A program made the translations under genes and the position numbers. A DNA stretch of 64,000 nt. It comes from Asterias rubens. Its lineage: Eukaryota. Positions 1-64,000 of the stretch are shown here, piece by piece; the first letter of the stretch is position 1, and the number at the start of each line of letters is the position of its first letter. The stretch is taken from contig NC_047072.1 in assembly GCF_902459465.1 (NCBI RefSeq), positions 6,014,001 through 6,078,000 on the forward strand, in the 5' to 3' direction. Below the pieces are notes generated by a model. The model saw only the letters and a list, made by a program, of their open reading frames with translations, had not been told where the DNA came from and made no database searches.

Positions 1-229
1 GTAATTGCTTCAAAATAGAATAAATGCAAGTTCAAAGCACTCCAAAGAAAGTCTTCAATATTGCACTATGGTTAAATAGTAAGACTTCTAGAGGCAGTGA
101 CAGTCTTGGTGCGCGTAAGCTTTTTCTAAGAAAGTTCAAATGTAAATTAAGAGAAAGGTCATATAAGGAGATTGGTATTGACCGATAGGGTCATGTTTGC
201 TTAACATCGTATGCTATACCCTTTGTACA

Positions 230-266
230 TGACGTCACTTCAGTAGGGCGCCCCCATCTGACGTCA
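230..266. promoter_or_regulatory. Pair of perfect CRE/ATF palindromes (TGACGTCA x2) in a CpG-richer patch
   Basis: TGACGTCA at 230-237 and 259-266, flanking AGTAGGGCGCCCC. Target gene unknown. Confidence 0.3.
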
Positions 267-889
267 CACTTCAAGGCTCGTGAACTACGCCAAAGATCTG
301 CCGATGAACCTACGCCAATGCCCATCCACATGATCGCCTTTACGCATAACAACACTGCATGCAATGCACTATCCATAATACACTAGGCACACTGCATGAT
401 GCAGACGACCGAAAGTCAGCTTTCCATATCATTTTTTGATTGATCCGAATCACATTTTTGTCAGCTGCACCCACATCACTTCGGACCAATCAAAACACAG
501 ATGGACAGCTTATGTCAGTGCATGTTGATCCAATGAAATCATTGTATCCAATGAAATCACTGTAACACAGCAAATACCTGTATTGACAGGGGACCAGACT
601 AAAATGGGGATTGTTCATTGGCCAATATAATTGGCATTTTACAATTCTGTGCTTTTCCATTGTTTTATCACTGATTGTCTGCCAAGCTATAGCGGCTGAA
701 GAACGTAATAAGGTCTACTGGTAGCATAAATCGCGGTAAAAGAACAAACTTAACATTGTCGCTAATAGTTTTGAATCATTGTACTGTGTTTGATCATGAG
801 TTTCGGTAGATGGATTTTACAATGTACATTGTCTCAGATTTTCTCTACAATAACTGCTTTCTCTATAGTCGGAGTATCTAAAGCATCAG

Positions 890-1229
890 CATAAAACCTT
901 TCTTAGTGACGACTAATGGGGAGAGGTTGATGGTATAAAACACTGTGAGAAACGGCTCCCTCTGAAGTGCCATAGTTTTCGAGAAGGAAGTATTTTTCCA
1001 CGAATTTGATTTCGAGACCTCAGATTTAGAAATTCAGGTCTCGAAATCAAGCATCTAAACGCACACAGCTTCGTGTGACAAGGGTGTTTTTTTCTTTCAT
1101 TGCTATCTCGCAAGTTCGATGACCGATTGAGCTCAAATTTTCACAGGTTTGATATTTTATGCATGTGTTGAGATACACCAACTGTGAAGGCTAGTCTTTG
1201 ACAACTATCAATAGTGTCCACTGCCTTAA
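890..1229 (-). mobile_element. Non-autonomous TIR DNA element, family 1 (TTAA-AGGCAGTGGACAC...GTGTCCACTGCCT-TTAA; Kolobok/piggyBac-like target)
   Basis: Reverse-complement copy of the ~370-bp repeat seen full length at 21986-22375 and 53053-53431; one end is missing here. Partial copies also occur at ~7000-7082, 51480-51646, 54352-54480 and 60300-60435. Confidence 0.75.
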
Positions 1230-1833
1230 TCTATAACGCGAAACATGGTTGTTTTGTGAAGGGACTGGGCCTATGAATCGAAAATAACAACAAAGAAAAC
1301 TTGGTTGGCGTACCCAAGCTCTACGATTTAGTTTCACTCACTCAGTTTCTCATGAACACGTAACAGACATGAAAGGCAAATTATACTATTATTTGACTGT
1401 TTTAATCTATATAACTGATACAAAAATTACCTATGATTATTTAATTTCATAAGGTGGTACCATATTATCACACATCTACGCTATAAATGTGTCTAATCCA
1501 GCGCACGAGACTCTGTTGAATTGTTGTGAGCAAACTGGTGGAGCGCCTCGGGCTGCTTTGACAAAAAATACAACTCAGTCATAATAATTCCAAGTGTGGA
1601 TGTGTTATGCAAATTAATAAAAATGTATTGTACACGATACACTTTTACGGTTCAGGAAATACGTACGATACGGTCGGGGTCGGGAATGGAACGAGGAAGT
1701 TGGACATTGCATTGGTTTGCATGAATGTATTTTATTGCAAGCGATACCTGCGAGTGGTATAATTTCATGATAAGTCATTTCTCTTGCCACCATTTTGTTC
1801 TATTCTGAATATAGGCCTATTTTATCATAGATA

Positions 1834-4088
1834 ATGAACAACGCGATTTTAAGGGTCACAGTGCTCGCCACTGTCGTCACCATGACATCAGCGACGATCA
1901 CACCAACGAGCGACATGGTGACTGTTCGATTAGGTGAAGCGATACATTTATCATGTGTTGTGACAGATACTGATATAAAAGACATATCAGATGTGCGTTG
2001 GTACCGCGGTACAAACCTCGTTCCCTATGGCTGTATTGAAAGTGCAGGCGGGTGTCCAGCCGCGGGATCTCCGTGTCCCGAGGGGATCACTACGGATAAC
2101 CGAGGCACCGTACGATATGAAATAGGGGCCAGCAATGATCAAGTATTGACTCTGACAATTAACAGTAGTACATTGAACGATGACACCAGTTTCTCATGTG
2201 GTATTCTAAAGGTCGGAGGCACCTCCCATACATCGAGTGGAATCACCGTTACTGTGTATGTTCCTGAAGCAACCACTCCCGACGGCCAACAAACACTACC
2301 GGGAACAACCTCAACCACTGCGTCTACCACCAACTCACCAGCTACAGAGGGTGGGTCCACATCGCCAAATCAAACAAGCACCACAACCACTAGTGATACA
2401 ACATTCACGACAAGGCAAACTACAGTGGGTAGTACCATCTCGCCACATCAGTCTATTAACACTACAACAAAGGAAGATGCATCCTCAACAACAAGGCATA
2501 GGCCTACTACAGGTGAAGTCACCACTACCATCGAACCAGACCCCGGACTTTCCACCCTTATGACGACTATTGTGACAGCAATGACAACAGCGTTGACATC
2601 GGCACCTGGTGACATCGGTTCCCCTGTCAGCACCACGATAGTAATTGCAGTGGCAGTATCAGCTTGTGTCATCGCCATCGTCTTACTCATCATCATAGCT
2701 TGCCTCGTATCGAGGAAGAGTCGTCCCAGCGAGCCAACGCTGCTCAATCTTACCGAACCCACACCAGGCAGCCGAGATGTGAACATGTACAGACGGGGTC
2801 AAGAATCTCCACATCTGTACGAAGGCACGCTGGCGAGGACCACGCAACCACAGGACGTGGAAAGCTCAAGCAGCGAACTATCACCACCCATTTATGCCAC
2901 CCCAAGCACCAGACGCAAGGATCAAACGGCTTGCAATGTTTATACCCAGCAGACTACTGTCCCATTAAGGCGACCGGGGCACCGTAACCAGCATGACGAT
3001 CCAGAGGTTAATGCCGTCGAACCCGGCCAAGACAAGGTAGGGTACCCTGCTTCAGAGCCACCACAAAGCGAACCACCAGAGTATGCCATGGTCGACCCTC
3101 ATTCACGCCCATCATCGGCAGTAGAAAGCGGGTACTCTGCTTTGCGTGTGGCAGCAGTGAGACCCGATCAAGCCGAAGAAGGTGCCTGTGCGGCACGCCC
3201 TAGGGCAGAGACCCCACAACCACCCGAGTACGCTCAGCTCGAACCAGACTCGGAACCACAAACAGCAGGAATCCCGGAACCTTCTTCACCAGAGTATACT
3301 ACGCCCAAACCAGCCTCAGGAGCTGCTGAATATGGTACGGCTACATCAGTGAACCCAGATGATGTAATCCCGGAACATGTCCCACCGGAGTATGCTACGC
3401 TCGAACCAGATTCAGAGCCACAAGCGGACACTGAGACATCTGATTACGGCGACGGTGAGTATTATTTTTTTTTAATTGTGACGTAGCATTGACGTAACAG
3501 CAGGTTGCTCACCAAACCAAGTGCCATCCCATCCATACTCAGTTATACGTAAGGTCATACTTCATTATTTGGTCCCGAAAAGAAATTGTGTTATTCGAAA
3601 ACTTACTTTTTAGAAAGATGATAATGGTGGTAAGCCCTGCGAAAAATATTTCATCTGAAGTGCTCAAATAAAACAAAACAAAACAAGAATTTCGAAGATT
3701 TACTCTCCAAAGATGAAAGGTTTCACGATGACCCAACCTTGATTAAGTCTTATTGAAATACACTGTGCCAATTTCATTGAGCTGCTTAAGCACAAAAACT
3801 AACTAAGCACAACAGAATGATGCTAAGCAGAAACAGGTTACCAGCTACAAGACCATTTCACATGTGCACAATGTCACTGGTATTCTGCTTAGTTTTGTTT
3901 AGCAGGAAACTGCTCAGCATAATCTTCCGCTCAAGCAACTCTATGCAATTGATCACAGGTGATGTACCTTCATTTCGTGTTTAGCCAAACACCACAATAT
4001 AACTCCCTTTTCTTCCTTCTTAATGCCATGTTCAGAGGTAGAGCTTCTGACGGATGATTTATACGCCGAACCGTTCCCAACGATGTAA
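1834..4088 (+). CDS. Type I membrane receptor: signal peptide, V-type Ig domain, Thr/Ser mucin stalk, TM helix, Tyr-motif-rich cytoplasmic tail (~557 aa; exons 1834-3454, 4036-4088)
   Basis: Hydrophobic N-terminus. Ig hallmarks LSC...VRWY...LTINSSTLNDDTSFSC. T-rich stalk. TM IVIAVAVSACVIAIVLLIIIACLV followed by SRKSR. Phase-1 donor GACG|GTGAGT at 3455 joins acceptor ttcttaatgccatgttcag|AG at 4036, giving EVELLTDDLYAEPFPTM*. Confidence 0.85.
3764..3958. mobile_element. MITE, GGCCCAATTTCAT family (degenerate), in the receptor intron
   Basis: Imperfect TIRs tgccaatttcat...atgcaattgatca. Internal similarity to copies at 5277-5486 and 22766-22935. Confidence 0.55.
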
Positions 4089-4265
4089 CCCTATCACAGG
4101 AAAACACCTTATGGTTATTCAAAGATGACAACGAGTTTGACTCTGTTTCGCCCGTCTCTCCCAAATAACATGTTTAGTAATAATTATATCGAAAATAACC
4201 AGTTTTTATAAAGCGCTTTTCACACCCCGAGGGCGTCCCAAAGCGCTCCCAAAATTATTACCCCT

Positions 4266-4457
4266 GCGGCCGATTTCACGAAACGCTAGGATTAATCCTA
4301 TCTAGAGTTAGGACGAGTAACCCGCATCCTAACTTAGAGGACGAGTAACTCGTCCTAACTTAGGATGGGTTCAATGCGTCCTACGTCTTCAGATAGGGAA
4401 CTTAACTCGTCCTTAGTCCTATAAAGTTAGGATGAGTTTGGTGAAATCGACGGCAGG
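4266..4457. mobile_element. MITE, GGTCGATTTCAC family, nested in another interspersed repeat
   Basis: TIRs ctg-cggccgatttcac...gtgaaatcgacgg-cag with internal ctaacttaggac repeats. Sister copies at 9620-9771 and 20124-20276. The uninterrupted host repeat is at ~57000-57110. Confidence 0.7.
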
Positions 4458-5104
4458 TCACTGGGCCATTTAATTCATTCCTTAAACCATCTCAGCTCCA
4501 TGGGGAGAGGCCTGTGCAACAAAATGCACATACTTAGCTAAATCAATCACAAGAACCATCTCTGCCCTCACATGAGATTTGACATCAGTATGACCACACC
4601 CAAAAATTAATAACAAAGCACTGAGATTCAACTTAAGGTGACTTGTCAACATTGTTCAGCAATTAAGATTGATATGCACAATGGAGATCAGTCCTATAGC
4701 TCTTTGTGGTGTTTGCACCAGTGGCATAACCGTACTTTTTGCATTACATTCACATCAATCAAATAATGATGGGCTTATAATGGCTTTTCATGCATTTTAA
4801 TGAATGAGTCACATACAGTAAACCGTTTATGCTAGACTAGTGACTGAAATGCTTTTAAAAATACATGGTTAAAAAACATATTGATATATATTTAAATAAA
4901 CATTTATTTTGAAAATGTATAATAATATGCATTGTGAAAAGGCCGTGTCACACAAGGCAATTAACAGGGAGTCAGTTGTTCAAAAAGGAAATGCTTTTAC
5001 ATGACAGTTTTCTCACTGTTTTCTTGGGCTTAGTGAGATACAGCTGAGAGAATATGAGTTACAGCTGAGAGAATGTATCTTTTGCTGCCGAAATATTCCT
5101 TGTG

Positions 5105-5486
5105 CAGGGCTCGGTTTCATGAAGCCTGTAAAAGCACAAAATTTTGCTAAGCAAAGAAAAGTATTGCTTAACATAAACAGTATACCAGCAAAAATTACAT
5201 TCAGTTTACATTGTTGTGCCTGGTGCCCTACTAGCAGTATTTTCTGCTTAACAGCTTTATGAAACTGGGCCATGTGCAGGGCCCAATTTCATCGAGCTGT
5301 TAAAACAGGATTACCAACCAAATTTCCACTTGTTGCATTTTGCTTGTTATTGGTATTCAAACTGTTGTTTGCTTATCCTAAAAATCACGTGGAAATGAAT
5401 TTGGTTAGTAATTCTGTTTTCATGAAGGCAAACATTTCATGCTAAGCAAATTTTTGCGCTGAGCAGCTCTATGAAATTGGGCCCAG
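5105..5486. mobile_element. Two adjacent MITEs of the GGCCCAATTTCAT family (5105-5273, 5277-5486) with CAG target duplication
   Basis: cag-ggcccaatttcat...atgaaattgggcc-cag at 5277-5486. A related inverted-repeat unit lies immediately upstream. Confidence 0.7.
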
Positions 5487-6095
5487 ATGGTTGCCTGTAC
5501 AAAATGCAACGTGTGACTTGGCTGTAAGTTTATGCTTTGTGCTCTATCTGCATTACATTTTACTTTTAAGGTATTTGTCATTAACAGATTCACATTATTG
5601 TGCATGTTTTCACATTCAAATTTACTGCTTCAAATTGTCATAAAAGTCCAAAAATTTCAATCGAAACAGGATTTTAAATCAACAAATTTGTCTTTTACCA
5701 TTTTTTCCTCTAAACTGTGAAAAACATGCTCCAGATTTTAGAAATCGATCTAGTTTTGTTAAGCTAACAATTAAAAAGTTGATAAATTCCAGTTATTTGT
5801 TGGCAATAAAACGCACATTTTGTCATGTTTGTAGTCCAAGGGATAACAAAATCTATCCTCTCATCTTTTTGGCTGGGCTTGAGGAACAAGGGATAGAAAA
5901 ATCTATCCCTTGACCTAAATTATATCAATTCGAACCACAATATTAAACTTTTATTTTTGTCAGCTTTCCCAATATTCATTATTCAATATACATCATTGTT
6001 AATAAAGAAGGTGTGCGTATTTTTGTATATGGTAAGATGCAGCAATAATTATTAGTATGAGTACGCAATGGGAGACTTTCTGGGACGATAGAGGG

Positions 6096-6190
6096 CAGCA
6101 GACTTACCGGGTAAATCCATTGTTCTCAGAATTATGCGCATGTTCAGAACTACGTAAACAATGGAAATTTACCCGGTATGTCTGCTGCCA
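6096..6190. mobile_element. Small palindromic MITE-like element
   Basis: gcagcagacttaccgggtaaat...atttacccggtatgtctgctgc inverted repeat. Confidence 0.55.
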
Positions 6191-6713
6191 CCTAGCGTTG
6201 GAAAGTCTCCTATTTGGCAAATTTGTTTGCTATAACAAAAATGAATAAACAAAAAAAAGGTAAATCATTTTGTTGATGGTTCACCAGGTTCCAACTTTGT
6301 GCCTCAAGCAATATGTTGTGAAGAAAAATAGCATGATTTTAACATTTTAAAGACAACTTGAAAAAAAAATGCTATGTATTTAAAAAAATATGTGAAATGT
6401 GAAAAAGTGTAGTTAAATGTGAACCTGTTCATCTTGGATGTGTTTATTGTTTATAAACACACGGTACTTGTTGAAAAGTCATTCATATTTTATTTTTTAG
6501 CGGGTGGGGCGTAACGGCTCTCAGGCGACTTAACTCTTGCATGTTTCGAAATACCTCTTCTCCTGGAGACTTCTGCTCGGGATTATCAGCTCAACGGAGC
6601 CACTGTCGCGCGAGAGCATGTAAAGTTGCGTGAGAGCCGAATACAGCGACACACAGATAATGCGCGTAGTGAGTTCTCTGTGACCATACAGTGCCCAATT
6701 TTTTAAATTTTAG

Positions 6714-6988
6714 TTTAGCTGCTAAACAGAAACAAATTGCTGAACAAGTTTCTGCTTTGCAATTGTATATAATTATTAACATTGCTATCACTGGTAAATG
6801 AATAATGTAATCGCATTTACTCGGTTGGTCAAGTATTTCTAAAAACATAATAAATGATTAGCTGCTAAACAGAAACAAATTTGCTGAACAAGTTTCTGCT
6901 TTGCAATTGTATATAATTATCAACATTGCTATCACTGGTAAATGAATAATGTAATCGCATTTACTCGGGTGGTCAAGTATTTCTAAAA
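6714..6988. repeat. Local tandem duplication of a ~130-bp unit
   Basis: ttagctgctaaacagaaacaaatt...ggtcaagtatttctaaaa occurs twice (from ~6714 and ~6858), nearly identical. Confidence 0.85.
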
Positions 6989-7911
6989 TCATTTAACTGT
7001 GTGTCCCCATTACTTGTTACCAAGTGAGGTTTTATGCTGATTATTATTTTGAGTAATTACCAATAGTGTCCACTGCCTTTAAGCGCAAAAAGTAGCTAAG
7101 CACAAAACTGTCTTATCAGAATAGGGTTGCCATCCGAAATACTATTCCGCATGTAAAAGTGCTACCCTGCTTATCTTTGTCTAGCAGAAAATGTTAAGCA
7201 TTTTTTTCTGCTTTGCAACATCACAGCCCGAGTTTTTGCCAACCCAGATTGGAAAACTATGGAAAGCCGTAAGTGCAAATCAAGAAAAGATCGCTATTTT
7301 TGGTAACAATGTAACCAAATTTGATGATTTTGTTTAAAATAAAACAACTAATTATAAGAGATATTATTGAAAGTTAGCAGAAATGGTTGAATTTTGTTAA
7401 AACATCTGTTAATACGATTGAATGTTTTACTAACATTCGGCCGACCATGCCAACCATGACGGTTTGTTTATCAACAAAAGAAAGGTCTATAGAGGAGGGA
7501 GATGGTTCAAAAGAGGGCGCTATCAGAAGAAGTTTGTACACTCAACGAATCTCCGTGGGGCGGGGTGAGGGCGGGGTGTCTGGGGACAACATTTCCTGTC
7601 AGTATACTGCCACAATGGCGGTACATGGTCTTTTAAATTAAAACAAATTATAACAAATTTACAATAATTCACAAAACAAAACCGCACACAGTTTCACAAA
7701 TACCATATACAAAGACACGACGTGGAGAACGACACGCCCACTTTCGCATCGGAGCACATTCAGCATCAACCAGAGTAATGCTGAAAGGACTGAGTCAAGT
7801 CAAACACACACGTCGCCGAGCATCAGCGCTACAAAACGGCGAATCACACAAAATCGCCAACTGCAAATTACAAGATAGAAGTAGTTGCCTGGGATTTTTT
7901 TTTTTCGTAAA

Positions 7912-9070
7912 ATGGCATCCCGTGGAGGACCAAGAGCTGTAGGTTCAGACGGCAGTGACTTTACGCACAGGGAACAAGTTGCGGTACGGTATCAAACAAG
8001 GTAAGAAAGGACATCTGTGCATGCCTTAATGAATACGCATCTATTTCCGACACTTCTATCTTTTTGAATTAAAGTTCTGCTTCTGGTACAGTGACAATCT
8101 CTACATTTTATTGATAAATGAAAGAACCTCTTCTCCTTATAATTATATTCATGGCCGGGGAAAGAGAAAATACCAATCCAGTCTTTATGTTCTCTTTAAT
8201 TAAAAAAAAAATGTGTAATCAACAGATGAATTGTTTTTTTTAAGTTAAGTAGGTCCTAACCTGACCTCGTATCGTACGTGAGCAAAGAAAAGTCTAGCCC
8301 ACCTTGTTGAGATGTAATTGTAAATGGCTCATCTCATCACAGTTGCCAATGGCTATAGACCCAGTAACTGGGGCGCTGTACTCCTTTTTTCAAATTTTGA
8401 CATTTTCAGTACGACCGAAAATGTCAAAATTTGAAAAAAGGAGTACAGCGCCCCAGTTAGGGTCCAAGTTGCCACATGGCTACTGTGATGAGACCGATGT
8501 TAAAAGAGAGCCGTGTACTAACACTTGTGAAAATGTTGATACATGTAATTGTGAACGGCCCCATTTATTTCATTCTTACACTTATGTTGTCTATAATATA
8601 TATTTTATCCTTTCAGCACACTACTCAAATCCAAAGTGAGGGTATGTGCCTACGTGAACCTCCTAGTCTCTTTGCCTCAAGCTGCCTACATCGCAAACGC
8701 ACATCTCAACTACATCCTACTTCCCCCAGTCATCCAGCCAGGTTTCTACCACTACATGATCCTGTTGTCCTCTATCTTCTCTCTTCTATACATCATGGCG
8801 TTGCCTCGTAACAAGAAGCTCTTCATTCAGCTAGGCAACCTAGGAACACTTCTCATCGGCTTGGGCGGCGTGATGGTCGGCCTCCTTGTACAGTTTCCGT
8901 CAATTAAACAATTCCTTGTAGCGGGGGATTTCAAGAAGATACTGCAGCCCGATATATTTCTTGCTGTGACGTGGTACATCGTGCTGAAGATTAAGATTAT
9001 TCTGTTCATACAGACTATTTATTATGCAAGAAAGTTACAGGCAACATGGGACGCCAAGAAGACAAAATAA
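7912..9070 (+). CDS. JAGN1: Jagunal homolog 1, ER membrane protein (~180 aa; exons 7912-8000, 8617-9070)
   Basis: Exon 1 [30 protein letters not shown] closely matches the recalled human N-terminus [30 protein letters not shown]. Phase-2 GT-AG intron. Exon 2 has four hydrophobic segments, LPRN, YYARKL and a C-terminal KKTK di-lysine ER-retrieval motif. Confidence 0.9.
8357..8466. mobile_element. Palindromic MITE in the JAGN1 intron
   Basis: aactggggcgctgtactccttttttcaaattttgacattttc...gaaaatgtcaaaatttgaaaaaaggagtacagcgcccccagtt. Related element at ~54032-54172. Confidence 0.7.
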
Positions 9071-9619
9071 TTTAGGATGCGGGAATACTGTTTCTTAGAC
9101 TTTTAATTTAATTATTTCCTTAAAGCTTGTAAACAAAGCCTCTTATAAAAGCTCTTTCTTAACCTCTCTGAGTGGTTTACACACGTTTTGATACTCCTAT
9201 GCACATTCTGGCTGGCACCCCTAGTGCAGTGACTTGCTTAGTCACAAGTTTCTGCTTAAATTGGAATTATGAGTTATTTACCCACACCTGTGACGTCATG
9301 CTATTGTTAAAATCATAATGGCGCGCAGCTTGGGCTTTATCCTGTACATAAACCACAAGGGAAAATGACTGGGAAAATTTCAAATGATTTGGGGCGGAAC
9401 AAATAAAAATTTACTGGAGCGGGATTTGAACCAACAACCTTCAGATTGTGCTTCAATCCGGTGGTCGTTGGTTGAAATCCTGCTTTATTGGTTGTTTTGT
9501 TGTTTTTCAACTTTCCCTCAAATCAATTCTTGAATTTCTCAGGCTATAGGTGCAGTTGCTGTGTAAAAAATGGTTCATGCAAGATTTTGTACAGCAACCT
9601 GTGCATTATGAGCAAACCC

Positions 9620-9771
9620 AGGGGTGGATTTCACAACAGAGTTTTGACTAGTCTTGTCTCAAGTTAGGGCAGGTTACTCGCCCTAACTTAGGACTAGCAT
9701 TAAGTTTTAATATCTCCTATGACTGTTCCTAAGTTAGGACTAGTCCTAACTCTTTGTGAAATCGACCACTG
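9620..9771. mobile_element. MITE, GGTCGATTTCAC family
   Basis: cag-gggtggatttcac...gtgaaatcgacca-ctg. Confidence 0.7.
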
Positions 9772-9847
9772 GTACCATTTGCACAGTGCCATACATGTTA
9801 ACATCTCTTATATCGTTGCGGTACCCGCTGCCAAAACATAGGATTCA

Positions 9848-10083
9848 AACTGCCTGTCGAGCAACCTCGGTAGTCTAGTTGGTTGGACACTGCTCTAGAA
9901 TTGCAAGGGTGGTGGGTTCAAATCCCACCCGAGTAACATGCCTGTGATAGTTTTTCACAGGACTCGGGGGGGGGGGGGGGGGGGGGAAAGTACTGAGTAT
10001 ACAGTGCTACACACATCAGTGTATGGGTAAAACAAAAAACAAAAATTAATACTCTTTATCCCCGATGCAAATTTAACATCTCT
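9848..10083 (+). mobile_element. tRNA-derived SINE
   Basis: Pol III A-box-like tagtctagttgg and B-box ggttcaaatcc, followed by a non-tRNA body. A second copy lies in opposite orientation at 19303-19533. Confidence 0.75.
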
Positions 10084-10890
10084 TATTATGTTACATGTAA
10101 TTCAACACTGAAATGGGTGTTGGTCAGCTCTTAAAGTACACAAGCTTGCCCTCGAACCATGTGACCGTCTTTAGTCTTGGGAATTCAAATTGATTATGCA
10201 GTTACTTGTGATTAAGCAAGTCATTTCAACATGTTATTCAAATCTCAATCGCAAATGGTGTATTACTTTTATATATGCCAGTCCAAACAATATCAAAATG
10301 TTTGCAAAATGAGAATTGGGATTATTCTCAGTAGTGTGGTTTTAAAGTGTTTACAACATTCTTTAAAATGTCATTCAAGAATATTAATTTAAAAATTTTT
10401 ATCAAAAATACTTGTATTCTTGCAAAATAAGCTATAAATTAATGAATAAAACTCCTTTAACCTTTTATGGTACAACTCAAAGTTATCTTGTGTCATTTAT
10501 GGATCAATGTTTTTTTTTTTTTATACAATGTATAATCAAATCATTTTTTAAGCGTAATATGTTTAAGTTTTTTTTTCTAATTCATTAGAATAATGTACAA
10601 CCATCTATGGTTTTTTTTCTAAACGGCCTAAAGGAATGATTTTTCTCACCGCAATAGCCACCGAAACTATTTTAAAAAGTATAATAATTATGGACATGTT
10701 TAATCTCCTAAAATTACTTCGACTTACTTTGGTAAGCGCCCTCTAGCATTTATAACAGTCGATACTGACCGCCCTCTATAGTTTGTCTAATGCGGACACG
10801 CGCCATTTTTGATGTGTACATTCTATCGAAAACATTGGAAATGAACCATTTGTCTCGCTTCGCTTCCTATTTTACTGAGAGTTTATTTTA

Positions 10891-12955
10891 ATGAAAATGG
10901 CATACCAGCCATCGCAAGTATTCGCCTCGTTCACTCCACAGACAGAAGAAACCAAACATTTGCCGAGTAACGTTCAGAAAGGAAACAAGCTTGTCCGGGA
11001 AGTGCAAGTTTCCTCGACGGGCGAGTCGTTTCTGGCCCCGGACAGGGCGACTGTTCAGGTGGTTGTCACGAGCAGTAAAGACTCGATTGGTGATGTCAAG
11101 TCCAGCACAACCAGACGACTGGATTACATCATACAAACACTGCACACACACAATGTTAAGGTAGTTGTCCACCTTTTGTATTTGTTGTATTTTATTTTCT
11201 GCCAAACTAAAATAAAGTCGACCCAGACCCAGTCGGACCCCCGCGGTACGAAAGCCTCACTATCATTTTTTACAGCAAAGACAAGGTCTAAAATGTTTGC
11301 CACACGACAGGACCCATTTTTTCGCAGACAAGTTTCTGTATCCTGCCAGTGCCACCACTTTATAATTCGTTATGAAATGAGATTCCTTTTTGTTTGTAAT
11401 TGAATGAAAAAGTGGTGGCAGGGTACTTTCTTTCTGTACTACAACTACAGAAAGAAGGTCTACCATCAAAATCAAATCAAGATCGTCAGACATTAAGCTG
11501 GGCGGAGTGAGGGTGTGCAAATTTCAATGGTAATGGTTGCTTTATCTATCCACTCCGTTGCAATGTGGCCGGCAAAAGTCGTCATGCACTGTACAACAAC
11601 AGCCTTTTTAAAATTAATTTGCAAGCCCCTATGACGTAATTTATCAAACTACACACATGTAATGTAATTCTCATATTGAGAAGCAGTCAATCATAATCTT
11701 GTTTACTCCAAGTTCATTTTCTGGTCCAAAATTACTAAACTTCATTTTAAAACATGTTTAAACCACAACGCAAATTACCACTTAGTGACGTCACTTTGAC
11801 AGCTCAGTTAAAAAAAAGTGGCTTAAAAATTTCCAATTACATCACCACTGTCATGAATGTAGCTCTCAATCAACTTGTTTCAATAATTTTCAGCATTTTT
11901 TGTGTGTTAATTTCCAGGAAGGTGATGTGACAATCAGTAAATTCATCCAGCGCGTCGACAGTCTGTACACTATGGAGGCAGAAGTTACCATTATCTTCGT
12001 TGACTTCACCAAGTGCCAGTCGGTTTGTAACTTCCTTGTGGAGAAACTTGATGAGACGGTCAAGCTGCATCCTCCTCACTTCTACCATTGCACAAAGAGT
12101 TTAGAAGGCCTAAGGTAAGTCCCTACCTCTACCCCCTCCCAACCCCACCCCCTCCCAACCCACCCCATCAGGCAATGAGCCATTTGCAGGTTGGATTTAA
12201 ATGATGTCTAGTATAATTTAGACTTGTTGACAAGTCGTGAGTGGTTTGTCACGGTGATAGTCGAGTCATGGTGGTGGCACAAAACATGTTTGAAACATCA
12301 GTGTTGGAAAAGAATGGCAACACAGTAGGAGGGTTAACAAGATACATTTTTTGACAATTTGGATAGCTAGCTACATGTTCACATGTTCAGTCAGCTCTCT
12401 TTATGACAAAGTCACTGGGACTGGCCAAATAACCTCTTTATAAAATAACAGATGAAAAATAAGAAATGTTTCATGCTCCTTCGCTTCGCTCATCCGCATG
12501 AAAAACAGTTTCATTCTAAGAACAGCCTCAATGATTACACTATACGACAAAATGATTCAATTTCTGAATTATTTTAATGACAACTTTGGATAAGGGCCAG
12601 GATTCAGATGCCGATTACCCTGGAGTAATTTATAACAATAATATTATTTCTTTAAAAACATTCGGATTAAATTATAAGCAAAATACTGTTTTGACAACTC
12701 ATTAAATATGAAACTAATAATCCATAATTTTTCATGATACATTTCAATTGAAAATCTATTTGAAAAGAAATTACATAATTCAATATCACCAATAATTCCA
12801 CCGAGGAATTTTAGCCCTTACGGCTCTTCGGATTATCTGTCCGGCCAAAAAACTCATTAATAACAAAGAATTCACCTCTCTCAAGTTCCAATCATGAAAC
12901 TTTGGCCCTTGAGGCTCTACTGAACTTTGTCCTCAGTCCATTTCTCTTCACCGAA

Positions 12956-12995
<40 letters not shown>

Positions 12996-15900
12996 ACCAA
13001 TCAATTCTAACTCCTTTACTTTTCGCACAGAGACCTCGATAAGGCCAAGCGAGTTTCTATATCCCGCTTAATGTACCTGTTTTTGGCTTGTTGGGTTTTC
13101 CACCTACCATGCTGCATGATTAACTCTTCCGATATACCCTTATTGGCCAAATGAGTAGCGCCTCCAGAACGCATGCTATGTAAACCAAAAGACTGCGGAC
13201 GCTCTATGCCAATTTGTTTCATTGCATCTAAAAAGATTTCCCTGCATCTGGTATAACTAAGAGGTTTGTGCTTTACCGGTTTGTAAGATTTTGTGCTCGA
13301 ATGAAATGATAAGGCTGTAAATACATACACATCTTCGCCACATTGTATATCACATTGATGCATATATCTACGTAACATTGTTACTGGACAGTAAGTATTC
13401 TGTGTGCACGACAAAAAAGTAGTGTTGCCATCTCTAAAAATGTCCGTTTTAGAACGGGGAATAAAAATTCTCAACCCGGCTTGATTTTCTAATTCAGTGA
13501 TGTGGCATGCTTTTAGTTGTGCCATCTCATCGTGTCTGAACAGAAGAGAAAACATTAACGTCACATAACAAGCCGTCCTTAATTGTATGAGACTACTTTC
13601 TTGATTAGCGAATTTATCAGCTATAGATCTCACATGATCAATTGTTAAAGGTTCCTTCTGCTCTGGGGGTTTATGCAGTGATTTTCTTTGGCTGATTACA
13701 ATCTGTTTCAGTAGTGGAGAGTCTACTGGGTTTGACTCGATATTCAGGAGAGAATGAAGCCATTTAATTGCAGCGGAAATCGTAATTATTGAACTTTCAG
13801 ATTGCGACAAATTACTCTTATCGATGATAAAAGCAGCAACAACAGTGTCTTGAACTGGGAATCGGAGAGGAATTTTATGAGCAACCAACCAAGCGAAAAA
13901 ATCTCTGCATTTATAAAGATAACTGTTTAGAGTACTCTCTGCTTTGGCTAACAAAATATCCTGAAAAATTTGTTCCTTGAATGCGTCTATACTGTTGGGA
14001 AAGCTTGACCAAAAATCTTGACTGCGAATGACCTATACAGCAATTAAGAGAAAATTAATTAAGAATAGATAATCAACTCATGTAACTTAATCAAATCTCA
14101 GTACAATCAATATATATGGCACATACTGGACTAGTAAACGTATCTGAGCCCAAATAAGAATTCTTGTTATTCCCCAACTCTAAGATGTCTGAACCTTCAA
14201 GAGTTATCATTCCCGTAATCCATGTTCTGTAACAAGACCATAACAAAGGCCAAAAGGGGGAGGAGGGCCACCAGGGGAAAACAAGGGCTCCTCTGCCTTT
14301 ACATAAGTACAAATGTCTTAGAACACTAGGGATCAAAAGTACAGGGGGCACTAACAAACAATTCTCTTTTGACCAATCCTGTGCTAAGGCATCTACGCCG
14401 GCTGTATTTGGATTCCAAAATCTGGAAAAGAAGCGGGACACTTTAGCATTATAATAACTTGCAAAACAGTCAACTGAGAAAGGACCCCATGTATCATTGA
14501 TTATGCTGAAGAATTTGTCTGAAATCATCCAATCATCTAAATCGATCAATCTACTGACAAAGTCTGCTTTGTCATTCATGGTTCTTGGTATCCATTCTAC
14601 TTCTAGACGCACATTGTTATTAATACAAATATTGAAAATATCAATTGCCAAACTATGTAAATCCACCTTCATGCTTCCTACTTCCACTATCTCGGGATCG
14701 GACTCGGTGTGACAGTGGGGGGCCTGTTGCGTAGGGACACTCCCGGGCCCAGTGGCCAGGCATTCTGCAGCTGAAACACACATCATTTGGCATGCCTAAA
14801 ATGTATAATGAGAAAAAATACAAACAGCGAGAAAAACTGGAACTTCATATAAGGAAAACACGAACAATATGGGTAACCGGCAGTGAACGACCTGAAAGAA
14901 CTCACTGGTCACTACCGTAGCTTTATATATCCGAATGCTTTAATGCTTCGGTGAGTTTACATCAATTCTAGGCGTGGCTCCCTTGAACCATAACCAACAC
15001 TTTGCATTGAACGGGGGGCACACTCCCATCATTGATGCTATCCCAACGAATGAAACTAAATTTTCATGCTCCTTCGCTTCGCTCATCCGCATGAAAAACA
15101 GTTTCATTCTAAGAACAGCCTCAATGATTACACTATACGACAAAATGATTCAATTTCTGAATTATTTTAATGACAACTTTGGATAAGGGCCAGGATTCAG
15201 ATGCCCTTTGAAACAACCAAAGACAAAAGGGGGAATTTAACGTTTTACCTCGAAAAAGACTACGGTCACCAAAATTCTTGAAAACCACCCCATCTTGCTG
15301 TCGTCTATCCGAAGTCTTTTGTTTCTTTCTTCCTTCCAATTCTTTGAGAGCAGCGTCCTCAGCTATCTGCACCTTCTTCTGATCTTCGGAAGACTGGTCT
15401 CTCTTGCCGCCCTTCTCTAACTGTTGAATGGTGATCCAACCTGCTCTACTGCTATCAGCGATCTTGATCTTTTGCTTTCTATCCGCTAAAAGGTCCTCAG
15501 CCTCGTGAATAGCTTCGACGACCTTGTCTGTATCACCCTTCTGCAAAAAGGCGACTTTTATTTTATCTAGAATAATCTCTAGCTGTCCACAAAACAGCAG
15601 TTGGGCAGAATTACCGGGCTTGGTCAACTCCTTCGCTTCCAATTTTATTTTGAGTTCCTTCACCGCTGTTTCATCTGTGATAGTGGAGTTAGCCAACTTG
15701 TCGAATTTCTTGTCGAAATAACTCTGAAACTTTTCAAACAAAAGCTCAGTGCTTAAAGCGGAACCGTGCTCCTCTGCATTAGCCATAACACTATCAGAAC
15801 TTCATATAAGGAAAACACGAACAATATGGGTAACCGGCAGTGAACGACCTGAAAGAACTCACTGGTCACTACCGTAGCTTTATATATCCGAATGCTTTAA

Positions 15901-16674
15901 TGCTTCGGTGAGTTTACATCAATTCTAGGCGTGGCTCCCTTGAACCATAACCAACACTTTGCATTGAACGGGGGGCACACTCCCATCATTGATGCTATCC
16001 CAACGAATGAAACTAAATTTGTTATGAGAGGACAGCAAAACAAAGAATGTACTCTTCAAAATGTACATGTACTCTTTATATTGGAAGCAGAAACTACAAA
16101 ACCAACAGTGCTGCATGCCCGGAATTACATGGAGGCCATCGCCTCAATTGCCCCCGTGCTGGTCTTGGTGCCCCTTCAGAACTTTCCCTCTACTCTAGAC
16201 TCTAATGGAAGTGTTAGTGCCCATTGCAAAATGAAGTTGACCTTGCCCTCTCAAAGATGAAATTCCAGACCTAATGCTGTTTTCATGGAGACTTGACTTG
16301 GTGTAGATATTTTGCAGGGTAACGACCTTCAACATTTTGTACAATGTAGCTGGTGAAAAAACTATTACTTTAAAAAAGGGATATATTTTGTATTTCTGTT
16401 CAGGAGGCTGGCATGTCTGAATGCAGTGCAAAATGCTCGACAGAAAGCCCTGGACGTCGCACGGTTGCTCCGTCAGGGGCTTGGGAGACCACTGGCCATA
16501 CGAGAGGAGGAGACCACAGAGATTGAGGGGTCACCGCGAGGTTCAGCCAACGGGAACGACGGACCGCTAACGTTCCAGCAACGCATCGCTAACGCCACGG
16601 TGACAGTGACCGTTAAGGTTTTTGCGCAGTTTGAACTTGTGTCCAGAGAGAAAGGCAGGCAGACAAAGACATGA
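10891..16674 (+). CDS. IRAK1BP1: IRAK1-binding protein 1 / SIMPL (~245 aa; exons 10891-11160, 11918-12114, 16404-16674; start may be 10897)
   Basis: Spliced protein has REVQVSSTG...PDRA...SSK...RRLDYIIQTL, AEVTIIFVDFTKCQSVCNFLVEKLD, RLACLNAVQNARQKA...LGRPLAIREEET and TFQQRIANAT, matching recalled IRAK1BP1/SIMPL-domain motifs. GT-AG introns with compatible phases 0 and 2. Confidence 0.9.
12469..12612 (-). repeat. Terminal repeat B2 of the YR retrotransposon
   Basis: Identical to 15062-15205. Confidence 0.95.
13016..14032 (-). CDS. Tyrosine recombinase (lambda-integrase family) ORF of the retrotransposon, 338 codons, no upstream ATG
   Basis: Catalytic set R (LLFRHDE), K (RSKTD), HxxR (HSMRSGGAT), H/W (HGRW), Y (RYI). 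The frame is open upstream of the track start up to an acceptor-like ttttctcttaattgctgtatag at 14033. Confidence 0.9.
   Translation of the reverse strand, partial: VIRSQDFWSSFPNSIDAFKEQIFQDILLAKAESTLNSYLYKCRDFFAWLVAHKIPLRFPVQDTVVAAFIIDKSNLSQSESSIITISAAIKWLHSLLNIESNPVDSPLLKQIVISQRKSLHKPPEQKEPLTIDHVRSIADKFANQESSLIQLRTACYVTLMFSLLFRHDEMAQLKACHITELENQAGLRIFIPRSKTDIFRDGNTTFLSCTQNTYCPVTMLRRYMHQCDIQCGEDVYVFTALSFHSSTKSYKPVKHKPLSYTRCREIFLDAMKQIGIERPQSFGLHSMRSGGATHLANKGISEELIMQHGRWKTQQAKNRYIKRDIETRLALSRSLCEK
14091..14690 (-). CDS. Remnant of pol: RNase H C-terminus plus DIRS-type DAM-methyltransferase-like domain (RT and RNase H N-terminus deleted)
   Basis: IVEVGSMK..LHSLAIDIF...EWIPRTMNDKADFVSR (RNase H end); WGPFSVDCFAS...AGVDALAQDW...LVPPV...PWWPSSPFWP (MT-like). 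No YxDD RT motif anywhere in the element. Confidence 0.8.
   Translation of the reverse strand: MVEVGSMKVDLHSLAIDIFNICINNNVRLEVEWIPRTMNDKADFVSRLIDLDDWMISDKFFSIINDTWGPFSVDCFASYYNAKVSRFFSRFWNPNTAGVDALAQDWSKENCLLVPPVLLIPSVLRHLYLCKGRGALVFPWWPSSPFWPLLWSCYRTWITGMITLEGSDILELGNNKNSYLGSDTFTSPVCAIYIDCTEI
14653..15786 (-). CDS. Spliced gag-like ORF with CCHC zinc knuckle (exons 15786-15249, 14795-14653; 453-nt intron)
   Basis: Donor CGAG|GTAAAA at 15248 and acceptor tgtattttttctcattatacattttag|GC at 14796 join in frame to give FRGMPNDVCFSCRMPGHWARECPY (Cx2Cx4Hx4C). Confidence 0.8.
14840..15205 (-). repeat. Internal B1-A2 junction (circle-junction-like copy of both termini)
   Basis: 14840-15063 equals 15797-16020, and 15062-15205 equals 12469-12612. 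Confidence 0.95.
15797..16020 (-). repeat. Terminal repeat A1, containing a putative TATA promoter
   Basis: Identical to A2. Minus-strand GGATATATAAAGC near 15878-15888 with an Inr-like CCAGT ~25 nt downstream; the gag ATG is at 15786. Confidence 0.85.
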
Positions 16675-18135
16675 CTGAACTGAGGATAATGTGGAAAGAT
16701 TTTAAATAGTTTACATGGGGTGTGCATTTCTATGGAGAGTTACATTGTACATGTACACGTACAGTGTCAAAAAAGGAGTATTTCATTTATGGACGTGTTT
16801 TGCTACAAGGAAGTTCATTTACTTACAATTATGTTAACAAGAATTTAGATTACTATTTTCAATCATTCCGCCTTATGATTTGTCAGGTCCACCCCCGCCA
16901 TTTTTTAGTTACCCAAACTTTAATACAGATGCAGGCCTTTAACTTCGCTCTTGAAGGGGCACAGCCAGTTTCCTCTGTTAAGGGCCACTTCTACGAGGAT
17001 AAGAGTGTAGATTTGTATTGGAACTTTGCAAAGGCCACCACAGAAAATGACAATTTCTGTTGGTGCCATGTGGATTTTTCGAAGCCTGAATATGTATCGA
17101 GTTATCCCTACTGTAAGAAGACTCTTTTCTTTGTTACAAACCCAGGCCTGTATGCCTCATTTTTGAAGGGGCAAGGGCACCAAGGCATTTTCTCCAAGGA
17201 ATTTGTGAATTTCTACTGGAGCATTTCAAGGGCACCAAGGCAATGGCAAGGGGCAATGGAGGCAATCGCCTCCGTTGCCTCCGTGAAGAATCAGGCCTGC
17301 AAACCTAAACCCGAGACGTTGCATAATGAACCTTTTTGTGTGAATTTTGAAACTTGTCTATATTGTCTCTGCCACAAGGGTTTGTTCTGTTTTCAAAGAC
17401 CAGCTCGACTGATCCAAGGCACTGTGTTCCTTTAATGACAGTAAATTTGATAATACTGCTACTACATTGTACAAAGAAATCCTGCTATTTGATGCACTGC
17501 GCTTCTTTCACATTTACTTTTTGTCAGATATTCTATGTGAACCTTGATCAATCAAAATATATATTGCTGGTGATGTACAAAGTCTGTAAACCTCCTGAAT
17601 TATATTATTTGAAAGGTTCTGGTTCCAGAATAATGGGGGACTTGGGCCAGCAAGCAAATTTTAGGAAGTTGTATATTAAGCAAATTTATTCCCTTGGATT
17701 TAAACAATAGAATGAATATCATGCCAGCAATCTAATACTTTCTCCCCCGACCCCTGACCCAAATTGTTTTTGTTTTGTACATTACATGTCTCAATAAATA
17801 ATGTCAAATAAACTGATTTTTTATAAAAAGAAATAAACACACAACTTGTATGCACTGATTGAGTTTATTGCACAAAATAGCCATGTCATGTTTCAACTTT
17901 ATTTAGTAGCCTTTTTGAGGTATGGTGGACGCTATAGGAGTGCAGTTTGGTTTGGGTGTCTACAGACAAATTAACCCAAACAAAATAGTCTAGTATTGTC
18001 CACCATACTTCAAAATGACTTGTTGCATTTATTGGGTTGAGACGAGAGGCCACTGCCAACTTTTTGCATTTATATCACAGGTCATTTTAAGTTTGTAAAG
18101 TATCTGCACTTGACCATTTATTTAACTCATTGAGT

Positions 18136-21100
18136 TTAGTCAAAGTAATCCTCAATATCGATTCCCGGATCTAGAAGATCTTCTCCATAAATGCTAAGAT
18201 CCATCGCGTTCAAAATAAGGTTCTCAAATGTTTCCTCCAAGTCCGTCTCTCCGATCAGCACAGCGCCTTGCATCCTCCCATCCTTCATCACCACCTTAAT
18301 GTACTCCTTCCCCTTCGTCATGCGCAACAGATACTCAAAGTTCGACCCCAAACCCTGAGCGTTGTACTTTCCCAGGAGCACCACTTTATACCCGAAGAAT
18401 TTTGTCACATGAGCGAACAACTCAAAGCAGAAATCCTGTGGGATCGTCTCACGAGTGGTATCGGCGACCATACACTTCCCGGCATAAGCTCCCATTTGTC
18501 GCGCCTGGGACCACAACCGCATCTGAATCCAATGGGGAGATGGTTCCCACGATGCACTGCACACGTCCCCCGCTGCATAAACATTGGGAATGTTAGTCCG
18601 CATGTGATTGTTAACTTTTAAACCGCCGTCTTTGGCGATCTCAAAATCGGCAGCGAAGAGAGGTATCTTGGTGTTTGGGATGACTCCGGTTGCGCTGATT
18701 ACAAAGTCACATCCATAGAGTTTGCCGTTTGTGAGAGCAACATACACAGGCCAGTTGGGGGAATCACCAGTACGTCCTGTATTTGTCGAGGGAAATACAT
18801 CTGGTGTTCGTCCAGATGAGGACATTTCCTCTGTTGTAAGGACGCATTCAACCTAATTATTAGAGAGAAAAAATTGCGAAATTCTAATTTAAAAACTGCA
18901 TAATGTATATGAATTCCCAACCACTACAAATGTGTTTTAAGGCTTTGATAACTTCTTGATGAAAAATTCGCTCTTTTGAATAGAGGGGCTTATTCCCTAA
19001 GATTTGAGCTACAATGTACACAAAGAGCTTGTTATGAAATGAACATGGTTAGACAGATGCTTTAAAAGTAGAATATGTGTCCCTTTTTAAGACTAAACAG
19101 ATCTCACAGTTTCTTCAGAATGGACTGAAAAACTTTTTTTCATTTTACCCACATCATTATTTCTACTGTCTGAACTTTGAGTCACTGGGCAAAGGTGCTT
19201 TAACAAGTATTCTACAGAAAAAGAAAAAAAATGAACGAACAGCTTCTTGATTATTTTGTTTTGCATTTTTTTAATAAAAAACAGACCTACTAATTTTTTA
19301 ACAGATGTCAATTTGCATCAGGGATAAAGTATATTCATTTTGGTGTTACACTTAGAAGTACACACCGATGTGTGTACTGTATACATTACTCAGTACTTTC
19401 CAGATTTCTGTTGAAAAACTCACAATTTAGGCATACTACTCAAGTTGGATTCGAACTCACAACCTTTGCAATTCTAGAGCAGCGTCATACCATCTAGACC
19501 ACCGAGATTGCCCGGTAGCGTTAGAGGCAGTTTTTGTAAACAGAGTATTGAAAGCATTTATTGGGACAATAATGAAGTTCATGAGTTTTCTTTAGTTCAA
19601 AATTTAACTTTAAATGTGGCCACTTGTCTGAAACACGTCAAACTGGGGAATCGGTGTTGTAGTTTTATTGACAACCAATTTGAGTCACTTTCTTAATCTT
19701 TATTCTTTTTGTGGAGTCTATTTACCTCGCAGGTGTACTCCACATGAACGTGATGTGAACCCTGTACCTTTCCCTCCATCCTCAGTCCAACGCTCCAATC
19801 AGGACCAAGAGCACCCCCTTGTGCCTTGGCGTCTCCCTTTACAGACTTGGTGACTGAAAGGAAAAGAAGCAGAAAGATTATCAATTTTATTATCGGTTTC
19901 AAATGACGCTATCAGTCGATGACCACAGTTTCTTTACTAAATGCAACAAATGTAAAGAGAGTGTCATGGCGTGCCATTGCCGAGGGGTCTACATGTATTA
20001 TCGGTTTCAAATGACGCTATCAGTCGATGACAACAGTTTCTTTACTAAATGCAACAAATGTAAAGAGAGTGTCATGGCGTGCCATTGCCAAGGGGTCTAC
20101 ATGTAGTTCACCAGACCCAAGCTCTGGGGTCGATTTCACAAAGAGTTAGGACTAGTCCTAACTTGGGACTAGTCCTAGGAGATACAAAAGACGTATGGCT
20201 AGTCCCAAGTTAGGTAGAGTAACTCGTCCTAACATGAGATAAGACTAGTCTTAACTCTTCGTGAAATCCACTACTGGCGTTGTTTAGCAGGAAAGTGTGG
20301 GTTCGATGACCGGCCATGACACTTGTGCCCTTGTGCAAGGCCCTTAATTCATAATTACTTCATAAAAAGTTGGGAAGGTAGTGCATTCTGCTCTACCAGC
20401 CAGTCTCATAGTGGCTGATGCCCATGCCTACATCCTTCCGACTGTGAAAGTGGGGAGGAGGGCGGAGTAGCCCTACTGCAGCCCAAGAAGTAGGTGGCAC
20501 TGAGCCCTGGTGGCAGTTGATTAGGGTTGATAGCCCAAATTGGTTAAGTGTAGCCCTCACCTTGAAGTGGCCATTCGGCCTTGTGATGTTAGCCAATCTC
20601 ATCAAAAATACTGTTTAACATGTTTAATTGCATGCTTCAAACTTCTCAACAGAAAACATATTTTGCTGCTCTTCTATTGGATTAACATGCAGCACCTGGC
20701 CAAGTAAAACTATGAGCTGTGCCCCGCATTGGCTACGGCTAGATCGCTGAAAAGCCTTGTTCTTCCCTGTTACTTTGCGGCCAATGGTGATAGCCACGAA
20801 CAAACTACAGTACATTGTAAATGCAAGAGCTGATATCAGTCGTTGCAACCCAAATTAAGGATAAGGTGTTCACGTGTGTGCTGGAAATTGTGCATTGTTT
20901 TTCAATTCTTTCTCTTGACTCACACAACAAACTTTAAAGAGCACTTTTCACTTTCAGAAGTTGATTACTTCATGGTTGGTAAAACATTAACACTGTCCGA
21001 GACTATTTTGTTGGCTGTCCAAACTCTGAATAATACTAGAAACAATTCTTTTTCTCCCTCAAGGAAATCACTAACATCCCTGTATGCTTCATTTTTGAAA

Positions 21101-23346
21101 GGGCAAGGGCACCAAGGCATTTTCTCCTTGGTGTAGAAGAGCACCTTACCTGTAGTATGAGGAAATTGTACATTTCAACTGAGAGCATTTTAAGGACACC
21201 ATGGCTAGGGGCATTGACCAGGGGAAAGGAGGCAATCGCTTTAAGTGCCTCCGTTAAGTACCAGGCCAGCGAATTAGTGAATACAGGCCTAATACTTCAC
21301 GGAGGCAACAGAGGCGATTGCCTCCGTTGGCCCTTGCCATTGCCTTGGTGCCCTTGAAATGCTCCAGTAGAAATTTACATTTTCCTCATAGGGTGCCCTT
21401 TGCCAAAGAGACAATGCCTTGGTGCCCTTGCCCTTTCAAAAACGAAGCATACAGCCCTGTGAATGGATTCCATACCAGTGTATTTATGTCTCTTCAGAGC
21501 TCCTTTTGATTTGTCCTTTTCTGCGTTCAACTGCGGCAGGAGAAACTCTGCAGCGCCAGCGTCGACGAACGTGCTGCTTATTGCATCATCCTTAATGGCC
21601 CAAATCACCTCGCATCCCTCGATCTCGTAAACAAGCTCTGTCGCGATCCCTCCGTTACCGACGATCACCACCCGCTGGGCACCGACCATTCTCTTTTGGA
21701 ACTCTACCACACTCTCAGTGTCTCTGATACCCAAGACAAACGGATTGTTTTCGGCAATCTTCTTGGGTGTTCCGCCGGTGCATAAACACAGTTTGCTGTA
21801 TGGAACCTTTGTGCCGTCTGCAAGTGATAGATACTGATCGGTAACGTTCAGATCGGTGACAAATGAAGAGTGTAAGACGTGAACATTCTTGCAGCGAGAC
21901 TGCAGGCTTGTGGCTGGACGCTCTTCAACATCAAACTGCTCTAGTACTTTAGACACCTGTGCACAATAAAAGTGACGTGAGATACTTAGACAGTGGACAC
22001 TTTTGGTAATTGTCAAAGACCAGGTCTTCTCACTTGGTGTATGTCAACCTAGATGCACAAAATAACAAACCTGTGAAAATTTGTACCCAATTTGTTGTTG
22101 AAGTTGCGAGATAATAATAGAAGAAAAAACACCCTTATCGCATGAACTTGTGTGCTTTCAGATGCTTGATTTTGGGACCTTAAAATCTAATTCTGAGGTC
22201 TGGAACTCAAATTCGTGGAAAATTACTTCTTTCTCGAAAACTAAGTTACTTCAAAAGGAAGCAGTTTCTCACAATATTTTATACTATCAACAGCTCACCA
22301 TTGCTTAATATTACCAATTAAGTTTTTATGCTATAATCACTTTAAGTAACAACCAATAGTCTCCGCTGCCTTTAATAAGAAGGTTTGCCCTTACTTGTAG
22401 CTATTTTAGTGACTGGACAGCAGGACCGTCAGGCATCTGATTCGAAGTCCAATATTCAAATTAGTTAAAGATGTTGTTTTATCAGCTTGACTGATCCTTG
22501 TGTGTTTTAACTGGCATCTGGCCAGTGGGCCAGGGGAGAACACTAGTTCACTTTCAATGTCTTTCATTATTTACAATTGATTTTAGACAAAAGATTAGTG
22601 TTTTGAAACATAATTTGGGGTTGAATAAATTTACTGGGGATAAACTGCGACCTCCAGATTAACAGGCTTGTGCTCTAGTATACCAACTGCACTAACGACA
22701 CATAGCCCGAATGCTAATGGTCTCCCTATTTTATCAATACATGTATCTTTGGTATGGATTGCAGCAGTGCCCAATTTCATAGAGCTGCTTTAAAGCATTA
22801 AAAGTAGCTTACCAGAATAAAGTTGCCAGTCAAAATACCAGTGTCACATGAACAAACTGGGACTGGTATCCTATTTATTTTGGCTAAGCAGGACATTTTT
22901 AAGCATTTTCTGCTGCTCTATGAAATTGGTCCCTGGTCTGCATTTTTCATTTACAATGTAGAATAGGCCTACCAGGGCCCAATTTCATGGCTATGCTTAC
23001 CGCCGAATTCTGCGCCTAGTAACGTGGAGTGCGCATGCGCAGAAGCCTAAATTCGCCGCTAACCCATGAAATACGCTTGCCGTAAACACAGAATTCCCTG
23101 CTTCCGTAAGCGCCGATTCTGTGCTTGGGGTAAGCAGAGCCATGAAATTGGGCCCAGTACCTGTGTAAAGTTGGTGACTGCTTTGATGAGTGGTGAAGCA
23201 GTGATGAGAGTTATCTTCTCCTCAGGACATGATGACGACAACTGTTCAGCACACGTTACTCCAGCTATGCCTCCACCGACCACCACGTACCCACTAACGT
23301 GTTTCTCAGACTCTGACATGTTCGATGTGATCTCAGACTCGGCCAT
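18136..23346 (-). CDS. PYROXD1: Pyridine nucleotide-disulfide oxidoreductase domain 1 (~503 aa; exons 23346-23161, 21956-21476, 19853-19726, 18852-18136)
   Basis: [93 protein letters not shown] and the C-terminus [14 protein letters not shown] match recalled human PYROXD1. GT-AG introns, phases 0/1/0. Confidence 0.97.
19303..19533 (-). mobile_element. tRNA-derived SINE (same family as 9848-10083)
   Basis: Reverse complement carries ggtggtctag...ggttgtgagttcgaatcc and the same 3' body ending tgatgcaaattgacatct. Confidence 0.75.
19888..20105. repeat. Near-perfect tandem duplication of a 108-bp unit in PYROXD1 intron 2
   Basis: tattatcggtttcaaatgacgctatc...ggggtctacatg occurs twice, with about 2 substitutions. 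Confidence 0.9.
20124..20276. mobile_element. MITE, GGTCGATTTCAC family, with CTG target duplication
   Basis: ctg-gggtcgatttcac...gtgaaatccacta-ctg. Confidence 0.7.
21080..21460. repeat. Inverted pair of an interspersed repeat (aagggcaccaaggca / gaggcaatcgcc family)
   Basis: A forward copy at ~21080-21260 and a reverse copy at ~21290-21460. The same family occurs at ~17145-17300 and ~16130-16180. Confidence 0.7.
21986..22375 (+). mobile_element. TTAA-flanked TIR element, family 1
   Basis: ttagacagtggacact...agtctccgctgcctttaa, homologous to 53053-53431. Confidence 0.75.
22766..23157. mobile_element. Two MITEs of the GGCCCAATTTCAT family (22766-22935, 22973-23157) in PYROXD1 intron 1
   Basis: cag-ggcccaatttcatgg...ccatgaaattgggcc-cag gives a clean CAG TSD for the second copy. 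Confidence 0.75.
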
Positions 23347-24184
23347 AACTGACCGCTTTCCTGATTAATTTTTCTTTTGTGAAGATTTTCAGTGAGTTGT
23401 TCTAAATATGGAAGATTTTGGAATAGAAATGAAGCTATATAAGTACATGTTCATCTTTGATGAAGTCCTTGAGTAGGCGATTTCCCTTTGATGTAATCTG
23501 TGACATCACACATGTTTACAAAAAAGCCAGACAACCTGGACTTCCTGCAGGCACAATTTAAACACAATGTGTCAGTGCAATGTGTACTTTACAAGTTTAC
23601 TCTTCTCAAAAATAAGCCAGAGGATACAGATGAGATAGGAATTTAAAAATGTAAAAAAGGAAATCATGAGACCAAAGCCGGCCTCAGGTCGACCTTGCGT
23701 TACAAAAAACAGTCAGCGACTGACTTTTCAGGATCACACTGCACCTGAGCTACATAAGACCATCAGGAACTTTTCTGTCGGTAATTGATTATTAACTACC
23801 TGAGCACAACTGCGATGATTTTAAGACAATCTGAAATAGTCCTCGCTCTAAAAAATAAACAGTCGCAAAAGAAGAACAACTTTTACAGTCTTATCCAGCC
23901 ATTTTAAACTTTGCTTGATGCAGGGCAGGGTTATCAGTTGTGGTTGCACGACCTTGACCTCATTTTCCTTATTTTAAAATCTTATTATAAATGAATATGA
24001 TTAGATTTTATTTAGAGAGATATCTTCCAAGTAAACCAAGCAACAAGTAAAGTAAGTAATACTTATTTTTCCATGATCATGATAACTAGTAGGCCAAGTA
24101 GATGGATGTAGACAAACGTTTTTGCATGAATGAATTGAATGAAAATTAATTTATTGATTATTTAATTAATGATTAAAACATGGT

Positions 24185-24270
24185 ACTCCTACTAGAACTA
24201 TTTCGGTTTCGTCCGGCTATCGTCTCCAATAGCCGGACGAAACCGAAATAGTTCTAGGACTCAGGAGTAA
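24185..24270. mobile_element. Hairpin/palindromic mini-element
   Basis: ctagaactatttcggtttcgtccggctat...atagccggacgaaaccgaaatagttctag is a perfect stem of ~29 bp. Confidence 0.7.
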
Positions 24271-24292
24271 AAATATGGATGGTCATGTGGGA

Positions 24293-24847
24293 GGGTAGCC
24301 CCACTTATGTGGCCAAGGATAGCTGAATCCTTCCGGTCCTACTACTTGCCGTCAACTCGCCGACTTGCCGTCAACTCGCCGTCAACTCATTTTCGCGCCG
24401 TCAACTCATTAAATTTACATGAAAAATCTATAAAAAGGTCTGGGCTAAACTACATATTTCTCATGGTTTTCGGTACAAATTCATTCACAAAAATGACTTT
24501 GTGTTGATAAAAAAAAAGTACCAATCGTTGACATCTTGGGCCAAGACTAATCATTGTGAAAAAGCAAGACGGCGGTCGACAGTTTTTCGGCTTCCAGAAT
24601 TTTTTTTCACGAGAAAAAAACTCAATTTTTATTCCGAAATATGACCTAAAAACTTACGCGAATGCTCTTTGAGCTGATACTTTACAGTTCTATGCTTCTT
24701 TTGTGGATTTTAAATGTATATTGGAGGAGTTGATGGCGAGTTGACGGCGCAAGTGAGTTGACGGCAAGTTGACGGCAAGTAGTGTAGTAGTAGGACCCGA
24801 ATCCATCAGCTATCTTTGGCCATCACACAAGTGCCAGTGGGGCTAGT
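24293..24847. mobile_element. Nested MITEs: outer palindromic element (agccccact..gtggccaaggatagctgaatcc) interrupted by an element with (C/T)ACTACTTGCCGTCAAC TIRs and subterminal repeats
   Basis: An uninterrupted version of the outer element is at ~41843-41920. Inner ends are tactacttgccgtcaac and gttgacggcaagtagtg, with repeated ccgtcaactc units. Confidence 0.65.
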
Positions 24848-24969
24848 GGGAGGGAGGAAGAATTTTTTTGTAATAATTCATAATCATAGGCCTATACTAG
24901 AAAACGCCAACAAAACCTAGCTCATTTCTCGTTATGTTTTTAATCAGAATGCCCCAAAAGAATACTTAC

Positions 24970-25168
24970 CAGTGCATGTTAGATGTTTCGGTCCGGCAAT
25001 TGAGATAAAACTGTGATCGTGGTCATCGTTGTTATCGCAAAGTTTTTAGTAAACATTCTTTCAAAGTGTTGCGAAATCACACTTCCCTACATCGTGTGCG
25101 AAGACAGAACTAAAGAGGGCGCCCTACTAGTGTTGGTGACCTTTGACATCCTATTACATTTGTTCAGC
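24970..25168. promoter_or_regulatory. Putative bidirectional promoter shared by PYROXD1 and Ashwin
   Basis: Perfect minus-strand donor ACTG|GTAAGT at 24969, a candidate PYROXD1 5'UTR exon end with a matching acceptor near 23402, lies 200 bp from the Ashwin ATG (25169). A GAGGGCGCCCTACTAG motif at ~25115 resembles GCGCCCTCTAG upstream of IRAK1BP1 (~10736). Confidence 0.55.
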
Positions 25169-28100
25169 ATGGCATCGGGAGAAAACGAACCATCGACGTG
25201 TGTCGATATTTTACACCCAGAAATATTGAGTAAAGAGGACTTAATTGACGTGTTATCACAGGTAAAGTATTTTTATGAACTAAGGGGAATATATTTTGCT
25301 GACTTCAGAATTCAAAAGCCTCAACAACTGTACTGTGAAATTAGGAAATTCCATCACATCGCTGTTCTGTACACTGGATTTTAATTTTGCAAACAAAAAC
25401 ATCGGTACGGTAGACGTAGGGGGCGGTGTTCGATCATAACAAAAAACTTGCATTGCAAGAACATCTTCTTTTTGCATGGAAAAACATGTTATGTTAACAA
25501 ACATGACAAAATTAATTTGTTACCAAAAAAAATGTTTACTTTTGGGGATTCTGGAACATTGACATCTAGCCTAGCCAGGCTAAATAAAAAAATATTTTTT
25601 TTTTTTTTGGGGGGGGGATAAGTACAACTCTCCATTCTCCAGGTGGTTGCCATGGTTGCAGACTGGAGGGTTACAAGACAAAACCAGTATCGACATACAG
25701 CCTACAGGCAATTTAAACATTTTTTCAGAAAAGTGGGTGACCAGATTTTCAAAAGATTTTACAACAAAATTATGACACATTTATATTTAAAGAAGCACAG
25801 ATTTGATCTTAAACGTGTCAATGAATTAATTTATGACATTTTTTTAAAACATTGTGAAAATATTTGGCCAAAAAAATTCAAACAAAAACTTCACATTTCA
25901 ATTCAAGATGGCAGTTCACATACATTATGTCAGATTTGTTTTCAGCCACCAGACCTTAACTTTGGTGAACTGCACTGCTCCGCTCGAAAACACACTGATA
26001 CAACAAGTCTAACGCTACCAATGATTTTCCTACATGTTTACAGAAAAACATCAAACTTGACCGTCCAAATGCAACGAAAGAAGACCTTATTGAAATCTTC
26101 CATCGGACGGTCACGCCCCTCCCACAACGTCAGCCAAGACCTACCAGGCGAGGGCAGGCTATAGCAAGAGTACAGAATCGGCTTCAAGCTGAGCGTTGTA
26201 TGCGAGGTGACTTGAAAGAAGAACCCTCCAAGGGTACCGTCATGTATGGTTTTCAGAAAAGGTTTGTGATTTTATTAATTGCAATTTTTTTTACCAATTT
26301 GTTTTACTTTACATTGACTCCCAACATCGAAAGACAGACTTACAGGGCTTAAAGTTAACGTTACAGGCCCGAGGTTTTATTATACTATGAATAATGATGT
26401 TTCATAACTTTTCAGTCCTTCAAAATTTACTTTGATGGCTTTTAAATTTCTTTGAACCACCAGCAGTCAGAGGAGCTCATCTTTAGGAACGTCACATCAA
26501 ACAGCATCAAAACACGGACTGAGTCGGTTAAAACCTCCGCCAATTGTTATCAATAAACAAAAACAACGGACGATGTTACTTAACAAAAGTTCCTCCTCGC
26601 CCTCAAAGCAACCTGTGAATCCTGCATGCACCGAGGAGGAGGACAAACCAAAACCTGCTGCAAAGTCAAAAATCAACATTGAACACAAAAAGATCTTCCT
26701 TAGTCGTTCACCTGTGCCATCTTCGAACTCAAAGTCCCCACCCACACTGAGTCCCACTTCGGTGATCAGACGGGACTTCACAACAAAAATCAAACTCGGT
26801 TCAAGTCCTCGTTCAAAGATTCCAGGAGTTGCAGACAAGATTGAGAAGATATCGTTGATGTCGCCAGGAACAGTTGGAAGCTCTGTAGCCAAAAAGACTG
26901 CTTTGAAAAGGACGGCAACAAAACTGAATGGACAGGTACTAATTTAATATTATTTTTACAAAAGAAGTATGCATTGAAAGGTTTTGCCATTATTGGATCA
27001 AAGGTTCATTTTTTTTAATCTCAATAAATGTAGATCTATGTTGCTAATACATGTACATCCGATTTTAATAAGATTTCTCTCCTAAGCTAAATTGGCAACA
27101 ATGGGCAACGCTTAAAGGAACATGTTGCCTTGGATCGAGTTGGTCTTTGAAAAGCGTTTGTAACCGCTTGTTATAAAATGCATGGTTAGAAAGATGTTTT
27201 AAAAGTATAATACAATGATCCGCACAAATATGCCTCAAAGTTGTGTGGTTTTCCTTTTACCTCGTCGACTAATGGCCGACCGTGTTAGTTCGCAAAGCAA
27301 AGGAAAACCACGCAATTTCAAGACATATTTGTGTGGATCATTGTGTTCTACTTTTAAAACATCTTTCCAACCTTATGCATTTTATAACAAACGGTTACAA
27401 ACGCTTTTTATACTGCCAACTCGTCCGATCCAAGGCAACGTGTTCCTTTAACTGCTTCTTATACCCTAGACTGGTACCGTGTATCCTTGCTTAGGATAAA
27501 GACACGAACATGTACTTGCTTTTCAGAACCAGTGATTTCATTGGATACAATGATTTCTTTGGATACACATGCACTGACATAAGCTTTCAGTGTTTTGATT
27601 GGTCCGATGTGATGTTTGGCAGCTGCACTCGCTGTCGTCTGCATATATGAATGTAGGTGAAAGGTGATTATGGACGGGGATTGACCTAGGCTAGGGGCCA
27701 CTCTCTGGTGTTATTCACGAGCCTAGAAGTGTGATGTCAGATGTTCAGGCTACCTTTATACCCTTTCTTGATCGTCATAGAGAGGGGGGGTGTACTAGTT
27801 GGTTATAAATGTTGTCTTTGTTGAGAGTGTTCTCCCCCTTGGGTCTGATCCATATGACCTCCCTTAGCCATTGTCAGGTTCTCTTTCAAATACCATGGTA
27901 TTGTCTTGTTTTGGTGTGGTTGTTGGCTGCAAATGCAATATGGTCATTAGTAGGGAGTGAGTAGACTGGGTGTACTGCCATGACTGCTACATGTAGGTAA
28001 ATTTTCAAATTTGTCATACGTGTATTTGGATTTAAAAAAAGAAACTTTATAGGCCTAATCCATGATTTGCCAACATTACACACTAATTTATTAAAACTTT

Positions 28101-28419
28101 AAAAGGGAAAGAAGACCTTTGTTTTTGGAATAATTCAGCGCTTTTAATCCTGTACAAATGAAGATTACAATTGATAAAAACTAAATTTAATTTCAAAAAC
28201 AGGCACTTTTTAGATATGGACGAAAATCCGGAGCAGTAATGTCCTCGCTGGAGGAATAACCCGTAAGTTTAAACAGTTTAAGTTAATTCTTACATGTAAC
28301 TTCTGGTGGTATTTTTACAGGGTAGTGATTCGGGTTCATCAGAGGTCAAAGTCTCGCCCCAATCCTCTGAAGATGACGGTTCACCAAAGAAGAAATTCTC
28401 CAGGATTTCCTGGCCATGA
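25169..28419 (+). CDS. C2orf49: Ashwin, tRNA ligase complex subunit (~293 aa; exons 25169-25261, 26044-26261, 26464(or 26467)-26935, 28321-28419)
   Basis: ILHPEILSKEDLIDVLSQ|KNIKLD...TPLPQR...RRG, RLKPPP and the C-terminus KKKFSRISWP* match recalled human [21 protein letters not shown]...IPLPQR...RWG, RLKPPP and KRKIQHVTWP*. Splice phases 0/2/0 are consistent. Confidence 0.9.
27112..27451. mobile_element. TTAA-flanked TIR element, family 2
   Basis: ttaa-aggaacatgttgccttggatcg...cgatccaaggcaacgtgttcct-ttaa. Another copy starts at ~63780 and is cut by the window end; a fragment lies at ~19020-19090. Confidence 0.75.
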
Positions 28420-30714
28420 ACAAAAGGAAGGTCGAGAGTAATTGATGGCTGTGTTTGCCCATGGTTGATGAACTGAGTGAGGCGGTAACAATTCAATTTT
28501 GTGATTAGATCCTAATTTACGCAGTTTTCAAACAAACGATAATGTAGCATTTGCAACAACTTTCGCTGGTTCCATCAACACATTCAAATTGTGAGTTCTT
28601 GCTTGATACATAGATCTACAAGTTGCATGGCCCAATTTTTCACTGAAGTTAACAAATTTGTTATACACTTTTTTTTTTTCTGAATGAACAAATTTGGGCA
28701 GATGATGCTGTTTCAAAATGAAAAACATACAATAAATTTTGCCTTTATGGCCACTGACAATGCACAAATTAAATGTAACAAGCATGGACGTGAGATAATT
28801 TTGGTTTCTTAGTCTACCACTTATCATTGTTTACTTTTTTTGTGCAATACCTAAAAATGAAAGACCTGTTATAACCTTTCTGATATCTGTACTTAAATAG
28901 ATGGCTGTTTTAAATTTTAATCTGAAGTTTCTGGTCAAATCGGTAAAAAATTTCACCTAGCATCTCTTTTTTATGACACAACCGAACCAATTTTTATTTG
29001 TACTGTACAGTATAAACTGTTTTTCTAAATCTCCACAAAATTTGAACAAAAATGTGTGGGTCAAATCGGTAAAAGATCAGACCTACATACCATAGTACAT
29101 GTAGCATCTCTAATGACATAAATGCAAATGTTTTGATTGGTATTTCTGTTTTGCCTAATCTTATAGCTTTAGGCTGTATGGTCGAAGAGATAGAAATAAT
29201 AATGACTTTTTTGCTAGCGCTCATTACTATCACCATTTAGTTTTCTCCTGCGAGTACATGTGGTGCTACGTTTAAAGTATGATACCTACTCCTTTTACAT
29301 ACATTATGTAACACTTGTGTAATGGTTTACAAGGTGCTATGGCGCAATAGGCAGCCAATCAAACAAGGAACACACTGGAGGAAACCTCTTCTCTTTTCGA
29401 TATTAGGTGTGTATTGGGTTCTGTTACGTGCATTACATAACACATCAGGGTTGAAAGGTAGAGAATTAATGAAAACCAAATTATATTGCATGCTTCTGGT
29501 GTTTGCAATAAGAGACTGCTCACTGCTGTTTTAAATTATTTCTCATTATTTCAATCTCTGTCTTTTCTATTGTGTTTTTACAAGAAGAAGCAAAGTCAAG
29601 CGAAGCCTGGAAACCTAAATTGTTATCAGTCACTAGTTAGCTCATTTGCATGCATCAGGAATTCTTTTTTTCCCCACTACATGTACACTTGTCTATTTCA
29701 GATTGTGCCTGTGTTAAAAGGTGGCTGCAGTGTTTTTTTTTAAATAATTTAAACGATTAAACATGACTTTTTAAACCTGAAATATTTTTTTTTAATTTTT
29801 ATCAAAATGCGCAAGTATTTAAAAAATGGTTTTCAAGAGATTAGGGGAACCCACTCGCCCCTAAAAGGGAGCCTTTATTTGCATAAACGTGACGTCATGT
29901 CGGTAACCTGAGGCGTCGGGGCCCCCTGGCTGTGTCCACATAGAGACGTGTGTACTGTGTGGCCTGGTACCTAGGCGCGTGTAGTTAAGGACCAGACTCT
30001 TTTTGCCGACGATATGTTTGAATTCCCGATGTGACGTCGATGGTAGGGGGGCGGTAACATTCCACAAAAGGGGTGGCATGACTTATTCGCTAATTACATA
30101 AGTGAGATATGTCGGGGAAAAAACAAAACACATTTTATTTATGTTCAATACATATATCAGAAATAAATGACAGCAAAATTAACTGTTTTATCTTAATTCA
30201 CTGCAGCATCCCTTTAAGATGCACATTTCTTTGGCCACAATACCGAAGTGCGTCGACGCCATGTTTCTGGGAGTGTATGTGTGTATGACATGTGGATCTC
30301 GGATCCCACACACACAGGTCGCACAGCGCGTAATCCAGTCGTTATGGAAACGCCCTGTGGTCACCTTAACGACGTCACCGCTTCACTTGCAAATAGTGTT
30401 TGTCCAGTGCCTTTAAAAAGCAAGAAGCTGCATATCTCAAAAACTAATTTCAACTCTCATTTTTTTGTTCACCCTCCATTCCTCCAATACTCAACAGTGT
30501 GACAAGTTACTCCTTTTTTGTAAGTTAGTTGATCACAATTAAACTGTACAATCACAAGTAAAATGTCAAGCGATATTTATGTGAATCCTTGTTCTAGTTC
30601 TATCCAACCATTCATTTAAAAACAAATGTTTTTCACAGGCCAAAGCGCCCAATACAAAGGCAGTGTACCCCTGTAAAGGGTCTAGCTACTCTTTGTAGGG
30701 CAAAAAGCACATTG

Positions 30715-31014
30715 TCAACCTTACACAGTTTGAAGATAATGATAGTAGAAAGCTTCTGAGAAAGTTTTTGAGAAATTAGTTATACGATGTCATGCAAATA
30801 ATGTTTGTATCAGTGATCATGAGACAAAAATTATTTTAGCATGTAAAAACGTATTTGCATGACATTGTTTTACTCATTTCTAAAAAACTACAGCACCTCA
30901 GCAACTTATATTTTAAGCAACGCTTTCTACTATCATTATCTTCAAACTGTGTAAGTTTAATGTAAATCTGTGGACATTGTGTTTTGTGTTACAAAAAGTA
31001 CCCAAATCCTTTAA
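30715..31014. mobile_element. Interspersed repeat family 3 (TTAA-AGGATTTGGGTACT end)
   Basis: Homologous blocks at ~43880-44115, ~50900-51280 and ~55785-56095, with internal inverted structure. Confidence 0.65.
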
Positions 31015-32217
31015 GTTGGATCATTATCAACAACAAAAAGTAGCTAACAAAAATAAATTATAACTTCTATTTTGGGGTTCTTTGTATCTTATATTTTTTG
31101 GTTTCTTTGGATTTGTTGTTTTGCTGATGGTTTTTTAGAATTAACATGTGGTCTTACTTTGCCATTTGACATGGCATGCCTGTCAGAATCATGAGTGTGT
31201 AATTAACAATTGGATTATTATACAAAACCAAAATAATTCTAATTTGTATTTTAGTTTAAATAAAGGAATGATCTTCCCTATTTTATTTATTTAATCTTTT
31301 CTTGTTCATCCGATTATGTCTTTTGGGTCAAACCTTCACACATTGCAAAAACTGAGATGTTAAATTTGAAACCATGGGTGTTGTCAAAGATAGATACCAA
31401 AAACAGAATCTAAATTAACATTATAAGCCAGATTCATACTTCCTGCGAAAGCTGCGAATGCGATACAAATTTTGTTGTCACAATTTGCAACAAATAATTT
31501 GCATCAGTTGACTTGTGCTGAAGCCAAAAGTCTGAACCGGGCTTCAGTGTGCTAAAACAACACCAATGTTATTGTTTTTGCAGATGTTAGTGCTATTTTA
31601 ACACCATACTATATTGTGTGACTGTTGATTTTCTCTTATGTATTTGTCACAACACCCATTTTGATGTCCGATGTCCCTGCTGGATGGGTGTACAATGTTT
31701 GTATTGTGGTGGTTACTTCTTGGGTTAAACATCCCAAGTTAGACCTGTACGTGGCTGGGGTAAATAGGGCCAATAATTGCTACATGATAAAACTCTAGTC
31801 ACAGACTTGATCACAAAAACTTCTTAAATGTTTGCACACCCGTTTAAAGGAATTGTGTATGTCGTGAGCAATATAGAGTAATTAATCATAGTGGAATAGA
31901 CCTTTTGAAAATACTTGGTATGGCGTGTTAGGCGTGGAATGAGGCGCATGCTGGTCTGCTAGACCAGCATGCGCCTCATTTCACAGTTAGCGCTTTCGCA
32001 ATGGGTGTTTGCGAAAAGGTCTGTGGCAATGAAAAATGTATTTAGTGATCGCGACTAAAAACCTGCCAAAGATACATGTCCATGGTTTTGTTTACCCTCT
32101 TCTAGCCAGATTCGAACACTGTCGTGTCGCATTACAGGGGATCCAGTTTGGGTTGCTAATTTCAGTTTGAGCTTTCTGCCTCCCTAGTCGACAGTCTGAC
32201 CGGACAGGACAGCACAA

Positions 32218-32418
32218 CAGGTCCCAATTTCATAAAGCCTGTTAGCACACAAAAACTTGCTAAGCACAGAAAAGTATTGCTTAACAGAAAGAGGTTACCA
32301 TCCAAAATGACATTAAGTTTGCAATATTGTGACTGGTGCACCGCTCATTTTTTGCTTAGCAAAGAAATTTATCCAGCAGTATTTTCTGCTATTAGCAGCT
32401 TTATGAAATTGGGCCCAG
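32218..32418. mobile_element. MITE, GGCCCAATTTCAT family
   Basis: cag-gtcccaatttcat...atgaaattgggcc-cag. Confidence 0.7.
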
Positions 32419-32959
32419 TATCTAGGCCTAAAGATAAACAAATGCAAGAATCAGCCTCCATTGGGAAAACGCCAATATGCTAAAAATTAATCTAGGCATT
32501 GTTAAGTAATGCTTTGCTAAATACTGTTCTCATCAACATTTCTACTGTTCTTCAAAGCTAACACTTGCAGTGAGTTTCCTTCTATAAAACTCTAAGGTAC
32601 AAAATAATTTTGTTTCAAAATGTTTTTCCCAAATTAAAAAATACTCTTTTATTTCATTATAAACTATGATAATTCAGTCAGATGCATTGCACTCTGTACA
32701 TTAAATTTAATTTTGAATTAGCTGATGCAAACTGCTTACAATGTATACCAATCAAAAGGCCTTATGGTATACATTAAAACAAAGTTTGACCCTAGAAGAG
32801 TCTTTAGAAAAATTAAATTGTTTAATTTGATCAATATTATTTATTAAGACCAACATGCGTAGCATATTCTGCTCATACTTTTCCGAAGGCGCTATGGGAA
32901 TGAAAATAGTGCTTTAGTTACTTTAGAGGGATCCTTACATGATTTAAAGGCACTGAACT

Positions 32960-33087
32960 AGACTTGTGGACAAGTCGTTAATGGCCCCACGCGATGAGAT
33001 AGTCGAGTTGTGGCAGTGCTCTATCGCGAACTGCTGCTCCACTGGACTATCTCATCGCAGTGGACCGTTAATGACTTGTCCACAAGC
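32960..33087. mobile_element. Palindromic mini-element
   Basis: cttgtggacaagtcgttaatgg...gcgatgagatagtc...gactatctcatcgc...ccgttaatgacttgtccacaag. Confidence 0.6.
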
Positions 33088-34704
33088 ATAATGAAGTCAT
33101 GGTGGTAAAATGTGAGCCTGGACGCTGCATAAACATTTAAAAATAATTATTCATTAATTTATTTTCATAAAGTGAATAATTAACTAAAAACGTTTATGTA
33201 ACGCTAGATTTCTGCAAACTACTTTGCACACCATGACTAGAACTCTTTTCCCAAAATACGACATTGCCAAATTTCGGAGCCAGTCTTGAATATTACAACA
33301 AAACCAATGCTGTTGCTGGAAACAGCCCCGGGGCCATGAATGTCAAGTGGCTCCCTAACTAAGCTAAAGACATGTAAAAGAAATCATAAGACAAGTGTTA
33401 CTATTTGACCATACCAATATTTGATTAGGAAAAGTCTCCTGAACTGTGACTAGGGATTCTGTTACTGTACCTGAATTTCGTAAAGTCCTACAGAACCATT
33501 TTCTCTATTTTAAGTGATTTTTCTTGGGCTATGATTCGGTACTGAGGTTCAGTTGTGCATAATAAAGTAGGACAAATATTGACAATTTAGATGAGCATCA
33601 AATGTTTTACTAGATTGAAGTGGATCTTTTGATGTGAAAAAACATATTATTCGTTATTATTCAAGATTTATGTTTTGAAATAAACAGCTAGAAAGAATAT
33701 AAAATTTGTCTGTTACCTCACCTTTTATATATTTGCGTTTTTCGACCCACAAGTTCAAACAACCTGAAAGTTTCACAACCTGAAAATGAAAAGGTTAAAA
33801 CATTAGATTCTGAAAAGATGTTGGTATATATTGTGGACACAAAAGCAAATTAAGTCTCAAGTATTTGATAATAAAAGCATTCTTGACAGAACTGAATTTT
33901 GAAAAAAAAGTTTGTATAATTTGTTTGTATAGATTCAGTGTCTCAATGAGGATTCTTGTTATTGTTAAAATAATTTGCGATAAAGCTTTATACATTTTCT
34001 TTGAAACGAAATTGTAAATTGAATTAAATTAAATTTAAAAATTAGCGGCCTCCTCCATTTCCCCATACAGCCGTCCTTCCTCACCATTGTCAGAAATGTG
34101 TTTTGGAATAAAACTTCTAAAGGTTATTGGTCAGTTCTGAAAATATTGAAAACTTAATTGTGTTTTGTTTTTTTGTGACTGGAGAGGGCATATTGAATGA
34201 TAAGTATCAGCCTTCTGAGATTGTTGCTAAGTAAGATGAACTAAACATGTGCTTTTGTGAGGTTTTCCATGTCTTTCAAACACCTTACAATAATACGATT
34301 AATTAAGCCTAAACATTAAAATCCACTCTCTAAAAAAATAATCTATCTAAAAATAGTCCATGTTTTCCATCTCTTTCAAACAACAAACAATAATATGATA
34401 AATTAAGCCTAACATTTAAGACCACTATCTAAAAAGAATCGCCTGCCTTGTAGCTATAATGGGAAACTCGGTATTAATAGGTAATTCTAGGCCTAATTTG
34501 ACTGTTTTGCATTATTCTGAACAAGTATACTAAGTAATCCTATTCTAAAAACATTTGTTTAAAGGTATTTAGATAATTTATTTGTTTTGGAAATAATCCC
34601 ATTATTAGGCCTAAAATAAACAAAATTAATGCTATCACTATCATATATTAATTACAGGAAAACAATTTTTGGTGTTAAAACCAGTCGTGGGGAAATAATC
34701 TTAT

Positions 34705-34974
34705 NNNNNNNNNNNNNNNNNNNNNNNNNNNNNNNNNNNNNNNNNNNNNNNNNNNNNNNNNNNNNNNNNNNNNNNNNNNNNNNNNNNNNNNNNNNNNNNN
34801 NNNNNNNNNNNNNNNNNNNNNNNNNNNNNNNNNNNNNNNNNNNNNNNNNNNNNNNNNNNNNNNNNNNNNNNNNNNNNNNNNNNNNNNNNNNNNNNNNNNN
34901 NNNNNNNNNNNNNNNNNNNNNNNNNNNNNNNNNNNNNNNNNNNNNNNNNNNNNNNNNNNNNNNNNNNNNNNNNN
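34705..34974. other. Assembly gap (270 N)
   Basis: Run of N. Confidence 1.
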
Positions 34975-35224
34975 ATCCACCCTGCTGGGTGTTCAAGGCG
35001 CAGTAAAGCCAAAAACAAAACAAAAAACAAAACACAACACAAAGAAAAACAGAAACAACAAAATTAGTCATTGAAAAACCTGTGACATAAGATAAGTTTT
35101 GAGAAGAGACTTGAATTTTGCGGTACAAACACAAGATCGAAGATTAAGTGGTAGAGAATTCCAGATGCGTGGCGCGGCTGAAGAAAAAGACCTTTGTTTG
35201 GGTGTCACATTCTGATTAAAATTG

Positions 35225-35960
35225 CATATTGGCCTACTTCAAGGAAGACATGGAATGGAATTAGGAAAAACAGTCATTAGGCCTAGGCCTACTTCAATTT
35301 CATTTAAACTATAATAATAGTATTTGACTTATCATCTATTGGAAACAAATCTTGTTTTATTTATTTTATTCATTTATTTCTTTATGATTTCAACTGTGAA
35401 TAAGAAATGTAGGCATACTTCAATGAAAAAGGCATAGCACTTTGAAAAAGAGTCACTATAAATAAGGAAACTCATAATACCTGGAACTGTTGGTTAGGCT
35501 TGTCATCTACTTCAATATTATACTAATTAGAAGAAATGTATTTTGGTGTTAGACTTATCATCTATACCATCTAGTTAGACCTTCATTTATTTCTCTTTTT
35601 TTGCAATTAGTGAATAACATTTAAATGTAGGCCTACTTCAAGGAAAAATGCCTGGCATTTTTAAAAGTAGTCGTTAGTCTACTTCAAAATCATATAAATT
35701 CGAAGAAAAGCATGATGGTGTCAAGCTTATCATCTGTTGGAAAAACATCTTATTTTAGGCCTTCATTTAATTCTTTAATTTTTTTTATTAACAGTTAAAT
35801 GTAGGCCTAGACATACTTCAAGGAAAGGGGCCTGACATTTCAGAGGGGGGGGGGGGGGTGGTCATTAAGCCTATTGCTTTAAATTCATGTTACCCAGAAA
35901 TATGGGTTAGACTTGTCATCTATTGAAAAATAATCTTATTTTAAGCCGTTATTTTCTTAA
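35225..35960. repeat. Degenerate tandem repeat, roughly 180-200-bp units
   Basis: Recurrent aggcctacttcaaggaaa...gacttatcatctattggaaa...atcttattt blocks, about 4 copies. Confidence 0.55.
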
Positions 35961-36088
35961 AATACAGATTGAAAGCTAATTACCATGTAGACCACCTGCA
36001 TAAATGTAGTAAGTGTAATCTTGAATCAATTAGAAGATTTGCTTTTAGAGGTAGGCCTAAATTTATAATACTTGTACTGGGCCTCAAA

Positions 36089-37190
36089 CAAGATATTCTT
36101 ATGCTAAACTAGGCTAAACTAAGATAGGCCTACAAGATGTTCTTATGCTAAACTAGGCCAAACTAAGATAGGCCTACAAGATATTCTTATGCTAAACTAG
36201 GCTAAACTAAGATAGGCCTACAAGATGTTCTTATGCTAAACTAGGCTAAACTACGATAGGCCTACAAGATGTTCTTATGCTAAACTAGGCTAAACTACGA
36301 TAGGCCTACAAGATGTTCTTATGCTAAACTAGGCTAACCTAAGATAGGCCTACAAGATATTCTTATGCTAAACTAGGCTAAGCTAAGATAGGCCTACAAG
36401 ATGTTCTTATGCTAAACTAGGCTAAACTAAGATAGGCCTACAAGATGTTCTTATGCTAAACTAGGCTAAACTAAGATAGGCCTACAAGATGTTCTTATGC
36501 TAAACTAGGCTAAACTAAGATAGGCCTACAAGATGTTCTTATGCTAAACTAGGCTAAACTACGATAGGCCTACAAGATGTTCTTATGCTAAACTAGGCTA
36601 AACTAAGATAGGCCTACAAGATGTTCTTATGCTAAACTAGGCTAAACTAAGATAGGCCTACAAGATGTTCTTATGCTAAACTAGGCTAAACTAAGATAGG
36701 CCTACAAGATGTTCTTATGCTAAACTAGGCTAAACTAAGATAGGCCTACAAGATGTTCTTATGCTAAACTAGGCTAAACTACGATAGGCCTACAAGATGT
36801 TCTTATGCTAAACTAGGCTAAACTAAGATAGGCCTACAAGATGTTCTTATGCTAAACTAGGCTAACCTAAGATAGGCCTACAAGATATTCTTATGCTAAA
36901 CTAGGCTAAGCTAAGATAGGCCTACAAGATGTTCTTATGCTAAACTAGGCTAAACTAAGATAGGCCTACAAGATGTTCTTATGCTAAACTAGGCTAAACT
37001 AAGATAGGCCTACAAGATGTTCTTATGCTAAACTAGGCTAAACTAAGATAGGCCTACAAGATGTTCTTATGCTAAACTAGGCTAAACTAAGATAGGCCTA
37101 CAAGATGTTCTTATGCTAAACTAGGCTAAACTAACATAGGCCTCCAAGATATTCATATGCTAAACTAGGCTAAACTAAGATAGGCCTACA
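36089..37190. repeat. 44-bp minisatellite, about 25 copies
   Basis: Unit caagatgttcttatgctaaactaggctaaactaagataggccta; no spacers. Confidence 0.95.
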
Positions 37191-37779
37191 TTGATGTTAC
37201 AGGCCTGCATCAATTCGAGTCTTGAATAGAATTAGTTTGCTGCAGAAACAATGGGAATAATGTGGTACTAAAGAAAAAGGAAAAACAATATAATTACCTA
37301 TGAGTGTAATGGTGATTCTTCATCATATCCTCAGCGTCTTGGTGGTAGAACTGGTTTATTTGTTTTTATTTCCAACATTTTGTTAATTTTGTTTTAAAAT
37401 CCAACACTTTCAGTTTAATTTTGATTTGAAAATCTCTTCAATTACAATAATAGACAAAATTGACAAAATAATAGACAAAATTGACAAATCAAAGAACTTC
37501 ATGGACACCAAACTCCTTTTGCCCTCACCAAACATTAAAAAAGTTTGTTGTGTCTATAGAGGGCGCTATTCAAGGAGGGCGCTATTCAAGGAGGCCTATA
37601 GGCCTTAAAATAGAAAATTATTATGGGATGCCTTCTAAATACATGAGTCCATAAGCTCTGATACATATAGGCCTAGTACAGATGGGTCCATATGCCTTAA
37701 AATACATAAAGATGGGTCAAATTAATTATCTTAAGATGCGCCTCTTAAGATGAATAATTTGACACATCAACCCTAATGC

Positions 37780-39260
37780 AGATATGAGGATTAAGAATTC
37801 CTCATCAGATGAGCCAATAATAGGCAGGAAGAGATCATCATAATGATACAAGGATCAAAACCTACAACTCAAGATTTCTCAGAGCCCTAAACATGAACAC
37901 AACACAAATGAGATTTTATTTCTATGACCCTACTTAAATATACCTCAAAGTTTGCTAATAACAAGACGACAGCTCCATCTAATAGGAGGAGAATATTTGG
38001 ACTGACCAATTCTGGGGATTAAGGATTCCTCAGATGAGCCAATATGTGTAAGAAGAGATCAGATACACTTGATACAGAGATTAAATGCTACACTTCTCAA
38101 CAAAAATAATTTCTCAGAACACTAACCCAAGTGAGATTATATTTATATGACCCTACTTTAGGAGGGGATTATTTGTATTGACCAGTTCTGGATATTAAGG
38201 ATTCCTCAGATGAGCCAATAATTTATAGGCAGGAAGAGATCAGATAGGCTACACTTGATACAAAGATTAAATCCTACACTACCCATAAAACATAATTTCT
38301 CAGAACCCTAACCCAAGTGAGATTATATTTGACCTGTTTACCTGATGGCGACCACAAAGTTTTTAAATATTAACGAGTCTATTAATTAAGAGGATATTGT
38401 TTGTATTGACCAATTATGAGGATTGAGGATTCCTCAGATCGTCCAATATGGGCAGGAAGAGATAAGATTACAGCTCATCAATTATAATTTCTCAGAGCCC
38501 TAACACAAGTGAAACTATATTTATGACCCTACTTCAATTTACCCCAAACAGCTCCAACTATTAAGAGAAGATTTATATTGACAAATTCTGAGGAATAAGG
38601 ACTCTTCAGATGAGCCAGTAGAAGGAGATCAGACACACAAGGTACAAAGAAAAACATGTAACTCATCAACCATGAATTATGTGAACCCTAAAGATTAAAA
38701 CCTACCACTCATGAACCAATGATGTCTCAAAACCCTAACACAAGAGAGATATCTCCATGACCTTACTATTTTTGTAAACAAATCTTTTAGGGAGAATACA
38801 CACATTTTACAAACTACAACAGCTGTAATTAAAATTTGATATTATTTGTATTGACCAATTTCGAGGATTAAAGAATTCCTCACATGATCGAGTCAATGGT
38901 CAGATAAGATCAGCATACACATGCTACAAAGATTAAAAGCCTATACACTAACCATGGTTTAAAAACATTCAAGTCATCAACCATGAATTCTCAAGACCCT
39001 AACACAAAAGCAAGACAAGGTTTTCAAAAGAACCTAACTTCCTACCCAGTAGATATACACGTCCTACGTGTTACCGAAAACCAAATAATATTCAATTTAG
39101 TTGTTGTTGTGTTACTCAATACAGGAGCCTTTACCTGCTGTTAGTAAACACATCTTCTAAGGAGACCACAAATTTTAACATGACAGCAGCTTCACTATAT
39201 TAGTGGAGAGGATTAATGTATTACCAATATTATTATGAGGATTAAGAATTCCTCAATAAG
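37780..39260. repeat. Old degenerate tandem array, ~200-230-bp units, about 6-7 copies
   Basis: Recurrent gaggattaagaattcctcagatgagccaata...aagagatcaga...ttctcagagccctaac...tatgaccctactt. Confidence 0.65.
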
Positions 39261-41842
39261 GCCATCAGAAAAAAAGAGACAAGACAAAGTACACATCTTA
39301 CAGTGAGTGTTGCCACAACACATTCACTTGTCCTCATTGAGGGACTGGCATACAGCCAATAGATAACCAATCCTCAATTATGCCAAAAGAAAACAACACA
39401 CAGAAAAGTAATAATCTTTCGATGTAAGTGTACATCTCTAAGATTTTAAAACTCATGCATACTTCCATCCACTCAAATATTTGCACTTCGTCTATCATTC
39501 CTATAAAAAAAAACCTTTAAGGTTGAAACTAAATTTTATATTAAATTGTTTAAAAACAATTATGATACTGAAGGTTTTTACCCTTAATTTCAAACCTATT
39601 AATTTTGTTATTAGTTGTTAAGCAGTTTATAATGTCTGTTGTTTATTTTGGTTCTGTAATGTTTGATGTTATGTTGTTGTTGATGTTTGTTTTGTATTTG
39701 CACCATTTCATTGTCCATTGCTCATGAACAGAAATGTACGTACTACTCTTCAAAGTCTTTGAACAGCTGTGAATTTGTTCATTTTCCGAAGAGTTTGCTT
39801 CCTCTGCGAATACAAGCTTAAAATTATTTAAAACTGCCAAGTCTGTTTTTAATGTCAGTTTAATTCAGTTTAGTTCAGTTTATTTCCACTCAATCAGTGG
39901 AATTGAGGAGAATGTGGATTAACTCAACCTTGTTGTCGAAGAGATGATTGACGCATTCTTGGGTCATGACCTCTATTTGTCAACTCCGGAATAAGCCAGG
40001 TGTTTCACACAATAGTTCATGTTATACAATTTCCATTGTGTAGTGAGCCTCTACCGCTGCATTCAAGTTCTGTTTTATAATTGTATTAACTTAAGCCAAT
40101 TACATGTCTAGACCACAAATACCTTCATAACACTGACACAGATTGAACAATTTAAAAATTCACAATTTGTTACATGTTTTAGTTGGCTAGAGCTAGACAG
40201 ACCCTAAGGTCAGGAATGTTTTGTGCTGAGTTACAACAGCACAGACACACTCATTTTACATGATAGTAACGGTAAAATTCTCAGTAGTAATGTTCCCGTG
40301 GCATTTACTAATAATAATTAGCATACATACCCCAAACTCCTCCGGTTTCTCTCGGGCTTTTTTGTAATTCACTTGCAGTTACAACGCTTTGAAAACTCAC
40401 CAAAATTCTCCGCTGTGTTCATTTTATGAGCCTTCAACGCCAATAGCATTTCATGGTGAACTTGGTCCCGTGAGAAAATTACTGCCTCCAGTGCAAATTT
40501 TCCCGGAAATACTATCCTCCGCCGACATTAAAAAGACGCTAGTTCCAGCAGCAAACGTTTCCGGTCAATGTATGAGGATAAAAACGACACATAACGTGAG
40601 AAAAGGAAAATTCATTTGAACAAATTCTCACATAATTTTAATAAAGTCAGTTCTGCATTAAAATATCACTGCTACTGAAAAAAGCGCAACAGATTTGGAG
40701 TCACTTTTGCGTTTTTCTTCGGGGCGCCGGCGGTTCACTCTAAATTATATCCTTGCGCGTCACTTAAAATTTCATTTTTTGTCCAACAAACTTCTATTAT
40801 TCTAGTAAAATATTCTCAATAAAAAAATGGCTCAAGGAGGATACATTCTTGTTTGTTTGTTTTGTTTTTTATTTTGAAATCTGAAACAAATTAAAATTGA
40901 CCTATTTTCCCTTGATGCGAAGGGATACTAACCCCTTCACAACCCACGATGAGTGGAGAATGCCGTCTGCTACAATTTTAGGGGAACCATTTTAAGGCTC
41001 GCTATTGGTCAACAGTGTGACAAACCTGCTATCTGATTGGCTAATTAAGAATGCGTTATGCAAATATCCTCACGATGGTCACATGCTGAGCTATTAATAA
41101 CCGTATCAAAAACAATTGTAAGCGTTGCTCTTGACTGGTTTACTGCTTATTTTGAAGTTAGTAGCAAGTAAGTCGTTTGGTAACCAGTGTTGTGGACTAA
41201 TATTGAGTATGACTATGATAACCAAGTAAAGTGTTTTTTCCATCATTAGGCTCTACTAGTTTGTGTGGGAGGCCTCCTGGAAACTGGTTGCGAGTCGGGG
41301 TGTTTTTTCCTAGAGTTCAGTAGGCCCAGGCCGACGTGACCTACCAAAAGTTTACGGTGCCAAAAATAACGCCCTCTGTTGACAATGTCAATGTCCTCTA
41401 TGCGGAAATAGGAGTGAAAACTTATTGCCAATTAATTTCATAGGCGTGGCAAAGAAACCCAAATAGTCTTCTCTGCCTGGTAGGACGTCACCCAAACGCC
41501 AACTTTCCACTAAAGCCTATCCTCAGAACATCATCCCTTGGAGTGCGTGAGTACAAGTCATAATTATTGATAAAAAAATTTAACTTTGTGCACTCAACCA
41601 CTTAACATACATTCTCTGTGCGCTCAAAGTTCAGCTTTGTGTTTTGTATTACATTTACAAAGTGCACCAACAACCTGAGTCGGAAGACTTGAAAGCTGAA
41701 GCACATTGAGGAAGGGCATCTTATGGATGGATCATGAGATTAGAGAGAACTATACAAGATAATTTCATATAGGAATTGTTAATTGATAAGTTGATACTTG
41801 TTCATCTGCATCATCCTCGCAGCTGTGCGTGTCATGTTTTCG

Positions 41843-41920
41843 AGTAGCCCCACTTGTGTGGTCAAGGCTAGCTGAATCCTTAAGGATTCAGCTAGCCTTT
41901 TGGCCAAACAAGTGGGGCTA
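41843..41920. mobile_element. Palindromic MITE
   Basis: agccccacttgtgtggtcaaggctagctgaatcc-ttaa-ggattcagctagccttttggccaaacaagtggggct. Confidence 0.7.
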
Positions 41921-41964
41921 GTTTTTGAGGTACTACATGTAGGCCTATGCCCTTTTCTGAAAAC

Positions 41965-42322
41965 CAATAAAACATCAAGCACAACTACTCCATTGGTGAC
42001 AGTATAATTCAGACAGTAAGTGAAGAAAGAGATCTTGGGGTAATCATCCATCAGTCACTAAATGCAAGTACCCACTGTGCGAAGGCAGTCAAAAGCGCAT
42101 ACAGAGTCCTAGGCCTAATCAACAGAACCATTACGAACAAAGACAAAACAACAATCATCAGACTATACATAGAACTGGTTAGACCACACCTAGATTACTG
42201 TGTACAGGCGTGGAGGCCTCATCTTCAAAGGGACATTGACCTAATAGAAAGAGTGCAAAAGAGAGCATTGCGAATGATTGGAGGTCTATCTCACCTAGAC
42301 TACGTTCACAGACTCACAGTTC
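41965..42322 (+). mobile_element. CR1-clade LINE ORF2 3' fragment
   Basis: Translates EERDLGVIIHQSL...LYIELVRPHLDYCVQAWRPHLQRDIDLIERVQKRALRMI, a typical CR1 post-RT region. Confidence 0.85.
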
Positions 42323-42688
42323 CAAACAATGCATGTGTTGATCTATTGTTTTAGAACATTTCTTTGATTTTTTTCTCTCAAAATTAGGTTTGTCAAACAA
42401 TGACTTTGTAATGGTTAGAACTACTAACTACACCCATCAGTGAAGATGTTTCATCTGTTGGACTATTGGGTGAATGAGCCTGGCTAAAGCACTAATTGGT
42501 CCTTGAATTGAAGGTAAGAGACTGCATCATAATATAACTGACCAGTATTTCATGAACTTTGACATAATCAAAATTAGATTACTGTTTTGATCCATATAAG
42601 AATGATAAACATTAAAACAATCTGTCATCTGAGCATGGAGGTAGATCTGAGTAAATGTCTTTCTTTAAATCCTAAGATTGTGTCAGAT

Positions 42689-45600
42689 ATGGCTGACCAG
42701 AGTGGGGAGACCATGGAAGAGGAGGAGATGGCCAGACAATCTCAAGAACCAGAACAAAGATCGAGAGCTGTTGTTGAAAACATTCAACCGTTGCCAGAAA
42801 CAAGAGACTTAGTGAGAGCAGAAAACACACAAATGCTTCAAGGTATAAACTTAAGGTATAAAGGTATAAACTGTGATTAGTATCAATCTGTACGCAGGAT
42901 TTGAAAATGAATATGTGACGATGAGTTGGGATAAAATATATGTCTAAACCAATGTAATTATTTCTTTGATTTGATTTCTTGTGTTATTCCGCACACTTAC
43001 TTAAGAATACACCTATAACCCTAGAGAAGGGTTACAACAATATTTTTAAAACTAATACAAACAAAGAGTTAGTAAAGAGCATTCTTTGTTTTAACCTAAT
43101 TATTTGTAGTATGAATTTCCTTTAACAAAATTATAAACGAAAAATTAAAAAGCAAATCTATGCAAAAGTACTCGGCTATATGTGGCACAAAACCTTTTTC
43201 CGAGGGTCAAGAGCATTAGAAAAATAATTTTCTTGCATTTAGGCCTATGTTTGTAATTCTTAAATTCAACAGTATCATGCAGTTTTTCTAAAAGAATAAT
43301 ACTTTGGACAAGAACATACAAAATGCATCCATTTCTTTTTAGTGTGGACAGATATGTTGATGAATTCTAAACTAATTCTAGCCAGATAATTTCTGTATTG
43401 AATATTATTTATAGAAAGAAAAAATTAAATTAAACAGAAGAAAACAAGTTGGTTTTAATTCTTCACTTAACGTACATCCTTGGTTCATTTTTATTGACAG
43501 CGTATTTGTTTAGTTTGTAACTTGCCTTACATGTAGCTATCAAAAAATTCATTGCTGACTTGGCAACGATTATGACAATCATGTAAGTCGCCTTAAAATT
43601 CAACAAATTTTCAATTTCCATGTAATTTGTTTGTTAACAGTAGATTGTACGGCTATAATTGATATAAAAACAGACTGTAAAATAACCAGTAAACTATTGC
43701 ATTTTTTCTTCATTGCCAACAGCAGGAGGTGTGATGCAATCTACGTCTCTACACCACACAGTAGGCAGCGGTAATTTGGCTGTTAGCAATCCTAGCCACT
43801 GTACAATCAACTATGTACATCTGAAGCCAGGAGCAACAGGTAAGCCACAAACATTACCAACTTCTGTCAATTTTGTTTTAGAAGATTTGGGTACTTTTTG
43901 TAACACAAAAACCAATGTCCACAGATTGACTTACACGGTTTGAAGATACAGATAATAGGAAAGCCTACCTTAAAATAAATACTTGCTGAAGTTTTGTAGT
44001 TTTTTAGAATTGAATAAAACCATGTCACTAAGACAAAAATAATTTTCGCGATTTGTTTTGCTCATTTCTCAGAAACTACAGCGACTCAGCAAGTAATGTT
44101 TTAAGGAAGCTTTCTACCCTTTAAGTACCATGTTAAGAAAACTAACCTCGAGTCTCAAAAACATTTTTAAAACATCAATGAAAACTGGTTATAATTGAAA
44201 ACTGGTTATAATTGTGGATATGGTTTGTTTTGATTGTTTTGATTGTGTTAAATATCATATAGAGGACTTTGGTAGTTGGGACAGTTTTGTATAAAGTCAA
44301 TGAATATATTGTGATAAGTTTTGCAGTGACACCATCAAAAGTAATGTCTGTAAAATGAGTTAGTAATGAATCAAATTCTATATCTAGATTGGCATCTGTC
44401 ATGCCAAAATCAGTTAAGCTTCACAACAATTTTCTCCACCGTTTTCAATTTTAATTTGTTAGCCAAATTCTCTCTTTAACTTTGTCTTCCAGAGGATGTT
44501 TTACCTGCATTTGAGAATTTAACTGCCTCATCAAAACAGAAACAAGCTTCGGATTCAGCAGTGAAACCAACAGGTAATTTACTCAATCAGAAACATGTCA
44601 ATCTAAGATAGTCATGCCTAAAGGAACATAACAGAATTGTTTTTATAACAAAACTGTTGCTGGCAGTGTAAGCACTTTTTGTTATCCACCATGTACATAA
44701 ACTGACAAACCTGATGAAGTTTGAGATCCATCGACTATCTCGGTCGCGAGAAAAAAAAAGTGAAAACAACGATCACACAGTTTGCATGTTTTTTTTTTTT
44801 TTAAATGAATAGAACGCTCACTGTGCAATAAACACCAAATGGGGAAGTAGTTTTATTTATTTCTCTTCAAATATGACATTTCATATGGAATATTTCAAGG
44901 GATGTTTTCTACTATCATCATCTTTGACGATTTTTCCTTACCAATTCTGTAATGTTCCTTTAATAGTCTCAAAGATTTGACAAAGTCTGTTTTCATTTGA
45001 AATTCAACTTTGATATTATAAGCAAAACACATTATTTAAAGAATTTAATCTTCTCGGTTTAACCATGGGCATTTTCTTCCACCATTGGTTTGACTTATTA
45101 CTTGTAGCGTCTTTCAGAAAAAAAGAAAAAGTAATTTTGTCTGAAATAGCACCAATATTGAAAAGTTTCGCCAAGACAAACCAGAAATGTTCAAATATGA
45201 ATTGTAGAAGTATCATAAACAAAATTATGTTTCATTCTCAAGGAAAAAAACATATTGAAGGCTTATAGGATTTGAGGCATTGCATGGTGAGGTATCAATA
45301 TATATATTTGGTTTGTGTGTTTACTTGCAGGGTAGAGTTTGTTCTTAGAGAACTGTCTTTCATTATTCTACTACCGCGGAGTAGATGTTCGGGAGACTTC
45401 TCAGTTCTGAAAAGAACTCCTGCTTTTTAACTACTGGGGTGGGCAGAAAGTATAGAAAATTGGCTGGGACTACTACTTTAGCTTATAGAATCGTTAATAA
45501 CTGTACTACCACGGAGTCAGTTCTTGAATTGGTCTTAATTGTTCAACTAGCTTGCTCTAGAGTCATTGTCAGGAGACTGAAGGGATGTTATAATGTAACA

Positions 45601-48600
45601 ATTCATAAATACCTCGGACAGTTTCGATATTCCTATTTGTGAAGAGCGCGTCACGTGGGTATAGTATAAACCTTTGTTTATGACCGGTAAAAAGTGTTAA
45701 TTCATGGGCATGACACGTGACCTTGTACCTGTTCTTGTAAGACAGTTTCTTCATTCCTATTGGTCCAGAGCAAAGGCTGAAACAGTTGTGCCACATCACG
45801 CGATACGCACCACGCGCACAGTATTCCCTTATAAGGAGTTGTTTACCCGAAGGCGGCGGAGGGCTTTACCATTTCATAGCTGGAGGGGTGTTGTGTTGAA
45901 AGAAATCATTTAACAATTTTTATTTTTGCATTTATTTTACTTTTTGACCAAAGAGTGATGATGTTTTTTACCGAAAAGGTATTTTTGAATGGGAATCAAA
46001 GTGTGTTGAATTGGTTTTCAACTAGTGGTTTAAACCCGCCGAGGCCTGGTTCTTTATAATTTACCTTGACTTCGTCTCAGTAAAAATATCAAGAACCAGC
46101 CCCCGATTTCACAAAGCTATGCGAAGTGTCGCAAGTGCAAGTTGCGACCGGTTACACGTCGTAAGTTTTGATGCGTATGGAATCCATTTCATCAAAGTTA
46201 CGATGCGTTGGATACGTCGCAAGTTCCTTGACAATGAGGAAGAACACGTCGTAAGTTACGACGACCCATAGGGTCGTCGTAAGAATGCTATGTTTCATTT
46301 GTTTACGTACAAAATGCATGAAAGGACATAACAATTACCACACGTAACTTCCGTGAACCAATCGGGAAGACACAAGTTTTAGTTTAGTTTAGTTTTATGT
46401 GACTTACACTGGCATAAAAATATAGAAATACAAATCGATACGAAAAAAAAAATAAAGAATCGAATGCCGCCGCCGCGTGCGCCTTGAATAAAGGCTAGGT
46501 AACTTGCAGCACCTAGACAACAAATGGAAATTTACCCCCCCCCCCAAAAAAAAAAGGGACGGGTAAAAGAAAAGAAAACAAACACATGCATAAAAAACGA
46601 ACACACATAAACTAAAACAACTAAACAAATAAATAATTATAAACCAAAAAACAAAAAAATACCTATTAAACACTAGTCCGAAACGGTTGAGTGTCTGCCA
46701 TCTTGAATGAACTATAATACACGACTGTTTCATGACCAAGTTGTACACAACATAAAACAGCCGCAGAACTTTAGCAGTTCATCCTCGTCCAAAGGGTAGT
46801 TTTTATTAAGAGTGAAAATGGTTTGAGTTGCGACTCGTCGCGCTTACGACGTGTTTGGTGAAATTGATTGTGGAACTCGTCGCAGCTGCGACGTGTCTTA
46901 GGTCTGCGACGCATCGCAAACCCTACGATGCGTCGCTACTTGCGATGAGTTTCGCAGGCCTCGTTGGGACTAAACCACTTGTTGAAAACCTCTTGACCAC
47001 ACATTGATTCCCTTATTTAACGCTGCTATCAGATTGTCAGCAAACAATTATAAATGGATAAATATAAATGGATGGTGTTTTAAGCCACGCCACTCCAGAA
47101 ATACAAGCTACATTCATCTCTGAATGTTTTTCTGAATTTATTATTGATGTTGTTGAATCAAGATTCATTTTTTTCCATATCACGCTTTTTGTTTTCAATC
47201 AGATGATGGAAGTGTGCAAGGAGCCCATCCAACGAAAGATCAAGCCCAGGTCGCTGCAGAGAGCTGTAGAAAGGCAATAAGAACTCATTATAGGAGTACC
47301 TATGTGAAACTGATACCATGGGAGGATGATGACACAAAACATATCGAAGATATCTTTACAGAATCAACATTGTGGAAATCTGGAGACAAATTGAAATCTT
47401 ATAAGGATATTTTCCTGCAGACAACAAGACATGGTGATGGCATAAAACGGGTGATTTTGATTGGGTTAGCTGGTAGAGGGAAGTCTACCATCATAGATAA
47501 GATGGCTTATGATTGGGCATGTGGTGAAGCACTGCAGCAGTTTGAGCTTGTATTTGTTATAAGAATGAGGGCAGTTGAACAAAGCACAGAGCTAATTGAC
47601 TCAATTTTTGAACAAGTTTTAGATGAAGATACTGGTGTAGATAAGAACTCGTTGAGTTCTTTTATCAGTCACAATCAAGACAAAGTACTGATCTTATTTG
47701 ATGGCTGTGATGAGTTAAAGACCCCTACCCTTGATGAAGCCTCATTTGGTTCAATTCTAAAGATCCTGAACTGTAAGAAAGACAGAGAGTGTTTTGTTGT
47801 AGTCACCACTCGCCCCTCTCACTACAACAAATTAGTGACAAGATCATTAATTCAAGAGCCTGTCACACGGGTCAGGGTTGAAGGTTTTGATACGGAAGAT
47901 ATCAAGAAGTATGTGAAGAGATTTTACTCAGAGGAGCACGTTAAAGCTGAAAAGCTTATTCAGATGATCAAATCCTCAAATGTTTTATCTGATTTGGCAA
48001 AGAGTCCAATGCTACTTCTGTTGATGTGTATTTTGTGGAGAGAGGATTCTAAACTCCCAGAAACACTGTATCGTATCTACAGTGAGGTATTGGAGTACAT
48101 ATTTCACAGAAAAACTCAAATGTCATCAGATGAGATATCGAAAGTAACAAATGAACTTGGGAAGATTGCCTTGCAGGGTCTTTTTGCTCCAAAACAACAG
48201 CTTGCTTTTCCTGAACAAGTGTTTGATGAACCAAATGTGCTTGAATCTGCCATAAAAGCAGGTATTCTTACTAGACACAAAGTCTTGAAGGGAATGAGAA
48301 GTCACAACAGCATTGAGTTCCTGCATAAGTCTTTTCAAGAGTGTTGTGCTGGTAAATACTTACAAAGCTTATTAGAAACCAACAAGGTAGAATTCCAGAG
48401 GAACCTGGAAGAAATCATCTTTAAAGGTAATGATTTTGAATATGTTTTGCAGTTTTGTGCTGGTGACAATATGGCATGTACTAATGGCATTTTACAAATA
48501 CTTACTAAAGTACAAAGCCAGACGCTGAAAGGCCTCCACTGCTACTTTGAGGGCCAGTCAAAAGATTTACCCCCCGTGGAGTTCATGAAGAATGTTCTAA

Positions 48601-49406
48601 CAGATCAGATAGACATTCATAAATGGAAAATGGACACTCTTAAGTCATTCATATACTTTCTTAGAAATGTTCATACCCACACAGAGGAAAACAAACAAAC
48701 TGATTATCTTGACAAGGTACAGTCAGTAGTGATAAGTGGTTGTCACTTGGGTGAGTGTATGTCAGATTTGGTTGACTCTATGAGCTTAATGACGAATCTT
48801 TCATTAGTAGAATTGGTTACGTGCACATTGAATGAGAGTACTGAAGAATATTCTGCATTATCAGGAGCAACCTCATCTGCTGCATTATGGGCCTATCACT
48901 TCAAGAAGATGAAGAACCTTCAGACGGTCGTCTTGAGTTACTGCTCATTGACAGTTGAAGATATGACACATATTGCTCCTGCACTGTGTGATCTGCCCAA
49001 CTTGGTTGAATTGGATCTTGAGAAAAATAACCTTGGTGGTTCCGCTGCATTATGGGCCTATCACTTCAAGAAGATGAAGAACCTTCAAAAGCTTGTCTTG
49101 AGTTTCTGCTCATTGGTAGATGAAGATATGACACATATTGCTCCTGCACTGTGTGATCTGCCCAACTTGGTTAAATTGGATCTTGGGAAAAACACCCTTG
49201 GTGGTTCCGCTGCATTATGGGCCTACCACTTCAAGAAGATGAAGAATCTTCAGAAGCTTGTCTTGAGTTCCTGCTTATTGACAGATGAAGATATGACACA
49301 TATTGCTCCTGCACTGTGTGATCTGCCCAACTTGGTTGAATTGGATCTTTGGAAAAATAACCTTGGTGGTTCCGCTGCATGGGCCTATCACTTCAAGAAC
49401 ATGTAG
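42689..49406 (+). CDS. NLR (NACHT-LRR) receptor, ~851 aa (exons 42689-42842, 43723-43839, 44493-44573, 47203-49406)
   Basis: P-loop GLAGRGKST, Walker B LILFDGCDE, VVVTTRP, PMLLLLMC, FLHKSFQECCA and LxxLxLxxC/N LRRs. Three short phase-1 exons splice in frame to the 2.2-kb NACHT-LRR exon. An upstream non-coding donor lies at ~42513. Confidence 0.88.
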
Positions 49407-49480
49407 AACCTTGAACAGAAGGTTGTCTTGATGGGCTGCTCATTGACAGTTGAAGATAAGACACATTGATTCTGCATTTT
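48876..49480 (+). repeat. 165-bp (55-aa) intragenic LRR tandem units: 3 intact plus 1 decayed
   Basis: Units start at 48876, 49041, 49206 and 49371. The fourth has a 3-nt deletion, AAG->TAG and downstream indels. Confidence 0.92.
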
Positions 49481-51789
49481 GTGATCATCCACCTTGCTGT
49501 GTTGTTGATACAGTAAATTCGGGTGGTACAGTTGTATGATATAACAGTGACTTTGTTACACTCTGCACTGCATCATTCCTTGTATGTACTACTGTACATT
49601 GTGTAAAGTATCATCACTATACATTGAGATGATGAATAAAGCTTTGGTAGGTTCTGCTGCATATAGTACCGTCACTAAACTAAAGAAGATGAAGAACCTT
49701 CATAAGCTTAGCATGGTGTCCTGAAGCTGTGACACACACACAAATTGTATTTGCACTGCCAACTCAGTGGTTGAATTGATTTTTGTTTATCAGTTGATCA
49801 AGTGTCCCATGGCTAAGATGTAGTCACAATCGATCATGTCACCATCTGTTATGTATGTAAATAATGGCAAATCTGATATATATATATATTTGTAACTGAA
49901 CTTTCTTAACAATAATCTTCTATTTTTGTTTATAACCAAACGTTCTCAATTTTATGCAAGAATGCAATCAAATAAGATGTAGTTCAAGGTATAGCAATAT
50001 CCACTGTCTGTACTATTCAAGCCAAGTACAATTTCGCTGGTGGCTGCCAGTTTGAGGAAAATTATATATAGTCTATGGACCCTCCTACTATAATTAAGTT
50101 GATACACCATTTGAAACCATTCAGATGAATGGTTTTTGAATAGTATCAAACAGTTGGTGCCCCAAATGGTTTTTGAATGGTGGTGCAGCTGGTACAGAAT
50201 CCTATGGGGATTATTTTGAGTGGTGCATCAAGGATCACACTTTGTCATGACTTTGAGTGATAACAGGGGGGTGGGGATCAATCTGCCCCTGGTGACAATC
50301 TTAAACCATTTGCCTAAAGTAATGTACAGAGTGTATGCCACAGCTCAAAACCATCTGAATGGTTTTGAGTGGTAGTACAGCTTGTCAGCAACACTGCTCT
50401 AAACCATGAGTGTACAAAACCAAAGGGGTTGTAAAGGTTGGTGAATTTTAAATGGTTTTGAATTGTGTATCAGTAGGAGGGGTTCAGCTATTCTGCTGTC
50501 ATGATGTAAACTTTATTTGTATTGATGGATGTACAGTTCCACAAAGTTATGGGGGTTAGAAACAAGACATGAAATAGACATGTATTCGGTTAAATATAAA
50601 CATGGAGAAATATTTCAAATAATAAAGGAATTTTTTTGCTGTTAGTCAAGTGCCAATATTAACTTAGAAACTGTTCCATTGCAATTCACCTTTCATTCCA
50701 ATTTAATTTATTATGCTCACTTTTGTGGTTGTCTAGATGTAGCACCCTGATCTAGATGGAAGTTGCTACTCTGTAAAAGCTCTCTTATTATTTCTTATGT
50801 TAAGGGTATTCATATAATATTAATTGAACATACACTGTAGTAATTCTATAGTTGAAAGGCAGGATTTGTAAAGAATGATACTTTTGTTAAAGGGTCTTTG
50901 TATGTAATTTTTGTAGGACAAAAAACACAATGTCTATACAGATTTACATTAAACTTACATAGTTTGAAGATAATGAAAGTAGAAAGCTTCCCTGGAAATA
51001 ATTATTACTTGCTGAGGTGCTTGATTTTTTTTTTTTAAATGAGTAAAACAATGTCAGGAAAAAATGTTTCGTCTCAGTGATCATATATTATGAGACAAAA
51101 ATTATTTTAGCATGTAAAAACGTATTTTCATTCATTGTTTTACTAATTTCTCAAAAACTACAGCACCCCAGCAACTAATGTTTTAAGGTACGCTTTCTAC
51201 TATCATTATTTTCAAACGGTATTAGTTTAATGTAAGTCTGTGGACATTGTGTTTTTGTGTTACAAAAAGTACCCAAATCCTCACTTTGCTTAATTTGATT
51301 GTCCAAATCAAAATCAGATGGACAGAAATTGGTGTTTTTTGTTTTCCCCAAATAATGTGAAGAACTTGTTTCCTGGTATGATTGTAGCTTTTTGTTTGGA
51401 TCTAGCCAAAGTATGAACAAGTTCATTTTTGAAAATGACATTCTCCTCCTATTTGCTGACTTGAAAAGGCACTGGGCACCTTTTGTAATTGTCAAAGACC
51501 AGAATTCTCAAAAACTATGTTACTTCAGAGGGAGCCGTTTCTCACAATGTTTTATACCATCAACAGCTATCCATTGCTCATTACCAAGTAAGCTTTTGTG
51601 CTAACAAGTATTTTGAGTAATTACCAATAGTGTCCAGTGCCTTTAAGCTATGTCGAAATATAAACATTTTCATTGAGGCACGTACATTTAATGTAAGGTA
51701 CAATGGGATAATATGAAAACTACATCATCACTTCATTGTCTAAATGAACTGTGAAATGCAATAAGAGAATAAAACACCAACTTATTATT

Positions 51790-51934
51790 NNNNNNNNNNN
51801 NNNNNNNNNNNNNNNNNNNNNNNNNNNNNNNNNNNNNNNNNNNNNNNNNNNNNNNNNNNNNNNNNNNNNNNNNNNNNNNNNNNNNNNNNNNNNNNNNNNN
51901 NNNNNNNNNNNNNNNNNNNNNNNNNNNNNNNNNN
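51790..51934. other. Assembly gap (145 N)
   Basis: Run of N. Confidence 1.
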
Positions 51935-52249
51935 AAATAATCATAAAACATACAAGAAAAAAGAGGAGGGCACCAGGAGCCTGGACCCTTTAAAATATAA
52001 ATTAATTTGTTTTAGTTTATAACAATAAACAATATTGATTGATGAAGTGAAAGTACGGTGAAAGGTGTAATGCATACAGCAAAAAATAGCACAAAACAAT
52101 GATTGGTTGTAATCAAACTGTTTTTAACAATGTGTTTGCTATGCAGCCATAAATACATATTATTGAGAGTTTTTAAACAAACAGAAAAATTAACAGAACA
52201 TATTTAGGAAATTACAAATTAGACAATTTGGAATTGATAATCATGGTAC

Positions 52250-52900
52250 GCGTGTAGTTAATACAGGTGGTGTCATTTTAGACGATACTGGTTATAAGTA
52301 GGTTTTTCATGTATTTTTTGAAGCTGTGCACAGTTCTAAATGAAGGTATTGGGGTGAGCTGATTCCAGAGTAGGGGGCCTTGATGTCTGACTGTTTTCAT
52401 AAATAAAGTGGTCCGAGCCTTTCCAATATGAATTTTAGTAGCAGATCTAGTGTTATGTGAATGTCAATATTTCGTGAAAAGAGTAGTCTTATGTTAACAA
52501 GTTAAAATCCATCTTAAACATAAGGACCCCAAGATGATATTTATACGGTTTAAAAATATCGAGTGTTTTAAATTCCTTGAAAAGGGGTGCAGTGTGCTCT
52601 CTAAAGCTAGAATTGGTTATTACTCTCAAGGTTTTCTTCTGTACGATTATAGCTTGTTCAGGTAAGAAGCACGAGTGTTTCCCCAGGCTAGAATTCCGTA
52701 TTGAAAGTGGCGTAAACTTTTAAGGAGATTTGATAAATTTAGGCTTTAAAGTTGGTATTAGTTTGCGTCCTCCAGGAAACTGGCAGCGAGTCAGGTTTGG
52801 GAAAAAGTAGCCCACCTTGTTGAGCTGTTATGGCTCTCTTTTAACATCGAGCCCGTAACAGCTCATCTGAGTTGGCTAGGGGAAAGCACTAAGGGATGCT
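52250..52900 (-). mobile_element. Degraded L2/CR1-group LINE ORF2 3' fragment
   Basis: The minus strand gives, with frameshifts, HFQYGILAWGNT and VQKKTLRVITNSSFREHTAPLFKEFKTL. Confidence 0.7.
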
Positions 52901-53052
52901 ATTTTTTTCTAGAGCAGGCCTAGGCCTAAATTAACAAAATTCCAAACGGCTGACTTACAAAGAATTCAAAAGGGATCAGAAGTTCAATTGTCTGAAAACA
53001 TATCTGATTGGTTTTCAAGAGGCTGTGAGACTTTAAATTGTATTGTTTTTAT

Positions 53053-53431
53053 TTAAAGGCAGTGGACACTGTTGTCAAAGACTAGCCTTCACAGTTGGTT
53101 TATCTCAACATAGGCATAAAATAACTAACCTGTGAAAATTTGAGCTCAATCGGTCATCGAAGTTGCGAGATAATAATGAAAGAAAGAACACCCTTGTCAC
53201 ACGAAGTTGTGTGCGTTTAGATGGTTGATTTTGAGACCTCAAGTTCTAAATCTGAAGTCTCGAAATCTAATTTGTGGAAAATTACTTCTTTCTAAAAAAC
53301 TATGGCACTTCAGAGGGAGCCGTTTCTCACAATGTGTTATACCACAACCTCTCCCCATTACTCGTCACCAAGAAAGGTACTTTATGCTAATAATTATTTT
53401 GAGTAATTACCAACAGTGTCCACTGCCTTTA
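53053..53431 (+). mobile_element. TTAA-flanked TIR element, family 1, full length
   Basis: ttaaaggcagtggacact...agtgtccactgccttta. Confidence 0.8.
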
Positions 53432-53529
53432 CTTGATTAAAATATTATCATTTAGGTTTGGTTATACTTTTTAGGGGAGTTTTACACCCAGATCAAAATC
53501 ACTACAAAAAATACCGCCATCTGTCGACA

Positions 53530-56500
53530 ATGCATTGTCATTAATGTCAATGTCCTATATGCGGAAATAATATGAGGAATGGAAATTATTGGGAAATAAT
53601 GTGGATATTTCTTAGACGTGGACCAGAAACCCAAATAGCCCTCATCCCTGCTGGTAGGACATCACCAACCCGCCAACCCTCCATATCTTCAAAACATCAT
53701 CATTTGGAGTGCGTGTGAGTCTAGTTTATTGCTCCATGGTGTGAGCGACCATAGAGGAGTGACCTACATAATTAATGATAAAATACTTTTATTTTGTGCA
53801 CTCAATAAACTCAAACATAATCTCCGGCTTTGCCTTAAAGAAACTGTGAGCGGGAATATTTTTACGACCTCGCCACCAATTTCGATTCTGCCCGGTTTCT
53901 TTTTTTACCTCAGGTTGTATCTATTCGATTGGGTTAGGGTCAAAAAGTGTACAAAAAGTGGTTTTCATGGGACCGGTTTTCAAACTGTAGTTGTTTTACT
54001 CTCTCTTTCATCAGGATGTCATGCGGTAACCCAGACCTAGTAACTGGGGCGCTGTATGCCTATTCCTGTTTTCGAAATTGTGACATTATCTGTCAAACTT
54101 AGTATATACTAGGTCTAAGACCGATAACCTTACATTTCGAAAAAGGAATACAGCGCCCCTGTTACCGGGTCTATTATGCGGTATATAACCCTTCGTACAG
54201 GTAAGACAACAATTCAGTGGACTTGAAGTTAACTGGAGCGGATAAAATGGTGGCGACGTATGGAATTATCCCCAATTATGTTCAAACCCATATCTGTGGA
54301 CATTGTGTTTTGTGTAACAAAAAGTACAAACCCTAAGTCTGATACACCCTTTAAAGTGGACACTATTGGTATTCACTCAAAATAATTATTAGCATAAAAC
54401 CTTACTTGGTAATAGGTAATGGGGAGAGGTTGATAGTACAAATCATTGTGAGAAACAGTTCCCTCTGAAGTGAAGTAGTTGGTCAAACTTTGGCTTTGTT
54501 ATCTGACAACATCCATCAGTGAAGATGTTTAATCTTTTGGACTATTTTGTAATTGGGTGAAGCACTGATTATTCCTGGAATTGAAGGTAAGACTGCATCA
54601 TATTGCTGACCAGTATATCATGCACTTTGACATCATCAAAAAGAGATTGTCATTTGTAATGTATTCCTACATTATGTTAATGTGTATGCTAATGAACATG
54701 TCCTTAGACAGTGACATTGGAATGAAACATAAAAACAAGCTGTCATCTGAGTAAATGTCTTTCTTTGATTCATAAGATTGTGTCAGATATGGCTGACCAG
54801 AGTGAGGAGACCATGGAAGAGGAGGAGATGGTCAGGCAATCTCAAGAACCCGAACAAAGATCGATGGCTGTTTATGAAAACATTCAACCGTTGCCAGAAA
54901 CAAGAGACTTAGTGAGAGCAGAAAACACACAAATGCTTCAAGGTTAAACTTACTGTGATTAGTATCAATCTGTACGCATGATTTGAAATGAATATGTGAA
55001 GATGAGTTGGGATAAAATATATGTCTAAACAAATGTAATTATTTCTTTGATTTGATTTCTTGTGTTATTCCGCACACTTACTTAGGAATACACCCATAAC
55101 CCTAGAGAAGGGTTACAACAATATTTTTAAAACTAATACAAACAAAGAGTTAGTAAAGAGCATTCTTTGTTTTAACCTCATTAGTTGTAGTATGAATTTC
55201 CTTTAACAGAACTATATACGATCAACAAGTAAAAAGCCAATCTATGCAAAAGTACTCGGCTATATGTGGCACAAAACCTTTTTCCGAGGTACATGATTAG
55301 ATATGTTTCTGCCTTTATCATGTTTATGCTTTCACAAACAGTATCATGGACAGTTTTCTAAAAGAATAATACTTCGGACAAGAACATCCATTTCTTTTTA
55401 GTGTGGACTAGTCTGTTGATTCTTTAACGCTGTATCTTCTAGTTTCTACAAGTAGTTAATGAGCTGAGCATCTGATTCTAGCCAGATAATGTCTGTATTG
55501 TTTTTAGTTACTTGACGAATAAAACCATTCAATTCAATTCAAAATGAGTATTGAGCAAATTCCCAAAGTAAACTTTTGCATTTTTCATGTAGAAATTACT
55601 TTTCTTCATTGCCAACAGCAGGAGGTGCCAATGTGATGCAATCTATGGCTCTACACCACACAGACGGCAGCGGTAATTTGGCTGTTATAAATCCTAGTCA
55701 CTGTACAATTAACATTGTACAGCTGAAGCCAGGAGCAACAGGTAAGGGACAAACATTAGCAACTTCTGTCAATTTTGTTTTAAAAGATTTGGGTACTTTT
55801 TGTAACACAAAACAAAATGTCCACAGATTGACATTAAACTTACACAGTTTGAGGAAAGCCTACCTTATAATTACTTGCTGAGGTGCTGTAGTTTTTGAGA
55901 ATTTAGTAAAACCGTGTCACAAACACGTTTTACATGCCAAAATAATGTTTGTCTCACTGAGACAAAAATTATTTTTGTGACTTGATTTGCTTAAACTCAA
56001 AAATACAGCACCTCTACCACCACTAACTTCAAACTGTGTAAGTTTAATGCAAATCTGTGGACATTTTGTATTGTGTCTTACAAAAAGTACACAGACCCTG
56101 AGTCTCAAGAATATTTAACATAAATTAAATTTGGTTTCAACTTTGAAGTGGAACTGGGTTTTTTTTATTGTGTTATAATACAGAGGACTTTGGTAGTTGG
56201 GATAATTTTATATAACCAATGGAAATTACAAGGTTTGCAGTACACCATCAAAAGTTTGTCTGTAAAATGAGTTAGTGATGAATCAATACATCTTAGAGTG
56301 AGGTCCCTTGATATATATCTAGATTGTACATATGCCGTGCCACATTTTGCTCCAAATCAGTTTAGCTTCACAAGAGTTTTCTCCATCTTTTTCAATTTTA
56401 TTTTGTTAGCCAAGTTCTCTCCTTAACTTTGTCTTTCAGAGGATGTTTTACCTGCATTGGAGAAATTAACTGCCTCCTCAAAACAGAAACAAGCTTCGGA

Positions 56501-57733
56501 TTCAGTAGTGAAACCAACAGGTAATTTACTCAATAAAAGACATGTCAATCTGAGATAGTAATTCTTAAAGGAACATTACAGAATTGTCTTTTGCTAACAA
56601 AACAGTTGCTGGCAGTGTAAGCACTTTTTGTAATCCATTATGTACATAAACTGACAAACCTGTAGAAGTTTGAGATCCAGTTCCACCAACTAGGATATTC
56701 TACGAAAATGTTTATTTATTTATTTCCTCTGTTTACCCAGGGTGAGCCAAATCAGTGGGTAAAAAACTGGTTCCTATTGGGCCCTGCATAATGACATTGT
56801 TAAGAATAAACAATTGAACATATTAAAAAGTAAGCATAAAATCACATTATAAAATTATAATAGAAAAGTTGAAAACTAAGCTAAAATATGTAAGAATGTA
56901 AACGGAAAATTTAAAGCAATATAAGCATAAGACGAAGAGTAAAAGAAAAGTTACGAGAGTAAATTCACACAGTGAATAATAATAATAATAATAATAGCCA
57001 GTTTTTATATCGCGCTTTCACACCCGGAGGGCGTCCCAAAGCGCTTCACATTATTACCACTGGTCACTGGGCCTTAAACCATCTCAGCTCCCTGAGTATG
57101 CAGCCTGTGCAACATTAATATGCGCTCCTCGGAAAAGGGGGTTTTACATTGCCCTCATTGTAATGATTTGGCTGTCAATATAACAAAAAAATCTTCTGAA
57201 GAAGCTGCAAATTCCTTTATGTTCACCCTCAAATTATTTATCTAAAGGGGTAGCTTTCAGCTAGAGACGGGCGACAATGAGGTCTCCCTTGGCACAGCCC
57301 GACTTCACACCATGCACAACGCACAAACCATGGGGCGTGATGAGATGCTCAAGTCACAGTAATCTACGTGTCTAACCATACTCTCAAAAGAAACCTCTTT
57401 TGTTTGTAGTAGAATACTGGGTTTATCAAACAGCAAATGTGATTTAAATCAATGTCACAACATTCAACTTTATTAAAAGGGCTTCGTTTTGAGTTCAAAG
57501 TTTTATTTGTCGAAAATACAGCCAATAATGGCCCATCGGTACGAGTCTTCCCATGACTTTACTGTGTAGCTGTGTTTTTCTATACCCATCTCAGGTATGA
57601 GATGTTGTTGAATCAAGATGAATTTTTCCATATTATGTTTTTTGTTTTCAATCAGATAATGGAAATGTGCAAAGAGCCCATCCACCGAAAGATCCAACCC
57701 AGGTTGCTGCAAAGAGCTGTAGAAAGGCAATAA
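53530..57733 (+). repeat. Segmental duplicate of the NLR 5' region (homologous to ~41370-47280)
   Basis: Shared upstream blocks, exons 1-3, intron parts and the first 78 nt of exon 4. Copies differ by point changes and copy-specific TE insertions. Homology ends abruptly at 57733. Confidence 0.9.
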
Positions 57734-57792
57734 CACATTTTATCAATTGGGTCAAAATAATGCCTTATACTCAGAGGACATGCAGGCAGTAA
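54789..57792 (+). CDS. Truncated NLR paralog encoding only the N-terminal region (~164 aa; exons 54789-54942, 55619-55741, 56440-56520, 57656-57792); may be a pseudogene
   Basis: All GT-AG sites are present and the frame is intact, with one in-frame 6-nt insertion. It reads into non-homologous sequence and stops at TAA 57790-57792. No NACHT follows. Confidence 0.6.
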
Positions 57793-57994
57793 TAGGATTT
57801 TGTAGGTCACCTTGTTTGCATGTATATAATAAATAAGCGTTAATATTGATTTAAGGCCTGGCACTATTGGCAAATTAGTAATAAGCAAGCACTAATGATG
57901 AAAATTAGTCAGGACTTTTCCTGTTTTTATTTTATTTTGTTTTTTGTGAATAGGGAAGAGTGGGTGGGGATTTGTTACTTTTTTCAATGTTCAG

Positions 57995-58992
57995 ATTTGT
58001 ATACTTTTTTTGTCCTGCTCGTTGTCTGTTTGTTCTGTTATAATGTCCTGCTCGTTGTCTGTTTGTTCTGTTATAATTTCCTGCTTGTTTGCCTGCTTGT
58101 TTTATTATAATGTCCTGCTTGTTTGTCTGTTTGTTCTCTTATAATGTCTTGCTTGTTTGTCTGTTTGTTTCCTGCTCGTTGTCTGTTTGTTCTCTTATAA
58201 TGTCGTGCTTGTTTGTCTGCTTGTCCAGTTATAATGTCCTGCTCGTTGTCTGTTTGTTCTGTTGTAATGTCCTGCTGGTTTTTTATCTCTATTATGTCCT
58301 GCTTGATTGTCGTTCGTTCTGTTATAACATGGAGGTAGAAATATTTCTACCTCCTTGGTTATAATGTCCTGCTCATTGTCTGTTTGTTCTCTTGTAAGGC
58401 CAAATAGTAAAAAATACCAGTTTAAAAAAGAGGAGGATGAGAGCAAGATGGCCGCTGAGTATTTTAAATCAAACAGGCCACCAATTCTTCAGTTTGAACC
58501 CATCGCAAACATATTTTATACGTACATGTATTTTTTGCATGAGGACCTGTGTTAACACTATTAACAGGGTCGGCTTACACTAAGTAAAAAGATTGGCTTT
58601 TGTGTAGGCATTCACTAATACTTGTTTTATGAAACGGACGGTTACACGTGTTCAAGAGAATCACGTTAGATTCGGGAAGAGCTCCTAGGCCGGTCCTTTT
58701 AAAAAGATGGATTAAAAGTAAAATTAAGAAAAAGGATGCAGCCCCCCCAAAAGGATGCAGGCGGGGACGATCAACTTTTTTTATTTTTTATTTGGCCTAA
58801 TGTCCTGCTTGATAGTCTGTTTGTTCTGTTATAATGTCATGCTTGTTGTCTTGCTCGTTGTCTGTTTGTTCTGTTGTAGTATCCTGCTTGTTTGTCTGTT
58901 TGTTCTGTTGTAGTATCCTGTTTGCTTGTCTGTTTGTTCTGTTGTAGTATCCTGCATGTTTGTCTGTTTGTTCTGTTGTAGTATCCTGCATG
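57995..58992. repeat. Low-complexity minisatellites (gtttgtctgtttgttctgttataatgtcctgct-type), two blocks at ~57995-58395 and ~58795-58992
   Basis: Degenerate ~30-35-bp units. Confidence 0.8.
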
Positions 58993-59096
58993 TTGTGTTC
59001 TAGTTCATGTTATACATCATGCAACTTTAAACCATCACAACAGTCAACAAGAGTTTTAACAAATGAATTCCTTGTCTTTCTGTGATTGATCATCAG

Positions 59097-62000
59097 GTGC
59101 TGGTTACACTGCAACCCCAGGAGATGTCCGATCGTATGCTTGCATCTCATGAAGAAGTAATGAAGAATGGTGAGACTCATCACAGACAACATACCCTGGA
59201 GGAGTTTGCTATCGATCACTTTAGACCACCTCCTAATAAGAGGACATTGAGTAGCGCTGTAAAGCATCGTACTAGGGTGAGTCTTTCAAAACCAATCACT
59301 TTAGGCCACCTCCCAAGAGGACATTTGTAGGGCTGTAAAGTGTCGTACTAGGGTGAGTGTTTTAAACCAACTTAGACCACCTCCTAAGAGGACATTAAGT
59401 AGGGCTGTAAAGTGACATATTAGGGTGAGTGTTTGAAAACCAATCACTTAAGGCTACCAACTATAAGAGGACTGTAAAGCGACGTACTAGGGTGAGTGTT
59501 TAAAAACCAATCACTTTAGACCACCTACTATTAGAGGACGTTAAATAGGGCTGTAAAGCATCGTACTAGGGTGAGTGTTTGAACCAATCATGAGGCTGTG
59601 TCGACCAGCCTGGGTTCGAGTAAAATTAGTCAACCTTTACTTATTGATTAGTGGGTGTATTTTATTAAGCTGTACTGGAGGATTTGTTTGATCTGTACAG
59701 GATAACCTGTGGAGTTACACCAAAGAAGCTATTAGACAACCTCTGATGAAGAAACTGCTGAATAATCCGGAGATGGCTGAACAAGCCTGCGATGCTTTTG
59801 AAGATATCCTTTTAAAATATCCAATAATCATTCAATCATCGATCAAAATCATTCAATCAATCAATCAATGCATCTATTGCTGATTGGTCATTTTGATCGA
59901 TTGATCAATCGCTCCATTACAAAAGAAAGCTTGTCGAGGAGAGATCTGCGGACACGATGTGTGAACTCACTAGGACGTTATAAACTTGTTTATTATCAGC
60001 AGGGAAAGTGTTTGTCAATGTCAGTACTTGAAGTTCTGTTGTGATAAAAACTTTGCTATTTTAGTTTAAGAACCAACTTTACATTACTCTCCTTGACTTC
60101 TTTGAACCTGTTCTGAAGTACATGGGTGACTTCCCAACAAAGAGGTCATATCGTGATCGTCTTGATAATGACCTCTCAGTTAAAATATTTGAATCTCCAT
60201 TGAAGAATGAGCCATTGAAGGATGAGATTTATTGTCAGCTCATTAAGCAGCTGACGGATAACAGACGAAAGTAAGTCACGTTCGTTACCTCTTTCTCAAA
60301 AGCTACGTTACTTCAGAGGGAGTGGTTTCCCACAATGTTTTATACTGTCAACAGCTCCCCATTGCTTGTTACCAAGTCAGTTTTTATATTAACAATTATT
60401 TTGAGTAATTACCAATAGTATCCAGCGCCTTCAAGCTTCTCATTATAAATGATTCCCTGTAGATTGAGTGAAGAGAGAGGTTGGGAGTTGATGTGGCTGG
60501 TTACCGGCATCTTTGCCTGTAGTCAAACCCTCATGCCAGAAGTTAAAAAGTTTCTACGTTCAGCAGATAATCAACTTTCTGCTGAATGCCTCCATCGATT
60601 GAAGAACCTGGTTCGTTTTGGTCAACGTAAATACCCCCCTCACTTGGTGGAAGTACAGGCAATTCAGCACAAGACTAGACAGATATATCACAAGGTGTAT
60701 TTTCCTGATGACACAGCTGAGGTAATTAGTGATCGCAATTAACAGACAGGAATCGAAAACTTGTTTTTGATGTACCGATTTAAAACTTAAATCAAAATAT
60801 TGCTGCTTATATGTATATTAATAATATTAAAAGATAAAACTCAAAGAGTTTATCACTAGTTCCAGTTGAATGAGCTAAAACAATGAAAACAATAAATGAC
60901 CAGTACTTCATACTTGTCAATCTCCCCATTCCTTTGACCATCAGCTGATCAAAGGATTGGTTTGTCTGTCAGTCATTGGTTCTATCTGGCGGTCGACAGC
61001 TCGCCATGGCAGCTTCCTAGTTGTAGTTAGTGTTTTGTCAGTATTTTCATTGTATGCGTTTTGTGTTTTTTTCTGTATTTCCTGAATTTTTGTTTTCATC
61101 TCTCCTGGTTTTTCTCTCTTGACTTTCCAAAAGGGCTTTTAGACTTCACTGTAATTTTGCACTTTATAAAAATTGGTCATTTTATATTGTTATTAATTTG
61201 TACCATTATTATTATGTGTTGATAGAGGAAATGAATAGGTCTTCTGCAGTGATGGAAACATGCTTATCAATGATATTTGTTATTGTATACTGAAACCATT
61301 TGCTCTTTGTTTCTTCTTTGCTTTTAGGTTTTTGAGGTCACTTCAGGAACGAGGGCCAAAGATATCTGTCGGAATATTGGTCAACGACTACGGTTGAAAT
61401 CCTCGGAAGGATTCAGTTTGTTTGTTGAGGTTGATGGTTATGGTAAACATATTCAATGCAGAGTTATTTAAAAGAACATACTGTTAAGTAGGTTTCTGTC
61501 AATCAAGTTCCATGTTGATAATATACAAGTCCCTAGAGAAATCCACATGTATACTAGTGAGGAAAGCCATCTTCCATCATTCATTCATGAATCTTGTCAA
61601 CCCAAGAGTATTAATTATGATAAGTCGTCGTTGATTATTCTCCATTTATATAACACCCAAGCAGATCCTTGCCATTTGATTGGAGGATTGTCCGTCACGT
61701 GATAGCAAATAAAAGTACCATTGCACGCTGAGTCACTCGCCGTGCTTTTTCGTTCCATCCGAAAAGTACCATTGCACGCTGGCACGCTGCCAGCGTGCAA
61801 TGGTACTTTTCGGATGGAACGAAAAAGCTGAGTAAAAACATCACTGCGTGCGCGTGTCTTTGGTAACGCAGCAGGTGTTACTGCAAGAAGGCATAGTAAA
61901 ATTACTAGCATTCGGCTTCTACAGTTGAAATTGTTTGTTTTGAAAGTTGTTTCTTTCAATCAAAATGACAAAGTTCTACTTGGATGTTATATAAAACAAA

Positions 62001-63772
62001 TAATGAATGTTTTTCATTCGTGCAATGGTGCGAATATGTTCATTCGTTGAAAGCTGGAATGTTCCATTCAACTCGGCTCCGCCTCGTTGAATAGAACATT
62101 CCATCTTTCAACTCATGAACATATTCGCACCATTGCACTCATAAACATTCATTATGTGTATAATATTTGTTGTCGTTTTGTAGTGACCAGTGTACCAGTA
62201 CCAGAGGGTGATTTCTTTCTTGACTTTATGCAATATCTGATGGGAAGGATCAGCAGGACAGCTAGACCAAGCAGAGAAGGTAAGAGACAGGTCAAAGCAA
62301 GAAAGATGAATGTAACGGCCCTTTCATCCATGTCCTCTGAGAGCAAAGTGTTAATAGCATCAGTTGCAGCAAATATCAGATGATTGTTGAATTTTAGTAT
62401 GGTACGTGTAGGTGCCAAGCAGGAGAGAGTGCTCGCCGAATTCAAGCTCTTCTATTCAGCAGAGTGTGTGTTTGAGCCTTGGTCGAGACACTTTTGTCCC
62501 TTGTATAATATGAGCAAGACACTTTTGTTGAGCTACATTTGGCAGTACAGGTGGTATTACTCCCGACGAGCTTTGAGATGCCCTTTTGGTGTCTAAATCG
62601 CTTTATAAAAACTGATTATTATTATTATTAGGATATTAATTTATTTTGTTAAGCATAAATGAACCTTAAACCTTGACTGTATACTCGGTACTTTTCCGAG
62701 TCAATCAAAGAAACCATGCTGTACTACATTGGTGGGGTTTAAGCCCACTTTAAAACACACATTTGGGATGTGTTTTGTTTCTTGACATTCATTTATGTTT
62801 GTGTTGTGCACCCAGGATCAATGGCAATAACCTACAAGGTAGCCTTCATGAAGAAGTTATGGACCAACACAGTACCAGGTCGTGATCCAATAGCTGATGT
62901 CATCTTTCACTACCACCAGGAGCTTCCTATGCTCCTACGAGGTTACCATAAATGTTCCAAGGAGGAAGCTGCTCAGCTAGCTGCTCTTCAGTACCGGGTC
63001 AGATTCGGCGATGATAAATCTGAGTTTCAGAATATTCCTCGGATGACGAAGAAATTACTGCCGTTTGATATGATTAGGGTTATGTCTCCTGAGGAATGGA
63101 AGAGGGTAAGATCTGGTTTACTGATTGATTTGCCTATAGAAACAAAAGAATTCTGATTAAATCATACACCATGTAGGTCAGCCTTTGTCCTCGATAAAAT
63201 ATTCTTAAGTTTTTTCCAGGGAACAAATGCCTGTTTGAGTCTTGTAGACACCGTTATTCAAGATAGCAAAACTCTGCACTTTGATCTCCTGTCTGACAGA
63301 CTCTATGTGAAATGTCAAAGTTCACTTGTCGCCCTGTTGTAGTTGTGATCAAAGCTTCTTGCATCTTCACCCAGTCGACTGTTGAAGATTTCATATTTAG
63401 TTATCCTTAAACTGTTTTGACAATTTTCCTTTTAATAATTCTTCTTTTGAAATTGGCAGAGAGCAAGTGTTTATCAGGTAGCATAAAAGTTAATTTATTT
63501 TGTAGATTCATTTCACGTTTGTGTGTTTGTGCAGTTTGGGTACTGTTACAATGTTTGTTTAACCATACTGATATTTCCTTACAGGCTTTTTGTAATACCA
63601 TTGTGATATTGTTTATTACCGCAAACCAAATATACATTATAATTTTTCTTGACAGGCTATTGTTGCTGCTTACAACCAACATTCTGGCAAGTCTAGGGAT
63701 AAAGCTAAAATTGCGTTCTTGAAGATCGTTTACAGATGGCCAACGTTCGGCTCATCATTCTTTGAAGTCAAG
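59097..63772 (+). CDS. MYO7A: Myosin VII tail fragment, second MyTH4-FERM module (exons 59097-59276, 59701-59803, 60108-60270, 60463-60721, 61328-61442, 62184-62279, 62816-63105, 63656-63772; continues beyond the window)
   Basis: [121 protein letters not shown] and WPTFGS.FFEVK match the recalled MYO7A C-terminal half. No motor, IQ or SH3 exons are found upstream. Confidence 0.9.
59221..59590 (+). repeat. Tandem array (5 units, 70-80 bp) derived from the exon end plus 5' splice site
   Basis: Each unit is ttagaccacc...gctgtaaag..(cgtac)tagg|gtgagt...aaccaatcac. Confidence 0.85.
59804..60107 (+). other. U12-type (minor spliceosome) AT-AC intron
   Basis: 5' end ATATCCTTT, branch site CTCCTTGAC at 60089-60097, 3' end AAC. 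Removal restores CDAFE-A-VLKYMGD in frame. Confidence 0.92.
61700..62150. mobile_element. Two palindromic interspersed elements in a myosin intron
   Basis: cttttt-cgttccatccgaaaagtaccattgcacgctgg...ccagcgtgcaatggtacttttcggatggaacg-aaaaag, and caatggtgcgaatatgttcat...atgaacatattcgcaccattg. Confidence 0.65.
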
Positions 63773-64000
63773 GTGAGACTTAAAGGCACATGTTGCCTAT
63801 AAAAAAGCATTTGCAACCATTTGTTATAAAATGCATATGGTTGGAAAGATGTTTAAAAGTAGAATACAATGATCCACACAAGTTTGCCTCGAAATTGCGT
63901 GGTTTTCCTTTTTCTGTGCGAACAAACACGGTCGGCCATTTATGAGAGTCAAAAATTGGACTCCCATAAATGGCCGACTGTGTTAGTCGACGAGGTAAAA

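Follow-up and report, generated by a model that had tools for sequence, protein, structure and literature searches.

How can a retrotransposon that carries a copy of its own terminal repeats inside gag still encode a complete Gag protein? The question is raised by a stretch of 64,000 nucleotides from Asterias rubens (contig NC_047072.1, positions 6,014,001 to 6,078,000; hereafter the window, whose coordinates are used throughout). Its minus strand carries a split-direct-repeat element of 3,552 nt (16020-12469). We consider it likely that this element is an RT-deleted copy of a PAT-like tyrosine recombinase (YR) retrotransposon belonging to an echinoderm family, and that its internal repeat block, B1-A2, is housed in a conserved phase-1 GT-AG intron; the splicing of this intron and the resulting RNA fates are what we infer from sequence.

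Architecture of the element

Read along the minus strand, the element consists of repeat A1, gag exon 1, a donor site (GAG/GTAAAA), the B1-A2 block, a pyrimidine tract with TAG/, a CCHC knuckle, a pol remnant, the YR gene and repeat B2. The 5' terminal repeat A1 (15797-16020, 224 nt) ends 10 nt ahead of the gag ATG and is 100% identical to its internal copy A2 (14840-15063). Likewise, the 3' terminal repeat B2 (12469-12612, 144 nt), with which the element terminates in ...GCATGAAA, is 100% identical to its internal copy B1 (15062-15205), which abuts A2. B1 contains ATTAAA at 15171-15166, while A2 contains TATATAAA at 14929-14922 and an invariant TTCAGG at 14896-14891. The 3' untranslated part includes a run of 37 A (12958-12994). 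No long inverted repeats were found in the element and no further copies of it within the window, and an Rfam search over the element returned no match. By its domains and split direct repeats the element is PAT-like and belongs to the DIRS order, PAT and SpPat1 having been compared by description.

A candidate intron within gag

Exon 1 of gag (15249-15786, minus strand) starts with an ATG at 15786, comprises 179 codons plus one base, ends in ...CTTTTTCGAG, and is homologous to the N-terminal domain of Gag in CCHC proteins of Patiria miniata. Unspliced, the gag ORF (15786-15133, 217 amino acids) meets a stop inside B1 (15135-15133) and is devoid of the knuckle, as an earlier sequence-only reading had noted when it described an ORF running into B1 with no nucleocapsid motif. 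That reading also proposed that a GT at 15248 and an AG at 14796 bracket the whole B1-A2 block (15205-14840), and that removal of 453 nt would fuse gag in frame to a CCHC knuckle; both statements hold in the sequence.

The candidate spliceosomal intron 1 (14796-15248, minus strand, 453 nt, phase 1) begins with GT at 15248-15247 in the donor context GAG/GTAAAA and ends with AG at 14797-14796, preceded by a long pyrimidine tract. It contains the entire B1-A2 block and abounds in stops in all three frames. When 15249 is joined to 14795, the frame is maintained and the translation runs ...DRSLFRG/MPNDVCFSCRMPGHWAREC. Only with the intron removed does the knuckle CFSCRMPGHWAREC (14778-14737), which is kept in five lineages, become part of Gag, and the spliced product carries the C-X2-C-X4-H-X4-C arrangement of Pat1-like elements, as opposed to Toc3 and kangaroo. 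Exon 2 of the window copy (14653-14795, minus strand) continues past 14691 with a foreign tail up to a premature stop. An acceptor shifted by 1 nt, which would place exon 1 in the pol frame, was ruled out, the sequence there being TAG/GC.

Conservation among relatives

The closest named relatives of this Gag come from P. miniata, in which four loci (L001, L006, L007 and L008) display the same order of A1, exon 1, GT, B1A2, AG and CCHC exon; locus L009 matches this layout as far as A2, where its contig ends. Gag from the four P. miniata loci is 44-61% identical to that of the window's family and has the same phase-1 junction, LFRG/..CCHC. In L001, L007 and L008, the GT-AG pairs that yield the NCBI proteins are placed at one and the same Gly codon, and L006 has GT and AG at equivalent positions. 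Because codon, phase and repeat block coincide in all four loci, the GT/AG pair is more than a chance occurrence. The intron 1 junction is used by the NCBI models P0002, P0004, P0007 and P0009, which may be computational only. Each of the four P. miniata models is found on a single genome contig and has no transcript-assembly counterpart in protein collections, and searches of these collections with exon 1 and with the Gag profile yielded no spliced Gag from transcript assemblies for the window's family.

The donor was found again in three further contigs. Across eight lineages, the final 10 bases of exon 1 together with GT (CTTTTTCGAG/GT) are invariant, compared with 3 of the 34 bases further upstream. 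The donors themselves are weak: none has G at position +5, and one reads GTCAAA. Intron lengths are 453, 427 (L001), 477 and 435 nt, rising to 8,528 nt in L007, where a Pao element is nested. In a comparison of the introns of five lineages, only the block across the B/A junction could be aligned. A conserved position and phase around a diverged interior of variable length, together with GT...AG and a pyrimidine tract, is the pattern of a spliceosomal intron. The conservation of splice-site position and phase around the internal repeats, on which the sequence-only reading had made its case depend, extends to full-length and diverged members of the family.

Downstream of the intron, amino-acid identity in the knuckle frame is 0.51 versus 0.33 and 0.30 in the other two frames, and third codon positions are the most variable; judged by these substitutions, coding selection acts on the knuckle frame. 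A CCHC motif is absent from all 25 ORF-called close relatives, 16 of which reach LFRG and then diverge. Beyond profile position ~186, matches at E<=1e-30 continue in the spliced NCBI models only, with the N-terminally truncated P0033 as the one exception. A continuous gag-knuckle ORF, named by the sequence-only reading as evidence against itself, was found in no close relative in a search of proteins. It occurs in distant relatives (21-28% identical), whose Gag runs uninterrupted from FRG to CCHC and is, in L013, directly followed by the RT ORF. Since gag is uninterrupted in these distant relatives, the intron-split arrangement is derived. A scan of JGI metagenomes returned only two short loci, L010, which looks like gag exon 1, donor and B followed by flank, and L011, which is frameshifted.

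The window copy and its full-length relatives

Compared by blastn with the full-length contigs L002 and L003, the window copy lacks 1,596 nt corresponding to RT and most of RNase H. The breakpoint of this internal deletion (14690-14691, minus strand) is in frame for pol, and because it lies at this position the gag stop at 14653 is a product of the deletion. Within the span 14653-15786 given by the sequence-only reading, gag and the candidate splice sites are as described, but the end at 14653 is an artefact: intact spliced Gag in full-length copies has 277 amino acids versus 226 in the window copy. Splicing was ruled out as the source of the deletion, as its breakpoints carry no GT/AG.

The full-length copies, 99.6-99.9% identical, share intron 1. 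The A repeat of the window copy differs from that of L003 in a single place, and A1 and A2 both show this difference; many near-identical copies are present among metagenome contigs, including ENA contigs labelled SOLA22. The window copy is a recently inserted, non-autonomous, RT-deleted derivative. Runs of B2 into A1 in L002 and L004 were rejected as evidence of circles or tandem copies, since an assembler can produce such a path through identical repeats.

pol, the tyrosine recombinase and a second candidate intron

The pol-frame remnant (14091-14786, minus strand) reads in the +1 frame with respect to gag exon 2 and comprises a leader, the C-terminal end of RNase H (RH) and a Dam-like methyltransferase (MT), the domain by which DIRS and PAT elements are told apart from Ngaro and VIPER. 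On this remnant PF05869 scores 27.0 bits against a cut-off of 28.1, while full-length Pol (P0172, 763 amino acids) contains both PF00078 and PF05869. Among named relatives, those closest to Pol are echinoderm proteins that carry no annotation. The tyrosine recombinase ORF (13016-14032, minus strand) matches PF00589 over 13954-13016 (E 3.5e-11) and opens exactly at the acceptor of a second conserved candidate intron (AG at 14034-14033).

This intron 2 spans RT/RH/MT, and its removal would join the leader to the YR gene. Its GT and AG are conserved in L003, L006 and L008; in the window copy the donor is gone with the deletion. A single genomic copy, L001, has the exact exon-exon junction of intron 2 in its DNA and retains the B1-A2 intron. 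Precise loss of intron 2 with intron 1 still in place lends indirect support to the idea that the two RNAs have different fates.

Signals in the repeats and alternative explanations

Repeat B has a poly(A) signal, AATAAA or ATTAAA, at positions 31-41 in all five lineages compared, and repeat A has a TATA box ~33 nt ahead of the invariant TTCAGG (window, L007). The intron 1 donor lies 61-105 nt upstream of the poly(A) signal in B1. The conserved block across the B/A junction (15051-15104, minus strand) is an imperfect palindrome, AAACTG-TTTTTCATGC ... GCATGAAAA-TTTAGTTT, which folds as a hairpin spanning the junction.

With a poly(A) signal in B1 and a TATA/TTCAGG pair resembling a promoter in A2, two transcription units operating without splicing are a real rival to the intron. 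An mRNA from A1, encoding only the Gag N-terminal domain, would be polyadenylated in B1, a second mRNA from A2 would encode the knuckle peptide, Pol and YR, read-through RNA would be the genome, and GT and AG would be incidental. In line with this, the poly(A) signals recur in every lineage, the TATA/TTCAGG region is common to A2 and A1, the knuckle ORF opens directly with an ATG in three lineages, two have a pol-frame ATG a few codons on, and the databases yielded no spliced product. B1A2 also lies between coding regions in nematode Pat1 and kangaroo (PMC4157794). Yet the knuckle frame is selected even though in L006 and L008 no AUG occurs in that frame from the preceding stop up to the knuckle, and junction codon, phase, GT, AG and pyrimidine tract are conserved while the remaining intron has diverged beyond alignment. 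Moreover, both halves of Gag form one protein in distant relatives, and RNA of the family was evidently spliced at another conserved site, intron 2 of L001. Two units are compatible with splicing and therefore compete with it only in their exclusive form, which we regard as improbable.

The knuckle exon might instead be reached during translation, by reinitiation, non-AUG initiation or ribosomal bypass, with the conserved CTTTTTCGAGGT serving another role in cis. Ten conserved exon bases do exceed the needs of a 5' splice site, and the motif is similar to TGTTTTTCATG, which forms the left arm of the palindrome at the junction. Against this stand the stops in all frames of the intron, a length that is not always a multiple of three (427 nt in L001) and the nested Pao element, which widens the gap to 8.5 kb in L007; we know of no precedent for a ribosomal bypass of >400 nt. 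We consider such a translational route very improbable. A private rearrangement of a damaged copy, or domesticated host genes in the guise of gag-CCHC units, might be suspected from the internal deletion of the window copy and from the P. miniata units that NCBI annotates as ordinary protein-coding loci. This idea is already refuted by full-length copies with RT, MT and YR that have the same arrangement, by a breakpoint (14691/14690) outside the intron, by the presence in each genome of several diverged copies whose A1/A2 and B1/B2 pairs are near-identical, and by the abundance of near-identical copies in metagenome contigs. The spliced intron holding B1-A2 is the reading that we develop below.

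A proposed splicing programme

We postulate that B1-A2 is a stored copy of the B2/A1 circle junction together with the parts of the repeats that a terminally incomplete transcript would lack. Transcription would start late in A1, where the TATA box is followed by TTCAGG, and end early in B2 at AATAAA or ATTAAA. Intron 1 would divide the Gag N-terminal domain from the CCHC knuckle. RNA that retains it, and with it B1-A2, would be the template for replication, whereas spliced RNA would encode full Gag and give access to the overlapping +1 pol frame, but could not regenerate the termini because the template is lost. Splicing of intron 2 would remove RT/RH/MT and allow expression of the recombinase, in the manner of a retroviral subgenomic mRNA. 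The weak, invariant donor may in addition silence the poly(A) signal of B1 through U1 snRNP.

Taken further, these steps would amount to a retrovirus-like programme in which junction template, terminator and promoter are quarantined in a gag intron, only unspliced RNA replicates and only spliced RNA makes complete Gag, a donor that is weak by design determines the proportion of the two RNAs and keeps the internal poly(A) signal silent, and intron 2 provides the recombinase mRNA. We see the arguments for and against this full programme as evenly balanced.

If the proposal is correct, the family couples its B1A2 template copy to an intron, and transposition should be abolished when that intron is precisely removed or relocated. 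Processed copies should then lack intron 2 but never intron 1. The presence of a terminator-promoter pair inside a coding region would be explained, and a splicing-based separation of messenger and genomic RNA would have arisen in the DIRS order, besides retroviruses and LTR elements. On the practical side, gene annotators already list such gag units as host CCHC genes.

Comparison with known systems

As in retroviruses, unspliced RNA would here be the genome, spliced RNAs would be replication-incompetent messages, and a downstream gene, in this case YR, would be served by a subgenomic mRNA. Retroviruses make Gag from unspliced RNA, whereas complete Gag of the present family would need splicing, and the intronic cis element would be a template for the termini and not a packaging signal. 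HIV-1 also silences a poly(A) site, via its major splice donor. In the present element, a duplicated poly(A) signal could be suppressed by the donor that lies close to it, much as U1 suppresses a nearby poly(A) site in foamy viruses (PMC3694450). In the spliced LTR retrotransposons (Ogre, copia, BARE and Arabidopsis Ty1/copia), host splicing divides translated from replicated RNAs (PMC3735527, PMC5580714). Their introns differ from the present one in that they serve to tune the Gag:Pol ratio or to link gag with pol. To our knowledge, none of them holds a repeat copy for regenerating the ends.

An internal copy of the terminal junction is also found in DIRS-1, whose internal complementary region is needed after first-strand synthesis (PMC7192593); that region differs in lying near the 3' end, outside any intron, in elements with inverted terminal repeats. 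The likeness to PAT/Pat1-like elements (PAT of Panagrellus, sea urchin SpPat1, kangaroo, Toc3) is closer, comprising a CCHC Gag, RT/RH, a Dam-like MT, a YR gene in the same orientation and the order A1...B1A2...B2, with near-identical repeat pairs and no evident target-site duplication. How split-direct-repeat elements (PAT, Ngaro, VIPER) replicate is, as far as we know, described by a paper model only, which has the ends rebuilt from the internal B1A2 copy. The model requires annealing between repeats (PMC4157794, PMC6681497). Introns are reported for kangaroo-1 transcripts in a passage of PMC1636488 that cites Duncan 2002. We found no description of B1-A2 in a gag intron in the literature covered, which lies outside the original descriptions of PAT, SpPat1 and kangaroo. 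In published elements, B1A2 either separates MT from YR, as in nematode Pat1 and kangaroo, or follows YR on its 3' side, as in echinoderm SpPat1, Toc3, Ngaro and VIPER (PMC4157794, PMC6681497); the present family has neither placement, B1A2 being in the candidate gag intron at all loci. It is this position, with the N-terminal domain of Gag on one side and the knuckle on the other, that sets the element apart among its PAT-like relatives.

Architecture of the element in the window

The element is 3,552 nt long and lies on the minus strand at window positions 16020-12469. It consists of repeat A1 (16020-15797), gag exon 1 (15786-15249, ATG at 15786), candidate intron 1 with repeats B1 (15205-15062) and A2 (15063-14840), a knuckle exon starting at 14795, a pol-frame remnant (14786-14091), the tyrosine recombinase (YR) ORF (14032-13016), a 3' untranslated part with a 37-nt A run (12994-12958), and repeat B2 (12612-12469). 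Both repeat pairs, A1/A2 and B1/B2, are 100% identical. Intron 1 opens with a GT at 15248-15247 in the context GAG/GTAAAA and closes with an AG at 14797-14796, preceded by a pyrimidine tract, and the knuckle exon (GC ATG CCA...) encodes CFSCRMPGHWAREC. As claimed in the sequence-only reading, which placed the internal B-A copy in a spliceosomal gag intron, these two sites enclose the whole B1-A2 block, the unspliced gag ORF runs into B1 and stops there, and removal of 453 nt fuses ...SLFRG in frame with MPNDVCFSC.... In the window copy, Pfam assigns a phage-integrase domain to the YR ORF and a Dam-like methyltransferase (MT) domain to the pol remnant, with no match for RT.

An exact look-up with the 217-aa unspliced Gag retrieved seven metagenome contigs with sample labels SOLA22, whose identity to the window element is 99.6-99.9%. 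In the full-length contigs L002 and L003, a 763-aa RT/MT ORF separates the knuckle from the YR gene, and the window copy is missing 1,596 nt of this region (breakpoint 14691/14690). The deletion leaves intron 1 untouched and maintains the pol frame. Because it alters the gag tail, the end of gag at 14653 is an artefact; the intact spliced Gag has 277 amino acids.

The 3' untranslated part further contains two units of ~100 nt (12950-12830, minus strand) bearing the motif CCGGACAGA..TCCGAAG.GCC..GGGC, also present in Patiria miniata copies (L001 10537-10751; L006 12594-12859); the units have no Rfam match. An ORF at 18136-18825, some 2 kb upstream and on the element's strand, looks by eye like the C-terminal portion of a pyridine-nucleotide-disulfide oxidoreductase and is taken to be a host exon.

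Conservation of the candidate intron 1

Relatives of gag exon 1 in P. miniata, 44-61% identical, are annotated by NCBI as CCHC-domain proteins, reading LFRG/MPND.., LFRG/LPND.., LFRG/MSSF.. and LFRG/LSSY.. across the junction. All four P. miniata loci (L001, L006, L007, L008) share the order A1, exon 1, GT, B1-A2, AG, knuckle exon and, later, B2. At three loci, the sole GT-AG solution that yields the protein interrupts the same Gly codon in phase 1, and at L006 GT and AG occupy equivalent positions, so that splice-site position and phase around the internal repeats are conserved in diverged relatives. Intron 1 measures 427, 477 and 435 nt in three of these loci. At L007 it reaches 8,528 nt because a BEL/Pao LTR retrotransposon (L007 7569-15557; 843-nt LTRs, 100% identical) has inserted just past the donor, and the NCBI model still joins the exons over 8.5 kb.

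The last ten exon bases and the GT, CTTTTTCGAG/GT (window 15258-15247, minus strand, and seven other loci), are invariant in eight lineages, including every synonymous position; further upstream, 3 of 34 bases are. This invariance exceeds the needs of a 5' splice site, and the motif resembles the left arm, TGTTTTTCATG, of the junction palindrome described below. The donor hexamers are GTAAAA, GTAACA, GTATAA, GTATTG, GTACAC, GTATAT, GTAACC and GTCAAA. The donor had been called good: the site is present and conserved, but judged by sequence it is weak in all eight lineages. Acceptors have long pyrimidine tracts and YAG/GC.

Translation of the knuckle and ancestry of gag

Across the knuckle region, amino-acid identity averages 0.51 in the gag frame, compared with 0.33 and 0.30 in the two alternative frames, and variation is highest at third codon positions, a pattern indicating that the knuckle frame is translated. 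In L006 and L008, the stretch from the upstream stop to the knuckle contains no in-frame ATG, so only splicing would reach the knuckle there. None of 25 close relatives from plain ORF calling contains a CCHC motif, and 16 of the 25 run to LFRG and then into unrelated sequence. In an exhaustive profile search, full-length matches at E<=1e-30 extending past the junction were spliced NCBI models only; the N-terminally truncated protein match P0033 also reaches profile position 220. The same search returned dozens of distant relatives, 21-28% identical, matching through FRG...CCHC in one stretch, and in one of them (L013) gag is uninterrupted with the RT ORF directly after it. A continuous gag-knuckle ORF, named at the outset as evidence against the intron, occurs in none of the 25 ORF-called close relatives but is present in distant ones. 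Since the Gag of the latter is one stretch, we read the interruption as derived in the lineage of the element.

In all five loci, pol is read in the +1 frame with respect to gag exon 2 (window 14795-14500, minus strand; L003 1326-1619). In four of the five, this frame is already open at the acceptor or just upstream, and the overlap amounts to ~290-430 nt; only two loci have an ATG at the corresponding position.

A candidate second intron and a probable processed copy

A further intron is implied by the way NCBI models the YR genes of L006 and L008. Its donor consists of KFxD(V/I)x(E/Q/K) followed by GTA, while a pyrimidine tract and (T/C)AG directly precede the YR ORF, which begins (V/I)(I/V)..FW. 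Conserved GT-AG sites place donor/acceptor at 9309/11323 in L006, 8261/10281 in L008 and 1661/3685 in L003; the window has the acceptor (AG 14034-14033, minus strand; exon from 14032). Intron 2 spans RT, RNase H (RH) and MT, and its removal would fuse the pol-frame leader to the YR ORF. L001, a 3.3-kb P. miniata copy, lacks RT/RH/MT and has the genomic junction KFSDVIE/VISGQQFW (L001 9284-9328). Because this deletion is exact at both predicted splice sites, its most plausible origin is reverse transcription of an RNA from which intron 2 had been spliced, providing indirect evidence that RNA of this family is spliced by the host. L001 keeps intron 1 with B1-A2 (A1/A2 99.6% identical), which suggests that RNA without pol can replicate in trans if B1-A2 is kept.

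Signals in the repeats and at the B/A junction

Every B repeat contains AATAAA or ATTAAA at positions 31-41 (window B1: ATTAAA, 15171-15166, minus strand), and this canonical poly(A) signal lies 61-105 nt downstream of the donor in four lineages. TTCAGG is invariant in A, with TATATAAA ~33 nt upstream in the window and L007 (window A2: 14929-14922 for TATATAAA, 14896-14891 for TTCAGG, minus strand). The internal repeats hence appear to hold a terminator and a promoter-like pair inside the gag intron. Intron interiors are unalignable between lineages except for one block ~60 nt beyond the B poly(A) signal, where ~55 nt across the B/A junction are nearly invariant between species (window 15104-15051, minus strand; L001 8655-8715; L006 8672-8732; L007 15668-15728; L008 7663-7723). 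The block is an imperfect palindrome, TTTTCATGC...GCATGAAAA, whose outer AAACTG/TAGTTT stem forms only at the B/A joint; it may be a recombinase site or a priming structure.

The A repeats of the window copy differ from those of L003 in one respect only, an identical C/T change in A1 and A2 (window 15836 and 14879). The two repeats changed in concert, which fits templated regeneration. Transcription from the TTCAGG region as far as the poly(A) site of B2 would leave out most of A1 and the end of B2; B1-A2 contains exactly these parts, in line with what the published split-direct-repeat model demands (PMC6681497).

The element ends in ...GCATGAAA in all copies (window, L001, L006, L007, L008) and starts after A-rich flank bases (AA/AAA), as checked in the window at 16023-16018 and 12471-12466; the internal joint reads GCATGAAAATTTAG. 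Together with the lack of a target-site duplication at the ends of these copies, this suggests a crossover within a short A run. In the short metagenome locus L010 (976-1200), gag exon 1, the donor and B are followed by non-A sequence, and this locus may represent a solo-like product of recombination between B1 and B2.

Proposed mechanism and alternatives

The original observation holds up and now covers a family of elements, and we consider it likely that intron 1 is real and functional; each added step of the mechanism is less certain. We postulate that intron-retaining RNA would serve as the genome, whereas spliced RNA would be the Gag message and give entry to the +1 pol frame, and splicing of intron 2 would yield the YR message. 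In addition, the B1 poly(A) site may be kept silent by the donor, as happens in foamy viruses (PMC3694450). This scheme is partly supported: the anatomy has support, and the RNA fates are inferred.

The main rival holds that two promoter-terminator units operate without splicing, although both modes may coexist. Missing AUGs, the conserved junction and the one-piece Gag of distant relatives all weaken it. We reject translational bypass because of the stops in the intron and the intron lengths, and a private rearrangement or a domesticated host gene because of the layout shared among full-length and multiple copies.

Comparison with known systems

Its domain content and repeat type class the element as Pat1-like. 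In the literature surveyed, the B1A2 block is placed between MT and YR in nematode Pat1 and kangaroo, and 3' of YR in SpPat1, Toc3, Ngaro and VIPER (PMC4157794, PMC6681497). In contrast, it lies inside a gag intron here. The papers surveyed (PMC4157794, PMC6681497, PMC3266345, PMC7192593, PMC8969392) mention no intron containing this block. For kangaroo-1 transcripts, introns are reported (PMC1636488). The closest conceptual parallels are retroviral splicing control and, among LTR elements, the spliced BARE and copia (PMC3735527, PMC5580714).

What the first reader, a model, noticed from the sequence alone, without database searches (positions are those of the whole stretch)
18136..28419. PYROXD1 and Ashwin, two partners of the RTCB tRNA ligase, are head-to-head neighbours
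Seen: PYROXD1 (-) and Ashwin (+) diverge, with start codons 1.8 kb apart. A perfect minus-strand donor at 24969 suggests a PYROXD1 5'UTR exon only ~200 bp from the Ashwin ATG, and most of the gap is MITE-filled intron. Known: Ashwin/C2orf49 is a subunit of the metazoan RTCB-DDX1-FAM98-CGI99 tRNA ligase complex, PYROXD1 protects RTCB from oxidative inactivation, and in human the genes are on different chromosomes (2 and 12). Inference: a bidirectional promoter co-regulating a ligase subunit and its redox guard, i.e. possibly unreported functional micro-synteny.
Basis: partly seen in the sequence, partly recalled or inferred. Interest (0 to 1): 0.78.

Follow-up and report, generated by a model that had tools for sequence, protein, structure and literature searches.

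The report
PYROXD1 and Ashwin share one promoter
In this echinoderm (probably starfish) genome, the genes for two helpers of the tRNA-joining enzyme RTCB (its redox guard PYROXD1 and the subunit Ashwin) start back to back at most about 30 bases apart, an arrangement also found in a second starfish but in none of the seven other animals checked.

Summary
PYROXD1 (minus strand, ATG 23346) and an Ashwin/C2orf49 homologue (plus strand, ATG 25169) are real, spliced, transcribed genes.

The PYROXD1 leader exon runs to at least 25104, and an Ashwin transcript contig begins at 25136. The two transcripts therefore start no more than about 32 bp apart, which is a very compact bidirectional promoter.

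The same head-to-head pair is present in the starfish Acanthaster planci, with 768 bp between ATGs, the same exon structures, and an identical 12-mer 20-25 nt upstream of the Ashwin ATG. However, the whole Jagunal-SIMPL-PYROXD1-Ashwin block is collinear there. No Ashwin lies within 10 kb upstream of PYROXD1 in a brittle star, acorn worm, lancelet, scallop, shrimp, fly or frog.

So this is a lineage-restricted shared promoter, not ancient micro-synteny. Selection for co-regulation is not shown: the depth ratio varies about 10-fold among four runs.

A side point: a 2026 paper calls Ashwin vertebrate-specific, and this expressed echinoderm homologue contradicts that.

Sea urchins, sea cucumbers and crinoids could not be tested. 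The scan had not noted this pair before.

The parts
18136..18828 (-). PYROXD1 last coding exon (C-terminal domain, stop codon at 18136-18138)
   Evidence: E=9e-102 to human PYROXD1, PDB 8orj_B. Pfam Pyr_redox_2 and Rubredoxin_C. The acceptor at 18828 is inferred from reading frame and tblastn.
19726..19817 (-). PYROXD1 coding exon 3 (GALGPDW motif)
   Evidence: tblastn with frog PYROXD1 P0001. The boundaries are inferred from frame and GT/AG sites and are not covered by the laid reads.
21476..21954 (-). PYROXD1 coding exon 2
   Evidence: The exact boundaries appear in RNA contigs of all four runs (table 8). Pfam Pyr_redox_2.
23159..23401 (-). PYROXD1 exon holding the ATG (23346) and 55 nt of leader
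   Evidence: RNA contigs X1 rec3, X3 rec16 and X4 rec21. The GGGIAG FAD-binding motif is visible in the translation.
23402..24969 (-). PYROXD1 5'UTR intron (1,568 bp, GT..AG on the minus strand), containing an element with terminal inverted repeats (about 24283-24850) and a 66-nt perfect hairpin (24192-24257)
   Evidence: The junction 24970 to 23401 is in contig X3 rec16. Only sub-threshold Rfam hits to the hairpin were found.
24970..25104 (-). PYROXD1 non-coding first exon (it extends at least this far; 9 more contig bases were left unplaced)
   Evidence: X3 rec16 places record positions 1851-1987 on 24970-25104. The X4 contig reaches about 25051. The leader holds four upstream ATGs.
25105..25135 (.). 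Gap between the observed 5' ends of the two transcripts, i.e. the core of the shared bidirectional promoter. The true start sites may lie inside it or overlap.
   Evidence: The PYROXD1 contig ends at 25104 or beyond, and the Ashwin contig starts at 25136. Contig ends are bounds, not mapped start sites.
25137..25148 (+). 12-mer TGACCTTTGACA, identical in Acanthaster at the equivalent place (20 and 25 nt upstream of the Ashwin ATG)
   Evidence: There is one match in the 64-kb window against 0.03 expected. Shared 12-mers between the two promoter stretches number 1 against 0.012 in shuffles.
25136..25261 (+). Ashwin exon 1 (ATG at 25169)
   Evidence: RNA contig X3 rec19. Pfam Ashwin profile positions 4-21.
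26044..26261 (+). Ashwin exon 2 (conserved core with the PLPQR motif)
   Evidence: The junction is in X3 rec19. Pfam PF15323 gives 27.1 bits, E=5.8e-6. It is 58-59% identical to the Acanthaster exon.
26464..26935 (+). Ashwin exon 3 (Ser/Lys/Pro-rich, disordered-looking; an acceptor at 26467 is also possible)
   Evidence: RNA contigs start at 26462 and end at 26936 in X1, X2 and X4.
28321..28419 (+). Ashwin last exon (basic cluster, then ...RISWP and the stop codon)
   Evidence: Frame test. The last 16 residues are 75% identical to the Acanthaster C-terminus. This exon was not covered by the laid reads.

Best explanation
PYROXD1 and an Ashwin homologue form a true divergent gene pair driven from one very compact bidirectional promoter.

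PYROXD1 transcription starts at or to the right of 25104 on the minus strand. It makes a non-coding first exon, then splices out a 1.57-kb repeat-bearing intron to reach the ATG exon. Ashwin transcription starts at or to the left of 25136 on the plus strand. Both genes therefore fire from the same short stretch of about 30 bp or less, possibly with overlapping transcripts, so basal expression of both is expected wherever that region is open.

The arrangement arose within echinoderms, at least before two starfish orders split. It has persisted as part of a collinear four-gene block. It is not an ancient animal-wide linkage.

Shown: the gene identities, the splicing, the bounds on the transcript ends, the conservation in Acanthaster, and the absence of the pairing in seven other lineages.

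Inferred: that one promoter serves both genes, and that the 12-mer is a regulatory or leader element.
For: - Spliced RNA contigs carrying the 24970-to-23401 junction come from three runs and two coded organisms. An Ashwin contig starts at 25136.
- PYROXD1 matches human PYROXD1 at E=9e-102.
- Ashwin exons hit Pfam PF15323.
- In Acanthaster L002, a 289-aa gene annotated with PF15323 lies head to head with PYROXD1, 768 bp apart. Both genes have the same four-exon structure as here.
- Collinear tblastx matches link Jagunal, SIMPL, PYROXD1 and Ashwin between L002 and the window.
- The 12-mer is identical at the equivalent position in both species.
- In Acanthaster, a good minus-oriented donor (exon end at L002 9444) and acceptor (exon start at 9973) can be read by eye. 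This suggests the same leader intron there; it is an inference.
Against: - Contig ends are not mapped transcription start sites, and Logan contigs carry no strand information.
- The assembler's depth ratio of PYROXD1 to Ashwin differs about 10-fold among the four runs, roughly 1.8, 1.5, 4 and 0.5. This gives no sign of tight co-regulation, although the tool warns that depth is a poor measure of expression.
- In the brittle star Amphiura, PYROXD1 keeps SIMPL downstream but has no Ashwin within 10 kb upstream. The pairing is therefore dispensable.
- The species of the window was not verified by me.
Confidence: 0.78

Rival explanations
1. Selected functional micro-synteny. The two tRNA-ligase accessory genes are kept on one promoter because balanced co-expression of the nuclear-import subunit (Ashwin) and the redox guard (PYROXD1) is advantageous.
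For: - Both proteins act on the same complex.
- The pair, its exon structures and a promoter-proximal 12-mer are retained between two starfish whose PYROXD1 proteins are only 70-72% identical.
- Both transcripts are present in all four RNA runs.
Against: - The unrelated neighbours SIMPL and Jagunal are conserved in place equally well.
- The pair is absent in the brittle star, Ptychodera, Branchiostoma, Pecten, Palaemon, Bactrocera and a frog. In human the genes are on different chromosomes (general knowledge).
- The depth ratio varies about 10-fold among runs.
Confidence: 0.25
2. Neutral accident. A rearrangement in an echinoderm ancestor placed the two genes head to head by chance. The arrangement persists only because breakpoints inside a tiny shared promoter are harmful to both genes.
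For: - The distribution is restricted to one lineage.
- A general four-gene collinearity surrounds the pair.
- The pair is lost in the rearranged brittle-star locus.
- The scan has noted other head-to-head promoter pairs of unrelated genes in this genome (unchecked).
Against: The prior chance that a given gene's divergent partner belongs to the same small complex is low, on the order of 1 in several thousand (my estimate, not computed). A sequence element is also conserved at the promoter.
Confidence: 0.45
3. Assembly artefact. The 24970-25104 'exon' is a chimeric contig that joins PYROXD1 reads to antisense or upstream reads of Ashwin.
For: The tool warns that contigs have no direction and that a contig across two genes shows no single transcript.
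Against: - The junction uses a canonical minus-strand GT..AG at exactly the predicted bases.
- It recurs in independent runs (X1, X3, X4) of two coded organisms with different polymorphisms.
- The PYROXD1 contig stops before the start of the Ashwin contig rather than merging with it.
Confidence: 0.03
4. The plus-strand gene is not a true Ashwin orthologue but an unrelated disordered protein with a chance Pfam match.
For: - The exon 2 score only just reaches the Pfam gathering score (27.1 against 27).
- Sequence and profile searches found no match to a solved Ashwin structure.
- A 2026 paper finds Ashwin restricted to vertebrates in OrthoDB.
Against: - Exon 1 and exon 2 match adjacent stretches of the Pfam profile (4-21, then 22-70), summing to about 41 bits.
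- The Acanthaster exons do the same, and its annotated protein carries PF15323.
- The nine best family-bearing ESM Atlas neighbours are PF15323 clusters, mostly from arthropods.
- The protein ends in a basic cluster followed by ...ISWP in both starfish. From memory, this resembles the vertebrate C-terminus.
Confidence: 0.1

Closest known systems
Bidirectional (divergent) promoters of animal housekeeping gene pairs
   Same: Two protein-coding genes lie on opposite strands, with transcript 5' ends far less than 1 kb apart (here at most about 32 bp). No TATA box is evident to the eye. One partner carries a non-coding first exon.
   Different: The start sites are unusually close or overlapping, and they are not yet mapped. 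The pairing is restricted to one lineage. No GC-rich island is present: G+C is about 0.38-0.40 around the promoter.
Human PYROXD1 (PDB 8orj, 6zk7), the NAD(P)H-dependent protector of the RTCB active site
   Same: The C-terminal 220 residues align end to end at E=9e-102. The Pyr_redox_2 and Rubredoxin_C-type domains are both present, and the length is similar (about 483 against 500 aa).
   Different: There are four coding exons here, against about 12-13 tblastn segments in the acorn worm and lancelet. The genomic partner also differs: in human the gene is on chromosome 12, away from C2orf49 on chromosome 2 (general knowledge).
[quoted passage not shown]
   Same: The N-terminal region matches Pfam PF15323, including a PLPQR motif. 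A long disordered Ser/Pro/Lys-rich tail carries basic clusters near the C-terminus. In human, NLS2 depends on K203/R204 and K223/R224 near the C-terminus.
   Different: The protein is 293 aa against 232 aa in human. The middle region shows no detectable similarity. Binding to FAM98B/CGI-99 and nuclear import activity are untested. The literature states that the protein is vertebrate-restricted.

Membership tests
PYROXD1 (class I pyridine nucleotide-disulfide oxidoreductase, PYROXD1 subfamily) | Best match is PYROXD1 rather than other flavin disulfide reductases, over the C-terminal domain | tested here: met
   E=9e-102 (343 bits) to human PYROXD1. The next PDB family scores 38 bits.
PYROXD1 (class I pyridine nucleotide-disulfide oxidoreductase, PYROXD1 subfamily) | Pyr_redox_2 fold with an N-terminal FAD-binding GxGxxG motif and a Rubredoxin_C-type C-terminal domain | tested here: met
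   Pfam hits on three exons. VVVGGGIAG is present in exon 1.
PYROXD1 (class I pyridine nucleotide-disulfide oxidoreductase, PYROXD1 subfamily) | Binds RTCB and protects its active-site cysteine in an NAD(P)H-dependent manner | not testable with these tools
   This needs biochemistry. Only the human mechanism is described (PMC12263435).
Ashwin (Pfam PF15323) | Match to the family profile at or above the gathering score | tested here: met
   Exon 2 alone scores 27.1 bits against a cut-off of 27. Exon 1 adds 14.2 bits at the adjoining profile positions. The spliced full-length protein could not be submitted. The Acanthaster orthologue is annotated with PF15323.
Ashwin (Pfam PF15323) | Structured N-terminal domain (human residues 10-85) that is clamped by FAM98B-CGI-99 | not tested
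   No solved Ashwin chain was found by sequence or profile search. The two exons could not be joined by reference for a fold prediction.
Ashwin (Pfam PF15323) | Two basic nuclear localisation signals, the second next to the C-terminus (human 97-117 and 201-225) | tested here: inconclusive
   The basic motifs SRLKPPP, ALKR and PKKK/PKQK-x-RISWP are present and shared with Acanthaster. Their equivalence to the human signals rests on position and on a human sequence recalled from memory.
Bidirectional promoter gene pair | Divergent orientation with transcription starts less than 1 kb apart | tested here: met
   The observed transcript ends are at or beyond 25104 (minus strand) and at or before 25136 (plus strand).
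Bidirectional promoter gene pair | Coupled expression of the two genes | tested here: inconclusive
   Both genes are present in all four RNA runs, but the depth ratio ranges from 0.5 to about 4, and depth is a poor measure of expression.
Deeply conserved functional micro-synteny | Adjacency retained across phyla or classes, beyond general collinearity | tested here: not met
   The pair is present in Acanthaster only, within a collinear four-gene block. No Ashwin lies within 10 kb upstream of PYROXD1 in Amphiura, Ptychodera, Branchiostoma, Pecten, Palaemon, Bactrocera or Anomaloglossus.

The most novel reading that the evidence does not exclude
Ashwin is not a vertebrate invention. Echinoderms (and, by Pfam labels, arthropods) have a working Ashwin that imports the tRNA ligase complex into the nucleus. 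In starfish, selection has tied it to the RTCB redox guard PYROXD1 on one promoter, so that the two non-core accessory factors are produced together. This would be genomic-context evidence for Ashwin's role outside vertebrates.
Probability: 0.2. Interest if true: 0.6.

Novelty: new member of a known kind. Interest (0 to 1): 0.45.

Why it matters
Two points matter for people who work on the tRNA ligase complex.

1. A 2026 paper concludes from OrthoDB that Ashwin is vertebrate-specific. It leaves open how invertebrates bring the ligase into the nucleus. An expressed, spliced echinoderm Ashwin homologue with conserved C-terminal basic motifs gives a direct candidate to test.

2. Ashwin's physical coupling to PYROXD1 on one promoter is independent, context-based support that the gene belongs to the same pathway. 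It also offers a natural system for asking whether the accessory factors are co-regulated under oxidative or ER stress.

For genome biology more generally, this is one more well-documented case of a very tight bidirectional promoter, with a leader intron that has absorbed transposons.

Tried and rejected
- **Sequencing-run search.** The look-up of sequencing runs was busy twice before it answered.
- **Full-length Ashwin searches.** Exon 2 alone and a two-species exon-2 profile found no solved Ashwin structure. They found only one 74-aa metagenomic ORF among 5.8 billion proteins, because of the length filter.
- **PYROXD1 representative search.** It lumps echinoderms with vertebrates at 50% identity.
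- **Wasted look-ups.** Three look-ups went on products that are not on record: two were isoforms and one was held only in UniRef. One went on a 3.6-kb metagenome contig.
- **First homologue search.** It listed only vertebrates. A profile seeded with the window's exons then gave named invertebrate orthologues.
- **Sea urchin, sea cucumber and crinoid PYROXD1.** None appeared in the lists, so those classes remain untested.
- **Rfam on the promoter and leader intron.** Only sub-threshold hairpin matches were found. No tRNA genes were found.
- **CTCF-, ZNF143- or YY1-like sites in the core promoter.** I considered these by eye and dropped them as untestable here.
- **Species of the window.** I first read it as a sea urchin. 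The scan's notes on the same assembly piece say Asterias rubens, and the PYROXD1 tree is consistent with that.
Full report
**What is there**

On the minus strand the window encodes a complete PYROXD1.
- The last coding exon (18136-18825) aligns end to end with human PYROXD1 (PDB 8orj_B, E=9e-102). The next best structural family scores only 38 bits.
- Pfam finds Pyr_redox_2 on three exons and Rubredoxin_C on the last.
- tblastn with a frog PYROXD1, together with frame tests, gives four coding exons and a protein of about 483 aa.

On the plus strand lies a four-exon gene of 293 aa.
- Its first two exons hit Pfam Ashwin (PF15323) at adjoining profile positions: 4-21 at 14.2 bits and 22-70 at 27.1 bits, against a gathering score of 27.
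- The two start codons are at 23346 (minus strand) and 25169 (plus strand), 1,823 bp apart.

**RNA evidence**

I laid Logan contigs of four RNA runs (two coded organisms) on 21300-27000.
- Contig X3 record 16 (1,996 nt) reads 21476-21954 | 23159-23401 | 24970-25104.
- X1 record 3 and X4 record 21 carry the same 23159-23401 piece and run on for 62 and 81 more bases.
- PYROXD1 therefore has a non-coding first exon reaching at least 25104, only 65 bp from the Ashwin ATG.
- Ashwin contig X3 record 19 starts at 25136 and splices 25261 to 26044. Other contigs confirm exon 3 (26462-26936).

The observed 5' ends are thus at most about 32 bp apart. RNA-seq assemblies usually stop short of the true start, so the two transcripts may abut or overlap. 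Contig ends are bounds, not mapped start sites.

Both genes are present in all four runs at the same order of depth. The PYROXD1/Ashwin ratio is about 1.8, 1.5, 4 and 0.5, and the tool warns that depth is a poor measure of expression. This neither shows nor excludes coupling.

**The leader intron**

The leader intron (23402-24969) is 86% of the gap between the ATGs.
- It holds one element bounded by inverted repeats (arms 24310-24346 and 24786-24822) and a 66-nt perfect hairpin at 24192-24257.
- Rfam gives only sub-threshold hairpin matches.
- 'MITE-filled' is therefore only partly shown.
- PYROXD1 intron 1 also carries short elements bounded by inverted repeats, one ending at 23155, three bases short of the exon that begins at 23159. 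These are extremely abundant in the RNA contigs.

**Which organism**

The scan's earlier notes on the same assembly piece call it the starfish Asterias rubens. I did not verify this.
- A PYROXD1 tree groups the window with the starfish Acanthaster (support 90/84).
- Both are 66% identical to the brittle star Amphiura.
- This is consistent with a starfish but does not prove it.

**Synteny survey**

I obtained named PYROXD1 orthologues with a profile seeded from the window's exons. I then looked up their genomic places with 10-kb flanks.

In Acanthaster planci:
- A 289-aa gene annotated with PF15323 lies head to head with PYROXD1, 768 bp apart.
- Both genes have the same four-exon structure as in the window.
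- SIMPL and Jagunal follow PYROXD1, and tblastx shows the same genes in the same order in the window: Jagunal at about 7.9-9.1 kb and SIMPL at about 10.9-16.7 kb.
- So the whole block is collinear, not just the pair.

No Ashwin was found within 10 kb upstream of PYROXD1 in the following. Where the locus DNA was returned I also ran tblastn with the window's Ashwin.

| Organism | What lies upstream of PYROXD1 | Evidence |
|---|---|---|
| Amphiura filiformis (brittle star) | No Ashwin; SIMPL still lies downstream | annotation and tblastn |
| Ptychodera flava (acorn worm) | No Ashwin | annotation and tblastn |
| Branchiostoma lanceolatum (lancelet) | Saf4/Yju2 | annotation and tblastn |
| Pecten maximus (scallop) | No Ashwin | annotation and tblastn |
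| Palaemon carinicauda (shrimp) | A glycosyltransferase | annotation only |
| Bactrocera (fly) | mRpS18 | annotation only |
| A frog | No Ashwin | annotation only |

Human C2orf49 and PYROXD1 are on chromosomes 2 and 12 (general knowledge). Sea urchins, sea cucumbers and crinoids could not be reached with the remaining look-ups.

**Promoter conservation**

The 12-mer TGACCTTTGACA sits 20 nt upstream of the Ashwin ATG in the window (25137-25148) and 25 nt upstream in Acanthaster (L002 9270-9259).
- It is in the same orientation in both.
- It occurs once in the 64-kb window, against 0.03 expected.
- Shared 12-mers between the two promoter stretches number 1, against 0.012 in shuffles.
- By eye it resembles a DR1-type nuclear-receptor element. 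That is a lead from memory, not a test.
- Two weaker collinear blocks lie in the PYROXD1 leader exon.
- In Acanthaster a good donor (exon end at 9444) and acceptor (exon start at 9973) suggest the same leader intron. This is inferred.

**Comparison with what is known**

- No paper in the searched library links PYROXD1 to a bidirectional promoter.
- None of the papers read mentions synteny with Ashwin. One of them, PMC13247085, has no occurrence of 'synteny' or 'bidirectional'.
- A 2026 paper states that Ashwin 'appears restricted to vertebrates' on the basis of an OrthoDB cluster. It says that nuclear localisation of the complex in invertebrates remains to be determined.
- The expressed echinoderm gene here contradicts that restriction. 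So do the PF15323 annotation in Acanthaster and the ESM Atlas clusters labelled PF15323 from arthropods (a lead only, score 0.84).
- The starfish proteins share basic clusters near the C-terminus, followed by ...RISWP. In human Ashwin, NLS2 depends on K203/R204 and K223/R224, close to the C-terminus.

**Verdict**

The shared, very tight bidirectional promoter is well supported structurally.

The claim of functional micro-synteny is only weakly supported:
- The pairing is restricted to one lineage.
- It sits inside a generally collinear block.
- It was lost in a brittle star.
- It was not shown to give coupled expression.

This is a new example of a known kind of arrangement. It has a useful side result for the tRNA ligase field.

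Noticed in passing
window 18136-23346; L002 10037-13422; L006 10079-14223; L003 and L004: PYROXD1 has only four coding exons in the window, Acanthaster and the brittle star. tblastn splits it into about 12-13 pieces in the acorn worm and the lancelet. This suggests massive intron loss in the starfish and brittle-star lineage.
   Followed up: partly
window 24970-25113 plus 23347-23401 (minus strand): The spliced PYROXD1 leader (about 199 nt) holds four upstream ATGs, giving short upstream reading frames of 1, 25, 15 and 2 codons. This may mean translational control, but conservation was not checked.
   Followed up: no
window 21873-22445 and 22828-23155: Short elements bounded by inverted repeats sit in PYROXD1 intron 1; for example, the arms 22975-23001 and 23129-23155 are 96% complementary. 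RNA-contig word depths there reach 10^5-10^6, so a very abundant repeat family is transcribed somewhere in the genome.
   Followed up: partly
window 24192-24257: A perfect 29+29-nt hairpin with an 8-nt loop lies inside the leader intron. It gives only sub-threshold matches to plant miRNA models, which reflects hairpin shape alone.
   Followed up: partly
window 7900-16700: Jagunal and SIMPL genes lie beyond the 3' end of PYROXD1, in the same order and orientation as in Acanthaster. The retroelement noted earlier at 12469-16020 falls between two SIMPL exons.
   Followed up: partly
L001 (ENA metagenome contig, 3,597 bp): An intronless 486-aa PYROXD1 homologue (51% identical to the window's) is followed, 31 bp later on the same strand, by an AP_endonuc_2 gene. 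Its source could be a compact-genome eukaryote or a transcript; the origin is unknown.
   Followed up: no
literature (PMC13586215) against window 25169-28419: The published statement that Ashwin is vertebrate-specific rests on one OrthoDB cluster. Pfam-level homologues exist in starfish and are labelled in arthropod clusters of the ESM Atlas.
   Followed up: partly

Follow-up and report, generated by a model that had tools for sequence, protein, structure and literature searches.

A probable lineage-specific chimeric gene of Asterias sea stars joining the 5' end of an NLR gene to a motor-less myosin VII tail

A set of myosin VII tail exons lying directly downstream of a duplicated piece of an NLR gene raises the question as to whether the two form one new gene or are parts of something else. 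In order to address this we analysed a 64,000-nucleotide stretch of the Asterias rubens genome (NC_047072.1, positions 6,014,001 to 6,078,000 of the forward strand; hereafter the window, in whose coordinates positions are given unless a contig is named). The best explanation, which we would put at a probability of about 0.85, is a chimeric gene specific to the Asterias lineage of sea stars, with a motor-less MyTH4-FERM product. A reading of the window from sequence alone had proposed a possible chimeric new gene made of two fused partial duplications, and transcript contigs together with a matching RefSeq protein bear this out: the proposal that a 5' partial duplicate of an NLR gene and a 3' partial duplicate of a myosin VII gene constitute one transcribed, in-frame gene is supported. 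The locus was annotated in RefSeq before, its mixed NLR and myosin origin is absent from the papers searched, and a literature search for a headless myosin VII or an NLR-myosin VII chimera in sea stars found nothing specific.

The NLR-derived and myosin-derived parts

The 5' part of the locus (53543-57733) is a partial tandem copy of the 5' end of the adjoining NLR gene (parent 41384-47280), which it matches exon by exon with identical splice sites. The parent reading frame at 47214-49406 carries a NACHT domain (Pfam, 5.4e-26) and LRR families. Homology stops at 57733, equivalent to parent 47280 and 1364 bp 5' of the acceptor at 59097, in agreement with the break noted earlier at about 1.36 kb upstream of the tail. 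Upstream of the copied exons a flank is also collinear with the parent, as is 54503-54800, which matches parent 42424-42700 by blastn; the flank at 53543-53824 may include promoter or 5' UTR sequence that was duplicated along with the exons.

42689-49406, + strand: 5' part of the parent NLR gene, with exons 1-3 at 42689-42842, about 43720-43839 and 44493-44573, and the NACHT-LRR exon from 47203
53543-53824, + strand: 5' flank of the NLR duplicate, matching parent 41384-41616 in collinear order (blastn blocks of 74-96% identity)
54789-54942, + strand: chimera exon 1, NLR-derived, with start codon at 54789 and donor AAG|GTTAAA; RNA-like contig over 54789-54904 (contig set X1)
55622-55741, + strand: chimera exon 2, NLR-derived; contigs over 55620-55741 in sets X1 and X2; an alternative acceptor 3 nt upstream gives RefSeq isoform X1
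56440-56520, + strand: chimera exon 3, NLR-derived, 27 codons; in set X1 record 3 and set X2 record 24, skipped in RefSeq isoform X3
57656-57726, + strand: chimera exon 4', 71 nt from the start of the truncated NACHT exon, with GC donor AAG|GCAATA; contigs in set X1 record 3 and set X2 record 25

Over exons 1-3 the chimera and its NLR neighbour are 75-92% identical in amino-acid sequence, paralogues on contigs C18 and C23 also match, and this N-terminal segment is common to at least four NLR genes; the chimera therefore shares its N-terminal exons with the NLR family. The NACHT exon ends after 71 nt, the chimera contains neither a NACHT NTPase nor LRRs, and its residues 1-145 match no Pfam family.

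The 3' part within the window (59097-63772) consists of eight intact myosin-VII-type exons on the + strand, all open and with recognisable splice sites, which start just past the SH3 position as had been described. Three more exons lie beyond the window end, and the 11 exons together encode a complete C-terminal MyTH4-FERM module.

59097-59276, + strand: tail exon m1, the linker that follows SH3 in the parent; acceptor CAG|GTG conserved with contig C14; RNA contigs over 59095-59275
59701-59803, + strand: tail exon m2; the intron after it (59804-60107) is of the U12 AT-AC type
60108-60270, + strand: tail exon m3, start of MyTH4; RNA contigs over 60109-60270 run on into m4 (set X1 record 5, set X2 record 27)
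60463-60721, + strand: tail exon m4, MyTH4 core (Pfam MyTH4 1.2e-16; 5mv9 E 2.4e-33); RNA contigs over 60502-60723
61328-61442, + strand: tail exon m5, FERM F1, placed by C14 homology and splice sites; in the model equal to XP_033636075.1
62184-62279, + strand: tail exon m6, placed by splice sites; in the model equal to XP_033636075.1
62816-63105, + strand: tail exon m7, FERM F2 (Pfam FERM_M 3.7e-09); in the model equal to XP_033636075.1
63656-63772, + strand: tail exon m8, the last inside the window (Pfam FERM_M 2.2e-07)
64432-64515, 65842-65961 and 66890-66961, + strand: tail exons m9-m11 in window-equivalent coordinates, ending with the stop TAA

The chimera lies on contig C12, and a separate full-length myosin VII, for which a search had been suggested, was found as a whole gene on contig C14 (residues 24-2151 of the 2155-aa query P0009). 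Introns as well as exons of the tail are homologous to this parent (58977-67042 against C14 220347-213926), with homology beginning at about 58977-58990, and the U12-type intron, with 5' ATATCCTT, branch site TCCTTGAC and 3' AC, has the same signals in the parent. Against the 194 kb around the window the P0009 query matched only at 59698-65961 (residues 1683-2128); in the same 194 kb residues 1-1682 had no tblastn hit, with no motor, IQ neck, first MyTH4-FERM or SH3 exon found, which extends the absence first noted upstream of the tail, and the closest myosin-head match (PF00063) on the contig is 1.15 Mb away. Without these four elements the chimera does not qualify as a whole class VII myosin. 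Exon m7 alone, compared with protein representatives, gave no near-identical entry; it was a 616-aa Acanthaster protein that led to the RefSeq entry of the chimera.

The fusion junction and its transcripts

The donor in use is the GC site AAG|GCAATA between 57726 and 57727, 7 nt before the NLR breakpoint, which is spliced to the native myosin acceptor at 59097 with both sides in phase 0. The same latent site in the parent NLR gene, between 47273 and 47274, is ordinary exon sequence. In contigs from two studies (set X1 record 3 and set X2 record 25) the segments 56447-56517, 57653-57724 and 59095-59201 are joined with zero mismatch. The run labels of both sets read 'RNA?', which is a guess, and we treated both as RNA-like; because their depth in intronic bins is zero, they behave as spliced RNA.

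57727-59096, + strand: fusion intron, GC-AG, with a minisatellite of 33/34 bp at 58011-58327 and 58817-58994 flanking a dispersed repeat at 58444-58800

In total, 15 exons on the + strand form one open frame of 674 codons, and the protein of this gene model is 100% identical to RefSeq XP_033636075.1 (Asterias rubens, 'myosin-VIIa-like'). Both parent genes are thus identified, the copies have retained their introns and the fusion transcript has a single unbroken reading frame. The 3-nt acceptor shift at exon 2 is the sole difference in RefSeq isoform X1, and isoform X3 differs solely by the skipping of exon 3, with exactly its 27 residues missing. The in-frame routes proposed from the sequence (the exon 4 GT donors CAG|GTTGCT and TGG|GTCAAA, splicing of exon 3 to 62184 or 62816, and an internal ATG at 59124) occur in neither the contigs nor the three RefSeq isoforms and were set aside, the contigs and isoforms using the GC donor instead. 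The YY1-like motif reported at about 58444 is present there, at the first base of a dispersed repeat (at least 500 candidate copies), and because it opens this repeat inside a spliced-out intron its reading as a promoter element was rejected.

As to its origin, a partial tandem NLR copy was placed upstream of a partial myosin VII copy from another chromosome. The NLR piece takes in about 1.2 kb of 5' flanking sequence, exons 1-3 and the very start of the NACHT exon; the myosin piece begins about 110 bp into the intron that follows the SH3 exon and takes in the last 11 exons. The latent GC donor near the NLR breakpoint is joined to the native myosin acceptor at 59097 in a fusion mRNA, which encodes a 674-aa motor-less MyTH4-FERM protein. 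The locus is a clean case of gene birth: both parents survive, each breakpoint is placed to within about 20 bases or less, and the site whose use as a donor enabled the fusion can still be seen in the parent NLR gene, where it is plain coding sequence.

Two other accounts of the junction are difficult to reconcile with these data. The main product could be a tail-only protein expressed from a promoter within the 57.7-59.1 kb interval and starting at the in-frame ATG at 59124, the NLR exons then being incidental; we consider this very improbable, as depth in contig sets X1 and X2 is nil over 57750-58349, the signal over 58350-58549 is repeat-derived, and all three RefSeq isoforms, together with both isoforms of Asterias amurensis, begin with the NLR-derived MADQSEE. 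The chance that the tail is part of a full-length myosin with motor exons far upstream or in assembly gaps, or that the junction is an assembly error, is close to negligible. Runs of N do occur at 34705-34974 and 51790-51934, but the 194 kb searched are free of motor, neck, MF1 and SH3 exons, the nearest head being the distant one above, and the transcripts open with NLR-type exons bearing their own ATG. Misassembly of the junction, which had been named as a possible refutation, is contradicted by DNA contigs from other runs that cross both breakpoints (X11 over 57679-57829, X12 over 58963-59212) and by the same protein architecture in the independently assembled A. amurensis.

A free MyTH4-FERM module and its relatives

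The first 142 residues of the chimeric protein are NLR-derived, predicted to be disordered and without a recognisable domain, and are followed by a 530-aa myosin VII segment comprising a short, poorly predicted linker and a complete MyTH4-FERM. MyTH4 (PF00784) matches residues 262-357 of XP_033636075.1 at 4.7e-30, and Pfam also recognises RA_2, FERM_M and a PTB lobe of IRS type. In the AlphaFold model pLDDT is 80-95 for residues 220-674 and falls below 50 for 1-171 and 182-213; the model's top structural match is the human MYO7A MF2 (5mv9, TM 0.91, 60% identity); Pfam lobes, pLDDT and this match together indicate a three-lobed FERM packed on MyTH4. Residues 167-669 align to 5mv9 at E 1.2e-209, compared with 2.1e-36 for 3pvl and 7.9e-17 for 3pzd, placing the chimera closer to myosin VII MF2 than to MF1 or myosin X, and a tree pairs it with the myosin VII tail of C14 as sisters (support 99/98).

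All lobes of a class VII myosin MF2 are therefore present in the chimera, but unlike that module it is unattached to a motor, neck, MF1 or SH3, bears the NLR-derived N-terminus and has several otherwise invariant residues altered. In human MYO7A, whose MF2 bound to harmonin PDZ3c is PDB 5MV9 (PMC5493754), K2189 is reported to contact PDZ3c and G2163S to weaken that binding. Equivalents of human K2189, G2163 and K2118 are retained in the A. rubens chimera; in that of A. amurensis two of the three, K2189 and G2163, are replaced. The chimera may have a diverged set of MF2-type ligands or compete with myosin VII for ligands. The human MYO7A MF2 module carries deafness mutations, and the chimera amounts to a natural experiment on such a module set free. 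With its NLR 5' end, a cytoskeletal cargo module has come under control that may be of immune type, expression being probably under regulation of NLR type. The immune promoter and the adaptor function put forward from the sequence are inferences.

The chimera adds a new case to a known mode of gene origin. Drosophila jingwei and Sdic are chimeric new genes that arose by partial duplication and fusion and share with the present gene intact parents, juxtaposed partial copies, a new splice junction giving one frame and fast evolution afterwards. What differs is that here an NLR 5' end is paired with a myosin cargo-binding tail, that both pieces were copied as DNA with their introns, and that the junction uses a latent GC donor from within a coding exon.

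Headless myosin X (Hdl-Myo10) reportedly arises from the Myo10 gene's own internal promoter. The sea-star gene is not of that type, made at the motor gene's own locus: its tail sits at a separate, duplicated locus on a different chromosome (C12, with the parent on C14) and its 5' exons come from an unrelated NLR gene. The likeness to Hdl-Myo10, a motor-less brain isoform (PMC6345916), is that of a natural myosin-derived protein in which the MyTH4-FERM tail is kept and the motor is absent.

Another counterpart is an older motor-less MyTH4-FERM gene of A. rubens (XP_033647507.1, C2:19866712-19874185), with orthologues in Acanthaster planci and Patiria miniata. It encodes about 610-630 aa, with a disordered N-terminus and then a single MyTH4-FERM from the same post-SH3 position, and no motor match was found on its contig among the candidates scored. 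In contrast with the chimera it belongs to a separate long-branched clade, its N-terminus is unrelated to NLR, and it is slow, with 1.7% divergence between two Asterias species versus 9% for the chimera. Sea stars hold, in this old conserved gene and the young chimera, two independent motor-less tails, so that a myosin VII tail lacking its motor would seem to be a viable protein design, and one that recurs.

Rate of change and maintenance of the frame

The chimera is open in more than one species, its A. amurensis counterpart (XP_071800973.1, 667 aa) having the same architecture and 91% identity. It changes much faster than its parent, yet its frame is probably held open by selection. The two Asterias species differ in its amino-acid sequence by 5.6-12.7%, depending on the region, compared with 1.7% for another MyTH4-FERM gene, and on these comparisons recent amino-acid evolution of the chimera seems close to neutral, the recent dN/dS values being rough.

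Such a pattern could also be produced by a chimera that is real and transcribed but a functionless by-product in slow decay, its frame open merely through youth, and this we regard as possible though doubtful. It would account for the strong rate asymmetry (the chimera lineage having at least 62 amino-acid changes and the parent 1), for between-species divergence near neutral in all regions, FERM included, for the loss of otherwise invariant residues (11-12 of 92 columns invariant in 14 other MyTH4-FERM tails are changed) and for replacement of the parent's basic C-terminal tail. It fits poorly with a 674-codon frame that has stayed open in two species, with splice signals kept in all 15 exons, the U12 intron included, and with exonic length differences that are all multiples of three. 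In neutral simulations the lack of any premature stop in the tail since duplication had P=0.0025, and the indel pattern (about 16 expected between A. rubens and A. amurensis if the coding sequence were neutral, 3 seen, all in frame) had P of about 3e-5; change on the stem branch is far under the synonymous rate, and dN/dS between chimera and parent is 0.21. We think it improbable that the chimera is a working part of the sea-star NLR system, in which the N-terminus would tie it to the receptors or their regulation, the fast MyTH4-FERM would act as bait or decoy for ligands or pathogen factors of myosin VII, and the high rate would reflect positive selection, not decay.

Among the listed organism-B differences in exons 2 and m1, 12 of 15 are nonsynonymous. 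As a separate observation, seven of the eight in m1 fall at codon position 2. An overlapping frame was considered as the cause and rejected: the other two + frames and one antisense frame carry stops, and the antisense ORF at 59010-59267 is open but has the sites at its own codon position 2. The pattern was treated as a small-sample oddity.

Origin of the headless myosin VII tail and its NLR neighbour

The + strand of the window (G000:C12:6014001-6078000, part of a 417.6-Mb assembly) contains eight open myosin VII-type exons at 59097-63772, as the sequence-only reading had described, and three further tail exons follow beyond the window end, a stop codon closing the last. Their assignment is borne out by Pfam, which gives MyTH4 and FERM_M for single tail exons, while one exon alone matches the human myosin VIIa C-terminal MyTH4-FERM (E 2.4e-33). 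A tblastn search with full-length myosin VII (P0009, 2155 aa) covered 194 kb around the window and contig C14. Around the window only residues 1683-2128 are matched, all within 59698-65961, and no myosin-head match on C12 lies nearer than 1.15 Mb; these are therefore tail exons without a motor, in agreement with the earlier statement that none lies upstream. The separate full-length gene proposed as a search target is present on C14, where residues 24-2151 are found in order.

The myosin half (58977-67042, window numbering) aligns with C14 220347-213926 across introns (identity ~73-83%) as well as exons (~85-95%), and is therefore a DNA-level duplicate, a retrocopy origin being ruled out. Homology begins ~110 bp ahead of the 59097 acceptor, with the breakpoint in the C14 parent falling within the intron after the SH3 exon, and the parent's splice sites are identical to those of the copy. 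All tail introns are GT-AG with the sole exception of that between 59803 and 60108, a U12-type AT-AC intron (59804-60107; 5' ATATCCTT, branch site TCCTTGAC, 3' AC) that the parent shares (C14:219198-218896).

The NLR half (53543-57733) has its collinear counterpart at window 41384-47280, where the neighbouring NLR parent has its 5' flank, exons 1-3 and the opening bases of its large NACHT-LRR exon, and the alignment stops at 57733, exactly where the end of NLR homology had been placed. The proposal of two fused partial duplications holds, the 5' part coming from this NLR parent and the 3' part from the C14 myosin VII. The 1.24 kb separating the halves contains a 33/34-bp minisatellite on either side of a dispersed repeat with at least 500 candidate copies. 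The YY1-like motif noted earlier at ~58444 opens this repeat at its first base and is not a local promoter signal; the promoter would have been carried in with the co-duplicated 1.2 kb NLR 5' flank. Further genes with NLR exon 1 (85-91% aa identity) occur elsewhere in the assembly at C18:4403552-4403719, C18:7673872-7674030 and C23:6680053-6680211, and the N-terminal segment of the chimera therefore derives from a small NLR subfamily.

A spliced fusion with a single reading frame in two species

Contigs from four public sequencing runs were compared with 54750-60749. Those of runs X1 and X2, which come from different studies, match in exon-sized pieces only with depth zero in intronic bins and therefore behave as spliced RNA; those of X11 and X12 cover introns too and therefore behave as DNA. 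Record 3 of run X1 (250 nt, zero mismatches) joins 56447-56517, 57653-57724 and 59095-59201, and the pieces 57653-57724 and 59095-59201 are again joined in record 25 of X2, giving junctions at 56520|57656 and 57726|59097 once letters common to both sides are resolved. The fusion intron after 57726 starts with GC and ends with AG, and its donor (AAG|GCAATA) precedes the NLR breakpoint by seven bases, in letters that are ordinary exon sequence in the NLR parent. The in-frame fusion of NLR exons to 59097 that had been anticipated through other donors does occur, but this GC donor is the route used. DNA contigs bridge both breakpoints (X11 over 57679-57829, X12 over 58963-59212) and a misassembled junction, raised earlier as a concern, is therefore ruled out.

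The resulting 15-exon model, running in a single frame of 674 codons from the ATG at 54789, is identical to P0191 (XP_033636075.1, 'myosin-VIIa-like isoform X2'), such that the gene is already in the Asterias rubens RefSeq set under a generic name. Isoform X1 uses an exon 2 acceptor 3 nt upstream and isoform X3 is without exon 3 (27 codons), both in frame. The Asterias amurensis orthologue (XP_071800973.1, 667 aa, 91% identity) has the NLR-derived N-terminus and the identical junction position. One contig carries 14 extra letters upstream of 54789, off the compared stretch. At 54775-54935 one contig of run X2 has eight differences, and all seven of those listed are NLR parent letters at 42675-42835; this run therefore also shows expression of the NLR parent or a near paralogue.

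Divergence, decay and selection

The suggested comparison with the full-length parent on C14 gives dS 0.34, dN 0.072 and a ratio of 0.21 for the tail. Amino-acid changes polarised with three outgroups fall on the chimera stem (22), A. rubens (21), A. amurensis (19) and the parent (1), with 24 ambiguous, and in a maximum-likelihood tree the pair of chimeras and the C14 tail are sister lineages, with a parent branch of length zero and a long chimera branch. Of 92 columns invariant in 14 other MyTH4-FERM tails, 11-12 are changed in the chimera.

Amino-acid divergence between A. rubens and A. amurensis
NLR-derived part: 7.7%
Linker: 12.7%
MyTH4: 5.6%
FERM: 10.3%
Another motor-less MyTH4-FERM gene (comparison): 1.7%

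Introns differ from contigs of a second organism (organism B) by ~3.7%, a rough figure biased by the 95% filter that these contigs passed, and recent amino-acid change is therefore, roughly, near the neutral rate; among the differences listed for exons 2 and m1 (the first tail exon), 12 of 15 are nonsynonymous. Such rates could suggest plain decay. Against this, exonic length differences from the parent and between species are all multiples of three, usable splice signals are kept in all 15 exons, and a tail free of premature stops since duplication has a probability of 0.0025 in simulation at 10% neutral divergence. At this coding length ~16 indels between the two species would be expected under neutrality and 3 are seen, all in frame. 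We read the chimera as a gene that evolves fast while selection acts on its open frame, the high rate reflecting either relaxed constraint or adaptive change.

Within the first 86 nt of m1 (differences within 59101-59182) all eight organism-B differences are nonsynonymous, seven at codon position 2. None of the alternative frames checked accounts for this pattern, as the two other + frames and one antisense frame hold stops and, in the open antisense ORF at 59010-59267, the same sites fall at codon position 2. A 77-bp tandem repeat (59216-59591 and C14:219476-220111) starts within the 3' end of m1, each unit repeating the m1 end and donor site (ACTAGG|GTGAGT). In the C14 parent, shifted matches extend over ~8 units; units in the copy are fewer and more decayed. 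The two Asterias chimera proteins show their length difference of 6 aa in this region.

Predicted protein and related genes

Pfam assigns no family to residues 1-145 and places MyTH4, an RA-like F1 lobe, FERM_M and a PTB-like F3 lobe in residues 262-666. In an AlphaFold model built from 17 sequences, pLDDT is below 50 at residues 1-171 and 182-213 and 80-95 for most of 220-674, and the MyTH4-FERM fold is predicted to be intact. The top structural match is 5mv9 (TM 0.91, 60% identity), human MYO7A C-terminal MyTH4-FERM bound to harmonin PDZ3, and in sequence the chimera is far nearer this C-terminal module (MF2) than the first MyTH4-FERM or myosin X. In the 5MV9 structure K2189 touches harmonin PDZ3c, and K2118N and G2163S reduce PDZ3c binding (PMC5493754). 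The equivalents of K2189, K2118 and G2163 are all kept in the A. rubens chimera; that of A. amurensis has M and D at the K2189 and G2163 equivalents. The free MF2 module may bind a diverged ligand set or compete with myosin VII for ligands.

The sequence-only observation is confirmed and its interpretation supported, with splice route and promoter motif corrected. The literature searched contained nothing on the mixed origin of this gene or on headless myosin VII in sea stars. The chimera is a further case of a known kind of gene-origin event, its nearest evolutionary analogues being jingwei and Sdic, chimeric genes formed by partial duplication; functionally, headless myosin X (PMC6345916) comes closest. 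Myosin X has a headless isoform that reportedly arises within its own gene, at an internal promoter. Its significance would rise above moderate if the fast evolution were adaptive or tied to immunity.

Sea stars also have an older, conserved motor-less MyTH4-FERM gene (G000:C2:19866712-19874185, - strand; XP_033647507.1, 628 aa), with orthologues in Acanthaster planci, Patiria miniata and A. amurensis; it is slow-evolving and belongs to a long-branched clade apart from other myosin VII tails. MyTH4 matches with several in-frame TAA at G000:C16:29409-29875, ~20 kb from a myosin-head gene (C16:49693-62395), could be what remains of a degraded tail, or an artefact produced by translating across introns. 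The intron between m5 and m6 holds a ~522-bp element (61645-62170) found at more than 40 other genome places with 99-100% identity. Its interior contains a perfect 41-nt hairpin (61744-61828) alongside further inverted repeats, and it resembles a non-autonomous element of very recent origin that can probably still move.
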